This document shows, one piece after another, positions 1 through 64,000 of a stretch of DNA of 64,000 nucleotides. How positions within the stretch are numbered: position 1 is the first letter of the stretch; each line of letters starts with the position of its first letter. Origin of the DNA: Candidatus Eiseniibacteriota bacterium (GTDB taxonomy: Bacteria; Eisenbacteria; RBG-16-71-46); NCBI GenBank assembly GCA_038231135.1, contig JBBRLX010000006.1, positions 20,161 to 84,160 on the forward strand, written 5' to 3'. The notes beneath the pieces are model-generated. The model worked only from the letters and a program-made list of their open reading frames with translations, had not been told where the DNA came from and did no database searches. The position numbers and the translations under genes were made by a program.

Positions 1-41
1 CCAGCGCCTGCGTCGCAGCGCAATTACCCGGGAGGACACGT

Positions 42-923
42 CTATTCAGAGAAGGAGAACGTAACTGGGGTGCCACCAACCGTGATAACTACCCGACACG
101 GGGATCGATTTGCTACCGGGCACATAAACGTGGAAGTCGCGACTCGTGTCTCGCCCGGGGCAAGTATTGGGGACTGCAGCTCACTGGCGGTACTCATCAA
201 CAGCTGCGCCAGACTGTTCTCCTGCGTGCTCTCTGCGTTTAGGAATGCATTGTTCTGCGCCTGAGTTGCATAGTATCTATCCGCGGCCGCCCTATTCATT
301 AGCCCAGTTATTACCATGGCCTGAGCGTTACCGATTTGTTCAACAAGGGTCGGTGTGCTGCTAACGGTCCCCGATATTGTCGTGTTATTGCCATAAGTCC
401 ATGCATTAGCCCGAATGGTAGTCGGGGGTACTTTTGGCGCAGGCGGTGGAATTGGAACAAATGGCGCCATGTTCGTCATGGCTCTGCCTGCATCTTCGTG
501 CGCCGTGGCGGCAACGTCTTGGGCGGCTTGTAGGGTGTTAACCCTTACGACGGTATATCCCGCCTTTTCAAGGCGGATAAAGTCAGCGGTAATCGACTGG
601 GGCTGGGAAGATTGGTTAGCAAGATGCACCTCGACGTAGTACTTCTCGACGCCCCGAAACACAATACAAGATACTAATTGGCCGTTGACCGTCGTCGTTG
701 GCATCTGAATGTCATCGATGGTGTGAATTTCGCAAGAGGGGTTGCAACCCGACGCATTGAGAACCGGGCGACCAAAATGCATCTGTCCACTTATCGTCGA
801 CAGCTCGGGAGGCGACGGCAGCCTCAAGTCGTCGTCATTGCTGCTCCTGGCCTCCTGAGGGAATGCACAAACCTCACCTTGAAGGGCCGCAAGAATCGCG
901 AACACTGTCACCCAAGATCTCAT
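42..923 (-). CDS. Hypothetical secreted protein (N-terminal signal peptide, Pro-rich central segment); lies in low-GC patch
   Basis: Complete 293-aa ORF. N-terminus MRSWVTVFAILAALQGEVCA looks like a signal peptide. Local GC is about 50% against about 70% for the rest of the window. No recognisable catalytic motif. Confidence 0.45.
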   Translation of the reverse strand: MRSWVTVFAILAALQGEVCAFPQEARSSNDDDLRLPSPPELSTISGQMHFGRPVLNASGCNPSCEIHTIDDIQMPTTTVNGQLVSCIVFRGVEKYYVEVHLANQSSQPQSITADFIRLEKAGYTVVRVNTLQAAQDVAATAHEDAGRAMTNMAPFVPIPPPAPKVPPTTIRANAWTYGNNTTISGTVSSTPTLVEQIGNAQAMVITGLMNRAAADRYYATQAQNNAFLNAESTQENSLAQLLMSTASELQSPILAPGETRVATSTFMCPVANRSPCRVVITVGGTPVTFSFSE

Positions 924-1269
924 CTTGATACCCCCGCATAACTTGATGAAACAGATACAAGGTGAGCTGGCTTTAGCTAGGCATCGGCAGACAAGCTAAC
1001 CTAATTGAGCACAATGACCATTGCCTGACTCGTCGTTCCGGGAGGTCAACCCCTCGGGGTTGGGTCTCTACCACCTCAACGGGCCATGAAGGGCGGGGCG
1101 CCCCTCTTGTCGGGTGATCTTGGTCCTGCGAGCATTGATGTCGTGCGGGACGCACGGCATCGCACGATCTCGGTCAGCGTGGTGAAAAGCGATACCGGCG
1201 GAAACGGCCTAATTGCGGGAGGCAGCGGGGCAGTGGCGTGGCGAGTTCGAGTTCTGATCAGACAACAAG

Positions 1270-1998
1270 ATGGCCGAGAGGACTCTGAAAGGTACTCAGG
1301 GCCTAGACCGTGAGGCGACATTACAGAGAGGGGTACACGTGTCCATTCATATCGATCCCGTCCAAATGATTCGGGAGTGTCTCTCGGAGTACATCGAAAT
1401 CTCACGCCTTGGGCTCAATCACAAGAAAGACCATGCCGGTAGTGTCCTCGGGTACGCTACGGCGGAGATGCTCTTTCGAATAGTGGATGTGATCGGTGGG
1501 TACTGTCGTGACGAAATGGTCGAGGTGCGTGACAGCACGCGTCGAAGGGTCGGCACCGATTCGCAGGGGTTTTTCATCTTAAACCATCCGTACTTCGGGT
1601 ACATGTTTACGAGAGACGAGGTCAAGCGTGTTTGCAGCCAGGTAAGAAATCCCCTCACTCACGGTGCCATCCTTGGAGTGGGAGTCCGTCTTTCCAAGGA
1701 ACGCTCGGTTCAGGGTGGAATTGTATTTGGCGAGGATCAATGGCTTGAAATCTCCTTGCCGGAATTGTTTGAACGTGTGGAAGGCGCTGTAAGCCAGTTC
1801 CTTTCCAACGGCGAGAAGCACCTAGCATCTAGTCGGGTAGCCGAAAGGGATTACCTCGTAGTAAATGCGGCGGGAATCGAGGCCATTCGACAGAGCTCCG
1901 AGGGCCATGAATTTGCGCAATCTGTTTCCGTGACCGCACGCGGACCGGATCCAACGTTTCTGCCCCGTCGGAAAAGAAGAGGGTCCATTCGTCTCTGA
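1270..1998 (+). CDS. Hypothetical protein with RNPLTHG (Rx4H, HEPN-like) motif; low-GC island gene
   Basis: 242-aa ORF in the same low-GC patch. It contains R-N-P-L-T-H-G, which matches the Rx4-6H HEPN RNase signature. No other family was recognised. Confidence 0.4.
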   Translation: MAERTLKGTQGLDREATLQRGVHVSIHIDPVQMIRECLSEYIEISRLGLNHKKDHAGSVLGYATAEMLFRIVDVIGGYCRDEMVEVRDSTRRRVGTDSQGFFILNHPYFGYMFTRDEVKRVCSQVRNPLTHGAILGVGVRLSKERSVQGGIVFGEDQWLEISLPELFERVEGAVSQFLSNGEKHLASSRVAERDYLVVNAAGIEAIRQSSEGHEFAQSVSVTARGPDPTFLPRRKRRGSIRL

Positions 1999-2181
1999 CG
2001 ACGGACGTGGAACTGGCTTCCGCCCGTGACGTTTGCCGAAGCCCGAAGGGAGTGCGGCTGCGCTGCGCGTTCGCCCCGAACTTTCAGTACCAGGGAATCG
2101 TTCGCGCTTCGCCATTTGCGTCCGGAGTGCATCTCGCCGCGCCGTTCGCGCCCCACCGCTACCGTGGGCTACAGTCGCCAC

Positions 2182-3756
2182 ATGGCTGAATCCCCGAAAC
2201 ACCGCGTGCTGTGGGCCGACGACGAAATCGAGCTGCTGACTCCCCACATCCGGTTCCTCGAGCAGAAGGGCTTCGGCGTCACGCCGGTGACGAACGGCGC
2301 CGACGCGCTCGACGAGCTGTCGAAGTCGCGCTTCGACCTCGTGCTGCTCGACGAGAACATGCCGGGGCTGGGCGGGCTCGCGACGCTCGATGAGATCAAG
2401 ACCCGCGAGCTGGGCGTGCCGGTGATCCTCGTCACCAAGAGCGAGGAGGAGAGCCTCATGAACGAGGCGATCGGCCGCCACATCACCGACTACCTCATCA
2501 AGCCGGTGAATCCGTCGCAGGTGTTCCTGGCCTGCAAGCGTGTGTTCGACAGCAGCCGGCTGCAGGACTCGCAGCGCAACCGCGACTACGCGGGCGAGAT
2601 GCAGCGCTGGCAGCAGATGGACCTGAGAAAACTCGACTGGCAGGGCTGGACCGATCTCGCGATCGACGTCGCCCGCTGGGACGTGCGGTTCGACAGCGTG
2701 CAGGAGGCGGGGCTCAAGCAGGCGCACGTCGACTTCCGCCGCGGGCTCAACGTGGAGTTCGCGAAGTTCGTGGAGGACCAGTATCCGGGCTGGGTGCGCA
2801 GCCCAGACAACCGCCCGATGCTGTCGACCGACGTCGTGGCTCGCGGGGTAGTGCCGCACCTGAAGCAGGGCAAGCGGGTGGTGTTCATCATCATCGACTG
2901 CATGCGGCTCGACCAGTGGTTCTCGCTCGAGCCGCTGCTCGAGGAGCTGTTCGACATCCATCGCGACTACTACTACTCGATCCTGCCCACCGCGACGCCG
3001 TATTCGCGCAACGCGATCTTCTCGGGCCTGCTGCCGGCCGAGCTGTGGAAGCGCCATCCGGACCTGTGGCAGGAGGCGAGCGTCGAGGAGCGCACCAAGA
3101 ACCGCTACGAGCGCCAGCTGATGGACCTGCAACTGCAGCGGCTGCGCGCGGTGCCGGAGCGCCCGACCAAGTACATCAAGATCTACGACGCCGACGAGGC
3201 GCACCAGACGCGCCGCCAGATCAATTCGTTCTCGGGGCTCGGGCTCGTGAGCCTGGTGTTCAACTTCCTCGACATCCTCGCGCACGGCCGGTCCGAGAGC
3301 GAAATATTACAGGAGCTGGCCCCCGACGAGGCGGCGTTCCGCGCGGTGATGAAGGCGTGGTTCGTCCACAGCCCGCTGTACGAGATCTTCCGCGCGCTGT
3401 CGCAGCAGCAGGATTGCGTGACGGTGCTCACCACCGATCACGGCGCGGTGCTCAGCCGCCGTGCGGCGCTGGTGCACGGCAACCGCGACACCTCGACGAA
3501 CCTGCGCTACAAGTTCGGCGTGAACCTGAACACCGATTCCAAGCAGGCGGTGATCGTGCGCAAGCCGATGGACTTCATGCTGCCGGACGACGGCGTCAAC
3601 AAGAACTACGTGCTCGCGCGCGAGGACTTCTTCTTCGTCTACCCCACGCGGTTCCACGAGTTCGAACGCCAGTATCGCGGGAGCTTCCAGCACGGCGGCA
3701 TCTCGATCGAGGAGATGATCCTGCCGATGCTGACGCTGACGCCGCGCAAGTCCTAG
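2182..3756 (+). CDS. Response regulator receiver domain fused to PglZ (alkaline-phosphatase-like) domain protein
   Basis: N-terminal CheY-like receiver ([12 protein letters not shown]...[14 protein letters not shown]...ILVTK). The C-terminal approx. 400 aa have PglZ-type motifs ([20 protein letters not shown]). The ATG at 2182 lies inside the longer track ORF 2026..3756. Confidence 0.8.
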
Positions 3757-3772
3757 GGACACTGGGGCCAGC

Positions 3773-4246
3773 GTGCGGTTCACCTCGGCGTCGGAGGCGG
3801 AGACCGAGCGGCTGGGAGCGGCGCTGGGCGCCGTGCTCGAGCCGGGCGACCTGATCCTGCTGGAAGGGCCGCTGGGCGCGGGCAAGACGCGATTCGTCGC
3901 CGGTGTCGCGCGCGGTCTCGGCGTGCAGGCGCGCGTGCGCAGCCCCACGTTCACGCTGGTGAACGAGTACCACGGGCGGGTCACACTGCTGCACGCCGAT
4001 CTCTACCGGCTCGAGCCGGCCGACGTTTACGCGCTGGCGCTGGGCGAGGCGCTCGACCGCGCCGCGGTGGCCGTGGAATGGGCCGGGCGGCTGCCGGCCG
4101 CGCTGCGTGCCGATGCGCTCGGCGTCGTGCTGTCCGCGCCGGGCGACGACACGCGCACGCTCGACGCCACGGCCGCGGGCGCGCGCGGCCACGCCCTGCT
4201 CGGACTCTGGAGCGCGGCGCTGGCCGCGGCGCGGGAGCGCGCGTGA
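3773..4246 (+). CDS. tsaE: tRNA threonylcarbamoyladenosine biosynthesis ATPase TsaE (YjeE)
   Basis: P-loop [10 protein letters not shown] and the usual TsaE length. It sits immediately upstream of tsaB. Confidence 0.8.
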
Positions 4247-5460
4247 CCGGACTGGCGATCGAATCCGCGACGTCGCACGTCGAGGTGCGCGTCGAGCGCG
4301 ACGACGGCACGGCGCTCGCGGAGCGCGTGGAGGAGGTCGGCCACGGCCACACGCGCCGGCTGACGCCGCTCGTCGAGGACACGCTGCGCGTGGCGGGCGT
4401 GTCGCTGGGCGACCTCGGCTGGATCGCCGCGGATCTCGGGCCCGGCTCGTTCACCGGCGTCCGCGTCGGGCTGGCCACCGCGCAGGCGCTCGCGATGGTG
4501 TCGGGGGCGCGGCTGGTGGGCGCGTCGTCGCTGACCGCGCTGGCACTCGGCACGCGCGCGCCGCGCGCGCTCGTGGTGCCGCTCGTGCCGGCCGGGCGCC
4601 GCGACGTTTACGCCGGATTCTTCCGCGGCGACGCGCGCGGCGACACGCGGTTGTTCGCGATGCCGTGCGTGGGCACGGTCGAGGTGGTGCTCGACCGCGT
4701 CGCCGAGGCGCGTGACGTGCTTGGCGAGGTTGCGGTGAAGTTCGTGGGACCCGGCGCCGCGCGCGAGTGCCAGGCGCTCGAAGCCGCGTGGCCCGGGAGT
4801 ACCACGCCTCCGTGGCGGGCGGCGGGGCTGTCGGCGGCCGACCTCGCCCGCGCGGCGTGCGCCACGGGCGGTTCCGCTCGCGGCCTGCCGGTGCCGGGTG
4901 CGGCGACGGCGCCGGTCTACGTACGCCCCGCCCTGGCCGAGGACACCGTGCGCCACCGGGCGCTCGCCGGCATCCCGATCCTGCTGCGCGCGATGACCCC
5001 GGCAGACGTGCCGGCGATCACGACCATCGAGCGCCAGGTGTTCCCGGATCCCTGGTCGGACGCGGCGTTCCTCGGCGAGCTGCGGCAGCCGGGCATGCAC
5101 GCGCGGGTCGCGGACCGCGAGGGCCGGCTCGCGGGCTACAGTCTCACCTGGCTCGGCTCCGGTGTCGGACATCTCGGGAACATCGCGGTCGCCCCCGATC
5201 AGCGGCGCCGTGGGGTCGCCGCGGCGCTGCTGGACGATCTGCTCGATCGCGCCCGTGCCATGACCGTGCAAAGCGTGACCCTCGAAGTGCGGGTCTCGAA
5301 CGCCGAGGCCCAGGCGTTGTACCGGACCCGGGGATTTCGGGTGGCCGGTTTGCGCCGGCGGTATTATCGTGACGGAGGTGAGGACGCGCTGGTGATGGAA
5401 TGGCGCGCCGCGGCGCCTCCCCGCGTCCCGGCTCCGGCGCGTCACGAAACGCGATCCTGA
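4244..5460 (+). CDS. tsaB: TsaB (YeaZ) fused in-frame to RimI-type GNAT acetyltransferase (tsaB-rimI fusion ORF)
   Basis: GTG at 4244 overlaps the tsaE stop. The TsaB fold (LAIESAT...GPGSFTGVRVG...PVYVRP) continues with no stop into a GNAT/RimI domain from the ATG at 4993 (TIERQVFPDPW...HLGNIAVAPDQRRRGVAAALL...LEVRVSNAEAQALYRTRGF). The gene order tsaE-tsaB-rimI matches the Bacillus-type operon. Confidence 0.65.
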
Positions 5461-5493
5461 TTCTCGAACTCCACCCCTCCCCACGCGGAATCC

Positions 5494-6440
<947 letters not shown>

Positions 6441-6444
<4 letters not shown>

Positions 6445-7697
6445 CCCACACGACGCTGCAGGGCGCTCTCGAAGCGCTCTATGGACTCGAACGACGCCAG
6501 GGGAAGCTGGGCCTCGACGGCACGCGCAAGCTGCTGGCGGCGCTCGGCAGCCCCGAACGGACATTTCGCGCCGTGCACGTGGCCGGCACGAACGGCAAGG
6601 GCTCGACCTGCGCCCGCATCGAGCGGGCGCTGCGGCTGTCGGGCGTGCGCACCGGCCTGTTCACCTCGCCGCACCTGGTGGAGTTTCGCGAGCGCATCCG
6701 CGTGAACGGCCGCTGGGCCGACTCCGCCGGGCTGCATGCGATGCTCGAGCGCATCGCCGTGCTGCCGGAGGCCGCGGACCGCACGTTCTTCGAAGTGGCG
6801 ACCGCGCTCGGGTTCGGCTGGTTCGCCGAGCAGCACGTGGAGTGGGCGGTCGTCGAGGTCGGGCTCGGCGGCCGGCTCGACACCACGAACGTGCTCGAGC
6901 CCGCCGTGTGCGCGATCACCCGCATCGGCCTCGATCACACGGAGCTCCTGGGCGACACGCTCGAGGCGATCGCCGCCGAGAAGGCCGGGATCGTGAAACC
7001 GGGCGTGCCGGTCGTCGTCGCGCCCGACGTGGACGCGCGGTCCCGCGCCGTGATCGTGGCGATCGCGGCGGAGCGCGGCGCCCCGGTGATCGAGCCCGAG
7101 GCCCTCGGGACTGCCGCCGCGGGGGACGGCGGCCACTCCGGTGCCGTGGGTGCCGCCTACCAGGACGCCAACGCCGCGACGGCGCGCGCGGTGCTGCACG
7201 TGCTGTCCGGGCTCGGCGTGAACGTGACGCCGCGCGCGTTGTGCGAGGGGCTCTCGCACACCCGCTGGCCGGGACGCTTCGAGCAGGCGCCCGGCGAGCC
7301 GCGCCTGTGGTGGGACGGCGCCCACAACGCCGACGGCATGGGGGCGCTCGAGCAGTCGTGGCGCGCGGCGTCGCTGCCGGAGCCGGCCGCCCTGGTGCTG
7401 GCGCTGTCGCGGGACAAGGATCTCGACGCCGTGATCGCCGTGCTGAGCCGGTTCGCCGGGAGCGCGGAGGTGGTTGCCACGCGATCCCACAGCGAGCGGG
7501 CGCTCGACCCGGAACGGATCGCGACCGCGGCCCGGGCGGCCGGCATGCGCGCGCGCGTGGCGGACGATGTGGCGGCCGCCTGCCGCGCCGCGGTCGCGGC
7601 CACCGCGCCCGGCGGCCTGGTATTGCTCACCGGCTCGCTGTTCGCCGTGGGCGAGGCGATGCAGGCGTTCGGTGGCGCGCCGGGAGAACTGCTGTGA
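6441..7697 (+). CDS. folC: Bifunctional folylpolyglutamate synthase / dihydrofolate synthase
   Basis: Mur-ligase-type P-loop VAGTNGKGST. It overlaps the accD stop, and accD-folC is a conserved pair. Confidence 0.85.
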
Positions 7698-10600
7698 GGC
7701 GCGTGTGGCTGGCGCTGGCGATCGCGATCGCCAGCGCGGCGGGCGCCGCGGGCGCGGCGCCGGCCGTTCCAGCGGCGCCGACGCCCTGGCCGATCGAGGT
7801 CACGCCGATCGTGCCGTCGAGGGTCACGCAGCCCTCGGATACGGCCGGAGCGGCGGCGCGGCACCAGGCGGCGGCCACGAGCCGCGCGTCCGACGCCGGC
7901 AGGTCCATCGCACCCACTGCGGGCGCCGGCGCGCACGATGGCGCCGAACCTGCCAACCGCACACCCGCGCCGCCGGGGTTCGGCGCCGCGTTCGACAGCA
8001 CCCGCGGCTCCCACCCGGGGACGCCGGGCACCGCGATCGTCGTGGCACGCGACTCCGGAGCGGTGGTGCCCCCGGCCGCGGCGGGCATCGGCACGCCGCC
8101 GCGCGCCGTGCGGCCGCCGGCGTCGGCACCGGCGCGGCCGGCCGGACCCACGCCGCCGCTCAACATCGCCGCCGACAACGTCACCGGCAGCCACGGGCCC
8201 GAAGGCGACGTGATTCTGCTCAACGGCAACGTGCGGATCACCCGCATGCGGAGCGTGATCACCTCCGACCACGGCCGCTACCTGCGCAGCGAGGGCATGC
8301 TGTACCTGGAACAGAACGTGAAGCTGGTCGACAGCACCACCACGATGACGTGCAACCAGGCCTCCTACTCCGAGAACGACGACATGCTCCGCCTGCAGGG
8401 CAACGTCGTGGTCACCGACCACGACGCCACGCTGCGGGCGCCGTGGGCCACCTACGATCGCCGCATCGGGCGGGCCGAGCTGTTCGGCGGCGTCGACGCG
8501 CACGACAAGCACGAGACGATGCGCGCCGACAGCGCGCTCTACCTGCGGGACTCGTTGCTGCTCAAGGCCCGCGGCCACGTGCGCGGCATCGACAAGGACA
8601 ACAAGCTGGAACTCACCGCCCGCGCCGTCGACTGGGATCGCGACGCCCGGGACGCGATCGCGTGGGGCGATCCCCAGCTCGTGTCGCACGAGGACCAGGG
8701 CCACGACACCGTGATCCGCGCGCGCACGCTGCGCGTGAACACCGACACGCGCGTGGCCGAGGCGGTGGACTCGGTCACGATCGTGCGCGACACGCTGCAG
8801 GCCCGCGCCGACTACGGGCAGTTCGACGATCTCGCGAACTACGCGATCCTCACCGGCCACCCGCGCGCCTGGGACCAGGAGACGGTGGTGACGGGCGACA
8901 CGCTCGAGATGTGGACGGACGGCCATCACCTGCAGCGCGTGGTCGTGGAGCGCAACGCGGTGATGGACTACGCCGGCCGGGAGCCGCTGACACTGGGCGA
9001 GAAGAGCCGGCTCAGCGGCGACCAGGTGACCGTGTACTTCACCGACGACGACATCGACAGCCTGGTGTCGGTCGGCAAGGCGCACAACGACTACACGGCC
9101 GTGCCGCGGCCCGGGAAGGCGTCCGAGACGAATCTCGCCCAGGGCGACACGATCACCGTGTTCTTCCTCAAGCGGAAGATCGATCGCGCCCGGGTGGAGG
9201 GCAAGGCGTCGGGCGAGTACCAGTTCGCCGTCGCGAAGGGGGACACCGCCGCCGCGGCCGACGAGCGCGTGCGCTACGACGCCCGCACCATCGAGTACCA
9301 GGTGTCGCGCAACCGCATCGTGCTCGACCCCGGGGCCCATCTCACGTATCGCGATCTGGAGCTGACCGCGCGCCGCGTGGAGTTCGACCTCAACCGCCAG
9401 ACGCTGGTCGCGGAGGGCAAGCCGGAACTGGTCGAGCACGGCGACAAGGTGACCGGCAACCTGATGACGTACGACCTCGAATCGCGCGTCGGCAACATCT
9501 ACAAGGCCGAGACCGAATACGAGGCGGGGCTGTATCACGGCGAGCGGATCCGGAAGGTGAGCGACAAGGAACTGGACGTGATGAACGGCTCCTACAGCAC
9601 CTGCAATCTGCCGGAGCCGCACTATCACTTCGCGTCGCGCTGGATGAAGATCTATCTCAAGGACAAGCTGGTCGCGAAGCCGGTGGTGTTCTACGTCAAG
9701 CACGTGCCGCTGCTGGCGCTGCCGTTCTGGGTGTTCCCGCTCAAGCCCGGCCGGCACTCCGGATTCATGCTGCCGACGTTCCAGCTCGGCTTCAGCAATC
9801 GCGCCGGCCAGTTCTTCCGGAACGCCGGCTACTACTGGGCGCCGAACGACTACATGGATCTGACGGTGGACGGCGACTACTACGCGGCCGAGCCGTCCTG
9901 GGTGGTCCGCACCGAGGGCAATTACAAGCTGATGTACGTGCTCGACGGCACGTTCAACGGCAGCTTCGCGCGTGACGAGGGCATCAAGACCGAGAACTGG
10001 GACTTCGACGCCGACCACACCCAGGAGCTGACCCCGCGCTCCCGGCTCGTGGCGCGGGCGTCGTTCGTGTCGAGCCGCGACTACAACTCGAGCAACCTGT
10101 TCGGGCGCTCGCTGTCGCAGCGCCTCAACCGGTTCCTCACGTCGAGCGTCGCGATCAGCCACAACGCGGACTGGGCGAGCTTCAACAACTTCGTCGAGCG
10201 GCGCCAGGATCTCGACGCCGATCTCGAGCTCGACGATCCCGACGGCGCGGGGCCGGGCCGGTCGAAGCCGGTGGGCACCCGCGCGTCGCAGTTCAATCTC
10301 ACCGAGAGCCTGCCGAGCCTCGACATGTCGTTCCCGACGCGCACCGCGGGCTCGCTCGGGTTCCTGCGCGGCACCCCGTTCGAGAAGGCGCTCAGCACGA
10401 TGTATCTCAGCATGTCGGCGCGGTTCCTGTCGCTGCACACCCAGCGCGCGTTCGTCGAGGCCCGGCTGCCCACCGCCGCCGACACCACTCAGGATTCGCT
10501 GCTGGTGCTCGGCCAGGAGCAGAACACGCGGCGCGGGTTCCAGACCGACGCGTCGGTGTCCGACGCGCGGCGCGCGTTCGGCTGGCTGAATCTGCGGCCG

Positions 10601-11584
10601 TCGCTGAACACGTCGGTGGCGGTGTTCGACCACGACCGGCTGGGGAACAAGCTGGTGCCGACGGGGGTGTGGTCGGCGGGCATGAACGCGAGCGCGTCGT
10701 TCTACGGCACGTTCACGCCGCACCTGGGTGCGCTCGACGCGTTCCGTCACGTGGTGTTCCCCAGCGTGACGCTGCAGTACAGCCCGGATTTCAAGAACCT
10801 GCTGATCGCGGGCCCGAACGGCACCGAGCAGGAGCGGTTCGAGAGCTTCGGCGGCATCGGCGTGTCGGGCGCCAAGCAGTTCCAGCTCGCGCTCGGACTC
10901 GACCAGCGGCTGCAGGTGAAGCTCCGCCACAAGGACCAGATCACGCGCATCGACAACCTGCTGGCGTGGAGCATGTCGAGCAACTACGACTTCCTGTGGG
11001 CGGAGCACGGGGCCAGGCACCCGCTGACTCCGATCGGCTCGGCGGTCACGTTCCAGCCGCCCAAGTACTTCAACGCTTCGATGAACTTCACCACCGACCC
11101 CTACAACGGCCGCCCGCTGCGGTCGCTCACGTACTACCTGGGCCTCAATCTGTCGAGCAGTGGCGCGCGGCGCGACGATGCGCCCGGCCTCGCGGTCGAG
11201 CGCAGCTCGAACGAGGTCGAGGCGTTCCACGACAACTGGAACGTGGGGCTCACGTATTCCTATTCCGGCGGCTACCCCGGCGACCTGCCCGGCAAGGCGA
11301 GCCCGTTGTGGACGACGACGCGCAACGCGAACGCCGTGACGAGCTATCAGTTCAGTCCGGCGTGGGGCGTCGAGTATTCGGCGTCGTTCGACCTCACCCT
11401 GCGGCAGATCGGCACGCAGCGGTTCTCGCTCACCCGCGATCTGCATTGCTGGGAGGCGACGTTCTCGCGCACGTTCACAGCGGGCGGCGAGGCCGAGTAC
11501 TACTTCCGGCTCGGCGTGAAGGAGCAGAAGGAGATCTACATCGAGCGCGGCACGCGCTCGGGCAGCCTGGGCGGGATCCAGTGA
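7694..11584 (+). CDS. lptD: LPS-assembly outer-membrane protein LptD (OstA) with long Pro/Ala-rich N-terminal extension
   Basis: GTG at 7694 overlaps the folC stop. There is a signal peptide and an approx. 170-aa low-complexity segment. OstA-like N-terminal domains follow (GDVILLNGNVRI..., LRLQGNVVVTD), then a C-terminal LptD beta-barrel region (FASRWMKIYLKDKLVAKPVVFYVKHVPLLALPFWVFP). The track ORF 6386..11584 is rejected upstream of 7694 because it overlaps folC out of frame. Confidence 0.8.
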   Translation: MRRVWLALAIAIASAAGAAGAAPAVPAAPTPWPIEVTPIVPSRVTQPSDTAGAAARHQAAATSRASDAGRSIAPTAGAGAHDGAEPANRTPAPPGFGAAFDSTRGSHPGTPGTAIVVARDSGAVVPPAAAGIGTPPRAVRPPASAPARPAGPTPPLNIAADNVTGSHGPEGDVILLNGNVRITRMRSVITSDHGRYLRSEGMLYLEQNVKLVDSTTTMTCNQASYSENDDMLRLQGNVVVTDHDATLRAPWATYDRRIGRAELFGGVDAHDKHETMRADSALYLRDSLLLKARGHVRGIDKDNKLELTARAVDWDRDARDAIAWGDPQLVSHEDQGHDTVIRARTLRVNTDTRVAEAVDSVTIVRDTLQARADYGQFDDLANYAILTGHPRAWDQETVVTGDTLEMWTDGHHLQRVVVERNAVMDYAGREPLTLGEKSRLSGDQVTVYFTDDDIDSLVSVGKAHNDYTAVPRPGKASETNLAQGDTITVFFLKRKIDRARVEGKASGEYQFAVAKGDTAAAADERVRYDARTIEYQVSRNRIVLDPGAHLTYRDLELTARRVEFDLNRQTLVAEGKPELVEHGDKVTGNLMTYDLESRVGNIYKAETEYEAGLYHGERIRKVSDKELDVMNGSYSTCNLPEPHYHFASRWMKIYLKDKLVAKPVVFYVKHVPLLALPFWVFPLKPGRHSGFMLPTFQLGFSNRAGQFFRNAGYYWAPNDYMDLTVDGDYYAAEPSWVVRTEGNYKLMYVLDGTFNGSFARDEGIKTENWDFDADHTQELTPRSRLVARASFVSSRDYNSSNLFGRSLSQRLNRFLTSSVAISHNADWASFNNFVERRQDLDADLELDDPDGAGPGRSKPVGTRASQFNLTESLPSLDMSFPTRTAGSLGFLRGTPFEKALSTMYLSMSARFLSLHTQRAFVEARLPTAADTTQDSLLVLGQEQNTRRGFQTDASVSDARRAFGWLNLRPSLNTSVAVFDHDRLGNKLVPTGVWSAGMNASASFYGTFTPHLGALDAFRHVVFPSVTLQYSPDFKNLLIAGPNGTEQERFESFGGIGVSGAKQFQLALGLDQRLQVKLRHKDQITRIDNLLAWSMSSNYDFLWAEHGARHPLTPIGSAVTFQPPKYFNASMNFTTDPYNGRPLRSLTYYLGLNLSSSGARRDDAPGLAVERSSNEVEAFHDNWNVGLTYSYSGGYPGDLPGKASPLWTTTRNANAVTSYQFSPAWGVEYSASFDLTLRQIGTQRFSLTRDLHCWEATFSRTFTAGGEAEYYFRLGVKEQKEIYIERGTRSGSLGGIQ

Positions 11585-12222
11585 CCGGATCCAAGGCCGC
11601 GCCGGCGATGACCGCGGCGCCGCGCAGGACCGGAACGATCCGGCTTACGGTGCGCTACCTCGCGGTCGCGATCGCGGCCGCCGCGGTCAGCGCGATCGCG
11701 CAGCGCGGCGGCGCGCCGGCGTGGCTCGGGTACCTGGGCTCCGCGATCGTCGTGATCGTGTCGATCGCGTGGATCGAGACCCGGCGCCGCACCGCGCGGG
11801 CCAGGGCGGACGACCCCGACCTGCGGCTGTTCCATGCCGACGCGCCGCGCGAGCGGCTGCTCGCGCTGCTCGCGGCGCTCGAGCGGGCCGAGCGGCCGCG
11901 CGCGGGGGTGGGCGTGGGGATTCCGCCCGGGACCGGCAAGCTGTGGATCCGTCACGTCGAAGGGGCGTTCGAGGTCCACGTGTTCGCGGTGAGCGCCGCG
12001 GACGGCGCCCAGCTCGAGCGCATGATCGCGCTGCTCAAGCGCAGCGCCGCGGTGCGCGCGGTCGCGTCGGGCGCGCCCCGCGTGGCCGCATTCCGGGCGG
12101 TGCTCGGCGCCGGGATGCTGAACGGGATCGTGGTCCAGATGCTCGAGGACGAGCGCACCCCGTCGGCGACGCGCGACGTTCAGCTATGGTGGAGCGTGAC
12201 GCTCGGGGACGCACCCGGCTAG
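11581..12222 (+). CDS. Hypothetical membrane protein
   Basis: In-frame start at the lptD stop (GTGA). Two predicted TM segments. No motif. The start is uncertain. Confidence 0.35.
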   Translation: MTGSKAAPAMTAAPRRTGTIRLTVRYLAVAIAAAAVSAIAQRGGAPAWLGYLGSAIVVIVSIAWIETRRRTARARADDPDLRLFHADAPRERLLALLAALERAERPRAGVGVGIPPGTGKLWIRHVEGAFEVHVFAVSAADGAQLERMIALLKRSAAVRAVASGAPRVAAFRAVLGAGMLNGIVVQMLEDERTPSATRDVQLWWSVTLGDAPG

Positions 12223-13037
12223 GCCAGTCCCCACTCCTCCAGGTCGTCCTCGTCGAGCCCCAGCAGATGGCCGACCTCGTGCTGCACGGTCACGCGCACC
12301 TCCTTCTGCAGCTCCTCGCGCGAATGACACACGCGCAGCAGGTTGCGCCGGAACAGGTAGATCGCGCCGGGACCGCTCGCCACGTCCTGGGTGGTGCGGC
12401 TCATCAGGTCGCGCCCCACGAACAATCCGAGGATGTCGGGCGGCAGCGGCGGATTCTCGGAGGTCAGTACGTCGAGCAGCGGCAGCGGCTGCACCAGCAC
12501 CGGGAATTCGTCGAGGTGCTTGCGGACCTGCGGCGGCAACTCGGCCAGGCTGTCCTCCACGAGCTGGTCGAACTCCGCGTCGGTGTACTCCAGCGCCGGC
12601 GGGAAGTTCTCGGGGTCGAGGTCGTGGGCCTCCTCCGCGTGTTCCGCCGCGCCGCCCGCGTCGCCGAGGTGCTCGAGCGTGCGCGACAGCAGATCGTGCG
12701 CGTCGGCGAACTCGGGGCGCACGGCGAGCGACCGCTCCGCGTCGTCCCGCGCGGACTCGAGCTTGCACAGGTCGAACTCGGCGCTGGCGCGCAGGTGGAA
12801 GAACAGCGCGGGATCCGCAGACATCTCGGCGCCATCGAGCGCCGCGAGCGCCAGCGTGGGCTCGCCCTCCTCGAGCGCGATCGCCGCATCCACGATGCGC
12901 ACGTCGGCGTGCCGCGCCCGCGCCCGGAACCGCATCTTGAGCTCGCGCCGGGCGGCCTCGGCGTCGCCGTTCTCGAGCAGGTCCCAGATCTTGCTCAGCT
13001 CGTCCCAGTCCGTCTCGGACAGTGTCTCGAAGTGCAC
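12219..13037 (-). CDS. Zincin-like metallopeptidase family protein (DUF1025-type, HExGH) with N-terminal TPR-like region
   Basis: C-terminal TVQHEVGHLLGLDEDDLEEWG matches the zincin HExxH family. Confidence 0.65.
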   Translation of the reverse strand: MHFETLSETDWDELSKIWDLLENGDAEAARRELKMRFRARARHADVRIVDAAIALEEGEPTLALAALDGAEMSADPALFFHLRASAEFDLCKLESARDDAERSLAVRPEFADAHDLLSRTLEHLGDAGGAAEHAEEAHDLDPENFPPALEYTDAEFDQLVEDSLAELPPQVRKHLDEFPVLVQPLPLLDVLTSENPPLPPDILGLFVGRDLMSRTTQDVASGPGAIYLFRRNLLRVCHSREELQKEVRVTVQHEVGHLLGLDEDDLEEWGLA

Positions 13038-13354
13038 GCGCGCTCCCGAATTCCGTTTCGCGGCCGACCTGTGGCGCCTGGCAACCGCGCCGGACCACTG
13101 GTCGCGAGACTACGCTCGGGGGTTGGGCGGCGGCAATCGCGGGCCCGGACGGCGCCCGGCGCGCCGACGCCGCGCGTGGGCGCCCGATCCGAAACTACCG
13201 GGTCGAAGCTGCCGACGGTCCGGGTGGCTGTCAGCGATTCCGCAACTTGCGCAGCGCCCCAACCCGGGCCGGGGACGGCTCTTGCGCTTCGATCGGCGTC
13301 CCCGTAGACTCCCCGCAGGCTGGTCTGCAGAGTCCCAACGTCACCGGAGATTCC

Positions 13355-14779
13355 ATGAAGTCTCTTACCACCCGAATTCTTGCTGCTGCCGTGGTCGCCG
13401 TCGTGAGCTGGCTCGTGCTCGCCTCCGCCGCCGCGCCCCACTCGCTACAGCCGAACAAACTGGTCATCCTCTCGACAACGGACGTCAAGGGCAAGACCAG
13501 CCCCTGTGGCTGACACACGCCCAAGGGGGGTCTGGCCCGGCGGGCCAGTTTCGCAGACAGCGTAAAGCTCCAGTACAGCAACGTGCTGCTGGTCGATGCC
13601 GGAGGGTTCTTCCCCGAAGGCGCCACCGAGTACGACGTGGCGTGGTTCATGATGGACGCCATGAAGCTGCTCGGCACCGACGGCGTCGGCGTGGGTGAGC
13701 GCGACCTCAAGTACGGGCTCGCGTGGCTCAAGGGGCAGCAGAAGCGCACCGGACTCCCGATCGTGTCGGCGAACCTGCTCGACAAGAAGACCGGCAGGCC
13801 GGTGTTCGCGCCGTTCGTGATCAAGCGGGTCGGCACCGCGAAGGTGGGCATCTTCGGGCTGATCAGTGACAAGGTCGACCTCGGGCCGGCGCGGGATTCG
13901 CTCACCGCCCAGGACCCGATGGTGGCGGCGAAGAAGGCGATCGCCGACATGCACAAGGCCGGGGCGACGGTGATCGTGCTGCTGTCCCAGCTGGGCAAGG
14001 TCGAGAGCGAGGACCTCGTCACTGCGGTGGACGGCGTCGACGTTGTGATCGCGGGCCGCAACGTGCCGCTGATCCAGAAGGGCCGGCTGATCAAGAACAC
14101 GGTCGTGGCGTACGGCGGCGAGCAGGGCCAGTACGTCGGCCGCACGATCATCACGCTCGGGCCCGGCGGCAAGGCGACGGCCGGGGACGACGACATGTTC
14201 ATCCTGAGCCCCGAAGTCGGCGAGAAGCCCGAAGTGCTCGCGCTGGTCAAGAGCTTCGAGGACGCCTACAACGAGAAGCTGCGCAAGGGCCAGATGGATT
14301 CCGAGGCGTCGAAGGCGGTGGCGCAGGAGAACAATCCCGACCGCTACCTCGGAGCCGAGTTGTGCACGCGCTGCCATTCGTCCGAAGGTGAACAGTGGAA
14401 GACCACCGCGCATTCGCTGGCGTGGCAGACGCTGGTGAACGTGAAGAAGGACGCGACGCCCGAGTGCATCGGCTGCCATTCGGTCGGCTTCAACAAGTCG
14501 GGCGGCTTCACGAGCGCGACGGCGACGCCGCACCTCGAGAACGTGCAGTGCGAGAACTGCCACGGCATCGGCACCCAGCACGACTCGTTCGCGGCCACGC
14601 CGCACCCGGTGACGGCCGAGGTGTGCCAGACCTGCCACCATGGCGATAACGATCCCGACTTCAACTTTGCGAAGTACCTGCCGAAGATCGCGCACAGCAA
14701 CCTGTCCGGCGAGACGATCAAGAACATGAAGAACAAGATGTCGCCGGGAATGATGAAGGGGAGCGGCGGCACGAACTGA
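13355..14779 (+). CDS. Secreted degenerate 5'-nucleotidase/metallophosphatase-like domain fused to tetrahaem cytochrome c; contains one in-frame TGA (13511-13513), candidate selenocysteine or pseudogene
   Basis: ATG at 13355 with a signal peptide (MKSLTTRILAAAVVAVVSWLVLASAAAP), then LVILSTTDVKGKTSPCG-[TGA]-HTPKGGLARR...NVLLVDAGGFF. This resembles the start of the 5'-nucleotidase N-domain with metal ligands substituted. The C-terminus has four CxxCH motifs (CTRCH, CIGCH, CENCH, CQTCH). The segments 13355-13510 and 13514-14779 share a frame and are separated by a single TGA. Confidence 0.5.
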
Positions 14780-14838
14780 CCGCCGCACCGGCCCTGCCCT
14801 CGCCCCACACCATCGACTCCAGCCGGGAGCCGCAAGCT

Positions 14839-16230
14839 TTGACGAACGTGCTCGAGGGTGTTCGGTACTTCGAGAACATCCTGCAGACCGTCGGCAACAC
14901 GCCGCTCGTCCGCCTGCGCAACGTGGCGCGGGACTGCCCATGCCCGGTGCTCGCCAAGCTCGAATACTTCAATCCCGGCGGCAGCGTGAAGGACCGGATC
15001 GGGCTCGCGATGGTCGAGGCCGCGGAGCGCGACGGCAATCTCAAGCCCGGCGGGACGATCGTCGAGTGCACGTCGGGCAACACCGGCCTCGGGCTCGCGA
15101 TGGTGGCGTCGGTGCGGGGCTACCACGCGGTGTTCTGCATGCCGGACAAGGTGTCGAGCGAGAAGGTGAACCTGCTCAAGGCGTTCGGCGCCGAGGTGCT
15201 GCTGAGTCCCACCGCCGTCGAGCCCGACTCGCCCGAATCCTACTATTCGGTCGCGCGCCGCATCGCCGCCGAGCGGCCGGGCGCCTACCTCACGAACCAG
15301 TACCACAACCCGGCGAACCCGCTGGCGCACTACCTCACCACGGGACCCGAGTTGTGGCAGCAGACCGCGGGGCACATCACGCACTTCGTCGCCGGCATGG
15401 GCACGGGCGGCACGATCAGCGGCACCAGCCGCTATCTCAAGGAGCAGAATCCGCAGGTCCAGACCATCGGCGCCGATCCCGTCGGCTCGATCCTCAAGCA
15501 CTACCACGAGACGAAACAGCTCAGCGAAGCGCACACCTACAAGATCGAAGGCGTGGGCGAGGACTTCATCCCGAGCGCGACCGATTTCTCGGTGGTGGAC
15601 CGCGTGGTGGCGTGCAACGACCGCAACGGGCTCAACATGGCGCGCACGCTGGCGCGCGAGGAGGCGATCTTCGTCGGCGGCTCGGGCGGCATGGCCACGT
15701 GGGTCGCGATCGAGGTGGCGAAGGCGCTGCCGGCCGACAGCCTGGTCGTGGTGCTGCTGCCCGACACCGGCGAGCGCTACCTGAGCAAGGTGCACAACGA
15801 CGAGTGGATGCGCGACAACCATCTGCTCGACCCGACCGCCGCTTCGGCGGGGCAGATCGTCGACACCAAGAAGCGCAAGATCCCGAATCTTCTGTCGGTG
15901 CCGTCCGGCGCGTCGCTCAAGCAGGCGCTGGCGCTGGTCGAACAGCACGAGATCAGCCAGATCCCGGTCGTCGACGGCGACACGGTGATCGGCACGCTCG
16001 AGGAGAGCGACATCCTCAAGCTGGCGATGTCCGATCGCGCCGCGCTCGATCGTCCGGTGAACGCGTGGATGAAGCCGCCGCTGCCGATGGTGAACGCGGA
16101 CGAGCACGTCGACCAGGTCACGCGGCTGCTGGTGCGGGAGCCGGCGGTGCTCGTGAAACGCGAAGGCCGTGTGGTCGGCATCCTGACGCGCTACGACATG
16201 CTGCAGTTCATCGCCGGAGGCGAGGGATGA
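14839..16230 (+). CDS. Cystathionine beta-synthase (PLP-dependent, with C-terminal CBS-domain pair)
   Basis: The PLP lysine region (GGSVKDRIG), CTSGNTGLGLAM, and a C-terminal CBS pair. Confidence 0.85.
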   Translation: MTNVLEGVRYFENILQTVGNTPLVRLRNVARDCPCPVLAKLEYFNPGGSVKDRIGLAMVEAAERDGNLKPGGTIVECTSGNTGLGLAMVASVRGYHAVFCMPDKVSSEKVNLLKAFGAEVLLSPTAVEPDSPESYYSVARRIAAERPGAYLTNQYHNPANPLAHYLTTGPELWQQTAGHITHFVAGMGTGGTISGTSRYLKEQNPQVQTIGADPVGSILKHYHETKQLSEAHTYKIEGVGEDFIPSATDFSVVDRVVACNDRNGLNMARTLAREEAIFVGGSGGMATWVAIEVAKALPADSLVVVLLPDTGERYLSKVHNDEWMRDNHLLDPTAASAGQIVDTKKRKIPNLLSVPSGASLKQALALVEQHEISQIPVVDGDTVIGTLEESDILKLAMSDRAALDRPVNAWMKPPLPMVNADEHVDQVTRLLVREPAVLVKREGRVVGILTRYDMLQFIAGGEG

Positions 16231-17399
16231 CCGACGACGCGCTCACCCCCACGTCGGGCTTTTCCACGCGCGCCGTGCACGCGGGGCAGATGCCCGATCC
16301 CACCACGGGCGCCGTGGTGGTGCCGATCTACCAGACGTCAACGTATGCCCAGGAGGCGCTGGGCAAGAACACGGGCTTCGAGTACGCGCGCACCCACAAC
16401 GCGACCCGGTCCGCGCTCGAGGGCAACCTGGCGTCGCTCGAAGGCGGCCGCCACGGGCTGTGCTTCGCGTCGGGACTCGCCGCCACCACCACCCTGATGC
16501 ACACGCTGTCGGCGGGCGACCACGTGATCGCCGGCGACAATCTCTACGGCGGCACCTACCGGCTGTTCGAGCGCGTGTTCCGCAGGTTCGGCCTCACGTT
16601 TACGTACGTGAGCGGCACCGACAGCGCCGAGATCGAGCGCGCGTTCACGCCCGAGACGAAGCTGGTGTTCGTCGAGACGCCGACGAACCCGATGATGCGG
16701 CTCGTCGATCTGGCCGCGGTGAGCGAGGCCGCGCACCGGCGCCAGGCGCTGGTGGCCGTCGACAACACGTTCATGACCCCGTATTTCCAGCGTCCGCTCG
16801 AATTCGGCGCGGACGTGGTGCTGCACTCGGTCACCAAGTACCTCAATGGCCACAGCGACATGGTGGGGGGGGCTCTGGTGACGAGCCACGAGGAGCTGGC
16901 GACGCAGCTGCGGTTCCTCCAGAACGCGGCGGGGTCGGTGCCGGGGCCCATGGACTGCTGGCTGGCGCTGCGCGGCACGAAGACGCTGGCGCTCCGCATG
17001 GAGCGGCACAACTCGAACGCCATCGCGCTGGCACGCTCGCTGGCCGCGCACCCGGGCGTCCAGCGCGTGTTCTATCCGGGGCTCGACAGTCACCCCCAGC
17101 ACGAGCTGGCGAAGCGGCAAGCCAGCGGATTCGGCGGCATGATCTCGTTCGTCCCGGGGGACGGATCCCTCGAGACCGGCCGCCGGGTGTTCGACCGGTT
17201 CCGGCTGTTCACCCGCGCCGAGAGCCTGGGCGGTGTCGAGAGCCTGGTGTGCCACCCGGCGTCGATGACGCACGCCTCCGTGCCCCGCGACCACCGGCTC
17301 GCCATGGGATTCGCCGACGGGCTGCTGCGGCTGTCCGTGGGGATCGAGGACCTCGATGATCTGCGCGCGGACCTCGCGCAGGCGCTCCAGGAAGGATAA
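16227..17399 (+). CDS. Cystathionine gamma-lyase / gamma-synthase family PLP enzyme (Cys/Met metabolism)
   Basis: Overlaps the CBS stop by ATGA. Shows AVHAGQ...TSTY, the PLP-lysine region SVTKYLNGHSDMVGG, and VGIEDLDDLRADL at the C-terminus. Confidence 0.85.
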   Translation: MTDDALTPTSGFSTRAVHAGQMPDPTTGAVVVPIYQTSTYAQEALGKNTGFEYARTHNATRSALEGNLASLEGGRHGLCFASGLAATTTLMHTLSAGDHVIAGDNLYGGTYRLFERVFRRFGLTFTYVSGTDSAEIERAFTPETKLVFVETPTNPMMRLVDLAAVSEAAHRRQALVAVDNTFMTPYFQRPLEFGADVVLHSVTKYLNGHSDMVGGALVTSHEELATQLRFLQNAAGSVPGPMDCWLALRGTKTLALRMERHNSNAIALARSLAAHPGVQRVFYPGLDSHPQHELAKRQASGFGGMISFVPGDGSLETGRRVFDRFRLFTRAESLGGVESLVCHPASMTHASVPRDHRLAMGFADGLLRLSVGIEDLDDLRADLAQALQEG

Positions 17400-17463
17400 A
17401 CATTTGTGCCGTGGTGTTTTCCCCGGACCGAACCCCTCGAAACCTCCGGGAACAGAAACACAG

Positions 17464-17492
17464 TTGACAAATCGGAGCCGTCGCTCATAGCC
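17464..17492 (+). promoter_or_regulatory. Candidate sigma70-like promoter (TTGACA-17 bp-ATAGCC)
   Basis: ttgacaaatcggagccgtcgctcatagcc. A good -35 and a weak -10. Confidence 0.3.
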
Positions 17493-17602
17493 TTTCGCGC
17501 GTTTTGGTCGGCTGGATCCCGGCGATGATTCCTTCGTGCATCGCGCCTAACGAGCATCGCGCACGACAACTTGCAGCCCATGGGGCCGATGCCACCGCCT
17601 TG

Positions 17603-17636
17603 GGACACCTCAGCAGGGTGTCCTTGATTTTGATCG
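17603..17636 (+). terminator. Rho-independent terminator-like hairpin (GGACACC-7nt-GGTGTCC + TTGATTTTGATCG)
   Basis: A perfect 7-bp stem followed by a U-rich tract. It lies about 110 nt downstream of the candidate promoter and about 50 nt upstream of the lipoprotein gene start. Confidence 0.4.
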
Positions 17637-17686
17637 TGAGAGAAAAACCAGGGGCCGCTACGGCGGCGATTCCGAGAGGAGGTGAA

Positions 17687-17884
17687 ATGAAAACCATGCG
17701 GAAGAATTTCGCGCTCGTGATGGTGGCTCTGCTGTCGCTGACCATCGCGTTGGCTGTCGCAGGCTGCGGGAAGAAGGCTGAGGAGACGTCCACCACCTCG
17801 ACCGAGACGACCACGCCGGCGATGTCGGACACCTCCTCCATGATGCACGACAGCACGATGGCCGATACCGGCTCCCACAAGTAG
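17687..17884 (+). CDS. Small lipoprotein (Ser/Thr-rich, 65 aa)
   Basis: RBS gagaggagg precedes the ATG. Signal peptide plus lipobox LAVAGC. Confidence 0.5.
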   Translation: MKTMRKNFALVMVALLSLTIALAVAGCGKKAEETSTTSTETTTPAMSDTSSMMHDSTMADTGSHK

Positions 17885-17913
17885 ATCGGGCCAGTCGTCG
17901 AGGAGAATCATCG

Positions 17914-17953
17914 GGAGGGGAGAATCCATCGGGAGGCTCCCCTCCTTCATTTT
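17914..17953 (+). terminator. Rho-independent terminator (GGAGGGGA...TCCCCTCC + TTCATTTT)
   Basis: 8-bp GC stem with a U-tract, immediately after the lipoprotein stop. Confidence 0.45.
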
Positions 17954-18039
17954 GTCCCCGTCCGGGGCCGGTTCGTGCCCCTGTCCCGAAACCCTGGGCC
18001 CCTCCCGTCCGTATGTCCTGCACAGAGGAGGAATTCCCG

Positions 18040-19104
18040 GTGAGGAACATACGGCTGGCGGTGCTGGTTCTGGCGGTTCTCGGGGTGCTCCCCCGCATGG
18101 CGGGGGCCGAGACCCGGCAGGAGCAGAGCACCCTCGACATCCCGGTGGCCGGCATCCGGTCGCTGCGGGTCGAGAATGGCCGGGGGCTCGTCACCGTGTC
18201 CCGCGGCGCCGGATCCCGGATCCACCTCACCGCCCTCAAGATCGTGCGCTCCCGGGACGACGCGTGGGCCCGCCGGGTGGCGCGGCAGACCCAGGTCGAA
18301 ACGGACATGAGGGGCGGCGAGTATGAGATTCGGGTCGTGTATCCTCAGCGCCAGGCGATCCGGGTGCGGTTCTGGGACCTGTTCTCGGACTTCGAATTCC
18401 CCAACATCGAGGTGCGGCTGGCGATCGAAGTGCCCGACGGGCTGCCGCTGACGCTCGAATCCACGAGCGGTGACCTGATCTCCTCGGGGGTGCGCGCGAC
18501 CCAGGTGCTGGAATCGACGAGCGGCGACGTCACGGTGACCGGTGCGGCCACCGTGAACGCGTCCAGCACCAGCGGCGACGTGCACATCTCGGATGCCGGC
18601 CCGTCACGCGTCCGCACCGTGAGCGGCGACCTCGTGGCCCAGCGCATGCGCGGCCCGCTGGCGGCAAGCACCACGAGCGGCGACGTGCGGGTGAGCGAGA
18701 GCGCGGACTCGCTCGTCCTCGCCACGGTGAGCGGGGACATCACGGTGGACGCGGCGCCCCGCGGGCTCGAGCTGTCCACGACCAGCGGCACCGTGGACGT
18801 GCGACGCGCGTCGGGCATCGTCCGCGTGCAGAGCACCAGCGGAGACGCGGCGCTGGGATTCGTCGCGCCGGTCCGTCGCACGCAGATCGTCACCGGCAAC
18901 GGCGACGTGCGCCTCCGGTTCGCCCCGGCGCTCGCGTACTCGCTCGATCTCGCCACATCGAGCGGCGAGATCCAGGTCGAGGTTCCGCTCGACGTCGAGA
19001 ACGTCACGCGCCACAGACTCACGGGAGTCGTGCGGCACGGCGCCACGCCGATCGTCGTGCACACGGTATCGGGAGACATCAGCATCGCGGAGGGGGCACG
19101 ATGA
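18040..19104 (+). CDS. DUF4097-type beta-helical 'putative adhesin' family secreted protein (TSGD repeats)
   Basis: RBS gaggagg precedes the GTG. Signal peptide. Repeated (S/T)(S/T)SGD(V/L)xV units, typical of the YvlB/DUF4097 family. Confidence 0.65.
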   Translation: MRNIRLAVLVLAVLGVLPRMAGAETRQEQSTLDIPVAGIRSLRVENGRGLVTVSRGAGSRIHLTALKIVRSRDDAWARRVARQTQVETDMRGGEYEIRVVYPQRQAIRVRFWDLFSDFEFPNIEVRLAIEVPDGLPLTLESTSGDLISSGVRATQVLESTSGDVTVTGAATVNASSTSGDVHISDAGPSRVRTVSGDLVAQRMRGPLAASTTSGDVRVSESADSLVLATVSGDITVDAAPRGLELSTTSGTVDVRRASGIVRVQSTSGDAALGFVAPVRRTQIVTGNGDVRLRFAPALAYSLDLATSSGEIQVEVPLDVENVTRHRLTGVVRHGATPIVVHTVSGDISIAEGAR

Positions 19105-20849
19105 ACAGGAAGCCACGGCTATGGGAGGCGCTGCTCGCGGCGGCGCTGGTGGGAGTGGTGGTGTGGGGAGTCGCGGGTTCGTTCGTGGTGCCCCTGGGCC
19201 GCGCGGCGTGCGGTGGCCCCGCGTGGGTCGTGAACGGTCTCCCGCTGCGCCGGGAAGCGCGCGTGCTGTCGCAGGTGCGGCGGCAGGCACTGTGGGCGCT
19301 CGGCCACTGGAGCGCGCCGCCGGCGTCCGCGGACGTGCTGCCGTTCAAGCCGGTGCCGCCCGAGAGCGTGTCGCAGTTCGAGCGGCGCACGCGGACGCGG
19401 ATGCACGGACATCGGGCGCCGGCCACTCCGCCCGCGCCCGACGCCGTCGCCGCGCCCGACGCGCCCGATGCTCCCGACGAGCCGGACACGCCCGACTCGA
19501 TCACGACGCCGCTGCCGCCGTCGCCGCCCGGCAAGTCCGGCAACATCACCCGGCTGGGCTCCGACATCTACATCGCGCCCGACCAGGTCGTGGTGGGCGA
19601 CGTGGTCGCGGTCGGCGGCGACGTCACGGTCGCAGGGCACGTCGAGGGTGACGTGGCCTCGATGGGCGGCGACGTGTCGCTCAAGGCCACCGCGCGCGTG
19701 GACGGCGACGTGGTATCGATGGGCGGCCGGCTGCTCGAGGAACCGGGTGCGTCCGTGGGCGGCCAGCGCGTGAGCGGGCTCGGCTCGCACCGCACGCGGA
19801 TCCGGCAGGTGACGAGCCACATGGTGGAGCGTGGCACGGGCAGGTTCGTGGCCTCGCTGATCTGGCTGCTGATACTGCTCGGGCTCGCGTGGGGGTTCAC
19901 CCGGCTGGGCCCGGGACGCACCCGCGACGCCGCCGACACCCTGCGGCGTGAGCCCGCGGTATCGCTCGGCGTGGGCGCCCTGATCTTCGCGCTGATCGTG
20001 CCGTCGGTGGTGGCGCTGGCGCTGGTGGTCGCGATCCTGTGCATCACGATCATCGGGATTCCGTTCGGCCTCGCGGCGCTGCTGGCGTACGCCATGTTCC
20101 TGTGCCTGTTATGGGGCTGGGGATTCGTGATCGCCGCGGTGGTCATCGGCCAGACCATACTGGGCCGCACCGGCGCTCATCCTCATCTGTCGGGCTACGG
20201 CGCGGTGCCGCCGGGCGGTACCGGAGCCCCCGCGCCGTACGCGCCGGCACCGGGCTATGCTCCGGCACCCGGGTACGCCGCCACGCCAGGCTACGCTCCC
20301 GCGCCCGGTGCTCCCGGTGTCCCCGGCATGGCACCGTGGATCCCCGCGCCGCCGTCGCTCACGCGATGCGCGGTGGTGGGTATCCTGTTCCTTGGCGCGT
20401 CCAACCTGCTGGGCCGCATGTTCCAGGCGATCGGGCCGCTGCACGCCCTGGGGACGCTGATCCACGTGCTGGCGTCCATCGCCGGCCTGGTGGCGATCAC
20501 GTTCGGCTCGGGGGCGTGGCTGCGCACCGAGATTCGCGCCGGCACGGTGGCGCGCTGGTGGCGCGGCAGCCAGTGGGGCCGCGGCTCGTCCGGCCCGGTG
20601 CCGCCGGTGGGCGGCGTCCCGCCCGGAGCCGCACCCGCGTCCGCGGCGGGCGCCGCCTATGGGGCGAATCCCTACGCCAGCTCGGCGTCGACTCCGGCTG
20701 CGGCTCCCTATGCGGCTCCCGGACCGCCGCCGTCCGGCGGCTCGGGATGGGAAACCCCATCCGCGCCTCCGCCACCGCCGCCGTCGGCCTACATGCCGCC
20801 GCGGCCGCCCGAGCCACCGGAGCCGCCGCCCTCGGCCCCGGTCGCCTGA
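19101..20849 (+). CDS. Membrane protein with GDV-repeat beta-helical (bactofilin/DUF4097-like) periplasmic segment, polytopic TM region and Pro-rich C-terminus
   Basis: ATGA overlap with the upstream gene. Shows GDVVAVGGDVTVAGHVEGDVASMGGDVSL, four or more TM helices, tandem PAPGYA repeats and a C-terminal PPPPPS tract. Confidence 0.6.
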   Translation: MNRKPRLWEALLAAALVGVVVWGVAGSFVVPLGRAACGGPAWVVNGLPLRREARVLSQVRRQALWALGHWSAPPASADVLPFKPVPPESVSQFERRTRTRMHGHRAPATPPAPDAVAAPDAPDAPDEPDTPDSITTPLPPSPPGKSGNITRLGSDIYIAPDQVVVGDVVAVGGDVTVAGHVEGDVASMGGDVSLKATARVDGDVVSMGGRLLEEPGASVGGQRVSGLGSHRTRIRQVTSHMVERGTGRFVASLIWLLILLGLAWGFTRLGPGRTRDAADTLRREPAVSLGVGALIFALIVPSVVALALVVAILCITIIGIPFGLAALLAYAMFLCLLWGWGFVIAAVVIGQTILGRTGAHPHLSGYGAVPPGGTGAPAPYAPAPGYAPAPGYAATPGYAPAPGAPGVPGMAPWIPAPPSLTRCAVVGILFLGASNLLGRMFQAIGPLHALGTLIHVLASIAGLVAITFGSGAWLRTEIRAGTVARWWRGSQWGRGSSGPVPPVGGVPPGAAPASAAGAAYGANPYASSASTPAAAPYAAPGPPPSGGSGWETPSAPPPPPPSAYMPPRPPEPPEPPPSAPVA

Positions 20850-20938
20850 GACGGCGCACCCGAATTCGTACCCGCGCCCGGGATCCCCTAGGATCCCGGG
20901 CGCTTCGACTTGCCGGGAGGTGATCGATCGAGAGTTCG

Positions 20939-22963
20939 CTGCTCGTCCAGGGTCGCGCCGCCGGCGCCTCCTTTGCAGAACCGCCCGCCGCCATCGGCGT
21001 CGACACCGGCGGCACGTTCACGGACTTCGTGGCCGTGCTGGGCCGGCGCCTGGTGGTGTTCAAGCTGCCGTCCACGCCCTCGGGCCCGGACCGCGCCGTG
21101 ATCGCGGGGCTCGACCGGTTGCGCGCCGCGCGCTCGACCCGGGTGCGCCACGGCTCCACCGTCGCCACGAACGCGTTGCTCGAGCGCCGCGGCGCCCGTG
21201 TGGTGTTCGTCACCACCGCGGGGTTCGAGGACCTGCTCGAGATCGGCCGCCAGGAGCGGCCCGACATCTACGCGCTCACGCCGCGGCGGGAGCCGCCGCT
21301 GGTGCCGGCGAGGCGGCGGCTCGGTGTGCGGGAACGCACGGGTCCGCGCGGCGAGCGCCTGCTGCGGCTGTCGGCGGCGGAGCGGTCGCGCGTGCGCCGC
21401 GCGGTCGCGCGGGCGCGGCCGGAGGCGATCGCGATCGGGCTGCTGCATTCCTACGCCGATCCCGCACACGAGCGGGCGCTGGCACGCGAGCTGCGCGGTC
21501 TGGGGGTGCCGGTCACCTGCTCCTCCGAGCTGTGTCCCGAGATCCGTGAATACGAGCGGTTCGCCACCACGGTGGTGAACGCGTGGCTGGCCCCGCGCGT
21601 CGGCCGCTATCTGGCGGCTGTGGCGCGGCGCGCGGGACCGGCGTTCGAGGTCGTGCTGTCGCACGGTGGCACCGCGCCCGCGGCGGTCGCGGCGCGCGAG
21701 CCGGCGAAGCAACTGCTGTCGGGTCCGGCGGCGGGGGTCCGCGCCGCCCGCGACGCGGCGCGCGCCTGCGGCTTCGCGGCCGCGCTCACGCTGGACGTCG
21801 GCGGCACATCGACCGACTGCGCCTACGTCGGCCGCGAGTTGCCGCGCCGGCGCGCCCGCATGGTGGCCGGGATCCCGATTCAGCTGCCGATGCTCGACGT
21901 GCATACGATCGGCGCGGGCGGCGGCTCGGTGGCGCGCGTCGACGCGGGCGGGCTGCTGCACGTCGGGCCGGACAGCGCCGGGGCCGATCCCGGGCCCGCG
22001 TGCTACGGGCGGGGCGGACCCCCCACCGTCACGGACGCGCTGGTGGTGCTCGGCCGGCTGCCGGCGCGGGCTCTCGCCGGCGGCACGTTTCCGATCGATG
22101 CGGGCGCGGCGCGGGCGGCGATGGCGCAGCTCGCGCGGTCGCTCGGCCATCGCGACGCGCTGCGCGCCGCCGCCGGCGTCGCGACGCTCGCCGAGTCGCA
22201 CATGGGGGCGGCGCTGCGGCGCGTGTCGGTCGAGCGCGGCCACGATCCGCGCGGCGCCGCCCTGGTGTGCTTCGGCGGCGCGGGCGGGCTGTTCGCCTGC
22301 GCGCTCGCGGCGGAGCTGGGGACGGCGGTGGTGTTCCCGCGCCACGCCGGCGTGCTGTCGGCGCTGGGGGCGCTGACCGGCGGCTCGCGGCGCGAGAAGA
22401 GCCGCTCGGTGCTGCTCGACGCCGGCGACCGCCCGCGCATCGCCCGCGTGCTCGCGGCGCTCGAGGCGGCGGCGCGCCGCGAGTTCGCGCCGGCGCTGCG
22501 CGGGCGCGCGACCGTGGAGCGCTGGGCCGAGGCGCGCTACCGCGGCCAGGCGCACGAGCTCCCGATTCCCGCCGCCGGCGACCTCGCGCGCCGGTTCCAT
22601 GCCGCGCACGAGCACCGCTATGGCTTCGCCGATCCCGCGGCGCCGGTCGAGATCGTGACGCTCGAGGCGCGGGTGTCGGTGGCCGGCGAGCGGCTGCCGG
22701 CGATGCGGCCGGCGCCGCGCCGCGGACCGCGGCCGCCGGGCAGCGTCACCGTCCGCCACGCGGGACGCGACATCAGGGCCCTGGTGTGGGACGCCGCCCA
22801 GCTCGGCCGCGGGGCGCGCGTGGCCGGCCCGGCGGTGGTGGTGGAGGACGGCGCGACGCTGTGGGTGGTGCCCGGGTGGTCGGGCACGCGCCACGCGAGC
22901 GGCGCCCTGGTGCTCGTGCCCGGAAGGCTGCGCGCCGCGCCGCGACGCCGGGGGCCGCGATGA
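20939..22963 (+). CDS. hyuA: Hydantoinase/oxoprolinase family subunit A (HyuA-like)
   Basis: The conserved N-terminal IGVDTGGTFTDFV is encoded at 20993-21031, upstream of the track start 21029 (GTG). The true start is uncertain (possibly the CTG at 20939). Also DVGGTSTD and the rest of the HyuA fold. Confidence 0.75.
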   Translation: MLVQGRAAGASFAEPPAAIGVDTGGTFTDFVAVLGRRLVVFKLPSTPSGPDRAVIAGLDRLRAARSTRVRHGSTVATNALLERRGARVVFVTTAGFEDLLEIGRQERPDIYALTPRREPPLVPARRRLGVRERTGPRGERLLRLSAAERSRVRRAVARARPEAIAIGLLHSYADPAHERALARELRGLGVPVTCSSELCPEIREYERFATTVVNAWLAPRVGRYLAAVARRAGPAFEVVLSHGGTAPAAVAAREPAKQLLSGPAAGVRAARDAARACGFAAALTLDVGGTSTDCAYVGRELPRRRARMVAGIPIQLPMLDVHTIGAGGGSVARVDAGGLLHVGPDSAGADPGPACYGRGGPPTVTDALVVLGRLPARALAGGTFPIDAGAARAAMAQLARSLGHRDALRAAAGVATLAESHMGAALRRVSVERGHDPRGAALVCFGGAGGLFACALAAELGTAVVFPRHAGVLSALGALTGGSRREKSRSVLLDAGDRPRIARVLAALEAAARREFAPALRGRATVERWAEARYRGQAHELPIPAAGDLARRFHAAHEHRYGFADPAAPVEIVTLEARVSVAGERLPAMRPAPRRGPRPPGSVTVRHAGRDIRALVWDAAQLGRGARVAGPAVVVEDGATLWVVPGWSGTRHASGALVLVPGRLRAAPRRRGPR

Positions 22964-24606
22964 CCGCCGCGTTCGACGGCGCGCGGCTCGCGCTGTTCCA
23001 GGCGCGGTTCGCCGCGTGCGCCGAGGAGATGGGCGTGACGCTGATGCGCACCGCGCATTCGCCGAACATCACCGAGCGCCTCGACCACTCGTGCGCGGTG
23101 TTCGACGGCCGTGGCCGGCTCATCGCCCAGGCCGCGCACATTCCCGTGCATCTCGGCAGCATGCCGCGCGCGGTCGAGGTGGTGCTCGAGCGCTCGACGC
23201 TATTGCCCGGCGACGTGGTGATGCTCAACGATCCGTTCGCCGGCGGCACGCACCTGCCGGACGTTACGCTGGTTTCGCCGGTGTTCGCCGGTTCCGCGCC
23301 CGGCCGCGGCGGCCCGCGGCGGCCCGATTACTTCGTCGCGAGCCGCGCGCACCACGCCGACATCGGCGGCGCGGCGCCCGGGTCGATGCCCCTCGCGCGC
23401 GAAGTCTACGAGGAGGGCCTCCGTATCCCGCCCGTGCACCTGGTGCGCGGCGGCGACGTCCAGGCGGACGTGCTCGCGATCGTGCTCGCGAACGTGCGGA
23501 CGGCGCGCGAACGCCATGCCGACCTGATGGCGCAGGCCGGCGCCCAGACCACCGGCATAAGGCGGCTGGAGGCGCTGATCGCGTCCCACGGCACGGCGAC
23601 GCTGAATCGTGCGGCGGAGGCGCTGATGCGTCACGCCGCGCGCAGCGTGCTCGCCGCCGTGCGGACCCTGCCGCGGGGGACGTTCCGCTTCGAGGACGTG
23701 CTCGACGACGACGGGCTCGGCCACGGGCCGATCCCGATCCGCGCCGCGGTGACGCTCGGGGCCCGAGGCGTGACCGTCGACTTCACCGGCTCGAGCCCGC
23801 AGACGGCCGGGCCGGTGAACGCCGTCGCCGCCGTCACCCGCGCGGCCGCGACCTACGCGGTGAGGATCGTGCTGGGCGGCGAGCTGCCGATCAACCACGG
23901 CACCCTGGAGGCCATCCGCGTGATCGCGCCGCCCGGCACCGTGGTGAATCCGCTGCCGCCGGCCGCGGTCGCCGCGGGCAACGTCGAGACCTCGCAGCGC
24001 ATCGTCGACGTCGTGCTGGGCGCGCTGGCGCGCGCGCTGCCCCATCGTGTGCCGGCGGCGAGCAGCGGCACCATGAACAACCTGCTGATCGGCGGCCGCG
24101 ATCCGCAAGCCGGCCCGTTCGCATACTACGAGACGCTGGCCGGCGGCCATGGCGCGGGCCCGGGCGGGGATGGCGCGTCGGCGATGCAGGCGCACATGAC
24201 GAACACCCGCAACACGCCGGTCGAGAGCCTGGAGCACGCGTATCCCCTGCGCGTCCGCTCCACGCGCGTGCGGCGTGGCAGCGGGGGCCTGGGCCGGCAT
24301 CGCGGCGGCGACGGCATCGAGCGTGCGCTCGAGCTCATGGCCCCGGCGCGCGTCACCGTGATCTCGGAGCGGCGGCTGCGCGGCCCGTGGGGGCTCGCCG
24401 GCGGCCGGCCGGGAGCGCCGGGCCGGAACACCGTGCGCGAGTCGCCCGGCGCCCGCGCGCGCCGGATGCCCGGGAAGTTCGTGGTCGATCTCGCGGCGGG
24501 CGCCGTGCTCACGGTGACGAGCCCCGGCGGCGGCGGCTACGGGCGACCGGGCTTCGCCGCATCGCGCGCGAAGCGCCGGGTCGCGCGTCGCGCTCCGCAG
24601 CGGTAG
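22960..24606 (+). CDS. hyuB: Hydantoinase/oxoprolinase family subunit B (HyuB-like)
   Basis: ATGA overlap with hyuA. MTAAFDGARLALFQARFAACAEEMGVTLMRTAHSPNI..NDPFAGGTHLPD is HyuB-like. The track ORF is rejected upstream of 22960. Confidence 0.85.
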   Translation: MTAAFDGARLALFQARFAACAEEMGVTLMRTAHSPNITERLDHSCAVFDGRGRLIAQAAHIPVHLGSMPRAVEVVLERSTLLPGDVVMLNDPFAGGTHLPDVTLVSPVFAGSAPGRGGPRRPDYFVASRAHHADIGGAAPGSMPLAREVYEEGLRIPPVHLVRGGDVQADVLAIVLANVRTARERHADLMAQAGAQTTGIRRLEALIASHGTATLNRAAEALMRHAARSVLAAVRTLPRGTFRFEDVLDDDGLGHGPIPIRAAVTLGARGVTVDFTGSSPQTAGPVNAVAAVTRAAATYAVRIVLGGELPINHGTLEAIRVIAPPGTVVNPLPPAAVAAGNVETSQRIVDVVLGALARALPHRVPAASSGTMNNLLIGGRDPQAGPFAYYETLAGGHGAGPGGDGASAMQAHMTNTRNTPVESLEHAYPLRVRSTRVRRGSGGLGRHRGGDGIERALELMAPARVTVISERRLRGPWGLAGGRPGAPGRNTVRESPGARARRMPGKFVVDLAAGAVLTVTSPGGGGYGRPGFAASRAKRRVARRAPQR

Positions 24607-24709
24607 AGTGCGCGGTCGAGCAGGCCGCGGCTCGCCGCCCGCGCGCCGGCATTTCGAAGGTAACGCATCATGGGGCGCCGGACGTGGCACCCCGCTCTCC
24701 GGAGGTACG

Positions 24710-25927
24710 ATGCATCGCGCCATACGTGCCGTCGTGCTGCTGCTCCTCGTCGCTCCGCTGGCCTCGCTATTCGGCTCGCGTGCCGCGCACACCCTGCCGC
24801 TCTACGCCGCGCGCACTGGCTACATGTGCCAGCAGTGCCATTTCGATCCCAACGGCGGCGGGCCCCGCAACGACTTCGGGTTCATGTTCGCGCGCAACCG
24901 CCACAGCACGGATGCCGACACCACGGGCGCGTGGAAGGATCTCAACCTCACGAACAGGATCGGCGACACCATGCCGGTCTACTTCGGCGTCAATCAGCGG
25001 TTCATGCTGCTGACGGGCACCTCGACCCACTCCGACTCGCTCGATCGGTTCGCGTTCTTCGGCATGGAGAACAGCCTCCACATCACGTTCCAGCCCCACG
25101 AGAAGCTCACGCTCGTATACAGCCGGGATGCGTTCGCGATCGACGCCTCGAACGCCAGCGTCGAGCAGAAGGAGGCGTTCGGCATCCTCCACTTCAACGA
25201 CACTCATTACGTGAAGATCGGCCGGTTCCGCAATCCGTTCGGCCTGCGCATGGACGACCACACGGTGGCGACGCGCAACGGGTTCCTCGACCTGAGCAGT
25301 GGCCAGGGGTTCCTGCCGTACGATCCGCGATATCCGGACATGGGTGTCGAGGTCGGCGGCGCGCGCGGGCCGTTCTTCGGCCGAGTCGCGTTCACGAACG
25401 GCCATGCGAACTTCTCGAACGGGTTCGCGGAGACCAAGGCCATCAAGCTCGGCTACAACAGCTCGTTCTATCAGGGCGGCGTGTCGTTCTACGACGAATA
25501 TCAGAAGGTGCCGGTGACCAACCTGAAACGTTCGACGCGCTGGGGCTACTACGCGCTCGGCCACCATGGCCCGGTCGCGCTGGTCGGCGAGATCGCGGCG
25601 GGCACGGACGAGGCGTTGCCGGTGCTGCCCGGCGCCGTGACGGGAGCGAAGACCAACCTGCTCGCCGGATTCGCCGAGCTCGACTGGGCGGCCGGCCGCT
25701 CGGTGAACTTCCGGGCGCGCTACGACTACCTGAACCCCGATCGCAGCAGCATCCAGGTGATCCGGGACCTGAACTCGCACCAGCGCTACGCGCTCGAGAG
25801 CGAGTGGGTGCCGGTGCCGTTCGCGGAACTGCGGTTCGCGGTGCGCCGCATCCAACACCAGGACGAGGCCGCGTTCGGCTTCAAGGACGAGACGCAGTTC
25901 TTCACCCAGGCGCACTTCTCGTACTGA
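24710..25927 (+). CDS. Cyc2-like fused monohaem cytochrome c / outer-membrane beta-barrel porin
   Basis: RBS ggaggt. Signal peptide. A single CxxCH (YMCQQCH) lies about 15 aa into the mature protein. Then about 380 aa with alternating amphipathic beta-strand character, ending in ...AHFSY, a typical aromatic C-terminus for an outer-membrane protein. Confidence 0.6.
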   Translation: MHRAIRAVVLLLLVAPLASLFGSRAAHTLPLYAARTGYMCQQCHFDPNGGGPRNDFGFMFARNRHSTDADTTGAWKDLNLTNRIGDTMPVYFGVNQRFMLLTGTSTHSDSLDRFAFFGMENSLHITFQPHEKLTLVYSRDAFAIDASNASVEQKEAFGILHFNDTHYVKIGRFRNPFGLRMDDHTVATRNGFLDLSSGQGFLPYDPRYPDMGVEVGGARGPFFGRVAFTNGHANFSNGFAETKAIKLGYNSSFYQGGVSFYDEYQKVPVTNLKRSTRWGYYALGHHGPVALVGEIAAGTDEALPVLPGAVTGAKTNLLAGFAELDWAAGRSVNFRARYDYLNPDRSSIQVIRDLNSHQRYALESEWVPVPFAELRFAVRRIQHQDEAAFGFKDETQFFTQAHFSY

Positions 25928-25983
25928 GTGGACGCCCCGGTGTCACGCGCGAGGCGCCCGTCCGCGGGCGCCTCGCAGGCGTG

Positions 25984-27471
25984 TCAGCGGCGCAGCGCCG
26001 CCAGCCGCCGGGTGACGACGCGCTGCGTCAGCGGCGTGCGGTCGGCGGCGGACAGCGTGAGCGCCGCCTCGGGGACCTCATCGAGGAACGCGTCGTTCTG
26101 AAGACCCACCACGATCGTGGGTCGCTCGCGGCACGCGGCGCGCAGCGCCTCGACGCGCGCGGCCTCGAGCGGCAGCCGCGTGGCGACCACCGCCACCCGC
26201 GCCGTGGCGAGCGCCGGGTCCTCGGTGAGCGGCACGCCCGCGTCCGCGAACGCGCGCAGCAGCGGAGTCTCGCCCGGCGGCTCGGCCGGCGTGATGCCGC
26301 GCGCCGCCAGCTCGGCCGCCAGCGGGGGCAGCGTGTCGGGCCCGAAGTTCACCACCTGCCACGGGCCGTTGACCGCGCCCCCGGGCAGCGAACCCCGCAC
26401 GATCAGCGCGCGATCGACGATCGCCTCTAGTCGCGGCTCCCAGTCGGCCGGCGTGAGCGCCGCGAGCGGCGCCGCGAGCTCGGCGGCGGTGGGCTCGGGA
26501 TGCGCGCGGTCCAGCGCCGCGAGCCGCGGGCGCGCGGCGTCGAAGTTGTCGCGCTCGAGCGTGCCGTCGGTGATCGCGCGCGCCAGCTCCAGCCGCACGC
26601 GGCGCAGCTCGTCGTCGTGGAATGCGAACAGCAGCAGGTCGGCGCCGGCCTCGAGCGCGCGCCGCGCCGCCGCGGCCGGCGCCGCATCGCCGGTCGCGCC
26701 CTTCATCTCGAGCGCATCGGTGATGCTGACGCCCGGAAAGCCCAGCCGGTCGCGCAGCAGATCGTGCGTGATCGCGCGCGAGAACGTCGCCGGGCTCGCG
26801 GCATCGAGCGCGCGGTAGAGCACGTGCGCGGTCATCACGGCATCGGCGTCGAGGTGGGCCGCGAACGGCGCCAGCTCGCGCTGTTCGAGCTGCGCGCGCG
26901 ACGCCTCGCTCACCGGCAGCGACAGGTGCGAATCCGTGCGCGTGTCGCCGTGCCCGGGGAAATGCTTGAGACACGCCGCCACGCCCGCGGCGCGGTAGCC
27001 GCGCAGCAGCTCGCCCACGCGCGCCGTCACGTCGGCCGCGGTCATGCCCCATGCGCGCGGCCCGATCACCGGATTGAGCGGCTCGGAATGGATGTCGGCG
27101 ACCGGCGCGAACACCCAGTCGAGCCCGAGCGCCCGCAGCCGGGCGCCGGTCACGCGCGCGATCCATTCGAGATCGCCGGGCCCGGCGCCGCGTCCCAGCG
27201 TGAGCGCGTTCGGTGGCACCGTCAGGTGCCCGGCGAGCTGCGATACGTGGCCGCCCTCCTCGTCGATCGCGAGGAACAGCCGGCGCGGCTTCGCCAGCTC
27301 GCGCAGGTGGGCCGTGAGCCGCCGCAGGCCGTCCAGGTCCTGGAAGTCGCGGCGGAACACGATCACGCCCGCCGGGGGATAGGCAGCGAAGTCGCGCTCC
27401 CACGCGGGCGTGGGCCCGCCCAGGGGAATGCCGATCATCATCCGGCGCGCGATGCCGCGTTGTGCGTCCAT
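25984..27471 (-). CDS. nagZ: Beta-N-acetylhexosaminidase (GH3)
   Basis: GH3 motifs: LFLAIDEEGG, KHFPGHGDT, SITDALEM. Start chosen at MDAQRG (27471). The track ORF extends to 27627. Confidence 0.8.
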   Translation of the reverse strand: MDAQRGIARRMMIGIPLGGPTPAWERDFAAYPPAGVIVFRRDFQDLDGLRRLTAHLRELAKPRRLFLAIDEEGGHVSQLAGHLTVPPNALTLGRGAGPGDLEWIARVTGARLRALGLDWVFAPVADIHSEPLNPVIGPRAWGMTAADVTARVGELLRGYRAAGVAACLKHFPGHGDTRTDSHLSLPVSEASRAQLEQRELAPFAAHLDADAVMTAHVLYRALDAASPATFSRAITHDLLRDRLGFPGVSITDALEMKGATGDAAPAAAARRALEAGADLLLFAFHDDELRRVRLELARAITDGTLERDNFDAARPRLAALDRAHPEPTAAELAAPLAALTPADWEPRLEAIVDRALIVRGSLPGGAVNGPWQVVNFGPDTLPPLAAELAARGITPAEPPGETPLLRAFADAGVPLTEDPALATARVAVVATRLPLEAARVEALRAACRERPTIVVGLQNDAFLDEVPEAALTLSAADRTPLTQRVVTRRLAALRR

Positions 27472-27687
27472 GGCGGCAACCTGCGGAAGCGTTGCGCGAG
27501 TGTCAAGCATCGGCCCGCAACGACGGGCCTGGGACCCGCTCGGGCCGCCCGTTCCCACGCTGGTAAAGATACACTCGCCTGGCGCGTCGCGAGACCCGAC
27601 ACTATGACTGTGCACCCTGAAGCCCAAGTTGACCGGGATCTTGCAAAACGCACGTTGGGGCGGCGCTCCGGCCCGCGCTACACTGGC

Positions 27688-28869
27688 ATGATGAAGAACC
27701 CCGTCTCCCGGCGCAGCCTGCGGTTCACCGAGTCCGTGATCCGCGAAATGACGCGGCTATGCGCGCGCTACGATGGGGTCAATCTGGCCCAGGGCTTCCC
27801 GGATTTCGCGGCTCCCGAGGTCCTCAAGGAGGCCGCGGCACGGGCAGTGCTAGAAGACCACAACCAATACGCGATCACGTGGGGCGCCAAGCGCCTGCGG
27901 GACGCGATCGTGGCCAAGACCCTGCGGTTTCAGGGCCTCGGCTACGAACCCGAGACCGAGTTGACAGTGTGCTGCGGGGCGACCGAGTGCATGGCGTCGA
28001 CGATGCTGGCGCTGGTCGATCCGGGCGACGAAGTCATCGTGTTCGAACCGTTCTACGAGAACTACGGTCCGGATGCGATCCTGTGCGAAGCACAGCCGCG
28101 GTTCGTGCGGCTGCGGGAGCCCGACTGGGTCTACGACCCGGCCGAGCTCGAAGCGGCGTTCTCGAACCGGACGCGCGCGATCGTCATCAATACACCCAAC
28201 AATCCGACCGGCAAGGTGTTCAGCCGGGATGAACTCGAGCACATCGCCGCGCTGTGCCGGAAGTGGGATGTGATCGCGATCACGGACGAGATCTACGAGC
28301 ACATTCTCTACGATGGCGCGGAGCACGTGCCGCTCGCGTCGCTGGACGGAATGCGGGAGCGCACGGTGACGATCAGCGGCATGTCGAAGACATACAGCGT
28401 AACCGGATGGCGGATCGGCTGGTGCCTCGCGGCGCCGGCGCTGACGGGCGCGATCCGCAAGGTCCACGACTTCCTCACCGTGGGTGCTCCGGCGCCGCTG
28501 CAGGAGGCGGCTTCCGTGGCGCTCGAGCTGCCCGACGATTACTACCGCGGCCTCGCCGATCGCTATCGCGAGCGGCGCGAGTTCCTGGTGCCCGCGCTCG
28601 AAGCGGCGGGGTTCCGCGCGTTCCGTCCGCGTGGCGCGTATTACGTGATGACGGACATTTCGGAGTTCGGGTTCGACAACGATGTCGAGTTCGCGCGCCA
28701 CCTGGTGGAAACGGTGGGCGTGGCCGCGGTGCCGGGGTCGAGCTTCTATTCGGATCCAGGCTCGGGACGCCACCGGTTGCGGTTCCATTTCGCTCGCCGG
28801 CGCGAAACACTCGAAAACGCTGCGGAACGGCTCGGCCGCCTCGCGGCCCGTTCCAGTACTGCTCACTAA
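27688..28869 (+). CDS. Class I/II PLP-dependent aminotransferase (methionine/kynurenine aminotransferase-like)
   Basis: Shows GFPDF, NTPNNPTG and SGMSKTYSVTGWRIGW (the PLP lysine). Start ATGATG at 27688. Confidence 0.85.
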   Translation: MMKNPVSRRSLRFTESVIREMTRLCARYDGVNLAQGFPDFAAPEVLKEAAARAVLEDHNQYAITWGAKRLRDAIVAKTLRFQGLGYEPETELTVCCGATECMASTMLALVDPGDEVIVFEPFYENYGPDAILCEAQPRFVRLREPDWVYDPAELEAAFSNRTRAIVINTPNNPTGKVFSRDELEHIAALCRKWDVIAITDEIYEHILYDGAEHVPLASLDGMRERTVTISGMSKTYSVTGWRIGWCLAAPALTGAIRKVHDFLTVGAPAPLQEAASVALELPDDYYRGLADRYRERREFLVPALEAAGFRAFRPRGAYYVMTDISEFGFDNDVEFARHLVETVGVAAVPGSSFYSDPGSGRHRLRFHFARRRETLENAAERLGRLAARSSTAH

Positions 28870-28890
28870 CCGACACCCGGGGTATCATCG

Positions 28891-30516
28891 ATGCCGTTCC
28901 TTCGTCGCAACTCGAAAGGTCCACTCGTCGTGGCCATGGCGCTGTCGCTGCTGCTCGGATTCGGGCTGGCTCGCGGGCTCCAGGCCACCGACGATCTGCG
29001 CAGCCAGCTCGACGTGTTCTCGCAGGTGCTGGGCCTGGTGCAGAACAACTACGTCGAGGTTCCCGACAACGAAAAGCTCATCAAGGGCGCGATCGACGGG
29101 ATGCTCAAGACGCTCGATCCGCACACCGTGTACGTTCCCGAGCAGCGCGCCGAGCGCATGGACGAGGAATTCCAGGGCGAGTACTCGGGCATCGGCATCC
29201 AGTTCGAGATCCGTGACGGCGCGATCGTGGTGATCTCGCCGCTCGAGGGCACGCCGGCCTACCGGCTCGGCATCGGCGCCGGCGACCGCATCACCGCGGT
29301 CGACGACAAGCCGCTGCCGAAGACGATCACGAACGACGACGTGTTCAAGCTGCTGCGCGGGCCGACCGGCAGCACGGTCAAGGTCACGATCGACCGCGTG
29401 GACACCGCCGAGCCGCTGACGTTCTCGATCGAACGCGCGAAGATCCCGATCGAGAGCATTCCCTACGCCTACATGATGCGTCCGGGCGTGGGCTACGTGC
29501 GCATCATCCGGTTCTCGCAGACGACCGGCGAGGAGCTCGAAAAGGCGATGGCGACGCTGCGCGCCCAGGGCATGAAGTCGCTGATGCTCGACCTGCGCTC
29601 GAACTCGGGCGGCCTGCTGTCGCAGGCGGTGGACGTGCTCGATCAGCTGGTGCCGACGAACAAGCTGCTGGTGTACACGCGCGGCCGCATCCCGTCGTCG
29701 AACGCGGACTACAAGAGCAGCGAGCGGAAGAAGTTCCTCGACGGGCCGCTGGTGGTGCTGATCGACCACGGCAGCGCGTCGGCGTCCGAGATCGTGTCGG
29801 GAGCGATCCAGGATCTCGACCGCGGCCTGGTGGTCGGCACGAACTCGTTCGGCAAGGGCCTGGTGCAGAACCAGCTCCGGCTGTCGAACGGCTCCAAGCT
29901 GCTGCTCACGATCGCGCACTACTACACGCCGAGCGGACGCCTGATCCAGCGCGACTACTCCAAGTTCTCGGACCGCGCGGAGTATCAGGAGGACGCCTAC
30001 AAGGTCGACGTGCCGAGCGATTCGGTGATGGCGACGCTGCCCAAGTTCAAGACCGCGGGCGGACGCACGGTGTACGGCGGCGGCGGCATCTATCCCGACG
30101 TGATCGTGAAGGACGACCCGAACCTGAGTCAGGCCGAGGCCAACCTGATCCAGAACCGCGTATTCTGGGAGTTCGCAACCGGCTACGTCCACAAGCACAA
30201 GGACACGAAGTGGACGTCCGACGCGCTCAACTCGCGCAACTTCCAGCTCAACGATGGCGATTGGAGCGACCTCAAGACCGTGGCGAAGTCGCGCAAGGTG
30301 GCGGTCGCCGACTCGGTGTGGCAGAACGACCGGCCGTTCGTGGTGCGCCAGATCCGCGCCGAGATCGCGAGCAACACCATGGGCCAGCTCGAGCGCTACA
30401 AGGTGCTGATCGAGGACGACATCCAGCTCAACCAGGCGCTGGAGCTGTTCCCGCGCGCGACGCGGCTGATGTCGGGCAACTTCGACAACAATACGGAGCC
30501 GGCGAAGAAGCGGTAG
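28891..30516 (+). CDS. ctpA: Carboxyl-terminal processing protease (S41) with PDZ domain
   Basis: Tail-specific protease motifs: GIGAGDRITAVD (PDZ), LDLRSNSGG and DHGSASASEI. Confidence 0.85.
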   Translation: MPFLRRNSKGPLVVAMALSLLLGFGLARGLQATDDLRSQLDVFSQVLGLVQNNYVEVPDNEKLIKGAIDGMLKTLDPHTVYVPEQRAERMDEEFQGEYSGIGIQFEIRDGAIVVISPLEGTPAYRLGIGAGDRITAVDDKPLPKTITNDDVFKLLRGPTGSTVKVTIDRVDTAEPLTFSIERAKIPIESIPYAYMMRPGVGYVRIIRFSQTTGEELEKAMATLRAQGMKSLMLDLRSNSGGLLSQAVDVLDQLVPTNKLLVYTRGRIPSSNADYKSSERKKFLDGPLVVLIDHGSASASEIVSGAIQDLDRGLVVGTNSFGKGLVQNQLRLSNGSKLLLTIAHYYTPSGRLIQRDYSKFSDRAEYQEDAYKVDVPSDSVMATLPKFKTAGGRTVYGGGGIYPDVIVKDDPNLSQAEANLIQNRVFWEFATGYVHKHKDTKWTSDALNSRNFQLNDGDWSDLKTVAKSRKVAVADSVWQNDRPFVVRQIRAEIASNTMGQLERYKVLIEDDIQLNQALELFPRATRLMSGNFDNNTEPAKKR

Positions 30517-30541
30517 CGGTCACCGAACTCCGGAGTCATCG

Positions 30542-30571
30542 AGGCGGGCACTTCCTTGCGGAGGTGCCCGC
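30542..30571. terminator. Bidirectional terminator hairpin between convergent genes (GGCGGGCAC-12nt-GTGCCCGCC)
   Basis: A perfect 9-bp inverted repeat between the ctpA stop and the stop of the minus-strand gene. Confidence 0.4.
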
Positions 30572-30591
30572 CTTCGCATGGAGCCGCACCG

Positions 30592-31390
30592 TCACCGCGC
30601 GCGGATCGTGACCGTGTCCCCGATGCCGAGGCCGACGCGCAACGCGGCGTGGCCGCCGACCTGCGCGACCTCCAGCCGGTTGCTGGAGCCCACGATCGCG
30701 ACCAGCGTGCCGATCGGCGAGTCGCCGTAGGAGCGCGCGATGCCGCTGATGCGGCGGCCTCCCAGCTCGACCAGCAGATCCTCCTCGGGCACGCCGTGGA
30801 ACGCCGCCCATAGATCGGCCGACATCACGTTGGTGAGCGCGTTGCCGAAATGGTCGATGTAGGCGATGCGGCCCACGAGCGCGTCGCCGACGCGCCGGCT
30901 CAGGACCTTCTCGAGCCGCACGGGATCGTTGATCTGCGGTCCCAGCGCCTGGATCGAGACGCCGCGCGCGAGATGCGCGGCCACCGGCGCGAACACGTCG
31001 CGGCCATGGAACGTGCGGCTCACCGGCTGGCGGAAGTAGCGTTCGTCCTTGAGCGCGTGCACCACCGCGCCCGGCGAGCGCAGCGCCCAGTCGAGCACGC
31101 CGTTGTCGGGGGCCACGAACGTCTGGCCGCGCGCATGCACGGCGAGCGCGCGGCGCGCCGTGCCCACGCCGGGGTCCACGACGACGAGATGCACGGCGCC
31201 CGGCGGAAAGTCCTCGGCCGCGGCCTCGATCAGGAACGCCGCGCGGCCCACGTCCGCGGGCTCGACGGTGTGATTGAGATCCACCACGCGCGCCTCGGGG
31301 CACAACTCGTGGATGACGCCATGCACAACTCCCACGAACCAGTCCGCGTTGCCGAAATCGGAAGTGAACGTGACGATGGGGGCGCCCATG
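30592..31390 (-). CDS. SAM hydroxide adenosyltransferase family protein (DUF62)
   Basis: IVTFTSDFGNADWFVGVVHGVI matches the DUF62 N-terminal signature. Start chosen at MGAPIV (31390). Confidence 0.75.
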
Positions 31391-31565
31391 CGCGGCAGCC
31401 TAGCACAGGAGCCGCGCGCCGCGCCGCGCCCCAAATGCTTGCGGCAGGCCAGCTTGGAAGGGCCATCCCCAGTCCTGCAGCGAACCCGGCCCCGAAATGC
31501 CGAATCTTTCGCTGGACAAGTGATATCACAATAGTATCTTTAGAGAATCAACCAAGGAGGAGTTC

Positions 31566-32435
31566 ATGTTCCGCGAACGGGTAGCCCGGACCCTGCCGGG
31601 CGTGGTCATGCTGGTCGTGCTCCTGATCGTCGCCGTGGCGCTGGTGGCGCTGTTCATCCTCAACATCGCGAGCGGACACTGGGTGATGGCCGTCACGAGC
31701 CTGGTGGTGCTGTTCCTGGACGTCATGTCGCTCACCGGGCTGTTCGTCGTGAATCCCAACGAGGCCAAGGTGGTGCAGATGCTCGGCAACTACGTGGGCT
31801 CGGTGCGGACTCCCGGGTTCCACTGGGTGAACCCGCTGACCACGCGCCGCGTGTTGTCGCTGCGCGTGCGCAATTTCGAGAGCGCCAAGCTCAAGGTGAA
31901 CGAGCACTACGGCAACCCGATCGAGATCGCGTCGGTCGTGGTGTGGAAGGTCGTCGACAGCGCCGAGGCGATGTTCGAAGTCGACGACTTCAAGAACTTC
32001 GTCCAGGTCCAGACCGAAGCGGCGCTGCGCACGCTCGCGACGGCGTTCCCGTACGATGCCCACATCGAGGGCGAGATCTCGCTGCGCAGCCACACCCAGG
32101 AGATCGCGGAGCGGCTGCAGCACGAGATCCAGGAGCGGCTGTCGAAGGCCGGCGTCGAGGTGCTCGAGGCGCGCATCAGCCACCTGGCCTACGCGCCCGA
32201 GATCGCGAGCGCGATGCTGCAGCGCCAGCAGGCCAGCGCGATCGTCGCCGCGCGCACGCGCATCGTCGAGGGTGCGGTCGGCATGGTCGAGATGGCGCTC
32301 GCCCAGTTGTCCGCCAAGGGCATCGTGCAACTCGACGACGAGCGGCGGGTCGCAATGGTGTCGAACCTGCTCGTGGTGCTGTGCAGCGACCGGCACGCGC
32401 AGCCGGTGGTCAATGCCGGAACGCTCTACAACTAG
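31566..32435 (+). CDS. SPFH/Band-7 (stomatin-like) domain membrane protein
   Basis: An N-terminal TM helix and a Band-7 core ([22 protein letters not shown]...). Confidence 0.8.
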
Positions 32436-32452
32436 GCCGGAACGAGGGCGAC

Positions 32453-32656
32453 ATGGCGGAGCGCAAGCCGTATCTATTGAGGCTCGATCCGGCCGTGTTC
32501 GACGCGCTGCAACGCTGGGCGGGGGACGATCTGCGCAGCCTGAACGCACAGATCGAATTCCTGCTGCGCCAGAACCTGCAGCGGGAGGGCCGGCTCCGGC
32601 CGGATGGCGCGGCACAGCCGGGCCGCCGGACGCCGCGGCCGCGGGAGGAGAGGTGA
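32453..32656 (+). CDS. Small ribbon-helix-helix (Arc/CopG-like) protein
   Basis: A 67-aa ORF (MAERKPYLLRLDPAVFDALQRWAGDDLRSLNAQIEFLL), typical of RHH DNA-binding or antitoxin-like proteins. Confidence 0.4.
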   Translation: MAERKPYLLRLDPAVFDALQRWAGDDLRSLNAQIEFLLRQNLQREGRLRPDGAAQPGRRTPRPREER

Positions 32657-33477
32657 GCCTGGAAGACTGCAAGCGCCCGGCGCACGCGGGGCAACGATGG
32701 CTCGTACTGTCGATCGCATGGCTCGCGCTGGCGACCCCCGCACATGCGGGCTACGGCCCGAACGGCCCGTTCAGCTTTGGCGCCGTCATCAACGACTCCG
32801 TCGTCGTGAACGCGCCGTTTCACTGTCACTGGGCGCTGTTCTCTGCGGATTCCACACCGGCCGAAATCCGCCTGCGGTTCCCGCCCGGGGTGTCCTGGGT
32901 GGCGGGCGATACGATCCTGAACTGCTCCCAGCCCTGCGGGGGATCGCTTACCGCAGTCATGAGCCGGGCCCGGCCCGCAACGATTCGCCTGGACGCGAGG
33001 GTCGAGCACGTGGATGGCAGCGCGGATCTGGGTCACGTCGATCTCGAGGTGCGGCCGGGGCTCAAGGGAACGAGCGTGGCCGAGATCACCCGGCTGTGGC
33101 CCGGGCAGAGCCGCGCCGTGTGGGCTGCCGGAGGCTGGCTGCCGGTCGGCACCCGAAACGGCGTGTCCCAGGACGTCATCGCGAGCCGGGGCAGGAAGCC
33201 CGTCGTCCGGCATATGGAGGATGCCGAGGATACTTCCGGCGTCATCCACCAGGCGGTCGAGGTGCCCGTCATCGTGGTAATCGACGAGCACGGCGCCGCC
33301 GTAGGAGCCGTGAGAGACGCCGGCAACCCCGGCCGCTGGCCGGACGGCGTATACAAATCAGCCATCGACTGCGCCCGCTACCGCTGGAAATTCGCCGCGG
33401 CCGAGGCCGACCATCGGCAATATGCGGACTGGTTACACGTCAAGGTCCGGGTTCGGCCGTCGCCCCTGAGGAAATGA
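32656..33477 (+). CDS. Hypothetical secreted protein
   Basis: RBS gaggagagg precedes a GTG that overlaps the upstream stop. Signal peptide WLVLSIAWLALATPAHA. No family recognised. Confidence 0.4.
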   Translation, partial: SLEDCKRPAHAGQRWLVLSIAWLALATPAHAGYGPNGPFSFGAVINDSVVVNAPFHCHWALFSADSTPAEIRLRFPPGVSWVAGDTILNCSQPCGGSLTAVMSRARPATIRLDARVEHVDGSADLGHVDLEVRPGLKGTSVAEITRLWPGQSRAVWAAGGWLPVGTRNGVSQDVIASRGRKPVVRHMEDAEDTSGVIHQAVEVPVIVVIDEHGAAVGAVRDAGNPGRWPDGVYKSAIDCARYRWKFAAAEADHRQYADWLHVKVRVRPSPLRK

Positions 33478-34597
33478 TTACCAGGGAACCGGACGGGCCC
33501 TGCCGGGCGCCGCCGAGCATCTCCCGCAGCAACTCCCACGCCCCGTCCACGGTCAGCCGCGTCAGGCAGCGCAGGTCCTCGCACTCGTCGCGGTTGCACG
33601 GGCTGCACTCGACGCGCGCGTAGTGCGCGCGATGGCCGGCGGCTTCGGAGTACGGGAAGAACATCGCCGGGCGGTTGCGCGACATGAGGCCCAGCGTCGG
33701 CGTTCCCGAGGCGACCGCGGTGTGCAGCGGACCGGTGTCGCCCGACACGAACGCCGCGCACAGCGATTGCAACGCGACGAATCGCGCGATCGGCCAGCCG
33801 ACGATCGCCCGCGCCCGACCCGCCGGCAGCCGGGCCACGATCGCGGCGGCGAGCTCGCGCTCGTTCAGCGCACCCGTCACCAGCGCGATCGCGGCAGGAT
33901 CGGATGCCAGCAGCCGGTTCGCCAGCTCGGCGAACCGCTCGGGCGCCCAGCGGCGCGTGGGCCAGCGGGCGCCGGGATGGAATCCCACGAGCGTGGCCCC
34001 GGTGCCGATGCCGAGCGCGGCCAGCGCGTCCCGCGCCTCGCCGCGGCGCTCGAGGCCGATGTGGAGCGCGGGCACCCGGTCGGGCGCGGGCCAGCCGAGT
34101 GCCGCGACCGAAGCGAGGTGGAACCGCACCGCCGACAGCGTGCGCGGCCGCGCGTGATGGGTGTAGAGCGCCGAGCGCCAGCCCTTGTTGGGATAGCCCA
34201 CGCGCACGCGCGCACCCGACGCGAACGTCCACACCGCGGTGCGCGGGTTGCAGAAGAAATCGATCGCGAGGTCGGGAGCGAACCGGCGCAGGCGCGCGAG
34301 CAGCTCCAGCGTCTCGCGCGGGCCCGGGCTCCGCGGCACGACGAAGCGCTCGTGTATGCGCGGATCGCCCTCGAGCAGCGGCGCGCTGTCGCGTTCGACG
34401 ACATAACCGATGCGCGCGCGCGGGCACGCGGCGCGGATCGCCTCGAGCGCCGGCAGCGTCAGGCAGATATCGCCGAGGAAGCGCGGCCGCACGAGCAGCA
34501 CGCGGCTCACGCCCGCGGGATCCACGGCGGCGGTCGCCGCGGCCGCCGCGGAGGCGAACCCGGCCGCACCCCCGGGGGCGGAATCGGAGGCCCGCAT
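33440..34597 (-). CDS. Glycosyltransferase family 9 (ADP-heptose:LPS heptosyltransferase-like)
   Basis: VLLVRPRFLGDICLTLPAL... and the GT9 C-terminal half (GDTGPLHTAVASGTPTLGL). Start chosen at the ATG at 34597. Confidence 0.7.
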   Translation of the reverse strand: MRASDSAPGGAAGFASAAAAATAAVDPAGVSRVLLVRPRFLGDICLTLPALEAIRAACPRARIGYVVERDSAPLLEGDPRIHERFVVPRSPGPRETLELLARLRRFAPDLAIDFFCNPRTAVWTFASGARVRVGYPNKGWRSALYTHHARPRTLSAVRFHLASVAALGWPAPDRVPALHIGLERRGEARDALAALGIGTGATLVGFHPGARWPTRRWAPERFAELANRLLASDPAAIALVTGALNERELAAAIVARLPAGRARAIVGWPIARFVALQSLCAAFVSGDTGPLHTAVASGTPTLGLMSRNRPAMFFPYSEAAGHRAHYARVECSPCNRDECEDLRCLTRLTVDGAWELLREMLGGARQGPSGSLVIISSGATAEPGP

Positions 34598-34706
34598 GCC
34601 TCCGGCGGGCCCGGGGAGGATCACATTCGCGGAAGCTGCGTTCGGCATGCGCTGGAGTATGATCGGGGTCCGCCTTCGTTCCAACCGCCCTCGAAAGGAC
34701 AGCAGC

Positions 34707-35915
34707 ATGGCCCGCGATTCCGATTCCCCGCGGCCGCGCGGTCTGCGGACCCGCGCCGTTCACGGCACCACGCACCTCCCGCCGGGAGCCGTGAGCACGC
34801 CGATCGTGCACTCGTCGACGTTCACGTCCGCGAGCATCGACGACATGATGCACCAGCAGGAACTCGGGGCCGACGGCAGCTTCTACCAGCGCAGCGGGCA
34901 CCCCACGCTGAAGGCCGTGGAGGCCCGGCTGGCCGATCTCGACGGCGCCGAGCGGGCGCTGCTGTTCGCGTCCGGCATGGCCGCGATCGCCGCGGCGTTC
35001 CTCGCGCATCTCGAGCCCGGCGACCACATCGTCGCGCTGCAGCAGAGCTACGGCGGCACGACCGAGCTGCTGCATTGGGGCGCGAAGCGCTTCGGCTGGG
35101 AGGTCGCGTTCGCCGACGCGCGCGAGCCCGACGCGATCGAGCGCGCACTCAAGCCCAACACCCGCATCGTGCACGTGGAATCGCCGACGAATCCCACGCT
35201 GTGCATCGTCGACCTGGCGCGCACCGCCGAGCGCACGCACCGCCACGGTGCGCTGTTCTTCGTCGACAACACGTTCGCGTCGCCCGCCGGCCAGCGCGCG
35301 ATCGAGCTGGGCGCCGACCTCGTGATGTACAGCGCCACCAAGTCCATCGGTGGCCACAGCGATCTGCTGGCCGGCGTCGTCGTGGGGCCCGCGAAGGTCG
35401 TGAAACCGGTGTGGAAGGCGCGCGTGGTGTTCGGCGGCATCGCCGATCCCACGACGGCGTGGCTGATCGAGCGCAGCCTCAACACGCTGCCGCTGCGGGT
35501 CGCCGCGGCGAACGCGAACGCGCTGACGATCGCCACCCGGCTCGCGGCCAATCCCGAGGTGGTGCGCGTGTTCTACCCCGGGCTCGCCGGCCATGCGAAC
35601 CACGAGGTGGCGGCACGGCAGATGGCGCTCGGGTTCGGCCCCGTGGTGTCGTTCGAGCTGCGCGACGCGGCGCAGGCCCAGGCGGTGGTGGACGGGCTCG
35701 GGCTGATCTCGGTGGGACCGAGCCTCGGCGGGGTCGAGTCGCTCGTGACGCTGCCGACGCTGACGTCGCACCGCATGCTGTCGCCGTCCGAGCGCCGGGA
35801 GTCCGGCGTCGCGGACGGCCTCGTGCGACTCGCTCTGGGTATCGAGGACGCCGACGATCTGTGGGCCGATCTGGAGTCGGCGCTGGCCCGCAGCCGGGTG
35901 CCCGCGGCGCGCTGA
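34707..35915 (+). CDS. Cys/Met-metabolism PLP-dependent enzyme (cystathionine gamma-synthase / beta-lyase / O-acylhomoserine sulfhydrylase family)
   Basis: RBS aaaggacag. TRAVHG..., the PLP lysine SATKSIGGHSDLLAGV, and GIEDADDLWADL. This is the second member of this family in the window. Confidence 0.85.
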   Translation: MARDSDSPRPRGLRTRAVHGTTHLPPGAVSTPIVHSSTFTSASIDDMMHQQELGADGSFYQRSGHPTLKAVEARLADLDGAERALLFASGMAAIAAAFLAHLEPGDHIVALQQSYGGTTELLHWGAKRFGWEVAFADAREPDAIERALKPNTRIVHVESPTNPTLCIVDLARTAERTHRHGALFFVDNTFASPAGQRAIELGADLVMYSATKSIGGHSDLLAGVVVGPAKVVKPVWKARVVFGGIADPTTAWLIERSLNTLPLRVAAANANALTIATRLAANPEVVRVFYPGLAGHANHEVAARQMALGFGPVVSFELRDAAQAQAVVDGLGLISVGPSLGGVESLVTLPTLTSHRMLSPSERRESGVADGLVRLALGIEDADDLWADLESALARSRVPAAR

Positions 35916-36050
35916 GGGACGATCCCGCATCCGGTTTCGGGCCCGAACCCGCGGCTTCCGCGGGTTGCGTGCCCTGTGGCCGGAAACCGCCGCCCCATGC
36001 TACGCTGGTGCCGCTCTGACCCCCCGTACACCCCCTGTGGAGGATTGCCC

Positions 36051-36857
36051 GTGAAGCGCTCGATCCTGGCGCTCGTTCCGCTTGCCCTCGCCGCGTGTCT
36101 CGCGGCGGGACCGTCGGCTGCCCAGACCGGCTCCACGCTCGCGGCTCCGAAGAAGCCCGCGTCCGCCACCAAGACTAAGGCGGCGCCCGCACCCGCGGTG
36201 ACGGCCCCCGCGGCGACGACCCCGGGAACCGAATCCGCCACGCCCGGTGCGACATCGAGTCCGGTGGGAACGACCAGCACTCCGGCTCCCGGCATGCCGA
36301 CCTCGACAGAGCCGGCGAAGCCGGCGGGCGTCGACAGTCTCGGCCTGCTCGAGCGCGCCGTGAAACGGGACTCCACCAAGTTCGACAACCTGTACCGGCT
36401 CGGCGTCATGTACCTCGATCGCGATCGCGTGACCGAGGCGATGACCGTGCTGCTCAAGGCCCACCGGCTCAGGCCCAAGAACCACCGGGTGCTCGTGAAC
36501 CTCGGCGCCGCGTTCGACGCCGCCGGCCAGCCGGCGACCGCCCAGACCTACTACAAGGAAGCCCTGGCCGCGGCTCCCGGTGACTCGGTCGCCACCTGCC
36601 GGCTCGCGAGTTCGCTGTACGCGCAGGCGAACTACAAGGACGCGATGAAGCTGCTGCGCTCGATGATCGGCGACCCGAAGAAGAACACCGGCGCCTATTG
36701 CGCGTACTTCACGCTGGGCGTGGCGTTCGCGGATGCCGGCATCTATCGCGACGCGATCCGGATGTGGAAGAAGGTCATCGAGATCGCTCCCAACTCCGCC
36801 GAGGCGAACAGCGCCAAGGAAAGCATCGACGTCCTGGAAAAATTCGTGAAGCAGTAG
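36051..36857 (+). CDS. TPR-repeat lipoprotein
   Basis: RBS ggagga precedes the GTG. Lipobox LAAC. A Thr/Pro/Ala-rich linker followed by TPR-like repeats. Confidence 0.65.
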   Translation: MKRSILALVPLALAACLAAGPSAAQTGSTLAAPKKPASATKTKAAPAPAVTAPAATTPGTESATPGATSSPVGTTSTPAPGMPTSTEPAKPAGVDSLGLLERAVKRDSTKFDNLYRLGVMYLDRDRVTEAMTVLLKAHRLRPKNHRVLVNLGAAFDAAGQPATAQTYYKEALAAAPGDSVATCRLASSLYAQANYKDAMKLLRSMIGDPKKNTGAYCAYFTLGVAFADAGIYRDAIRMWKKVIEIAPNSAEANSAKESIDVLEKFVKQ

Positions 36858-36918
36858 CGCAACCGGGACGGGGCGGGCCTGAGACAGCCTCGATTCCCGA
36901 GGCGGCGCACGAGGCCCC

Positions 36919-38079
36919 ATGATTTACTTCGACCACAACGCGTCCACGCCGGTGCGGCCGGAGGTGATCGCCGCGATGTCCGCGGCGCTCTCCGATCTGC
37001 ACGCGAATCCGTCCAGCTCCCACCGCGAAGGCCAGCGCTCCCGCGCGGCCATCGATCGCGCGCGCGAGCACGTGGCGGCGCTGGTGAATGCGCGGCCCTC
37101 CGGGATCGTGTTCACGAGCGGCGGGACCGAGGGCGATCACGCCGCGATCATCGGCGCCGCGTGGGCGCTCGAATCGCAGGGCCGGCGCATCGCGATCTCG
37201 GCGCTCGAGCACCACGCGGTGCACGGCGCGGCCCAGGTGCTGGTGCGCGGCGGCTGGAGCGTGGAGCACCTGCATGCGACGCCGGCGGGGGCACTCCAGC
37301 CCGCGGGCGTCGACGCGCTGCCGGCCGGGACCACGCTCGTGTCGCTGATGCTCGCGAACAACGAGACGGGCGCGGTGCAGCCGGTGGCCGAAGTGGCGCG
37401 GCGTGCCCACGCGCGCGGCATGCGCGTCCATTGCGATGCCGTGCAGGCGGCGGGCAAGATTCCGGTCGACGTGACGGAACTCGGCGCCGACTACCTCGTG
37501 ATCTCGGCCCACAAACTCGGCGGCCCGAAGGGCGTGGGCGCACTGGTGCTGCGCGATGGCGCGCCGTACGAGCCGCTGTTCCGCGGCAGCGGCCACGAGC
37601 ACGGGCGGCGCGGCGGCACCGAGAACCTGGCGGGTATCGTGGGGTTCGGCGTGGCCGCGGAGCTGGCGGCCCGCGAACTCGCCGCCGAGCACGCCCGCAT
37701 GCTCGTGCTGCGTGAGCGGCTGGAGCAGGGCCTGCGGGCGGCGCTGCCGGATGCCGTGATCCACGCCACCGCGACCGCGCGGCTGCCGAACACCGTCAAT
37801 GTGTCGGTTCCCGGCGCCCGCAGCGATCACATGCTGATGAGCCTCGACGCACGCGGCGTCGAGGTGTCGGCGGGCGCGGCATGCGCGAGCGGGGCGGTGG
37901 AGCCGTCGCCGGTGCTCGCGGCCATGAGCGTGCCCCGCGATCTCGCCGTGTGTGCGATCCGGCTGAGCATGGGGCGCACCACGACCGCGGCCGAAGTCGA
38001 CGCGGTGGTCGCGGCGATGGTGGCGAGTGCGGCGGCGGCGCGCACGCTCGGCGGCGTGACCGCGGCGGCGGGCGCGTGA
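36919..38079 (+). CDS. iscS: Cysteine desulfurase (IscS/NifS family)
   Basis: MIYFDHNASTP, SAHKLGGPKG (the PLP lysine) and the catalytic Cys loop SAGAACASG. Confidence 0.85.
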   Translation: MIYFDHNASTPVRPEVIAAMSAALSDLHANPSSSHREGQRSRAAIDRAREHVAALVNARPSGIVFTSGGTEGDHAAIIGAAWALESQGRRIAISALEHHAVHGAAQVLVRGGWSVEHLHATPAGALQPAGVDALPAGTTLVSLMLANNETGAVQPVAEVARRAHARGMRVHCDAVQAAGKIPVDVTELGADYLVISAHKLGGPKGVGALVLRDGAPYEPLFRGSGHEHGRRGGTENLAGIVGFGVAAELAARELAAEHARMLVLRERLEQGLRAALPDAVIHATATARLPNTVNVSVPGARSDHMLMSLDARGVEVSAGAACASGAVEPSPVLAAMSVPRDLAVCAIRLSMGRTTTAAEVDAVVAAMVASAAAARTLGGVTAAAGA

Positions 38080-38087
38080 CCGCGTCG

Positions 38088-39302
38088 ATGCCTGCTCCGC
38101 GCCGCCGCGTGCTCGCCGCGATGAGCGGTGGCGTCGATTCCGCGGTGGCCGCGGCGCTGCTCGCGGAGCAGGGCCACGACGTCACCGGCGTGACGCTCAA
38201 GCTGTGGTGCTACGGCACCTCGCCGGTGTCGCCGCGCGCGTGCTGCACGCTCGACGCGATCGACGACGCGCGCTCGGTGGCGCGGCGCATGGGGTTCCCG
38301 CACTTCACGGTCGAGGCCGAGGAGGTGTTCCGCGCGCGCGTGCTGCAGCCGTTTCTCGACGCCTACGCCGAGGGCCGGACGCCGTATCCATGCGCGCTGT
38401 GCAACCAGCACCTCAAGTTCGGCGACCTGGTGTCGCGCATGGAGCTGATCGGCGCCGACACGCTTGCGACCGGCCACTACGCGCGCGTCACGCAGGAGCC
38501 CGACGGGCCCGCGCTATGGCGCGCCGCCGACACCACCAAGGACCAGAGCTACGCGCTGGCGCTGGTGCCGTACGCCGCGCTCGGCCGGGCGGTGTTCCCG
38601 CTGGGCGCGCTCGAGAAGTCCGAGGTGCGCGGCCATGCCGAGCGCCTGGGGCTGACCGTGTGGGACAAGCCCGAGAGCCAGGATCTGTGCTTCGTGCCCG
38701 ATGGCGACTACGCCGGCTACATGACCTCGAAACTCGGCGAGACGCGCGGCACCGCGCCCGGCGCGTTCGTCACCGCGGGGGGGCGCGAGGTCGGTGCGCA
38801 TCGCGGCATCATCCACTACACGGTCGGCCAGCGGCGCGGCCTCGGCATCGGGTCGGGCGAGCCGCTCTACGTGCTGTCGATCGATTCCGCGCGCAACCAG
38901 GTCGTGGTCGGCGCCCGCAGTGAGCTCGATTCACCGGGGCTCGTCACCGGTCCCATGAACTGGCTGGTGCCCGAGCCGCCCGCCGCGGGGACGCGCGCCG
39001 AAGTCCAGATCCGCTCGCATCACACGCCGGCCGCCGTGACGCTCCATCCGCGGCCCGACGGCGGCGTCGAGGCGTGGTTCGACGTGCCGCAGGCCGCGGT
39101 CACGCCGGGCCAGCTCGCGGTGTTCTATTGCGGCGATCGCGTGCTCGGCGGCGCCACGATCGCGGGCGCGACCCAGGCGGAGGCGGCGGGCTCCGGCTCC
39201 GTGCGCGCCCTGGCGACGGCCGCCGCCACGCTCGCGACGGCGCCGACGGCGGCGACGGCCGCTGCACCGTCGCCGGACGCGACCGCCGCCGCGAGCGTGT
39301 GA
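38088..39302 (+). CDS. mnmA: tRNA-specific 2-thiouridylase MnmA
   Basis: PP-loop AMSGGVDSAV, ATGHYAR, and the C-terminal MnmA domains. It follows iscS, which fits a sulfur relay. An alternative GTG start at 38076 overlaps the iscS stop. Confidence 0.85.
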   Translation: MPAPRRRVLAAMSGGVDSAVAAALLAEQGHDVTGVTLKLWCYGTSPVSPRACCTLDAIDDARSVARRMGFPHFTVEAEEVFRARVLQPFLDAYAEGRTPYPCALCNQHLKFGDLVSRMELIGADTLATGHYARVTQEPDGPALWRAADTTKDQSYALALVPYAALGRAVFPLGALEKSEVRGHAERLGLTVWDKPESQDLCFVPDGDYAGYMTSKLGETRGTAPGAFVTAGGREVGAHRGIIHYTVGQRRGLGIGSGEPLYVLSIDSARNQVVVGARSELDSPGLVTGPMNWLVPEPPAAGTRAEVQIRSHHTPAAVTLHPRPDGGVEAWFDVPQAAVTPGQLAVFYCGDRVLGGATIAGATQAEAAGSGSVRALATAAATLATAPTAATAAAPSPDATAAASV

Positions 39303-40231
39303 GCACCGTACCCGCCACCGCCGCGAGCCCGCCGCTCGCGGTGCGCACGCTCGAACGCTGCCTGGTGTGCGGGAGTGCGAGGCTCCTGCCGCTCGGGATG
39401 GCCTACGAGTTCCGCGGCCGGCGCTTTCCCGCCGTGCGGTGCCACGAGTGCGGGATGCGGTTCCTCGCCGTCCAGCCCGCTCCCGAGGCGTTCGCGGAAC
39501 TCTACGGCGCCGAGTACTTCGAGACCGATTTTCGCTGCGGCCGCAGCGACGCCCATTCGTTCGCCGAGGCCGCGTTCCGGGCCGAGAACGCCGGGTTGCT
39601 CGACGAGTTCGCGAAGCTCGGGCCCCCGGGCCGGCTGCTCGAGGTGGGCAGCGCGAGCGGCTGGCTGCTGCGCCACGCCGCGGAGCGTGGCTGGCAGGCG
39701 CGCGGCGTCGAGCTGTCCGGGGAGGCGGTCGCACATTCGCGCTCGATTGGCGCCGAGGTGTTCCATGGCGATCTGCTTGCCGCGCAGTTCCCGGCGGCGT
39801 CGTTTGACCTGATCTACCTGGGCGACGTGCTCGAGCACGTGCCCGACTGCCGTTCTGTGATGGCGGAGGTCGCTCGCCTGCTGGCGCCGGGCGGGCAGCT
39901 CTACCTGCGCGGGCCGATCACCACGAACTCGCTGGCCCGCCGGCTCGCGCTCGCGGCCATGGCGGCGACCGGCCGCACGATCGTGCTGCGCGAGCCGCCG
40001 TACCACCTGTGGGAGTTCACGCCGGCATCGCTGCGCCGGCTGGTGGCGGACTGCGGGCTCGAACTCGTTGCGATGCGCCAGAGCAAGATTCCCGCGGGGC
40101 GGCCGCACGGCACGAAGTCGGCGCCCGAGCGCCTGGCGCTCCGCGTGTTCGACGCCGTGAACGTCCCGATCACCCGCACGTTCCGCGTGTTCGGCGATCG
40201 CGTGGTGATGATCGCCCGCCAGCCGCGCTGA
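39299..40231 (+). CDS. Class I SAM-dependent methyltransferase
   Basis: GTG overlaps the mnmA stop. An N-terminal Cys4 Zn-ribbon-like region (CLVCGS...CHECG) plus a Rossmann MTase (LLEVGSASGW...LGDVLEHV). Confidence 0.65.
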   Translation: MSTVPATAASPPLAVRTLERCLVCGSARLLPLGMAYEFRGRRFPAVRCHECGMRFLAVQPAPEAFAELYGAEYFETDFRCGRSDAHSFAEAAFRAENAGLLDEFAKLGPPGRLLEVGSASGWLLRHAAERGWQARGVELSGEAVAHSRSIGAEVFHGDLLAAQFPAASFDLIYLGDVLEHVPDCRSVMAEVARLLAPGGQLYLRGPITTNSLARRLALAAMAATGRTIVLREPPYHLWEFTPASLRRLVADCGLELVAMRQSKIPAGRPHGTKSAPERLALRVFDAVNVPITRTFRVFGDRVVMIARQPR

Positions 40232-40340
40232 TCCGCGATTCCTGGGCCGGTTTTTCCGCTGGACCTGGGGCCTAAGAGATGCGTAAGTTCCGGGCGCACA
40301 GGACACTTCGGCCTTCGATCCCCTAAGAGGAGGATGAGCC

Positions 40341-40958
40341 ATGCGATGGACGCGTGTGGTGGCAGCATGCGGGACCCTCGGCGCGATCGGCGCAATCGCG
40401 TTCGTGAGTTCGTGCGCCCAGAAGACCAGCGAAACCGCGTCCACCGGCACGGCGGGGAGTGCCATGACGATGGACCAGCGGCTCGAGCACGGGCGGCGGC
40501 TGGCGTTGTCGAGCGGCTGCGTCGACTGTCACACCCCGGGCTCCCTGTATGGCACGCCGGATACCACGCGCATGCTGTCCGGGAGCGAACTCGGCTGGCA
40601 GGGTCCGTGGGGTGTGTCGTATCCGCGCAACCTCACTCCCGATTCCACGACCGGCCTCGGCACATGGACCGAGGATCAGATCGTGACGGCGTTCACCACC
40701 GGCCATCGGCCCGACGGTACCGTGCTGCTGCCGCCGATGCCGTGGCCCGGCTTCGGGGCCGGCTTCACGCCCGATGACGCCCACGCGCTGGCCGCCTATC
40801 TCAAGTCGATCCCGGCCGTGCATCATCAGATGCCTGCGGTCATGCCGCCGGGCAAGCCCGTCAAGGGCCCGGTGATGATCTTCCCGCCGCCTCCGGCATG
40901 GGACGCGCAGAATCTGCCGCCGCCTCCTGGCGCACCGGCGGCCGCGGGCGCGCACTAA
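40341..40958 (+). CDS. Monohaem c-type cytochrome lipoprotein
   Basis: RBS aggagga. Lipobox FVSSC. A single CVDCH haem motif. Confidence 0.7.
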   Translation: MRWTRVVAACGTLGAIGAIAFVSSCAQKTSETASTGTAGSAMTMDQRLEHGRRLALSSGCVDCHTPGSLYGTPDTTRMLSGSELGWQGPWGVSYPRNLTPDSTTGLGTWTEDQIVTAFTTGHRPDGTVLLPPMPWPGFGAGFTPDDAHALAAYLKSIPAVHHQMPAVMPPGKPVKGPVMIFPPPPAWDAQNLPPPPGAPAAAGAH

Positions 40959-41008
40959 CCGCGTCAAAGGGCCTGCGCGGTTCACGCGCGGCCACGGCAT
41001 CCAGTATC

Positions 41009-41049
41009 GCGGCGGGCCCACGACGGGCCCGCCGCGTGTGTGTGTTTGG
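41009..41049 (+). terminator. Rho-independent terminator (11-bp GC stem GCGGCGGGCCC/GGGCCCGCCGC + GTGTGTGTGTTT)
   Basis: A perfect inverted repeat directly after the cytochrome c gene. Confidence 0.5.
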
Positions 41050-41083
41050 TGGACGCCCGATCGCTTGCTAGCCTCCCCCGCCC

Positions 41084-42097
41084 ATGTCCGATCCAGCGTC
41101 GATCCATGCCCCCGCCGTCGAGGTCCGCGGCATCCGCCGCACGTTCAAGGCATCGCGCGGCGGCGGCGAAGTGCAGGCGCTCGCGGGTGTGGACGCCCGC
41201 ATCGAGCGGGGCGAGGTGTTCGGCCTCCTGGGTCCCAACGGCGCCGGCAAGACCACGCTGATCAAGATCCTCACCACGCTGCTGTACCCGAGCGCCGGCG
41301 AGGCGAAGGTCGCGGGCTACGACGTCGTGCGCGAGGACATCGAAGTGCGCCGCCGGATCAGCCTGGTGTCGGGCGGCGAGAGCGCGGGCTACGGCATTCT
41401 CACCGTGCGCGAGTGCCTGTGGATGTTCTCCCAGTACTATGGCGTGCCGTCGTCGGTGGCATGGCCGCGCGTGGATGCCCTGATCGACGTGGTGGGCCTC
41501 AAGGAGCACCAGCACTCGCGCATCAACCGGCTGTCGACCGGGCAGCGGCAGCGCATGAACTTCGCGCGCGGGTTCGTGAGCGACCCCGAGGTGCTGTTCC
41601 TCGACGAGCCGACGCTCGGCATGGACGTGACCGCGGCGCGCCAGCTCCGCACCTACGTCGCCGAGTGGGTGCGCGAGCGGCCCGGCCGCACGGTGCTGCT
41701 CACCACCCACTACATGGCCGAGGCCGAGGAGCTGTGCGACCGCGTCGCGATCATCGACCGCGGCCGCGTGCTGGCGTGCGACAGCACGGCCGCGCTGCGC
41801 CGCCAGGTGCAGGGCGGCCAGCACGTGGAACTGGAGCTGCGGAACGCGGACGGCGCGCTGGCCGATCTCCGGATGCTCGGCGACACGCCCACGGCGTGGG
41901 GGGCGGTCCATCCCGAGCGCGGCACGCGGACGCTCAAGTTCCTGCTGCCGCCCGGCCGGCCGCTGGTCGACGTGCTGCGGGCGCTCGAGCTCCAGCGCGT
42001 GCGCGTGGAAGGCATTGCCACCCACGAGACCACGCTCGAGGACGTGTTCATCGCGGTGGTGGGACGCGGGCTCGAGGACCTGGAGCCGCCGTCGTGA
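41084..42097 (+). CDS. ABC transporter ATP-binding protein
   Basis: Walker A GPNGAGKTT, signature LSTGQRQR and Walker B LFLDEPT. Confidence 0.9.
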   Translation: MSDPASIHAPAVEVRGIRRTFKASRGGGEVQALAGVDARIERGEVFGLLGPNGAGKTTLIKILTTLLYPSAGEAKVAGYDVVREDIEVRRRISLVSGGESAGYGILTVRECLWMFSQYYGVPSSVAWPRVDALIDVVGLKEHQHSRINRLSTGQRQRMNFARGFVSDPEVLFLDEPTLGMDVTAARQLRTYVAEWVRERPGRTVLLTTHYMAEAEELCDRVAIIDRGRVLACDSTAALRRQVQGGQHVELELRNADGALADLRMLGDTPTAWGAVHPERGTRTLKFLLPPGRPLVDVLRALELQRVRVEGIATHETTLEDVFIAVVGRGLEDLEPPS

Positions 42098-42921
42098 GCA
42101 CCACGATCGTCCGCGGTCCGGCGCTCGAGGTGCGCGCGTGCCTGGCGCGCGCGTACGTGCGGCTCGTGGGATCGGTGCGGGAGCCGTCGTGGATCATCAA
42201 CGACGCGGTGTTCCCGGCACTCGGCATGGTCGCGTTCGTGCTGCTGTACCGCGCGCTGGGCGCGCCGCGCAGCTACGAGGCGGTGGCCGTGATCGGCGGC
42301 ATCCTGTCCACGTTCTGGCTCAACGTGCTGTGGGGCATGGGCGCCCAGCTCTACTGGGAGAAGCAGCAGGGCCAGCTCCAGTTGTATTTCGCGGCGCCGT
42401 GCTCGCGCATGGCGATCCTCGCCGGCATGGCGCTGGGCGGCCTCGGCATGACCTCGGTGCGCGCGATCTTCGGCATCGCCCTCGGGTTCGGCGTGTTCGG
42501 CGTGCGCGTGCAGCCATTCTCGATCGGCGAACTGCTGGGCGTGTTCCTGCTGACGATGTTCGCGCTGTATGCGCTCGGCATGGTGCTCGCGTCACTGTTC
42601 CTGTTGTATGGCCGCGAGGCGTGGCATCTGTGCAACGCGCTCACCGAGCCGGTGTACTTCCTGTCGGGAATGTACTTTCCGCTGCGCACGCTGGGAGCGC
42701 TCGGCGGCGTGGTCGCGGGGATCATCCCGCTCGCGCTCGGCATCGACGCCATGCGCCAGGTGCTGCTCGGCCGCGGCGCCCACGGCATGCTGCCGGTCGC
42801 CCTGGAGGCCGGGATCCTCGCCGCGCTGGGCGCGGCGCTGCTGGTGCTGGCGCGGTTCACGCTGCGTTACCTCGAGGGCCTGTCGAAGCGCGAAGGCCGG
42901 CTCACCCAGCGATGGCAGTGA
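42094..42921 (+). CDS. ABC-2 type transporter permease
   Basis: GTGA overlap with the ATPase gene. Six predicted TM helices. Confidence 0.75.
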   Translation: MSTTIVRGPALEVRACLARAYVRLVGSVREPSWIINDAVFPALGMVAFVLLYRALGAPRSYEAVAVIGGILSTFWLNVLWGMGAQLYWEKQQGQLQLYFAAPCSRMAILAGMALGGLGMTSVRAIFGIALGFGVFGVRVQPFSIGELLGVFLLTMFALYALGMVLASLFLLYGREAWHLCNALTEPVYFLSGMYFPLRTLGALGGVVAGIIPLALGIDAMRQVLLGRGAHGMLPVALEAGILAALGAALLVLARFTLRYLEGLSKREGRLTQRWQ

Positions 42922-42925
42922 CGCG

Positions 42926-43768
42926 ATGACGGCGCTCGTACAGCGCGCCCGCGCCGCCGCCTGGCTCGGCTGGCAGATCGAATCGAACTGGGCGGACTGG
43001 TTCACGTTCTCGGTCTACACGCTGATCCGTCCGATCGGCACCGCGCTGATCCTCGGCGGCATGTACTGGGCCGTCGGCGGCGCTGCCCGCCACGCGTCGC
43101 TGTTCGCGGCGTTCTACCTCGCCAACGCGTTGCACGAGTACGTCACGCGCGTGCTCGTCGGCATGGGCTGGGTCGTGGTCGAGGAACGCGAGGACTACGA
43201 GACGCTCAAGCTGGTATACACCTCGCCGGTCGGCATGCGCACGTACCTGCTGGGCCGGGCCGGCGTGAAGTTCGGCCTCGCGACCTGCAGCGCCGTGCTG
43301 GTGCTGGCGCTCGGCTGGTTCGCGCTCGGCGTGCGGTGGCACTGGGGCGACGTGCGCTGGCTGCCGCTCGCGGTCGCGGTCGGGATGATCCTGGTCTCGA
43401 CGCTGTTCCTGGGGTTCCTCGTCGCCGGGTTCGCGCTGCTGCTGACGCGCGCCGCCGTGAGCATGAACGAAGGCGTGTCGATCGGACTCTATCTGCTGTG
43501 CGGCGTGATCTTCCCGATCGACCTGCTGCCGCATGGCCTGCGTGAGGTGGCGCTGGTGCTGCCGTTCACCTACGGCTACGAAGCCGTGCGCCGGTTCGTG
43601 CTGGGACACGGCGCGAGCGCCATGCTCGGCCGCCTCGGCGACGTCCAGTTGCTGGGGATGCTGGCGCTCACGACGGCGCTGATCTCGGTGATCGGCTATC
43701 GCGGCTACGGCGCGCTCGAACGCAAGGCGCGGCGGGAGGGCAAGCTGGACCAGACGACGATGTTCTGA
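42926..43768 (+). CDS. ABC-2 type transporter permease (second subunit)
   Basis: A polytopic membrane protein immediately following the first permease. Confidence 0.75.
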   Translation: MTALVQRARAAAWLGWQIESNWADWFTFSVYTLIRPIGTALILGGMYWAVGGAARHASLFAAFYLANALHEYVTRVLVGMGWVVVEEREDYETLKLVYTSPVGMRTYLLGRAGVKFGLATCSAVLVLALGWFALGVRWHWGDVRWLPLAVAVGMILVSTLFLGFLVAGFALLLTRAAVSMNEGVSIGLYLLCGVIFPIDLLPHGLREVALVLPFTYGYEAVRRFVLGHGASAMLGRLGDVQLLGMLALTTALISVIGYRGYGALERKARREGKLDQTTMF

Positions 43769-43777
43769 ACGGCGTCG

Positions 43778-46423
43778 CTACTTCGCCGGGTCCGCCTCGC
43801 CGGTCTGGGAGTAATTCGCCTCGAGCCACGTCGCCGCGTCGCCGCCTTCGCGTTCGCGCAACTCCGCGCACTCCCGAATGGCCTGGGACATCTGTGTGAA
43901 TTCCTGCTCGGTGCCCGCGGGATGGTGGCGGGGGTCGTCGAAGTACGTCTGCGCCGCCGCCACCTGCTGCGGCGAGCAGCCCTGCACGATGCGCGGCAGC
44001 GCCACCGCGTAGCTCGCCGGCATGCGGGACGTGATCGCGTCGTAGTTCGTCGCCAGCCACAGGAACAGGTCGTCGTCGAACCGGCCCGAATTCGCGATGC
44101 CCGTCGGAATGCGCAGACGCTCGCCGGCGTCGAGCGGGCCGCGCATCGAGTAGTCGAGCGCGCGGTGCACCAGCGCCCGCGTGCCGAAGCTGCCGATCGC
44201 GTCGAGGAATCGCGCCCGCTCCTCGGGCGTCGCCGCCACTTCGAAGCGTTGCGCATATTCCGAGAACAGCGTCGTGTCGCCGCGGATCGCGGCAATCTGC
44301 AGCGCCGCGTCCGCCACCGACGGGGCGATCGACTCGGGGGACTTGAGGAACGCCGCGGTCAGCGCCTCGCCCCGCGCCATCACGCCCGCGTCGTGGCCCT
44401 GGAATGCCAGGCGCCGCATCAACTCGGGCCGCAGCTCGCCCACCGCCTCGGATTCACCCGGCCGCGGATTCGCGCCGATATGGTCGAGTGCCGGCGACAG
44501 CGTGGCGTGCACGTAGCCCGCGAACAGCGGCTCCGAGCCCGGCAGCGAGAACGGCCGGCGCACGTGATCGAGCGCCGCCATCACCGCGGTCAGCACGTCG
44601 GCGTCGGGGTCGGCGCCGAAGCGCCGCACCGCAGCGAGGTACTCGCCGCCATGGATCACGCCGGCGTCGAGCAGCGCGATCAGGTTGTAGACGAACGCCA
44701 CGCGCTCGCGGGGCGTGAGCAGCTGCTGGGACACCGCGCCGATCGCGTCGAGCATCGTGTCGGGCACCTGCCAGCGGTAGTAGCCGCGCGCGTCGAGGTC
44801 GGGCAGCACCCAGCGCGTGCTGCGGCCGGTCGGCAGATCCACCGACTGCGTGGCTTCGGTGAGGAACACGATTTCGGCGTGCAGCGTGGCGCCGTCCGAA
44901 TACTTGATCGCCACCGGTACGTTCCAGCGCTGTGGGCCGGCGGCCGCGCCGTCGGTGCGGAGCCGCTGCTGGTGCAGCACCAGGCGACCGTTCTCGAACA
45001 GCTCGCAGCTCACGAGCGGCACGCCCGGCTGATCGAGAAACGTGCGCATCGGCGCCGCCATGTCGCGACCGGACGCCTCGCCCAGCGACTTCCACAGGTC
45101 GCCCGCGGTGGCGGTCTTCCAGGCGTTGTCCCGCAGGTAGCGGCTCACGCCGTTCTGGAACACGTCGGTTCCGAGCCACTGCTCGAACATCCCGAGCACC
45201 GCCTGGCCCTTGTCGTAGGACAGGCCGTCGGCGAGGTCGCCGAGCTGGTCCGGCGCGTCGACGCGGCGCCGGATCGGGTGCGTGTTCGGCCGGGCGTCGG
45301 CTGCCATCGCCCGGTGCGCTCCCACGACGTCGCCCTGGCTGGTGCGGTACTCGGGGAACACCTGGTCCGAGATCCTGCCGCCCATCCACGACGCGAACGC
45401 CTCCGACAGCCACAGGTCGTCCCACCAGCGCATCGTCACCAGGTCGCCGAACCACATGTGGGCCAGTTCGTGCGCCATCACGCGCACCAGCTGGCGGCGC
45501 GGGCCGGGCAGCGCGTGGTCGGGATCGATGAGCAGCAGTTTGTCGTTGAACATGACGGCGCCCGGATTCTCCATGGCACCGTAGGCGTAGCCCGGCACCG
45601 CGATCACGTCGAGCTTGTCGAACGGATAGGCCTGACCGAAGTAGTCCTCGAGCGGTTTGAGCAGCGCCGGCACGACGCGCGCCGCCTGGCCGGTGAGGCG
45701 GGACTGCCCGGCGCACGTGATGATGCGTCCCGGCACCGACAGGCCCGGAATCTCGACGGCCTCGAACGGCCCGGTCGCGAACGCGACGAGGTACGACGGC
45801 AGCGGTGGCGTGGTGCGGAACACCACGGCCTTCTGCTCGCCGACCGGCGTCTCCTTGTCGACCGCGGCGTTCGAGATCGCGAGCTGATCCTTGGGCAGGA
45901 TCAGCGTGATCTGCCACGGGATCTTGAACTCGGGTTCATCCCAGCACGGGAATGCGCGGCGCGCGGCGGCCGGCTCGAACTGGGTGAACGCGTAGCTCCG
46001 GCCGTCCACCGTGAGCTTGTAGAACCCGGACCCGTCGGCGCCGAATCGCGCATCGAAGTCGAGCGCCAGCGTGCACGCGCCCGGTTCCAGCGCAGGCGAC
46101 ACGTGCGCCGTGACCATGCCGTCGCGTTCGGGGCCGAGCGTGATCGCGTACGCGTGCTTGTCCGAGCGCAGCGACGCCGCGGAGAAGCTCAGATCGCGGG
46201 CGTGGAACCGGAACGAGTCGGAGCGCTCCCGCACGTCGAGGTCGATGCGCACGGACCCGCGATAGCCGTCCTGCCCGGCGTCGACCGCGAGGCGGACTGC
46301 CTCCGCGGTGGGCACGACGCCGTGGCCGAGACGGGTATCGGTGGGACTCGCCGGCGCGCCGCGGGCGCTCGTCAGCGGCGCCAGCACGAGCGCGAGTGGC
46401 AGCAGGAAACCCCTGAGACGCAT
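43778..46423 (-). CDS. pepN: Aminopeptidase N (M1 family), secreted/periplasmic
   Basis: GAMEN motif (YGAMENPG) and HELAHMWFG...LWLSEAF zinc-binding motifs. Signal peptide. Confidence 0.9.
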   Translation of the reverse strand: MRLRGFLLPLALVLAPLTSARGAPASPTDTRLGHGVVPTAEAVRLAVDAGQDGYRGSVRIDLDVRERSDSFRFHARDLSFSAASLRSDKHAYAITLGPERDGMVTAHVSPALEPGACTLALDFDARFGADGSGFYKLTVDGRSYAFTQFEPAAARRAFPCWDEPEFKIPWQITLILPKDQLAISNAAVDKETPVGEQKAVVFRTTPPLPSYLVAFATGPFEAVEIPGLSVPGRIITCAGQSRLTGQAARVVPALLKPLEDYFGQAYPFDKLDVIAVPGYAYGAMENPGAVMFNDKLLLIDPDHALPGPRRQLVRVMAHELAHMWFGDLVTMRWWDDLWLSEAFASWMGGRISDQVFPEYRTSQGDVVGAHRAMAADARPNTHPIRRRVDAPDQLGDLADGLSYDKGQAVLGMFEQWLGTDVFQNGVSRYLRDNAWKTATAGDLWKSLGEASGRDMAAPMRTFLDQPGVPLVSCELFENGRLVLHQQRLRTDGAAAGPQRWNVPVAIKYSDGATLHAEIVFLTEATQSVDLPTGRSTRWVLPDLDARGYYRWQVPDTMLDAIGAVSQQLLTPRERVAFVYNLIALLDAGVIHGGEYLAAVRRFGADPDADVLTAVMAALDHVRRPFSLPGSEPLFAGYVHATLSPALDHIGANPRPGESEAVGELRPELMRRLAFQGHDAGVMARGEALTAAFLKSPESIAPSVADAALQIAAIRGDTTLFSEYAQRFEVAATPEERARFLDAIGSFGTRALVHRALDYSMRGPLDAGERLRIPTGIANSGRFDDDLFLWLATNYDAITSRMPASYAVALPRIVQGCSPQQVAAAQTYFDDPRHHPAGTEQEFTQMSQAIRECAELREREGGDAATWLEANYSQTGEADPAK

Positions 46424-46618
46424 GCAGACCCTCCTCGTGCGGGGTTATCGGCCGGGAACGGGCCGAGAAACAGGGGTCTCGGGGCCGCAGCGGGCGGCGG
46501 CCGCGGTTCGCCCCCGCCCGCCACCCGCTCGTCACGGACCGGACGGTCGCCCGGGGTCCGGTTGCTACGCTCGTGCGAGTCGAAGCGCCGGGACCACACT
46601 CTGCCAGGAGCCGTCCGT

Positions 46619-48397
46619 ATGCGTGCCAGCTGGAACGCCACCGGCGTGCTGATCGCCGCCATCGCGCTGATCGTCGCCGCCATGTCGATCGCCGTCGTGC
46701 CCGTCATCGCCCGGGCCCAGACGTTCACCCGCATCACCGATCCCGCGAACCCCATCGTGACCGAGATCGCCGAATCGGCCGGCGGCTCGTGGATCGACCT
46801 GAACGGCGACGGCCTGCTCGACCTGTTCATCGCCAAGGGCAATCTCTCGAACCAGAACGACGGGCTGTATCTCAATCGTGGAGCGTTCGTATTCCAGGCC
46901 GTCACGACCGGACCGGTCGTCGGCTCCGGCGGCTCGTCGATCGGCGGCGCATGGGGCGACTGGAACGGCGACGGCAGGCCCGACCTGTTCGTCGCGAACC
47001 GCTCCTCGTTCGGCAATTTCCTGTTTCGCGGGCTGGGCGACACGGCGTTCGTGAGCGACACGAGCGGCACCGTCACCACCGATCTCGCGAACAGCAACAG
47101 CGCCGCGTGGCTGGACCTCGACAACGACGGCGATCTGGACCTGTACGTCGTGAATTTCCAGGGCGACGACTTCTTCTATCGCAACGCGGGCTCGCCCACC
47201 TGGGCGCTGTCGCGCGTGGTGCTGCCCACGATCGGCATCGGCGGCGAGTTCTCGATCCACGGCACCTGGGCGGACTTCGACAACGACGGCGATCTCGACC
47301 TGTTCGTCGCGAACGGCGGCCCGCAGAACGACGACCTGTACGTGAACCAGGGCAACCTCACGTTCGTCCGGCGCTCCCTCAACGATGGCCTGTCGACCAT
47401 CGGCGGCAGCTGGGGGGACTACGACAACGACGGCTACCTGGATCTGTTCGCGACGTCGAATCAGAACCAGCCGTCGGTGCTCTATCACAACGACGGACCG
47501 CCGAACTGGACGTTGACGCCGGTCTCCGCGAGCGTGTTTTCGGGACTCGCCGCCGCCGCGGTCGGGAGCGCGTGGGGCGACGTCGACAACGACGGCGACC
47601 TCGACCTGCTGGTGGCGTGCGACAACGGCCAGAACGAAGCGCTGTTCCTGAACGACTCGGAACACGGCACGTTCACCCGCGTGACGTCCGGTCCGCTGGT
47701 CGCGAGCGGCGGCAATTCGTTCGGGTGCTCGTTCGCCGACATCGATCGCGATGGTGACCTCGACGTGTTCGTCGCGAACCGGTCGAACCAGCAGAGCTTC
47801 CTGTTCCGCAACGACTCGCCGCCGGGCTCGTGGCTCGGCGTCCGGCTGCGCGGCCCCGCCTGGAATTCCGCCGGTGTCGGCGCGCGCGTGCGCGTGCTCG
47901 CGAGCCCGGCCGGCACGCCGCGCTGGCAGATGCAGCAGGTGCTGCCGAGCACCGGCTACAACAGCCAGAACCTGGAGCTGCATTTCGGGCTCGGGCAATC
48001 GACGGTCGTGGACAGCGTCGAGATACAGTGGCCGGACGGCACGCTTCAGCGGCTCGCCGGAGTGGCCGGTGGGCAGGTGGTGGTGATCTCGGAGCATCCG
48101 ACCGGCGGCGTGCCGACGGCGCCGGGCACGGCGGGACCGCGGCTCGCACTCGCGAGCGCCAATCCTGTGCGCGGGCCCGCGGATCTGGCGATCACGCTCG
48201 CGCTGGCCGGCAGCGTCTCGATCTCGATCGTCGACATCCACGGGCGACTGCGCGGGACGCCCGAGGTGCGCTCCCTGCCGGCGGGACGGTCGACGCTGCG
48301 CCTCGCGGCGACCGCGGCGCTCGAGCCCGGGGTGTTCTGGGTGCGGGCGCGCGGTGCCGACGGGCAGAGCGCGCTGCGCGTGGCCGTGCTGCGCTGA
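46619..48397 (+). CDS. FG-GAP/VCBS-repeat protein with ASPIC/UnbV domain (CRTAC1-like), secreted
   Basis: Repeated DxDGDGxxDL(F/Y)V units. An ASPIC/UnbV-like segment (GARVRVLASPAGTPRWQMQQVLPSTGYNSQNLELHFGLG). A C-terminal Ig-like tail. Confidence 0.75.
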   Translation: MRASWNATGVLIAAIALIVAAMSIAVVPVIARAQTFTRITDPANPIVTEIAESAGGSWIDLNGDGLLDLFIAKGNLSNQNDGLYLNRGAFVFQAVTTGPVVGSGGSSIGGAWGDWNGDGRPDLFVANRSSFGNFLFRGLGDTAFVSDTSGTVTTDLANSNSAAWLDLDNDGDLDLYVVNFQGDDFFYRNAGSPTWALSRVVLPTIGIGGEFSIHGTWADFDNDGDLDLFVANGGPQNDDLYVNQGNLTFVRRSLNDGLSTIGGSWGDYDNDGYLDLFATSNQNQPSVLYHNDGPPNWTLTPVSASVFSGLAAAAVGSAWGDVDNDGDLDLLVACDNGQNEALFLNDSEHGTFTRVTSGPLVASGGNSFGCSFADIDRDGDLDVFVANRSNQQSFLFRNDSPPGSWLGVRLRGPAWNSAGVGARVRVLASPAGTPRWQMQQVLPSTGYNSQNLELHFGLGQSTVVDSVEIQWPDGTLQRLAGVAGGQVVVISEHPTGGVPTAPGTAGPRLALASANPVRGPADLAITLALAGSVSISIVDIHGRLRGTPEVRSLPAGRSTLRLAATAALEPGVFWVRARGADGQSALRVAVLR

Positions 48398-48424
48398 TGC
48401 AGGGTGTGCAGTAGCCTTTCCCGC

Positions 48425-49609
48425 ATGACGACCACGAAGCGGCACCACGAGCGGCGCCGGCTCGCCCTGGCGTGGGTGGCCGGATGGCTCGCGCTCGGCA
48501 TCCTCGAGGTCAGCCAGAATCTGATGCAGGCGCGGGCCGTGGGGGTGAAACCGGACCTGCGCGGGGCCGTCGGGATTCCGGGGATCGAGATGCTGTTCTG
48601 GGCATTGATGACGCCGGCGGTCCTCTGGATCCACGCCCGCGCACCGTTGCGCCGGGGACGCCTCGCCGCGTCGGTGGCGAAGCACCTGGTCGCCTGCGTC
48701 GCGCTGTCGGTCCTCCAGTCCCTGATCTCCGGGCCGTTCATCATCGCGCTCGGCTTGTTCAAGACCTGGCGCTGGTCCTACGCGCACCTGTTGTCCGGTA
48801 TGGTGACCGGGAAACTGGTGCAGAATGTCCTCACCTACGCGGCGATCGTCGCCGTGGCTCACGGCTATCGGCTGTGGGACCGGGTCCGCGCCCACGAACT
48901 CGACGCGACGCGGCTCGAGGCCCGGCTCGCCGAAGCGCGCCTCGACGTGCTGCGCATGCAGCTCCAGCCGCACTTCCTGTTCAACACGCTGAACGCGGTG
49001 TCGAGCTTGATGCGCCACGACGTCGCCGCCGCCGACCGGGTGCTGACGCGGCTGTCCGATCTGCTGCGGCTCGCCATGGACCACAATGACGCGCGCGACG
49101 TGTCGCTGCGGGATGAGATCGAATTCCTGAGCGGCTACCTGGAGATCCAGAAGATCCGCTTCGGGGACCGCTTCCGCTTCGTCGTCACGATCGACCCGGC
49201 GGCGCTCGACCTGCGAATCCCCCCGCTGCTGCTGCAGCCACTGGTCGAGAACGCGATCCGGCACGGCCTCAAGAATCGCGTCAAAGGCGGAGTGGTCGAA
49301 GTCGAGGCCCGTCTCGACCGGGGGCGGCTGATCGTGGAGGTTCGCGACAACGGCGTCGGCCTGGCAGCCGCGGCGGAATCCCGCGCGACGCCGTGGGCAT
49401 CCGCGACGGCAAACGGCTCCGAAGCTACGGCCGCGTTTCCGGGGCGCCCTGCAGGGCGCGGCCTCGCGAATACCCGCGCGCGGCTCGCCTACTTCTATGG
49501 GCCCGCGCACCGGTTCGAGACGTCGTCGCCGCCGGCGGGGGGGACGGTGTTCCGGATCGAAGCGCCCGTCCAGCCCGCCGACGGCTCGGCCGCCGAGGCC
49601 AAAGCGTGA
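48425..49609 (+). CDS. LytS-family sensor histidine kinase (5TM-like N-term + His_kinase + HATPase_c)
   Basis: LQPHFLFNTLN (the His_kinase H-box) and the HATPase N-box LLQPLVENAIRHG. Confidence 0.85.
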   Translation: MTTTKRHHERRRLALAWVAGWLALGILEVSQNLMQARAVGVKPDLRGAVGIPGIEMLFWALMTPAVLWIHARAPLRRGRLAASVAKHLVACVALSVLQSLISGPFIIALGLFKTWRWSYAHLLSGMVTGKLVQNVLTYAAIVAVAHGYRLWDRVRAHELDATRLEARLAEARLDVLRMQLQPHFLFNTLNAVSSLMRHDVAAADRVLTRLSDLLRLAMDHNDARDVSLRDEIEFLSGYLEIQKIRFGDRFRFVVTIDPAALDLRIPPLLLQPLVENAIRHGLKNRVKGGVVEVEARLDRGRLIVEVRDNGVGLAAAAESRATPWASATANGSEATAAFPGRPAGRGLANTRARLAYFYGPAHRFETSSPPAGGTVFRIEAPVQPADGSAAEAKA

Positions 49610-50439
49610 GCGAAGGCGCCGGCCGTCCGGACGCCGCCCCGGGCGAGGACGCCGCCGAGGCGCCGCGCATCCGGCTGCGCGTCCTGCTGATCGACGACGA
49701 AGCGCCGGCCCGCGACAAGCTGCGCTCGATGCTCGTCCGGGAACCGGATGTGGAGGTGGTGGGGGAATGCGCCACGGGCCTCGAGGCGCTGGAGTGGATC
49801 CGCCGCGACCGGCCGGATCTGGTGTTCCTCGACATCGAGATGCCGCAACTCGATGGGCTATCGATGCTGACGGCTCTCGGATCGGAGAACGTGCCCGCCG
49901 TGGTGTTCGTGACCGCGTATGACCGCTACGCGATCGAGGCGTTCGAGGTCCATGCGCTGGATTACCTGCTCAAGCCGTTCGACCAGGATCGCCTCACTCG
50001 ATCGCTGAGCCACGTGCGCCGCATCCTCGAGACCGCGCCGGGCGTGTTCGGAACGCGCGTGGCGGGATTGATCGACGCGCTGCGGCATGCCCCGGAGTTC
50101 GAGTTGCGGCTGGTCGTGAAGGACGGCGACCGCGTCACGTTCATCGAGGTCGGCGACATCGACTGGGTGCAGGCGGCCGGCAACTACGTCGAGATCCATG
50201 CGGGTCCGGAGCGGCACCTGCTGCGCGAGACGCTCAAGGCGCTCGAGGCGCGTCTGGACGGCCGGCGCTTCGTTCGCATCCATCGCTCGGCGCTCGTGAA
50301 CCTCGACCGCATTCGCGACATGCGCGCCGGCGACCACGGCGAGTATCACATCACGCTCACCGATGGCCGGCGATTGAAGGCGGGCCGGGGCGCGAGCGCG
50401 CTGCTGAGGCAGCGGCTGGCGGGTCGCGAGTCGCGCTGA
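49606..50439 (+). CDS. LytTR-family response regulator
   Basis: GTGA overlap with the kinase gene. A receiver domain (VLLIDDE...LVFLDIEMP) plus the LytTR DNA-binding domain (RFVRIHRSALVNLDRI). Confidence 0.85.
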   Translation: MSEGAGRPDAAPGEDAAEAPRIRLRVLLIDDEAPARDKLRSMLVREPDVEVVGECATGLEALEWIRRDRPDLVFLDIEMPQLDGLSMLTALGSENVPAVVFVTAYDRYAIEAFEVHALDYLLKPFDQDRLTRSLSHVRRILETAPGVFGTRVAGLIDALRHAPEFELRLVVKDGDRVTFIEVGDIDWVQAAGNYVEIHAGPERHLLRETLKALEARLDGRRFVRIHRSALVNLDRIRDMRAGDHGEYHITLTDGRRLKAGRGASALLRQRLAGRESR

Positions 50440-50498
50440 CCGCGGCCGCGGGCGGGACCGCGCGATGCATTTCCGCGGCGAAGGGCTAAGCTGCCGCC

Positions 50499-52109
50499 GT
50501 GATCGAACTGCTCGTGCAGCAGCCTTTGCTGCTGCTGTTCCTGGTGCTGGCGCTCGGCTTCGCCCTCGGGCGGGTGTCGGTGCGCGGCGTCAGCGTGGGC
50601 GTGGCCGCCGTGCTGTTCGTCGGACTCGCGGTGGGCGCGCTCGACCCGCGGCTCCAGATCCCCGAGATCATTCAGCGCCTCGGTCTCGTGTTGTTCGTCT
50701 ACACCGTCGGGTTGTCGACGGGCCCGGGGTTCGCCTCCGCGCTGCGCCGTGGCGGGGTTCGCGACGTGATCCTCGCCGTTCTGGCGCTGGCCGCCGGCGC
50801 CGGCCTGGCGCTCGCCGCCCAGCGCGCGTTGCACCTGAGCCCGGCGCTCACCGCGGGATTGTTCGCCGGCAGTCTCACGAACACCCCGGCGCTCGCCGCG
50901 GTGCTCGAGCGGATCGGCGCGGGTGTCGCCGCCGGCCCCGCCGGCCAGCCCGCGGCGCCGGTCGTGGCGTACGCGGTCAGCTATCCCATCGGCGTGCTGG
51001 GAACGCTGCTCGCGGTCGTGCTGGCGCGCCGCACGCTGTTCCGCGGCGTGCCACCCGAAACGCGGGAGCCGGTGGTCGTCGTCATCGCGCGCGTCACACG
51101 CGCCGAAGCGTGCCGGATGCCGCTCGGCGCGCTGGCGCGATCCTCGGGCTGGCGCACGCGGTTCGGCCGCCTCGAACGTGACAGCCAGGTTCGCGTCGTC
51201 GACCCGCGCGAGCCGCTTCGCATCGGCGATCTCGTGAGCCTGGTCGGCCCCGTCGGCGAACTGCCCGAGGTGCTGGCCGCGCTGGGGGAGCGCTCGTCCG
51301 AGCGCATCGACCTCGATCGACGCGTGCTCGACTATCGCCGCATCTTCGTTTCGAACCCCGCCGTGCTCGAGCAGCGGGTCCGCGACCTCAAGGGGCTGGC
51401 GCGTCTGGGGGCGCGGATCACGCGGCTGCGGCGCGGCGACGTGGACGTGCTGCCCACCGGCGGCACGATCCTTCAGCCGGGTGACCGCGTGCGCGTGCTC
51501 GCGCCGGTGGCGCGCATGCAGGAAGTTGCGCGCTACTTCGGGGATTCGTACCGCGAGCTGGCCGAGGTCGACGTGCTCACGTTCGGTCTCGGCGCCGGCC
51601 TGGGCCTGCTGCTGGGCATGGTCCCGCTGCCGCTGCCCGGCGGCTGGACGTTCCAACTCGGCATCGCCGGCGGGCCGCTGATCGCGGGGTTGCTGCTCGG
51701 CTGGATCGGGCGCAGCGGGCCCATCATCTGGGTGATGCCGTACGGCGCCAACCTCACGCTGCGGCAGATCGGGCTCGTGCTGTTCTTCGCCGGCGTGGGC
51801 ACGCGCTCGGGCTGGGTGTTCGCCACCACGCTGCGCCAGAGCGGCGGGTTGCCGCTGCTCGTCGCCGGCGCGGTAATCACGTGCAGCGTGGCGTGGCTCA
51901 CGCTATGGATCGGACGCGCGGTGTTCAAGATCCGCCCCGCGGTGCTCGAGGGCATGGTGTCGGGCATCCAGACCCAGCCCGCGGTGCTCGCATTCGCGAA
52001 ACTGGGTTCGGATGACGACGGCCCGGACGTCGGGTATGCGTCGGTGTTCCCGGTCGCGACGATCGCGAAGATCGTGCTCGCGCAGTTGCTGCTGGGGTTT
52101 GGGAGGTAG
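50499..52109 (+). CDS. YidE/YbjL/AspT-family putative transporter (duplicated membrane domains with central TrkA-C domains)
   Basis: N- and C-terminal polytopic halves flank two RCK_C/TrkA-C-like segments. Confidence 0.8.
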   Translation: MIELLVQQPLLLLFLVLALGFALGRVSVRGVSVGVAAVLFVGLAVGALDPRLQIPEIIQRLGLVLFVYTVGLSTGPGFASALRRGGVRDVILAVLALAAGAGLALAAQRALHLSPALTAGLFAGSLTNTPALAAVLERIGAGVAAGPAGQPAAPVVAYAVSYPIGVLGTLLAVVLARRTLFRGVPPETREPVVVVIARVTRAEACRMPLGALARSSGWRTRFGRLERDSQVRVVDPREPLRIGDLVSLVGPVGELPEVLAALGERSSERIDLDRRVLDYRRIFVSNPAVLEQRVRDLKGLARLGARITRLRRGDVDVLPTGGTILQPGDRVRVLAPVARMQEVARYFGDSYRELAEVDVLTFGLGAGLGLLLGMVPLPLPGGWTFQLGIAGGPLIAGLLLGWIGRSGPIIWVMPYGANLTLRQIGLVLFFAGVGTRSGWVFATTLRQSGGLPLLVAGAVITCSVAWLTLWIGRAVFKIRPAVLEGMVSGIQTQPAVLAFAKLGSDDDGPDVGYASVFPVATIAKIVLAQLLLGFGR

Positions 52110-52158
52110 CGAGGCGCGAGACATCCGCGGGCATCATGCGTCGGACGCCTGACGCACT

Positions 52159-53172
52159 TCAGGCTCCGGGTTTGCGCCCGATCACGAGCGTCGCGGGATC
52201 GAAGTACTTCATTCGCTCGATCTCCACGAAGCCCGCCTCCGCGAGCCATTCCCCGTAGTTCGCGGCCGAACGCTCCACGTCGGGCGCTCTCAGCAGAACG
52301 TCCTGCATGCTGAACAGCAGCGGCATGAGGGGGCCGGTATCATCGTCATCGAGCATCCAGCCGCTCAGCACCACGGCACCGCCGGCGGGCAGGTACTCGA
52401 AGACACGTCGCAGCAGTGCGCGATGGGCCGCGGCGCTCGACATGGACAGGACGTTGGCCAGCAGGACGACGTCTGCGCCGACGGGAATCGTGCCCTCGAC
52501 GAAGTCACCCTCCGCCACATCGATGCGCTCCCCGAGTCCGCTCTCGCGCACGAATGTCCGTGCGGCAGGGGCGATCGCCGGCCGTTCGAGGATGGTGGCG
52601 CACAGCCCGGAATAACGCCGGCAGAGCGCGATCGACATCGCGCCGGTGCCACCGCCCAGGTCGAGCAGGCGTCGGTGCGCGGACAGGTCGAAGGCTTTGC
52701 CGAGCGCGTCTCCCGCGAGCAGCGACAGGCGGTGCTGGCCGCGCAACTCGTCGCCGACCGGGGCGAACTCGCGCGAGGTCGAATCGTGCGGTGCCCCCGG
52801 CCGCCACGCTCGCAGACGGTGTGCGAACGCGGCCCACGCCGGCGAGGCGGATTCACGCTCGTAGTGGCGGAACACGTCGCCGAGATCGTCGGGTGCGCCG
52901 TGCACGAGGAAGCGTTGCGCTTCGGGAGCGTTGCGAAAGCCGGCGTCATCCCGAATCAGCAGACCGAGAGCCACGCACGCATGAAGCAGGCGGTCGACGG
53001 CCAGCGGATCGGCCCCGAGACTCGCCGCGATCTCGGCCGCCGTGCGCGGGCCTTCGGCGAGGAGCGTGGGAATCTTCAACTCGACCATCGCGAACAGGAT
53101 CTTCGAGCGCTGGTAGCCCGCCGCGAGCTCCAGCAGCGCAGCAGGGGAGTAGGGTTCGTGCATGGGCCGCAT
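52159..53172 (-). CDS. Class I SAM-dependent O-methyltransferase (dimerisation domain + MTase)
   Basis: An N-terminal winged-helix dimerisation region and an LLDLGGGTGAMSIAL SAM-binding motif. Confidence 0.75.
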   Translation of the reverse strand: MRPMHEPYSPAALLELAAGYQRSKILFAMVELKIPTLLAEGPRTAAEIAASLGADPLAVDRLLHACVALGLLIRDDAGFRNAPEAQRFLVHGAPDDLGDVFRHYERESASPAWAAFAHRLRAWRPGAPHDSTSREFAPVGDELRGQHRLSLLAGDALGKAFDLSAHRRLLDLGGGTGAMSIALCRRYSGLCATILERPAIAPAARTFVRESGLGERIDVAEGDFVEGTIPVGADVVLLANVLSMSSAAAHRALLRRVFEYLPAGGAVVLSGWMLDDDDTGPLMPLLFSMQDVLLRAPDVERSAANYGEWLAEAGFVEIERMKYFDPATLVIGRKPGA

Positions 53173-53195
53173 TCTACCCGGACCTGCCCGCGCGC

Positions 53196-53999
53196 CTACC
53201 GCGTTCCGCCGGCCTCCAGGCGGAGGCGATGCGTCTCGGCCACCTCCCAGAACGTCTTCGGTTCGAGCGGCGGCGTCGCATGCCGGCGCTCGATCTCGGC
53301 CAGCGCGGCGAGACGCCGGGCGTCGAAGTTGGCGGACAGGTTCCCGCAGTCGGGCCAGATCCGCACCGTGATGACGACGCGAGGCAGGCGAGTGAAGGTC
53401 GTGGCTTTTGCGGCGCGCAGCAGCCAGTCCCAGTCGTCGGAGACATGCAGGCTCTCGTCGAACGGGCCGACGGTGTCGTAGAGCGAACGCCGGTGCATCA
53501 TGCCGCCGGGGACGATGAAGTCGTCGCGGCGCAGCTCATCGAGGTCGAACGGCACCGCCAGCGTTCGGGTGCCGGCCTGCCGCCAGCATTCGTCAGTGCT
53601 CCCTCCGTTCGAAGGGATGCGCTCCATCCGACGGACCTCGGCGTCTCCGTAAGCCAGCCCCGTGGCCGCATGAGCGTCGAGCACGCCGACAAACCCTTCC
53701 AGGTGATTCGGATGCCACAGGTCGTCGTCGTCGAGGTAGGTGAGCAACTCCCCACCGGCGAGCGCCACGCCGCGGTTCCGCGTGGCGGCAACGCCGGCGT
53801 TGACGGGGCAATGGTGATAGCGCACCGGGAAGTCCGAACCGAAAGCGAAGTCCTCGACCAGCGCCCGCGAATCGGCGCCATGATCGTTGACCACGATCAC
53901 CTCGAAGTCGCGGTAGGTCTGCGACGCGATCGAGCCGAGCGCTTCGAGCAGCAGCGCCTGGCGATCGAAGTGGCTGACGATGACGCTGACGCGTGGCAT
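53196..53999 (-). CDS. Glycosyltransferase family 2
   Basis: VSVIVSHFDRQALLLEALGSIASQTY...DDDDLWHPNHL, a GT-A fold with a DxD motif. Confidence 0.75.
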   Translation of the reverse strand: MPRVSVIVSHFDRQALLLEALGSIASQTYRDFEVIVVNDHGADSRALVEDFAFGSDFPVRYHHCPVNAGVAATRNRGVALAGGELLTYLDDDDLWHPNHLEGFVGVLDAHAATGLAYGDAEVRRMERIPSNGGSTDECWRQAGTRTLAVPFDLDELRRDDFIVPGGMMHRRSLYDTVGPFDESLHVSDDWDWLLRAAKATTFTRLPRVVITVRIWPDCGNLSANFDARRLAALAEIERRHATPPLEPKTFWEVAETHRLRLEAGGTR

Positions 54000-54116
54000 G
54001 GCGGCGGGCCCGTCGGAAGTGAAAGGGGATGGAGATGGTGATGGCGCTCGAGAACCGAGATGACACTTGCGGCATGAGCCGCAAACCGACCGGCTAGGCT
54101 ACAGTATCCGTCTGTG

Positions 54117-54202
54117 CGGAGGGATGGCCGAGTGGTTTAAGGCGCCGGTCTTGAAAACCGGAGGACGAAAGTCCCGTGGGTTCGAATCCTACTCCCTCCG
54201 CC
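54117..54202 (+). tRNA. tRNA-Ser (anticodon UGA), type II with long variable arm
   Basis: Acceptor GGAGGGA/TCCCTCC. D-loop GCCGAGTGGTTtAAGGC. Anticodon loop CT-TGA-AA. T-loop GGTTCGAATCC. G discriminator plus an encoded CCA. Confidence 0.85.
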
Positions 54203-54596
54203 ACTCTCTCTCGGCGATTCGTGGGGCGCCCCAGGACCAAAGGCGAAGCCTGATCCCTCAACCCCTCGAGGAACCAGGCTCGCCTCCCCACCGTGGATCC
54301 GTGTCGCCTCCAACGAGCGGCTCTAAGTGGCGAGCGTCCTGAAGGGCGATCACAAGATCGGCAGGATATCTGTTGCTCTGGCTGGTGATGTCGTTTGCCC
54401 GATCACCGGCGAGCACAGTTAGATGCACGCGTGGGCAGTCGATTCATGGATTTCTTCGGGTCCTTCCGGCTTGGATCGGCGCGCGCAGCGTTCCTGGGTG
54501 ACGCGGGTTCGGACGCGCGGAAATGCCCGTTTGGACGCGCGCGGCCGATCGGCTAAAGTGCTCCGTCGCAAGGCAGATGAGACTGCGGTTCGGTGC

Positions 54597-54641
54597 CCGC
54601 TCCAAGGTCCGTTTCACCGGGTTCGAATCCACTCCCTCCGC
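54597..54641 (+). other. Degenerate direct repeat of the 3' approx. 45 nt of tRNA-Ser(UGA) (tRNA fragment / putative att-site remnant)
   Basis: ...caccgggttcgaatccactccctccgcc against the 3' end of the tRNA, ...cccgtgggttcgaatcctactccctccgcca. There is no 5' half, D-arm or anticodon arm, so it is not a functional tRNA. Confidence 0.5.
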
Positions 54642-54653
54642 CGCACAGATTTT

Positions 54654-54745
54654 GGAGAGGTGGCCGAGTGGCTGAAGGCATCCGCCTGCTAAGCGGTTGA
54701 TCGGGTAAAACTGATCCGGAGGTTCGAATCCTCTCCTCTCCGCCA
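54654..54745 (+). tRNA. tRNA-Ser (anticodon GCU), type II
   Basis: Acceptor GGAGAGG/CCTCTCC. Anticodon stem CCGCC. Loop CT-GCT-AA. Long variable arm. T-loop GGTTCGAATCC. GCCA end. Confidence 0.85.
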
Positions 54746-54797
54746 GACCCGTCGAACCTGCTCGGCCGCCCCCAGGCCCGCAGCCCCGTTTCAAGGC

Positions 54798-54874
54798 GCG
54801 CCCTTAGCTCAATTGGATAGAGCATCTGACTACGGATCAGAAGGTTGGGGGTTCAAATCCTCCAGGGCGCACCA
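54798..54874 (+). tRNA. tRNA-Arg (anticodon ACG)
   Basis: GCGCCCTTAGCTCAATTGGATAGAGCATCTGACTACGGATCAGAAGGTtGGGGGTTCAAATCCTCCAGGGCGCACCA. A 7-bp acceptor. Anticodon loop CT-ACG-GA. Confidence 0.85.
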
Positions 54875-55068
54875 CCTTGCGGGATGGGCTTGGGCCGCGT
54901 GCCCGTTTTCTTGCCCACTCACGTCCCTGAATCGCGGTCCGCTAGCTTCTCGACCGCGGCGCTGAGATCGGCCTCGGACACGATGCCTCGCAGTCACAGG
55001 CGCGACCACTGACAACGCAGGGCTCCGTTCCCGAAGTGGCAACGCTATCGGGGTGGCGTGGCGGAAGG

Positions 55069-55244
55069 GTGTTCATCACCCACGGCCGGAACACGGAGAT
55101 CGTCCATCAACTCAAGGACATGCTCACCTATGCGGGGTTCACACCCGTCGTCGCGATGGAGAACGAGACCGCTATCGGGGCGACAAGCTCGACTACGACT
55201 CAACGGTGAAGCTGTTGAAGGCGTGCAATGACTTTCGGTCATAA
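55069..55244 (+). pseudogene. Truncated/frameshifted TIR-like gene fragment
   Basis: GTG-VFITHGRNTEIVHQLKDMLTYAGFTPVVAMENETAIG..., with a +1 continuation DKLDYDSTVKLLKACNDFRS, resembles only the N-terminal approx. 60 aa of TIR/DUF1863 domains. Lower local GC. Confidence 0.3.
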
Positions 55245-55687
55245 CCTTCAGGGATGAGCTACTTGTGACTGAGGGCCGTCGAGTTGAGCGGACTTCCAAC
55301 ACCCGCGCAGAGTTGCCAGCAGCCACGAGGAAGAGCAGCGAGTCCAGACCGCAGCCTGCTCATCCCACAACATCATTCTCCAAGACGGGCGGCCGGCCGG
55401 CAAGTCGCTCGGCCAGTCGGGGGCCCCAGCCCGGGCGTGGACCGGATCCGCCACCAACGTAGGATGCGGGAAGTCGTGAGCGGAAGCATGCCGGCAACGC
55501 CGCCTGCACCGCGCGAGCCGAGTGGTATGCTCCGCCACCGTGGCCTTCGATGATAATCTCCCGCACCCCTCCGGGAACTGGTCGCCGGCGAGGACCCGCC
55601 CGTTGCGCATCCGCCGCTGACGGGCGCACGCACTGTAGTCCGGATTCGGTGTCTTGCCGTTCAGGTCCAACTTACGGAGGGGACGTC

Positions 55688-56218
55688 ATGGTTGCTAGGC
55701 CGTTTTCGCACGTGCGTGTCTGGCTGTTGGGACTTGCCCTGGCGTCGTTGGCTCTGGCGGGGTGTGGAAAGGGCAAATCGAACCCCGCTGCGCCGCAGAT
55801 GAATCTCAGCGCCGCGTTCAACGGCACGTGGATCGGCTCGTTGACAGGTCCGGACTCCACCCAGCAGTCGGGCTGGTCGCCACGGGATCGCGACTCCCTG
55901 TGGATCGTGTTCAGCGACACATCGATGACGTACTACATGGCTCCCGCTCAGGGCGCCGATTCATCGCTCTCGCCTCCCCCCGATACCTGCTTCATCAGCT
56001 ACCCGGTGGCACTGAACTCGCTCGCGGACCCGGATGTGTCGTTCCGCGTCAACCTGTTCACCCGGCTGCATCTCTCGCCGGCCGTGCCATTCGACGGCGT
56101 GCGCAACGGCACCACGCTCACGGGTACCATGGCGATCCCCGGAGACTCGCTCGGCGGCCACTGGTCGGCGGTGTTTTGTTCGACCTGCCCGGACACGGCG
56201 AAGGCGTGCGGCCCCTGA
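55688..56218 (+). CDS. Hypothetical lipoprotein
   Basis: RBS ggagggg. Signal peptide plus lipobox LALAGC. Confidence 0.5.
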   Translation: MVARPFSHVRVWLLGLALASLALAGCGKGKSNPAAPQMNLSAAFNGTWIGSLTGPDSTQQSGWSPRDRDSLWIVFSDTSMTYYMAPAQGADSSLSPPPDTCFISYPVALNSLADPDVSFRVNLFTRLHLSPAVPFDGVRNGTTLTGTMAIPGDSLGGHWSAVFCSTCPDTAKACGP

Positions 56219-56416
56219 ATTTCAGGGGCACGACTCCCGGAGCCCCCGCCGCACGCACCATCCCGGCGACCCACAATATCCGCCCGGTTCATTCGTCTAC
56301 AACGCCGGTCGCGAACCAGGACGACGAGCTGCTGCACCTGGAGGATCTGTTGCCGTCACCCGATGCAGGGCTTGAGGCGCTCTACGCCCGCGGCCGCAAC
56401 CACCGCGAGGCTTGAA

Positions 56417-56824
56417 ATGCCACGCATCATTGGAATCATGTCGTTTCTTCTCGTCGTAGCTGTAACGTCGGGCGCCTGCCACAAATACTCAACTGCTCCC
56501 CGCAACCACTATCCGACGATGTCATCCCTGACCGTTGCGCCTCCCGAGATTGGACCTGCTGATTCCGCCGTTGTGACCTGCATCGCAAGTGATCCCGACG
56601 GCGATACCCTGGTTTACGATTGGGACACGGACCTTCGCCTTCGCATCAAGGGCAATGATCCAGGCGATCCGACCAAATCCAATACCTTCAACAACTCAGA
56701 GACCTTTTACCCGGACGCCAATTATCATCCAACCCGCCTGGACTCCGTCGCAATCGTCGTCACAGCTCGTGATGGTCGTGGCGGCGCGGTCGCACGCCCA
56801 ATCTATCTCCTCGTTCACCCGTAG
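56417..56824 (+). CDS. Hypothetical lipoprotein with PKD/cadherin-like motif (DPDGDTLVYDWD)
   Basis: Lipobox VTSGAC. Low-GC (about 55%) coding sequence, in contrast to the surrounding genome. Confidence 0.5.
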   Translation: MPRIIGIMSFLLVVAVTSGACHKYSTAPRNHYPTMSSLTVAPPEIGPADSAVVTCIASDPDGDTLVYDWDTDLRLRIKGNDPGDPTKSNTFNNSETFYPDANYHPTRLDSVAIVVTARDGRGGAVARPIYLLVHP

Positions 56825-57127
56825 TATCTCACCTTTCGGACACTGTCGGAGGCTGTGACTCGTACATCGTGGCCTACGACTGGGAGCGTGACCTGCCGAT
56901 CGCGAAGCTGCATCAGGAGGAAGCCGACGCTTTCCACATCCTGCGCGTTCGCCCATCGAGGTCATCAATGACGTGTTCCTCGCGCCGGAGGGTACTTCGT
57001 GACGCACTGGTCTGTATGACGCACCCTGCCCGCGAATCCGATCACGCGATCTCCTGCGTCCGCCGATGACGTGAGTTGAGACCGGGACCGCGGAGCTCGA
57101 CGAGCCCCGCGGTGGAAGACGTAGGCC

Positions 57128-60100
57128 ATGCCGGGATCGCCTTCAACCCTCCGGAATCCCATGTCGGCCACGGCATCACCCACAGCGCTCCGACGTTCGA
57201 TCGAGCTGCTCGCCACGGCTGCGGCCTACTACGTCGTGGGCCGGCTGTCGCTGCTGCTTGCCATTCCGCCGGGCTATGCCACCGCCGTGTGGCCCGCCGC
57301 GGGCCTCGCGCTCGCCGCCGTGCTGCTGCTCGGCTTCCGCGTGTGGCCCGCCGTTCTGCTGGGTTCGTTCCTGGTCAACGTTCCCACGTCGTTCGCCGCA
57401 GCGTCGTTCGCCGCGATGTTCCGGTCGCTGCCGGTCCCGCTCGCCATATCGGCTGGCGCCACGCTGCAGGCGTTGCTGGGGGCGGCTCTGATCCGACGCT
57501 TCATAGGGACTTCCGATCCCCTTGCACACCGCCCGATCCGATTCCTGCTGTTCGGCGGTCCCATCGCCAGCGTCGTAAGCGCCTCGATCGGCGTGAGCAC
57601 GCTGTTCGCGGCCGGCCTGCTGACCCGGGATTCCCTGTTGTTCAGCTGGACGACGTGGTGGGTCGGAGACTGCATCGGAACGGTCCTGTTCGCGCCGCTC
57701 GTGTTCCAGTTGCAATGGGATTCGCGGCGCGCGTGGATCCGCCGGCAGTTGTGGGTGTCGCTGCCGCTGCTACTCACGTCGGCGATCGTCGTGCTGCTGT
57801 TCTTTCAGACGAGCTCATGGGAGCAGCGGCGTATCCAGCAGGAGTTCCAGCGGCGCACCGGCAATGTCGCGATCGCGTTCCGGAGCCGCCTCGACCGCTA
57901 TCTGGACGTGATGCATTCGATCGAAAGCCTCTACGCCGCCTCGGCGAGCGTGTCCCAGGCGCAATTCCATGCGTTCGTGAGTCCGATTTTCGGCCGAACC
58001 CCCGGAATCGTGGTGCTGGGGTGGGACGTCTGGGTTCCAGATGTGGAGCGATCCAGGTTCGAGAGCGAAGTGCGCGCCACCGGGTTGCCGGGTTTCGCGA
58101 TCCGCGAACTCGACGCCCATGGCGCGCTGATCCCGGCGCGCCGGCGTGGCGACTACGTCGTAGCGCGCTACATCGAGCCCCGGGGCAACGAATCGGCCCT
58201 GGGGTACGACGTCGCCAGCGAACGGGCCCGATTCAGGTCGCTCTCCGCCGCGCGCGATCGAGGTCGTACGGTTGCCAGCCCGCTGCTGCGGCTGGTGCAG
58301 CAGACCGACCGGCGTTACGGCCTGCTCGTATTCCAACCGATCTATCGTGGCGGCCTCGCGCCCGCGACGCCGGCAGAGCGCCGGGCGCGGTTGCGTGGAT
58401 TCATCGTGGGAGCGTTCCTCGTTGGCGATATCGTTACCGCGGCCCTGCACGACGTGGATCACTCCGGCATCGACGTGTCGCTGGACGACGTGTCCGACGC
58501 GAACACCACCCGCCTGTTCCCTTCCGACGCCGAGAGCGCGATCGCACCGCTCGGGGCGACGGCGCGGCCGCTGTCCGTGACCAGCACGCTGATCGTGGCG
58601 GGCCGGCGCTGGAGTCTCACCCAATCGCAGACCTATGGCGCCGCCGACGAGGACCGCTCGTGGCAGCCGTGGCTGGTGCTCGCCTGCGGTCTCCTGTTCA
58701 CGAGCCTGCTGGGGGCGCTGCTGATCATGTCGAGCACGCGCGCCATGCGCACGGAGGCGCTGATCGCATTGCGGACCATCGAACTCGAGCGCGAGGTCGC
58801 GGAGCGGAGGCGCGCGGAGGCGGCGGTGCGGGAAGCCAACGGGGTGCTGAACGCGGTGCTGGATGGCACCACCGACCTGGTGTTCGTCAAGGATCTCGAC
58901 GGTCGCTACGAACTCGCGAACCGCGCCCTGTGCGAATTGCTGCAGCGGCCGAAGCAGGAGGTGCTGGGGCGCATGTCGACGGAGCTGCTCGGCGCCGAGG
59001 TGGGTGACGCCATGGCCGCGGAGGACTCGGAAGTCCTGGAATCGGACAAGACCCGTACGTTCGAGAGCTCCATGGACCTGCCGGGCGGTCGGCGTTACTA
59101 CCTGACGACCAAGGGCGTGCTCAGGGACGCCTACGGCAAGCCACGCGCGGTGTTCGGAATTGCGCACGACATCACCGGTCGGCGTCTGGCCGAAGACCAG
59201 CGCGCCCGCCAGAACGCGGAGCAGCTCGAGGTCAAGGACCAGTTCTTCTCGCACGTCTCGCACGAGCTCGGGTCACCGATCGCGACGGTGTACCAGTTCG
59301 TCACCATCCTGCAGGACGGCCTCGCGGGCGAACTCAACGCGGAACAGCACGACTACCTGCAGATCGTGCGTCGCAACACCATGCAGCTCAAGACCATGAT
59401 CGGCGACCTGCTCGAGGTGACCCGCGCGCAGACCGGCAAGCTGTCGGTGCGCCCGCAATGCCTGCAGCTCGGCCCGATTCTCGAGGAAACGGTCACCACG
59501 TATCGCGGGACCGCCGGTCTGCGTGAGATCGGCCTGTCGGCGGACTTCGAACCGGAGTTGCCCGAAGTGCTCGCGGATCCGGCGCGGGTGCGCCAGATCC
59601 TGACCAACCTGCTGGACAACGCTCTCAAGTTCACGCCCGCAGGCGGGAGCATTCGCGTGCAGGCCCGCAGCGTGTCCGAGGCGTTCGTCGAACTGTCGGT
59701 GTTCGATGACGGCTGCGGCATCCCCGCGGCCGATCAGTCCCGGATCTTCGAACACCTGTTCCAGTCCGCGAACTCCGTGAAGCAGAGCCGGCATGGCCTG
59801 GGGCTCGGACTGTACATCTGCCGCGATCTGGTGAATCGGCAGGGCGGGGAGATCTCGGTCGAGAGCGAGGTCGGGGCCGGCGCGACCTTCAGGGTCACGT
59901 TCCCCACGGTGTCCTTGCGCCGGACGCTGGAAGCGATGCTCGGACCGGACACCGCCGTCGGACCGCTGTCGCTGATCACGGTGGAGTTCGAAGGTGTGGG
60001 GTCCGATGTACGTGCCGAGGCGATCGAAGCGGCCCGCGAGGCGATGGAACGCAGCATCGTGCCGAGCATCGACGTGTTGCTACCATGGCGCCGAACCGGT

Positions 60101-60340
60101 GCAGGCTCCGAGACTTCCCATGTCATCGCGCGCTGCGATGTCGCCGGGTCGCTGGTGATGGCGCGGCGCCTCGAGTCGCAACTGGCGCGCTGTTCGACGT
60201 TGGCGCAGGATCAAGTGTCGTGGCGTATCACTCAGGAGACTCTGTCGTTCACGGATGTTCGAGCGACGGTGGACCTCGCCACGCTGACCGAGACCCTGGA
60301 GTCGCGGCTGCGTGGGGATTCGAACCGGAAGGCGGCCTGA
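57128..60340 (+). CDS. Hybrid-architecture sensor histidine kinase: MASE1 membrane domain - CHASE-like periplasmic domain - PAS - HisKA - HATPase_c - approx. 150-aa unknown C-terminal extension
   Basis: MASE1-type TM block (YYVVGRLSLLLAIPPGYATAVWPAAGLALAAVLLLGF). PAS (LNAVLDGTTDLVFVKDLDGRY). H-box FSHVSHELGSPIA. G-boxes DDGCGIP and GLGLGLYI. Confidence 0.85.
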   Translation: MPGSPSTLRNPMSATASPTALRRSIELLATAAAYYVVGRLSLLLAIPPGYATAVWPAAGLALAAVLLLGFRVWPAVLLGSFLVNVPTSFAAASFAAMFRSLPVPLAISAGATLQALLGAALIRRFIGTSDPLAHRPIRFLLFGGPIASVVSASIGVSTLFAAGLLTRDSLLFSWTTWWVGDCIGTVLFAPLVFQLQWDSRRAWIRRQLWVSLPLLLTSAIVVLLFFQTSSWEQRRIQQEFQRRTGNVAIAFRSRLDRYLDVMHSIESLYAASASVSQAQFHAFVSPIFGRTPGIVVLGWDVWVPDVERSRFESEVRATGLPGFAIRELDAHGALIPARRRGDYVVARYIEPRGNESALGYDVASERARFRSLSAARDRGRTVASPLLRLVQQTDRRYGLLVFQPIYRGGLAPATPAERRARLRGFIVGAFLVGDIVTAALHDVDHSGIDVSLDDVSDANTTRLFPSDAESAIAPLGATARPLSVTSTLIVAGRRWSLTQSQTYGAADEDRSWQPWLVLACGLLFTSLLGALLIMSSTRAMRTEALIALRTIELEREVAERRRAEAAVREANGVLNAVLDGTTDLVFVKDLDGRYELANRALCELLQRPKQEVLGRMSTELLGAEVGDAMAAEDSEVLESDKTRTFESSMDLPGGRRYYLTTKGVLRDAYGKPRAVFGIAHDITGRRLAEDQRARQNAEQLEVKDQFFSHVSHELGSPIATVYQFVTILQDGLAGELNAEQHDYLQIVRRNTMQLKTMIGDLLEVTRAQTGKLSVRPQCLQLGPILEETVTTYRGTAGLREIGLSADFEPELPEVLADPARVRQILTNLLDNALKFTPAGGSIRVQARSVSEAFVELSVFDDGCGIPAADQSRIFEHLFQSANSVKQSRHGLGLGLYICRDLVNRQGGEISVESEVGAGATFRVTFPTVSLRRTLEAMLGPDTAVGPLSLITVEFEGVGSDVRAEAIEAAREAMERSIVPSIDVLLPWRRTGAGSETSHVIARCDVAGSLVMARRLESQLARCSTLAQDQVSWRITQETLSFTDVRATVDLATLTETLESRLRGDSNRKAA

Positions 60341-60341
60341 C

Positions 60342-60722
60342 ATGGCGGGAAAGAAGCTGCTGATCATCGACGACGACGCGGACTTGCTTAGAGCGCTCAG
60401 CGTGCGCTTGAGAGCCAGCGGGTATCAGGTGTCGCAGGCCGGAGACGGCACTCAGGCCATCAGCGCCGCCCGGCGGGATGTCCCGGATCTGATCCTGCTC
60501 GACATCGGACTGCCGGGAGGTGATGGCTACGTCGTTCTGGAGCGCCTGCGCGGGCTGAACACGCTGTCGTCGATCCCGGTGATCGTGCTGAGCGCCAAGG
60601 ACCCCGCGGTCCATCGCCCGAGGGTGCTCAAGGCGGGCGCGATTTCCTTCCACGAGAAGACGGAAGACAGTGCCGTGCTGCTGGCGGACATCCGGCGCCT
60701 GCTGGGCGAGGATGCCGCGTAG
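60342..60722 (+). CDS. Single-domain CheY-like response regulator
   Basis: KLLIIDDDADLLRAL...LILLDIGLPGGDG...VIVLSAK. Its start abuts the kinase stop. Confidence 0.8.
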   Translation: MAGKKLLIIDDDADLLRALSVRLRASGYQVSQAGDGTQAISAARRDVPDLILLDIGLPGGDGYVVLERLRGLNTLSSIPVIVLSAKDPAVHRPRVLKAGAISFHEKTEDSAVLLADIRRLLGEDAA

Positions 60723-60758
60723 TCTTCCCGGGTTCGAGTCCCGGCCAAAACGTGTACA

Positions 60759-61499
60759 TTGAGCGCCATGCGCCGCGTACTTCGACGGATCCTGGCTCCC
60801 CTGGCGATGCTCGCCCTCGCGACCGTCACCGCGCTCGCCGCGAGCCGTGCGGGGAAGGCGCTCGATGCGATCGCGGTGAGTCCCGAGTTCGCCCACCGTC
60901 CGGTCGATCGCATCGCGATGCTGCCGATCGCCACGTACGACAACAGCCTCGAGGCGGAGAAGACGATCGAGCAGGCGTTCGGTCAGGCGTTCAAGAATTC
61001 GGGCTATCGCTGGCTCTCGGCCAGCGGTGTCCGTGACCTGCTGCGCTCGCGCGCCAGTGGCGGCGACTCGCTGGTGAACGCATTCCGCGGCCGGTTCCTC
61101 ACGAGCGGCCGCGTCGATTCCACCGACGCCGTGCTGCTGTGTTCGTGGTTCCGGACGGGTGCCGTGATCGGCGTGCGCGTCGACCAGTGGGACCGGCAGG
61201 AAGTGGAGCCGAACCAGACCGGCAGGCCGTACACGCAGATCGCGGCGAAGGCGACGCTGGTCGACGCCGCCGGCCGGGTGCTGTGGTCCATTTCGGGCAG
61301 CCAGCGCGGCGAGGGCACGTACAACGATCCGAATGCCACGGTCGCCGGCGTCACGTCGGGCGGGCTCGACTTCAAGCCGATCACCGCGCAGGCGGGTGCG
61401 CCGTCGTTCGCCGAGGTCGCGCTCGCGCTGTTCACGCGCTGGGCGCTCGAGCTGCCGGCGCGGGCGGCGCCGGATTCCGCCGCGGCGCCGCCGCGGTAA
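60759..61499 (+). CDS. Hypothetical secreted protein
   Basis: Signal peptide RRILAPLAMLALATVTALAAS. No family recognised. Confidence 0.45.
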   Translation: MSAMRRVLRRILAPLAMLALATVTALAASRAGKALDAIAVSPEFAHRPVDRIAMLPIATYDNSLEAEKTIEQAFGQAFKNSGYRWLSASGVRDLLRSRASGGDSLVNAFRGRFLTSGRVDSTDAVLLCSWFRTGAVIGVRVDQWDRQEVEPNQTGRPYTQIAAKATLVDAAGRVLWSISGSQRGEGTYNDPNATVAGVTSGGLDFKPITAQAGAPSFAEVALALFTRWALELPARAAPDSAAAPPR

Positions 61500-61521
61500 C
61501 GAGGTGCGTTCCGGCCCCGGC

Positions 61522-62013
61522 ATGCTGATTCGCGACGACGAAGCCGGCATGCGCGCTGCGCTGGGCCAGGCGGAGCTGTCGGCCGAACGCGACGAAGTGC
61601 CGGTGGGCTGCGTGATCGTTCACGACGGCATCATCGTCGGCCGCGGGCACAACCTCACCGAGAGCCTGCAGGACGCCACGGCGCACGCGGAGATCGTCGC
61701 GATCGGCGCGGCGTCGAGCACGCTGGGCTCGTGGCGCCTCACGGACTGCTCGCTGTACGTGACGCTCGAGCCGTGCGCGATGTGCGCGGGCGCCATGATC
61801 CTCGCGCGCATCGGACGCCTGGTGTACGGCGCGACCGATCCCAAGGCGGGCGCGTGCGGATCGGTGCTCGACGTGATCCACGAGCCGCGGCTCAATCATC
61901 GCGTGCGGGTCACCGCGGGCACGCTGGAGTTCGACTGCGGCGAGATCCTGCGCGAGTTCTTCCGCCGCAAGCGTGGCGGCGCCACGCCGCGCATGGACCC
62001 CGGGCAGGGCTGA
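61522..62013 (+). CDS. tadA: tRNA adenosine(34) deaminase
   Basis: CDA zinc motifs HAEIVAI and PCAMCAGA. Typical size. Confidence 0.85.
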   Translation: MLIRDDEAGMRAALGQAELSAERDEVPVGCVIVHDGIIVGRGHNLTESLQDATAHAEIVAIGAASSTLGSWRLTDCSLYVTLEPCAMCAGAMILARIGRLVYGATDPKAGACGSVLDVIHEPRLNHRVRVTAGTLEFDCGEILREFFRRKRGGATPRMDPGQG

Positions 62014-62374
62014 GCCAGTGGCCGGCGGGACGCGGGTCGAGATCGTGCACACGGGCTGGGAGCACCTGCTCGATCGCGGTCCCGAGGCACGCAACGGTTA
62101 CGACACCGGCCGGGGCGCCGTGCTCCCAGAATTTCACGAAGCTCTGCGCGGGAGGCACGCGATGATCGCGGCCGGGTGTCCGAAATAGTTTGCACTTTGT
62201 CCGCGCCGCTTTGCTACGCTTGATGTGCAGGACACGGGGCGCCCACGAGTCCCCGCCGGCGTGATGCCGGGAAGCGCCCCGGGTGAGGTCACGCCGTCCT
62301 AACGGACGGACGCGCCGCCACCCGGCGAGGCATGCGGCGCGCCTCAAGGCCCGCCCCGCCCGTGAGAGGTCGCC

Positions 62375-63520
62375 ATGCGCCACGCGCACTGCGACGTCCG
62401 TCATCCGGTGCTGTGCATCGTTCCGCCGCACATCCTCGAGCACCTCGCGCGCCAGGCCGATCCCGAGCTGCGCGCGATCGCCCGGGCCGCACTCCAGACG
62501 CTGCTCGCCACCGAGCGCCTGCGAAGCCGCCGCGAGTCGCTCGCCGGCATTGCGCCGCCCACGGCGCCCGCCGCAGCCGAACATCGCACGATCTACGACG
62601 CGCGCCACGGCGAGTCGCTGCCGGGGCGCGAGCGGCGCGCCGAAGGCGAGGCGCCGGTGGACGACGTTTCGGCGAACGAGGCCTACGACGGCCTCGGCGC
62701 CACCTACGAACTGTTCAGCGACGCGTTCCAGCGCCGTTCGATCGACGGCCGGGGCGGGCGGCTCGACGCGTCGATCCACTACCGGCGGCGATTCAACAAC
62801 GCGTTCTGGGACGGCGGGCAGATGGTGTTCGGCGACGGAGATGGCGTGATCTTCCAGCGGTTCACGCGGTGCGTGGACGTGATCGGGCACGAGCTCGCGC
62901 ACGGAGTCACCCAGTGCGAGGCGGCGCTCGAGTATCACGACCAGCCGGGCGCCCTGAACGAGCACTTCTCGGACGTGTTCGGCTCGCTCGTGAAGCAGTT
63001 CCGGAACGGCGACACCGCGGATACGGCCGACTGGCTGATCGGCGCGGGCCTGTTTGAGCCCGGCGTTCACGGCGCAGCCCTGCGCTCGATGAAGGCGCCA
63101 GGCACGGCGTACGACGATCCGCGCATCGGCCGCGATCCCCAGCCGGCGCACATGCGCGACTACGACGACACGTTCGACGACAGCGGCGGCGTGCACGTGA
63201 ATTCGGGGATCCCGAATCATGCGTTCCAGCTCGCCGCGACGGCGCTCGGCGGGCATGCGTGGGAGCGGGCCGGCGTCGCGTGGTACCTGGCGCTCACGGA
63301 TCGTCTCGACGCGACGGCGCAGTTCACGGACGCCGCCGAAGCGACGGTGGAAGCGGCGGGAGAGCTGTTCGGCGCGGCGGCGGCGGACGCGGTGCGGGCG
63401 GCGTGGACGGCGGTCGGCGTTCCCAGTCATGCGAGCCGGCGTACGCGGCCGCGGAGGCGGATGCATGAACATTCGGGTGGTGCGGAGCGGCGGGCTCGCC
63501 GGACTCCGAAGGCAACGTGA
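62375..63520 (+). CDS. M4 family (thermolysin/protealysin-like) zinc metalloprotease, no signal peptide
   Basis: VIGHELAHGVT (HExxH) ... NEHFSDVFG (the third zinc ligand Glu), with an N-terminal short propeptide-like region. The stop is uncertain because the ORF runs 55 nt into the next gene. Confidence 0.8.
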   Translation: MRHAHCDVRHPVLCIVPPHILEHLARQADPELRAIARAALQTLLATERLRSRRESLAGIAPPTAPAAAEHRTIYDARHGESLPGRERRAEGEAPVDDVSANEAYDGLGATYELFSDAFQRRSIDGRGGRLDASIHYRRRFNNAFWDGGQMVFGDGDGVIFQRFTRCVDVIGHELAHGVTQCEAALEYHDQPGALNEHFSDVFGSLVKQFRNGDTADTADWLIGAGLFEPGVHGAALRSMKAPGTAYDDPRIGRDPQPAHMRDYDDTFDDSGGVHVNSGIPNHAFQLAATALGGHAWERAGVAWYLALTDRLDATAQFTDAAEATVEAAGELFGAAAADAVRAAWTAVGVPSHASRRTRPRRRMHEHSGGAERRARRTPKAT

Positions 63521-63770
63521 GCTCGACTCAGGCGGGCTGAGCGGAGGGGAGCGCGCGCGGCTCGAGGGTCTCGTCGACGCGGCGCGATTCTTCGAGCTGC
63601 CACACACGCTCACGCGCGGCACTCCTGACATGATCCGGTATCGCGTCACCGTCGAGCGGGCCGGCGCGGTCCACGAGGTCGAGGTCGACGACGACCTCGC
63701 GGATTCCGCGCTGCTCGCGCTGATCGAAATCGTGCTCGATGAACCGGGAGACCCTCACCACCGGCCGTGA
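63465..63770 (+). CDS. Small protein immediately downstream of the M4 protease; candidate emfourin-like protease inhibitor
   Basis: RBS ggagg 8 nt upstream of ATG 63465. A 101-aa acidic protein in the bicistronic position and of the size reported for emfourin next to protealysin-like proteases. Confidence 0.45.
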   Translation: MNIRVVRSGGLAGLRRQRELDSGGLSGGERARLEGLVDAARFFELPHTLTRGTPDMIRYRVTVERAGAVHEVEVDDDLADSALLALIEIVLDEPGDPHHRP

Positions 63771-63790
63771 CGGCTGGCCTAGGGAGGTAG

Positions 63791-64000
63791 CATGAGTCAG
63801 TTCTTCGTCGCAAATGGCAGACGGGTGGGCGCGGACGCGTCGGCAGCGCGTTTGCCAACCGCCATGGCGGCGGTGGCGGCGCCGGCGGACGCTCCCGCCC
63901 CTGCGGAATCGCCGGCGCTGGCGGACGCACCGGGATACAGCCCGATCGGCATTGGGCAGCCGCTGAGCCTCGAAATCCTCACCGCCTACGTGGGCGACCT
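63791..64000 (+). CDS. Hypothetical protein (5' partial in window; continues beyond 64000)
   Basis: RBS ggaggtagc precedes the ATG at 63791. The open frame runs to the window end. Confidence 0.3.

Follow-up and report, generated by a model that had tools for sequence, protein, structure and literature searches.

A TGA-interrupted UshA-like gene from an uncultured Eisenbacteria-like bacterium is a probable selenoprotein gene joining a degenerate 5'-nucleotidase domain to a tetrahaem cytochrome domain

We analysed a 64 kb stretch of DNA from an uncultured Eisenbacteria-like bacterium (hereafter the window), in which one forward-strand gene carries an in-frame TGA near its 5' end. The locus comprises the following features, all on the + strand:

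13346 to 13349, +, Shine-Dalgarno-like GGAG, 5 nt before the ATG (read directly; its function is presumed)
13355 to 14779, +, complete coding sequence of an UshA-like (seleno)protein, 474 codons with putative Sec as codon 53 (from translation)
13355 to 13429, +, predicted Sec-type signal peptide, residues 1-25, with an A-S-A cleavage motif (read by eye)
13457 to 14224, +, degenerate calcineurin-like/5'-nucleotidase N-terminal domain, approximately residues 35-290
13505 to 13513, +, Cys51-Gly52-Sec53 (TGT GGC TGA), the family-invariant C-G-U/C motif
13532 to 13548, +, candidate SECIS hairpin, a 7-bp stem (CUGGCCC/GGGCCAG) with apical loop GGC at 13539-13541
14342 to 14704, +, cytochrome c554-like tetrahaem domain (matches to PF13435, 1bvb and NF041198)
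14363 to 14377, 14465 to 14479, 14549 to 14563 and 14624 to 14638, +, four CxxCH motifs (from translation)

Translation gives a frame that runs unbroken from the ATG at 13355-13357 across the TGA at 13511-13513 to the stop codon at 14777-14779, with TGT-GGC-TGA (13505-13513) read locally as ...TSPCG*HTPKGG..., and apart from the TGA at 13511-13513 the gene contains no disruptions. The initial annotation had described a single frame split by this TGA and followed by a hairpin at 13532-13548, a description that the translation bears out. It had also placed the gene's sole signal peptide upstream of the TGA, and our reading by eye agrees: the N-terminus, MKSLTTRILAAAVVAVVSWLVLASA/A, has a positively charged n-region, a 16-residue hydrophobic core and an A-S-A motif, and is the only signal-peptide-like sequence in the gene. 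Comparable hydrophobic N-termini are present in full-length homologues that carry Cys in place of the TGA.

Gene callers divide the locus into ORFs of 52 and 398 aa, and the NCBI/Logan gene call (P0001, 398 aa) begins at the GTG at 13583, such that the N-terminus is missing. Lengths of 373-418 aa are found in 88 of the 120 best database matches, full-length forms being ~470-480 aa, and we attribute the short entries to gene callers having met a Sec codon. Public models of this locus and of most of its relatives are thus N-terminally clipped and have lost both the signal peptide and the C-G-U/C motif, the one invariant motif of the family that looks catalytic; annotating these genes as selenoproteins would mend them.

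The encoded protein matches the NCBIfam model NF041198, 'UshA-like (seleno)protein' (UshA_like_PCGU), with 285.3 bits against a cut-off of 275, a whole-protein score that was computed with Cys in place of Sec and lies only ~10 bits above the cut-off. Residues 300-474 alone, which contain the tetrahaem domain, match profile positions 365-519 with 118.8 bits. The S-P-C-G-U motif occupies residues 49-53, and C51, G52 and U/C53 are 100% conserved among 72 full-length family members; the only family-wide invariants are C-G-U/C, four CxxCH motifs and two His residues, plus a few glycines and Asn140. The family is catalogued as 'COG0737, UshA-like, CxU' and has been present in selenoproteome papers from 2008 to 2026 (PMC2398784, PMC9312934, PMC13188914). 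Judged by its sequence, the locus is a further member of this already known family, and the expectation that a selenium site in a degenerate phosphatase fold wired to haems would be unusual does not hold: the family is curated as NF041198 and already appears in published selenoproteome lists.

Profile and structure comparisons assign the N-terminal domain to the 5'-nucleotidases. Its profile matches in the PDB include 3jyf (8.7e-22), 2z1a (1.7e-21) and 1ush (1.9e-13), as well as SoxB (7e-07). The AF2 model of a Cys homologue with 63% identity (P0008) has pLDDT above 90 across most of the domain, and the best solved structure found with that model by Foldseek is the 5'-nucleotidase 2z1a (2.3e-20), the matches to 2z1a, CD73 and 1ush having E values of 1e-18 to 1e-20. 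The profile and Foldseek matches both support a calcineurin-like alpha/beta sandwich, while neither PF02872 (5_nucleotid_C) nor PF00149 gave a match at E <= 0.01. The active site is a different matter. We compared the metal ligands D41, H43, D84, N116, H217, H252 and Q254 and the catalytic pair H117/D120 (UshA numbering); the corresponding residues here are D, K, G, E, Q, R and V, and R and K, with GERDL aligned opposite GNHEF in the HMM alignment. One of seven ligands is kept in the clade to which this protein belongs, namely the first Asp (D43 in STTDVKG). The claim of the initial annotation that the ligands of the HTNDxHG-type motif are substituted is consequently correct for the His and the other ligands and incorrect for the first metal-ligand Asp, which is retained.

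The C-terminal part of the protein is a multihaem cytochrome. PF13435 scores 60 bits against a gathering threshold of 20.8, and a profile match to cytochrome c554 (PDB 1bvb) has an E value of 9.3e-16; together with the 5'-nucleotidase/CpdB matches described above, the c554 match supports the proposed fusion of a degenerate phosphatase domain to a tetrahaem cytochrome. H353 and H409 are, like the four CxxCH motifs, invariant family-wide, and H447 is invariant among closer relatives only. In the P0008 model, which contains no haems, both the C-G-C loop and the haem domain have pLDDT below 50.

The conserved residues bear on what the C-G-U/C motif does. One reading would make Sec53 and Cys51 ligands of a catalytic centre rather than a free redox pair, bound either to a metal in the remodelled dimetal pocket or to the one haem without a conserved distal His; haem 2 of cytochrome c554, which is five-coordinate, is the model for the latter option. 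Formate dehydrogenases and [NiFeSe] hydrogenases use Sec as a metal ligand, approximately 35 of 77 family members retain the x-D-H-H ligand set (D84, H217 and H252) alongside C-G-U/C, and for four haems there are only two distal His residues, H353 and H409, that are invariant family-wide. In the clade of the present protein, however, G, Q and R stand where D84, H217 and H252 would be, so that the motif is not accompanied by a conserved metal pocket; moreover, CxU and CxC motifs typically act as redox-active pairs, and the published listing of the family names a CxU redox motif. We regard a ligand role as unlikely, although of all the alternatives considered here it survives best. A redox role for the Cys-Gly-Sec loop remains our preferred reading.

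The comparative evidence for decoding of the TGA as selenocysteine comes from the codon aligned with the TGA at 13511-13513. Among 80 species-representative loci from several phyla, this codon is TGA in 54 and TGC or TGT in 26, so that the orthologue alignment that the initial annotation had proposed found both Cys and TGA at the site. Full-length homologues carry Cys at exactly the TGA position, within a motif TSPCG-C-[HS]xPKGG, and tblastn alignments run unbroken across the TGA in dozens of species. Within the 20 codons 5' of the TGA, differences from clade relatives are mostly synonymous (10 synonymous and 1 non-synonymous in comparison with locus L004), and these substitution patterns show purifying selection on the frame 5' of the TGA. 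An assembly error had been raised as a concern, and two public assemblies of this organism that are independent of each other (Logan SRR19962015 and SRR19962014) both carry this TGA. These data, together with the hairpin described below, uphold the proposal that the TGA is decoded as selenocysteine, and we conclude that the locus is very probably a genuine Sec-decoded member of the UshA-like (PCGU) family.

A TGA that is read through need not be read as Sec. Near-cognate decoding of UGA occurs in bacteria, and a reassigned code or a suppressor tRNA could insert Cys, Trp or Gly; the failure to find Sec machinery in the stretches searched would also fit such a reading. Searches with E. coli SelA, SelB and SelD (tblastn) gave no matches in the 64 kb window plus 82 loci, and ARAGORN found no tRNA-Sec in the window, which is a fraction of the genome, or in loci L001-L060. 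Our interpretation assumes that the decoding machinery is present in this genome. TGA ends 15 of the 25 confident ORFs in the window, where it is the commonest stop, and we therefore reject an alternative genetic code in which TGA is a sense codon; the gene itself also ends in TGA (14777-14779), and no such hairpin follows that stop. The window yielded no suppressor tRNA, Cys occupies the site in homologues, the family is already catalogued as a selenoprotein family, and a SECIS-type hairpin lies at the right spacing and is conserved with TGA only. Insertion of another amino acid is accordingly a very improbable explanation of the TGA.

We also scanned the window for coding-like ORF pairs joined by a TGA. 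Besides 13355-14779 there was one further candidate, at 34407 / 35913 / 36857, which consists of two adjacent genes that share a frame and is not a selenoprotein gene.

It is similarly conceivable that translation stops at the TGA and that the body is started separately at the internal GTG at 13583, yielding two products and no read-through. Such an arrangement would match the 398-aa database model and the similar lengths of most of the best matches. The 398-aa product would have no signal peptide, yet its four CxxCH motifs need haem attachment in the periplasm, and it would also lack the invariant C-G-U/C motif and part of the fold. The Cys homologues, for their part, are single polypeptides of ~470-480 aa with a signal peptide. 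We consider separate initiation even less probable than the insertion of another amino acid, and decoding of the TGA as Sec remains the reading that we favor.

Bacterial SECIS elements (bSECIS) are described by a loop of 3-9 nt with a G in its first two positions, a stem of 4-16 bp, a spacing of 16-37 nt and an MFE <= -7.5 kcal/mol (PMC13188914). The hairpin downstream of the TGA, with its GGC loop, 7-bp stem, spacing of 25 nt from the TGA to the loop (18 nt to the stem) and folding energy of -12.1 kcal/mol, falls within all of these published constraints. The stem lies wholly inside conserved codons, overlapping those for L-A-R-R-A-S, and its folding energy is unexceptional in comparison with shuffled sequences (z = -0.75 for 50 nt and +0.06 for 71 nt). 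Shuffled GC-rich sequence folds equally well, and we rejected thermodynamic stability as evidence for the hairpin; because its energy is ordinary for GC-rich sequence, we used comparative tests instead. An Rfam search around the site, with E values up to 10, returned two chance-level matches and no matching model.

The comparative tests distinguish a decoding element from a by-product of the codons for G-L-A-R-R-A-S in a GC-rich genome, which would have no role in decoding. Across 36 TGA members the helix is 91.4% paired, a value that none of 500 shuffles reached, and control helices in which one arm was moved by 1-3 nt are 20-53% paired. In 22 Cys members the same helix is 49% paired, no better than controls. 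Pair 15-27, which joins the synonymous third positions of a Leu and an Ala codon, is CG in 18 members, GC in 14 and UA in 2; these third positions vary jointly in TGA members (CTG/GCC, CTC/GCG, CTT/GCA), and both-sided changes in the helix were counted in 26 cells among TGA members. Cys members that encode the same or a similar peptide (GGFARRASF in L011, GGLARVAS in L018) have a broken helix, as their codons (CGC CGC, GCG) destroy it, whereas other clades with a different peptide (LGGLYKK, RGGLAKRAT) still have a hairpin with a G-rich loop at a similar distance. A mere by-product of coding is thus about as improbable as separate initiation at the GTG. The hairpin fits the bSECIS model, and its compensatory changes and its conservation are limited to TGA members, which supports the suggestion in the initial annotation that it is a SECIS element.

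The least credible alternative is a decaying pseudogene whose TGA arose by nonsense mutation or through an error of sequencing or assembly, since the split gene calls and the failure to see Sec machinery within the 64 kb window, which would suit such decay, are set against 54 sites in other species with TGA at this very codon, two assemblies that agree on it, a gene free of further disruptions with purifying selection on both sides of the TGA, and a co-varying hairpin that goes with TGA only.

On the evidence of decoding and domain structure, we propose the following course of events, with support that declines from step to step. UGA at 13511-13513 is very probably read as selenocysteine, with the hairpin at 13532-13548 acting as a bacterial SECIS that presumably recruits SelB with Sec-tRNA(Sec) to the ribosome. 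In line with established biology, the signal peptide would pass the unfolded chain through the Sec translocon, and four c-type haems would be attached at the CxxCH motifs in the periplasm. The 5'-nucleotidase-type domain would no longer be a dimetal phosphatase, six of seven ligands and the catalytic His-Asp pair having been replaced in this clade. Its reactive centre would instead be the Cys51-Gly52-Sec53 loop, which forms an insertion after the old motif I and before the GGxxRR helix. This loop may cycle between selenol/thiol and selenenylsulfide, or may form a covalent adduct of selenium and substrate, with two electrons exchanged singly with the c554-like haem chain and, through it, with periplasmic redox partners.

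The most likely role, as far as sequence comparison can tell, is that of a periplasmic haem-linked selenol/thiol redox enzyme. We hold the specific mechanism, in which a selenenylsulfide exchanges electrons with haem, to be an evenly balanced proposition. The parent fold binds tetrahedral oxyanions and the relative SoxB handles thiosulfonate, and a plausible substrate would therefore be some small compound of sulfur or selenium, or an oxyanion. A bolder version of the ligand role considered above, in which the Cys-Gly-Sec loop is part of a new catalytic centre with selenium on the one haem that has no conserved distal His or on a metal of the remnant pocket, strikes us as a long shot, improbable beyond the ligand role in general. 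If it were true, this protein, which is abundant in Eisenbacteria, and with it the whole UshA-like family would represent a periplasmic selenium-haem enzyme of a type not described before, and the substrate would be a sulfur, selenium or other oxyanion compound, possibly tied to the genes for cystathionine beta-synthase and gamma-lyase that lie downstream in this lineage.

Clustering of ORFs from 80 loci shows synteny within the phylum only, with an LptD-like gene upstream and the genes for cystathionine beta-synthase and gamma-lyase downstream. No gene partner conserved family-wide or across phyla was found among the 80 loci. Lineage-specific neighbours include a NapC/NirT-type multihaem cytochrome and DUF2062.

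The existence of an UshA-like selenoprotein family is not news. Our result would imply use of selenocysteine in Eisenbacteria, an uncultured phylum of soil and groundwater that holds a large, diversified set of UshA-like (seleno)protein genes; our literature search found no paper that names both Eisenbacteria and selenocysteine. One TGA-type copy (locus L024) lies on the closed Eisenbacteria chromosome OY969801.1. The family, in which a phosphatase fold appears to have been turned into a haem-wired selenium site, is a reasonable target for biochemistry.

The components of this locus can each be set beside a known system. Like the SECIS of E. coli fdhF and the bSECIS consensus, the hairpin is a stem-loop directly 3' of the UGA and within the coding region, and it shares with the consensus a small apical loop that starts with GG, the 25-nt spacing and an MFE below -7.5 kcal/mol. 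It differs from fdhF-type elements in its 3-nt GGC loop and its perfect, GC-rich 7-bp stem without a bulged U, and has no primary-sequence resemblance to them. The N-terminal domain has the same fold as the dimetal phosphoesterases UshA, CpdB and SoxB, with clear homology and a shared periplasmic location. Unlike those enzymes, the present protein retains only the first Asp of seven ligands, has GERDL in place of GNHEF, carries a tetrahaem cytochrome where they have 5_nucleotid_C, and contains an extra loop with Cys-Gly-Sec. The tetrahaem domain and cytochrome c554 of Nitrosomonas europaea (1bvb, PF13435) both have four CxxCH motifs at similar spacing; c554 is a free-standing electron carrier, whereas here the cytochrome makes up the C-terminal end of a protein that also contains an enzyme-like module. 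NF049981, 'UshA-like (seleno)protein family 2', is also an UshA-like selenoprotein family, to which residues 36-129 bear a weak likeness (E = 4.4e-05; 23 bits against a cut-off of 140, over a profile of 262 positions), and its motif is CxxU rather than the CxU found here. From NF041198, the 'COG0737, UshA-like, CxU' family of Zhang and Gladyshev, nothing essential differs: the P-C-G-U motif, the signal peptide, the degenerate 5'-nucleotidase N-domain, the C-terminal tetrahaem domain and the alternation of Sec and Cys at one site are all held in common. Within that family, the clade of the present protein is set apart by its greater loss of metal ligands, having D-G-Q-R where many members have x-D-H-H.

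Re-reading of the locus confirmed the sequence features described in the initial annotation, namely the ATG, the in-frame TGA, the four CxxCH motifs and the hairpin. The frame from ATG 13355 encodes MKSLTTRILAAAVVAVVSWLVLASAAAPHS...KTSPCG, is interrupted by TGA at 13511-13513, continues as HTPKGGLARRASF..., and includes all four CxxCH motifs before terminating at a second TGA (14777-14779). Two associated elements were read from the sequence:

13346-13349, + strand: GGAG before the start codon
13532-13548, + strand: hairpin CTGGCCC-GGC-GGGCCAG

Two public assemblies of this organism, independent of each other, have the identical in-frame TGA, so a local assembly error is unlikely to be its source. 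TGA is otherwise a normal stop codon here: it ends 15 of the window's 25 confidently coding ORFs, and it ends this gene. A second TGA-split gene nominated by a composition screen (34410-35915 and 35976-36857, + strand) is actually two adjacent genes, encoding a second Cys/Met-metabolism PLP enzyme whose gene ends in TGA and, in the same frame, a TPR lipoprotein-like ORF.

The initial annotation had interpreted the in-frame TGA as the probable selenocysteine (Sec) codon of a candidate selenoprotein gene and had proposed aligning orthologues at this position. Full-length homologues (~470-480 aa) contain TSPCG-C-[HS]xPKGG, with Cys located exactly at the TGA position. From a scan that took one genome for each species, 80 loci were retained; most come from MAGs of Candidatus Eisenbacteria, the remainder being labelled Acidobacteriota, Thermodesulfobacteriota or Deltaproteobacteria, Nitrospinae, Gammaproteobacteria, Verrucomicrobiota or Armatimonadota. 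Codon-by-codon registration placed TGA at this site in 54/80 loci and a Cys codon (TGC or TGT) in the other 26. Alignments produced by tblastn were continuous across the TGA, and in the 20 codons 5' of it most differences from clade relatives are synonymous (10, against 1 non-synonymous, relative to the related locus L004), indicating that the upstream segment is translated in this frame. The alternation of Cys and TGA, the synonymous 5' changes and a TGA-linked hairpin bear out that interpretation, and comparative sequence evidence gives us high confidence that the TGA is read as Sec.

The hairpin had been put forward as a possible SECIS, the structure 3' of UGA that directs Sec insertion. 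The bacterial (bSECIS) model specifies a loop of 3-9 nt with a G within its first two nucleotides, a stem of 4-16 bp, a UGA-to-loop distance of 16-37 nt and an MFE <= -7.5 kcal/mol (PMC13188914); the window hairpin, with a GGC loop, a 7-bp stem, a spacing of 25 nt and an energy of -12.1 kcal/mol, fits this model. Because folding energy by itself is unconvincing in GC-rich sequence such as this, we compared members with and without the TGA. Among 36 codon-registered, TGA-bearing members with a GG[LFV]ARR-type peptide, 91.4% of cells were paired, a value reached by 0/500 shuffles, and sliding one arm by 1-3 nt reduced pairing to 20-53%. The same columns in 22 Cys-bearing members were only 49% paired, which does not exceed the level of the shuffled or slid controls. 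Pair 15-27, which joins synonymous third positions of Leu and Ala codons (CTG/GCC, CTC/GCG, CTT/GCA), was CG in 18, GC in 14 and UA in 2 members of the TGA set. Since the peptide is often identical in Cys members (e.g., GGFARRASF in locus L011), where the helix is nonetheless poorly paired, the hairpin is not a by-product of the peptide, and its assignment as a SECIS is upheld. A search of Rfam returned no family matching the hairpin region.

A G-rich-loop hairpin at a comparable distance is also present in clades whose downstream peptide differs. The SECIS candidate in the HKNPRGGLAKRAT clade has an interrupted stem and a GGUCUG loop, and that in the xxTGxxLGGLYKK clade (CAGCUC-GGC-GGGCUG) has a 6-bp stem and a GGC loop and lies over the Q-L-G-G-L codons. 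Differently shaped candidates occur in loci L040, L044, L045, L054, L068 and L071, and in L048, L050-L053, L055, L061, L066, L076 and L079.

The Sec machinery of this genome is assumed. No selA, selB or selD homologue was found in the 64-kb window or in the flanks of related loci, and a tRNA scan detected no tRNA-Sec in the window or in the flanks of L001-L060. The only tRNAs in the window are the following, none of which is tRNA-Sec:

54118-54874, + strand: tRNA cluster Ser(tga), Ser(gct), Arg(acg)

In automatic gene calls the locus is represented by two ORFs, one of 52 aa and one of 398 aa starting at GTG 13583. The latter, deposited in NCBI and Logan, is among the short forms (373-418 aa, starting 3' of the Sec codon) that make up 88 of the 120 best database matches. 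The UshA-like family appears to be systematically mis-annotated, its members being entered without their N-terminus as "multiheme c-type cytochrome" or "hypothetical protein", and correction of these widespread gene models is of practical value.

Several MAG labels look at odds with gene content: L045 (QMSR01000145.1, Thermoplasmata archaeon), L005 (Saccharimonadaceae), L027 (Limnocylindrales), L028 (Hyphomicrobiales) and L031 (Binatia). The "archaeal" L045 contig encodes a protein that shares 87% identity with its counterpart in L044, a Thermodesulfobacteriota MAG, and has an in-frame SECIS of bacterial type, while the remaining four cluster closely with Eisenbacteria clades. Contamination during binning is the likely cause.

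Gene neighbourhoods of related loci provided no family-wide clue to substrate. Directly 3' of the selenoprotein gene, on the same strand (14839-17399, +), are genes for a cystathionine beta-synthase (TIGR01137, 529.8 bits; cut-off 510) and a cystathionine gamma-lyase/synthase-type PLP enzyme. This order is repeated in many Eisenbacteria loci (L001-L010, L015, L017-L023) and no + strand terminator-like site separates the selenoprotein gene from the pair, so the three genes may form an operon; a functional tie to sulfur/selenium amino-acid metabolism is speculative. On the 5' side (6386-11584, +) is a very large LptD/OstA-like outer-membrane protein gene (1296 aa as called in Logan contigs), found at this position in 16 loci from several Eisenbacteria clades (given as L019, L020, L024-L035, L037, L041, L069), an arrangement that resembles phylum-level conserved synteny. 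A large, membrane-anchored NapC/NirT-type multihaem cytochrome adjoins the selenoprotein gene in two Desulfobacterota-type loci; it would fit a periplasmic electron-transfer chain and is not conserved in other lineages:

L044 6158-8371, - strand: NapC/NirT-type cytochrome, 738 aa
L068 1424-3862, - strand: NapC/NirT-type cytochrome

Some loci contain, beside the full tetrahaem Sec form, a short tandem paralogue with a signal peptide, a PCG-U/C motif and zero CxxCH:

L018 4784: haem-less paralogue, Cys, 337 aa
L037 5579: haem-less paralogue, Sec, 321 aa
L041 2831: haem-less paralogue, Cys, 327 aa

The positions of the seven UshA metal ligands and of the catalytic His-Asp pair were located in 77 family members. 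At the ligand positions the window's clade has D, K, G, E, Q, R and V, such that the first Asp is the only ligand kept, and the catalytic pair is occupied by R and K. Some 35 other members retain an x-D-H-H subset (D84, H217 and H252 in UshA; G, Q and R in the window's clade), other clades show further patterns, and part of the family may still bind metal beside the Cys-x-Sec loop. Invariant in 72 full-length members are C51, G52, U/C53, G58, G83 and N140 of the N-domain (G59 is 99% conserved) and, in the C-domain, the four CxxCH motifs, H353, H409 and the non-haem residues V397, E400 and G404. We infer that the old dimetal site is dispensable and that the functional core consists of the C-G-U/C loop and the haem chain.

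Based on the established biology of c-type cytochromes, the protein would be exported by the Sec export pathway and its haems attached in the periplasm. The most plausible mechanism, which we rate at about an even chance, is that the loop alternates between selenol/thiol and selenenylsulfide states, or enters a covalent Se-substrate intermediate, and exchanges electrons with the c554-like haems. That Sec and Cys instead serve as ligands of a haem or metal is suggested by the x-D-H-H residues of other clades and by the number of conserved distal His, which is just two or three for the four haems; we consider it clearly less likely than the loop redox mechanism.

With Cys substituted at the TGA, the whole window protein scores 285.3 bits against NF041198 (curated cut-off 275), the NCBIfam equivalog model UshA_like_PCGU, "UshA-like (seleno)protein", whose name contains the Pro-Cys-Gly-Sec motif present here. 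The C-terminal 175 residues alone match profile positions 365-519, and therefore the curated family already includes the tetrahaem domain. A family profile matches solved 5'-nucleotidase and CpdB N-terminal domains (~1e-21) and, in the haem domain, cytochrome c554 (1bvb, 9e-16). The AF2 model for a Cys homologue with 63% identity, confident in the N-domain and poor in the C-G-C loop and haem domain, retrieved 5'-nucleotidases with Foldseek (E 1e-18 to 1e-20). In Pfam, Cytochrome_C554 was the sole domain above threshold, and neither Metallophos nor 5_nucleotid_C was found.

The 2008 Global Ocean Sampling analysis counted "COG0737, UshA-like", with a CxU motif, as a selenoprotein family characterized earlier and listed 76 Sec sequences and 92 Cys homologues for it (PMC2398784); the family is also included in review tables of 2022 (PMC9312934) and 2026 (PMC13188914). 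Our literature search found no paper naming both Eisenbacteria and selenocysteine, and this lineage may be a modest addition to existing knowledge. The window gene adds one new member to a family that is already known and curated: every test of UshA-like membership that was run placed its product within the family, whereas tests for an active 5'-nucleotidase excluded it because the metal ligands and the C-terminal domain are both missing.

Follow-up and report, generated by a model that had tools for sequence, protein, structure and literature searches.

Gene, signal peptide and genomic neighbourhood

The window, i.e. the whole 64-kb stretch of DNA that was analysed, contains a complete gene for a predicted fused monohaem cytochrome-porin (Table 1), which begins 103 nt 3' of hyuB. 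As hyuA and hyuB are identified by Pfam, this is indeed the position downstream of hyuAB that had been given in the original prediction. The ATG encodes the Met that is shared by the homologues, which align from there and end to end, and a protein identical to this one (P0001) is found with the same neighbours on two other contigs from independent assemblies. The N-terminus, MHRAIRAVVLLLLVAPLASLFGSRAA, consists of a basic n-region and a hydrophobic core with a Kyte-Doolittle value of ~3 at residues 4-17, and residues 2-22 form a helix in the AlphaFold2 model of the protein. Together with the S-R-A context of the putative cleavage site, this pattern of charge and hydrophobicity agrees well with the signal peptide that had been proposed. 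A cleavage after residue 25 would make Cys40 residue 15 of the mature protein, which is the distance from the mature N-terminus that had been estimated for the CxxCH, and the ~380 residues that had been thought to follow are corrected here to ~360 residues after the haem motif. A comparable context is found in canonical Cyc2 proteins, in which an A-x-A immediately precedes the conserved Pro.

Table 1. Features of the cytochrome-porin gene and candidate redox partners in the window (positions refer to the window).
Feature	Position	Strand	Basis and remarks
Fused monohaem cytochrome-porin gene, complete	24710..25927	+	405 codons plus stop, uninterrupted translation
Shine-Dalgarno-like GGAGG	24701..24705	+	4 nt 5' of the ATG at 24710; read from the sequence
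Sec-type signal peptide, residues 1-25	24710..24784	+	Putative cleavage after S-R-A
Haem-binding peptide, residues 29-60, LPLYAARTGYMCQQCHFDPNGGGPRNDFGFMF	24794..24889	+	Block invariant in the 20-sequence alignment; homologous to the Cyc2 cytochrome region
CxxCH (CQQCH), residues 40-44	24827..24841	+	Putative covalent haem attachment site with His44 as putative proximal ligand, by c-type cytochrome chemistry
16-stranded beta-barrel porin domain, residues 83-405	24956..25924	+	Conserved lumen or loop motifs GRFRxPFGLRxDDHT (residues 171-185) and His402
C-terminal beta-signal-like strand end, residues 400-405, Q-A-H-F-S-Y	25907..25924	+	Alignment; aromatic last residue
Lipoprotein-type monohaem cytochrome c (signal ...FVSSC, CVDCH)	40341..40958	+	Candidate periplasmic partner only; Pfam Cytochrom_C 23.7 bits; sequence
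Tetrahaem c554-like c-type cytochrome	13583-14779		Possible partner

The flanking genes are hyuAB and the genes for a GH3 glycosidase, an aminotransferase and a protease (CtpA/S41), and there is no redox partner among them. The order hyuA-hyuB-cytochrome-porin-GH3-aminotransferase-CtpA is kept in three relatives with 55-60% identity, in which the syntenic block comprises genes for PALP/CBS, DUF4097 and bactofilin-like proteins, (VTT), hyuA, hyuB, the cytochrome-porin gene, and those for GH3 (-), the aminotransferase and the S41 protease; homologues of MnmA and of the cytochrome-porin sit on the same long contigs. The named relatives of MnmA, with 71-77% identity, belong mostly to Candidatus Eisenbacteria, and the window most likely derives from a soil bacterium similar to this taxon. 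The adjacency to hyuAB is lost in P0130, which is 39% identical and belongs to the same clade, and there is no hyuAB neighbour in any of the divergent members P0130, P0128, P0200, P0216, P0229 and P0253. As the order is kept at 55-60% identity and lost at 39%, the adjacency is lineage synteny within a housekeeping region, the lineage probably being one of Eisenbacteria, rather than a demonstrated functional link. The earlier remark that such a gene is not expected beside hydantoinase genes therefore carries little weight, the more so as Cyc2 homologues in putatively heterotrophic phyla have already been published (PMC9769843). A simple scan of positions 20800-27700 for promoters and terminators, which is insensitive in DNA of 70% GC from a non-model phylum, detected nothing, and an Rfam scan gave three tRNAs only and no regulatory RNA near the gene.

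Conservation of the haem-binding peptide

CQQCH is the sole CxxCH in the protein according to a sequence scan, and the motif is kept in all full-length relatives that were examined, close (121/121) and distant (93/93), i.e. in 214/214 proteins, with an N-terminal position and the same sequence context in each of the 93 distant representatives. The single N-terminal CxxCH that had been described is thus real, and its conservation in homologues, the lack of which had been named as a refutation, is complete in this set. In an alignment of 20 sequences with 53-70% identity, Cys40, Cys43 and His44 are invariant and lie inside the likewise invariant block CxxCHFDPNGGGPRNxFG. Among the distant relatives, P30, G37, C40, C43, H44, G49, G50, R53 and G57 are conserved to 87-100%, and across the superfamily Gly49, Gly50 and Arg53 are conserved to 98-100%. 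The signature of the superfamily can be written as P-x-[FY]-[AS]-x-R-x-G-x-x-CxxCH-[VI]-[ND]-P-x-G-G-G-x-R-[NT], and that of the clade itself as P-x-[FY]-A-x-R-x-G-x-x-CxxCH-x-[DN]-P-x-G-G-G-x-R-[NT].

The family is large. In a large protein collection, 544 relatives were found at E ≤0.001, all of them ~400 aa in length and all annotated as ‘hypothetical’, and a profile search of 1.84 billion representatives gave at least 1,159 clusters (50% identity) at E ≤0.001. A distant branch of the superfamily consists mostly of proteins from Ignavibacteria and Bacteroidota, again all annotated as hypothetical, and the relatives include diheme variants in which the whole haem peptide is duplicated. Judged from the sequences, the CxxCH is not a chance motif. 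In the 64-kb window, a CxxCH is present in four open reading frames that are ≥80 aa long and have a coding-like GC3, and one of them (53196-53999, minus strand) was rejected as a cytochrome, as it encodes a cytoplasmic GT2 glycosyltransferase.

The beta-barrel domain

The AlphaFold2 model of the protein (pLDDT 70, pTM 0.71) places 16 long strands within residues 90-404, and in a fold comparison that covered PDB libraries the top matches were the 16-stranded porins OprP, which ranked best, and OprO. The outer-membrane beta-barrel that had been proposed, together with a check at the level of the fold, is well supported by this model. The Porin_O_P profile of Pfam does not match the protein, and the likeness to OprO and OprP is thus one of fold only; the same two porins have also been reported as structural templates for Cyc2 (PMC8406198). 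Scans with Pfam and NCBIfam at E ≤1 gave only a spurious 12-bit match and recognised no cytochrome domain, and a sequence search of the PDB with the protein gave no match. Likewise, neither a PDB sequence search with the Acidithiobacillus Cyc2 nor a literature search revealed a solved Cyc2 structure.

The C-terminus ends on an aromatic residue, as had been noted (...FSY), and the terminal Q-x-H-F-S-Y is conserved in the alignment. The last strand bears His402, which is kept in 99% of the close and 87% of the distant relatives and is a candidate for a distal haem ligand or a pocket residue. Four Cyc2 C-termini that were read have no counterpart of this conserved His, which in the family described here lies three residues from the end.

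A distant homologue of Cyc2 in a separate clade

As the curated libraries Pfam and NCBIfam have no Cyc2 entry, we assembled our own reference set, which consists of 88 complete proteins from reference-genome loci that match FAR[QK][TY]GxxCxxCH. A scan of 185,579 reference genomes with this back-translated pattern, the G-x-x spacing of which was validated by the outcome of the scan, gave at least 120 loci, as compared to ~4 loci that are expected by chance according to our own estimate of the information content. The loci among the matches listed include Mariprofundus, several Zetaproteobacteria, Sideroxydans, Gallionella, Acidithiobacillus and Ralstonia as well as many Acidobacteriota and Gemmatimonadota, and the consensus of the 88 proteins is A-x-P-x-F-A-R-[QK]-[TY]-G-x-x-CxxCH-x-x-x-P-x-L-[NT]-x-F-G-R-x-F-K.

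An HMM built ad hoc from the 88 proteins, which serves as a surrogate for the FeGenie Cyc2 cluster 1/2/3 HMMs and can thus indicate homology but not the passing of a FeGenie cut-off, scores the protein with 23.2 bits (E 1.8e-9 for one comparison) in two collinear segments, as compared to a maximum of 10.1 bits for 500 shuffled versions; members of its family reach up to 54.5 bits. Conversely, an HMM of the target family matches all 88 Cyc2 proteins, with a median of 26 bits and a best score of 76.5 bits. In hhalign comparisons, the full-length alignment of the family matches that of Cyc2 with 98.4% probability (E 7e-15, 323 columns), the N-terminal haem peptide by itself with 97.1% (E 6e-11), and the barrel by itself weakly, with 42% (E 2.6e-4; the reversed-profile control gave E 0.34). 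A BLASTP comparison with a canonical-motif Cyc2 (L072) aligned 360 collinear residues, of which 21% are identical (E 5e-4). On this evidence from sequence comparison, the protein is a distant homologue of Cyc2, and the homology signal lies mainly in the haem (cytochrome) peptide, as is the case in Cyc2 generally.

Keffer et al. (2021) defined Cyc2 by the motif AxPxFAR[Q/K][T/Y] upstream of the CxxCH, a PxL downstream of it, a 16-strand porin and a length of at least 365 aa (PMC8406198). They called the upstream motif unique to Cyc2 and dropped sequences that lack it from their tree (PMC8406198). The protein described here has the length (405 aa), the signal peptide, the single N-terminal CXXCH and, in the model, the 16-stranded OprO/OprP-like porin, and it lacks both motifs. 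Upstream of the CxxCH, the registers agree, and the sequence reads T-L-P-L-Y-A-A-R-T-G-Y-M-CQQCH, i.e. PLYAART in place of PxFAR[QK][TY]; downstream, where PxL is found 4 residues after the CXXCH in Cyc2, it reads H-F-D-P-N-G-G-G-P-R-N, and the N-x-F-G-x-x-F that is common to both follows after a 3-residue insertion. This is a property of the family and not of a single sequence. The strict PxFAR[QK][TY] is present in 86/88 proteins of the Cyc2 set and in none of the relatives (0/121 close, 0/93 distant), and the same holds for the downstream PxL (74/88 versus 0/121 and 0/93), whereas the GGG-R motif CxxCHxxPxGGGxR is found in 119/121 of the close relatives, in 61/93 of the distant ones and in 0/88 proteins of the Cyc2 set. 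Only when the upstream pattern is relaxed to P-x-[FY]-[AST]-x-[RQK]-[TYEQ]-G-x-x-CxxCH is it matched by the protein and by 93/121 close relatives.

A rough tree built by neighbour joining places the 106 family members that were sampled and all of the 88 Cyc2 proteins on opposite sides of one branch, the two sets being about equally diverse; since both were picked by their own signature (Cyc2 by its motif), intermediate forms would be missed, and the clean separation of the clades may be overstated. As both tested defining motifs fail, we regard the protein as a sister-clade variant of Cyc2, and, as far as can be judged from sequence, it is a member of a large, unannotated sister clade and not a canonical Cyc2. 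The Cyc2 architecture that had originally been assigned therefore stands with respect to the signal peptide, the single CxxCH, the 16-strand porin and the homology, and it has to be given up with respect to the identity as Cyc2 itself. With PxFAR[QK][TY] and PxL absent, the filter used for the published Cyc2 phylogeny would exclude the family, and for the same reason the function cannot simply be transferred from Cyc2. Cyc2 homologues of putatively heterotrophic phyla, including Eisenbacteria, are known from vent MAGs, in a study that took only sequences with N-termini resembling those of verified iron oxidisers (PMC9769843). Given this criterion, the NPxGGGxR clade is probably not covered there, and no description of it was found in the searchable literature.

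Potential redox partners

In the model of the neutrophilic Cyc2 pathway, the partners are a cytochrome c and a cbb3 oxidase. Such an association is absent around the gene and its close relatives, and no oxidase was found in the 64-kb window. The association is seen at P0130, which keeps the same CHFDPNGGGPRN: there, the gene is followed by a gene for a 149-aa lipoprotein with CxxCH, the opposite strand carries a gene for a 149-aa cytochrome c, and the genes of a cbb3 oxidase (CcoNO, CcoP) are located ~4 kb away. At P0200, the next genes encode two c-type cytochromes and a b562, P0229 has an NrfD/Fe-S module on one side and a YceI protein together with a dihaem protein on the other, and P0253 has small CxxCH lipoproteins on its flanks. 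The downstream proteins of three independent loci are mutually homologous (E 1e-10 to 1e-13), and neighbouring cytochromes of independent relative loci also pair up (E 1e-15 to 1e-17). Such mutually homologous neighbours make up a recurrent periplasmic-cytochrome partner module in the wider superfamily.

By tblastn, the 64-kb window contains no homologue of this conserved module. The monohaem cytochrome at 40341-40958, which had been suggested as a partner, is indeed a lipoprotein-type cytochrome c, yet neither it nor the tetrahaem cytochrome, the other c-type cytochrome of the window, has significant similarity to the cytochromes that flank the relatives, and both are no more than possible partners. 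The hint at a capacity for extracellular electron transfer, which had been derived from the gene, is reasonable in view of the homology and the context of the relatives, but it finds no support within the window.

Possible mechanism and alternative explanations

It is fairly probable that the protein is a distant Cyc2 homologue in which a haem peptide is fused to a 16-strand outer-membrane porin and which passes electrons across the outer membrane. In the mechanism that we infer, from haem loading and haem position to substrate, direction of electron flow and partners, the protein would be exported by Sec, and Cys40 and Cys43 would receive the haem in the periplasm, where His44 would act as its ligand, while the barrel would be inserted into the outer membrane via its C-terminal aromatic signal. 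The haem peptide of ~35 residues is too short for an autonomous cytochrome fold and is therefore probably located inside the barrel or at its mouth, and residues of the barrel would complete the haem pocket, with His402, Met119 and the DDHT loop as candidates; as the haem-peptide region has a pLDDT <50 in the AlphaFold2 model, a haem inside the barrel is a conjecture. Single electrons would then pass between small soluble extracellular redox species that enter the pore and a periplasmic c-type cytochrome. By analogy with Cyc2, Fe2+ would be the leading candidate for the extracellular species, and Fe(II) oxidation or electron uptake by the protein is plausible on the basis of its homology.

What alternatives exist for the role of such a conduit? 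In a narrower form of the above reading, the protein would function as an Fe(II) oxidase as strictly understood for Cyc2: dissolved Fe2+ would be oxidised at the outer membrane, and a periplasmic cytochrome c would hand the electrons on to nitrate reduction or a terminal oxidase, which could permit mixotrophy or Fe(II) detoxification in a heterotroph. The homology and identical architecture, the cytochrome c and cbb3 oxidase near the same-clade relative P0130, and the Fe(II) oxidation by Cyc2 representatives from each of the three published clusters (PMC8406198) make it the leading specific function. We nevertheless put its likelihood at only roughly one in three, as the protein lacks the canonical motifs and its clade branches apart from every canonical-motif Cyc2 protein that was sampled, as the 64-kb window contains neither oxidase nor partner, as no member of the clade has been characterised, and as the clade is spread across mostly organotrophic lineages of the FCB group. 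Keffer et al. also point out that the function of Cyc2 is unverified in organisms that are not known as iron oxidisers, and that other functions are possible (PMC8406198). Somewhat less likely is a conduit with a role other than iron oxidation, such as a peroxidase-like protection, redox sensing at the cell surface, or the outward delivery of electrons to an acceptor such as Fe(III), humics or another soluble compound. The gene is vertically inherited, syntenic and strongly conserved in a core region of its lineage, with 55-70% identity where MnmA has 71-83%. By contrast, horizontal transfer is frequent in published Cyc2 trees (PMC12442345), and a vertical inheritance fits more readily with a housekeeping gene than with an optional module for lithotrophy. 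Furthermore, one distant relative lies beside a YHS domain protein and a b562, and another one beside YceI and an NrfD/Fe-S module. None of these roles has direct support, however, and the sole characterised homologues are Fe(II) oxidases.

Much less weight is to be given to a partnership with hyuAB, in which the adjacency would reflect an operon and the barrel could serve, for instance, as uptake pore for a hydantoinase or oxoprolinase substrate. The gene follows hyuB on the same strand in four independent genomes at a distance of 14-103 nt (~700 nt in one relative), and the simple scan, insensitive as it is in such GC-rich DNA, indicated no terminator-like site in between. But ~17 kb of unrelated housekeeping genes are syntenic in these genomes as well, and the adjacency is therefore not specific; moreover, the six more divergent members listed above have no such neighbour, and it is hard to see what an invariant haem site would do in the import of a hydantoin or oxoproline. 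On the synteny evidence, the operon idea was largely rejected, and such a partnership is very improbable. Still harder to defend is the view that the protein is an ordinary porin, in which the CxxCH would be a structural disulfide, a metal site or a chance motif. It is true that the fold matches are ordinary porins and that the Pfam and NCBIfam libraries recognise no cytochrome domain. However, the CxxCH is invariant at the same position in 214/214 relatives within a longer conserved block, this block is homologous to the haem peptide of Cyc2, for which haem binding has been demonstrated spectroscopically (PMC8406198), and the diheme variants duplicate the peptide as a whole; an ordinary porin is hence the least credible of these explanations.

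Implications and comparison with known systems

Cyc2 is the main genetic marker for inferring microbial iron oxidation from genomes and metagenomes. With a large homologous clade that retains the haem site and the 16-strand pore and yet fails its motifs, surveys may undercount outer-membrane electron exchangers, or else proteins with the architecture of Cyc2 may also have tasks that are unrelated to iron oxidation, and either outcome changes the reading of Cyc2-like matches in soil heterotrophs. If the NPxGGGxR family exchanges electrons with Fe(II) or other extracellular species, many ‘heterotrophs’ of soils and sediments would have a capacity for extracellular electron transfer that went unnoticed. 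The gene alone does not demonstrate iron oxidation by the organism, but the clade offers tractable features, namely the GGG-R in place of PxL, the conserved C-terminal His as possible distal ligand, and a partner gene that is conserved in some branches. We tentatively suggest that there might be a second, so far unrecognised ‘NPxGGGxR’ family of fused monohaem cytochrome-porins, which would be as internally diverse as canonical Cyc2, comprise at least 1,159 clusters, be spread over the FCB group (Eisenbacteria, Ignavibacteria, Bacteroidota), possess its own lipoprotein-cytochrome partner module, and be represented in Eisenbacteria by a vertically inherited core-region gene.

Among the known systems, the phosphate- and polyphosphate-selective porins OprP and OprO (PDB 2o4v, 4rjw) have 10-12% identity to the protein and no haem-binding peptide. 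MtrAB, MtoAB and PioAB move electrons over the outer membrane by means of a barrel and c-type haem, but MtrB, PioB and MtoB form a 26-strand barrel that works with a separate decahaem cytochrome, which is not the case here. The closest system is Cyc2, represented by Cyc2 of A. ferrooxidans, Cyc2PV-1 of Mariprofundus and Cyt572 of Leptospirillum, which has the same order of a signal peptide, a single CxxCH ~12-15 residues into the mature protein and a 16-strand OprO/OprP-like porin of ~400 aa, and which shares the upstream register P-x-[FY]-A-x-[RQK]-[TY]-G-x-x-CxxCH. The differences are found within this common plan: the strict AxPxFAR[QK][TY] of Cyc2 is replaced by TLPLYAART, the PxL by the [DN]-P-x-G-G-G-x-R-[NT] of the family with its 3-residue insertion, and, in place of adjoining cytochromes or oxidases, the lineage of the protein described here is distinguished from Cyc2 by a vertical inheritance of the gene within a housekeeping block.

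Duplicated and hybrid haem peptides

The entire N-terminal haem peptide is tandemly duplicated in some superfamily members of about 400-620 aa (P0165, P0193, P0205, P0231, P0245, P0251, P0253 and P0267), which therefore carry two CxxCH motifs and, judged by their sequences, are dihaem versions of the cytochrome-porin. A peptide of hybrid character was found in Geothermobacter hydrogeniphilus HR-1 (locus L118), where FARKTGHDCSYCHLNPAGGGELT combines the Cyc2-type motif upstream of the haem site with the NPxGGG motif downstream of it. The peptide heads a non-porin protein, in which transmembrane helices are predicted and the C-terminal segment is cytochrome b5-like. This points to the haem peptide being a module that can be transferred.

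Features in the window and at loci from other genomes
Feature	Position	Strand	Remarks
Signal-peptide ORF and tetrahaem c554-like ORF	window 13355-14779	+	same frame; 4 CxxCH; Pfam PF13435
DUF4097 'toastrack' protein and 582-aa protein, weak bactofilin match	window 18013-19104 and 19101-20849	both +	
Class I cytochrome c, monohaem	window 40341-40958	+	lipoprotein-type signal (…AFVSSC)
Three clustered tRNA genes	window 54118-54871	+	Rfam
Conserved lipoprotein copies	L135:8167-8616, L127:3086-4765, L126:1306-2205		
Conserved lipoprotein copy	L131:6088-6426	minus	
Hybrid haem peptide	L118, NZ_PPFX01000016.1	minus	

Other genes of the window

The ORFs of the DUF4097 protein and the bactofilin-like protein overlap by 4 nt, and in relatives this gene pair is kept together 5' of hyuAB, the hydantoinase genes, with a VTT-domain gene standing between the pair and hyuA; in the window, no VTT-domain gene was called at this place.

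The signal-peptide ORF (MKSLTTRILAAAVV...) leads in the same frame into the tetrahaem c554-like ORF and is split by an in-frame TGA at 13511-13513 in the context Cys-Gly-*-His. Selenocysteine recoding, a pseudogene and a sequencing error are all possible explanations of this codon. The TGA is followed, about 16 nt further on, by a GC-rich hairpin, whose fold is not better than that of shuffled sequence (z 0.06).

The monohaem cytochrome c has a proline-rich C-terminal tail, and its frame overlaps a minus-strand ORF at 39901-40395. The LptD/OstA-domain ORF at 6386-11584 (+) is unusually long (1,732 aa as called), with its domains confined to the C-terminal two thirds and about 600 N-terminal aa to which no domain was assigned, and its start may be over-extended. 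Apart from the tRNA genes, there were no Rfam matches in the window.

A candidate partner module

Distant superfamily members are followed by a conserved lipoprotein gene, the copies of which match each other with E values of 1e-10 to 1e-13, and the adjoining small cytochromes c are likewise similar across loci (L135:8675-9124 vs L127:4758-5321, E 1e-15). Together, the lipoprotein and these cytochromes form a candidate partner module of the distant members, which was not found in the window. The lipoprotein carries a '(V/I)QPIF..C..CH'-like motif that resembles planctomycete-type cytochrome domains.
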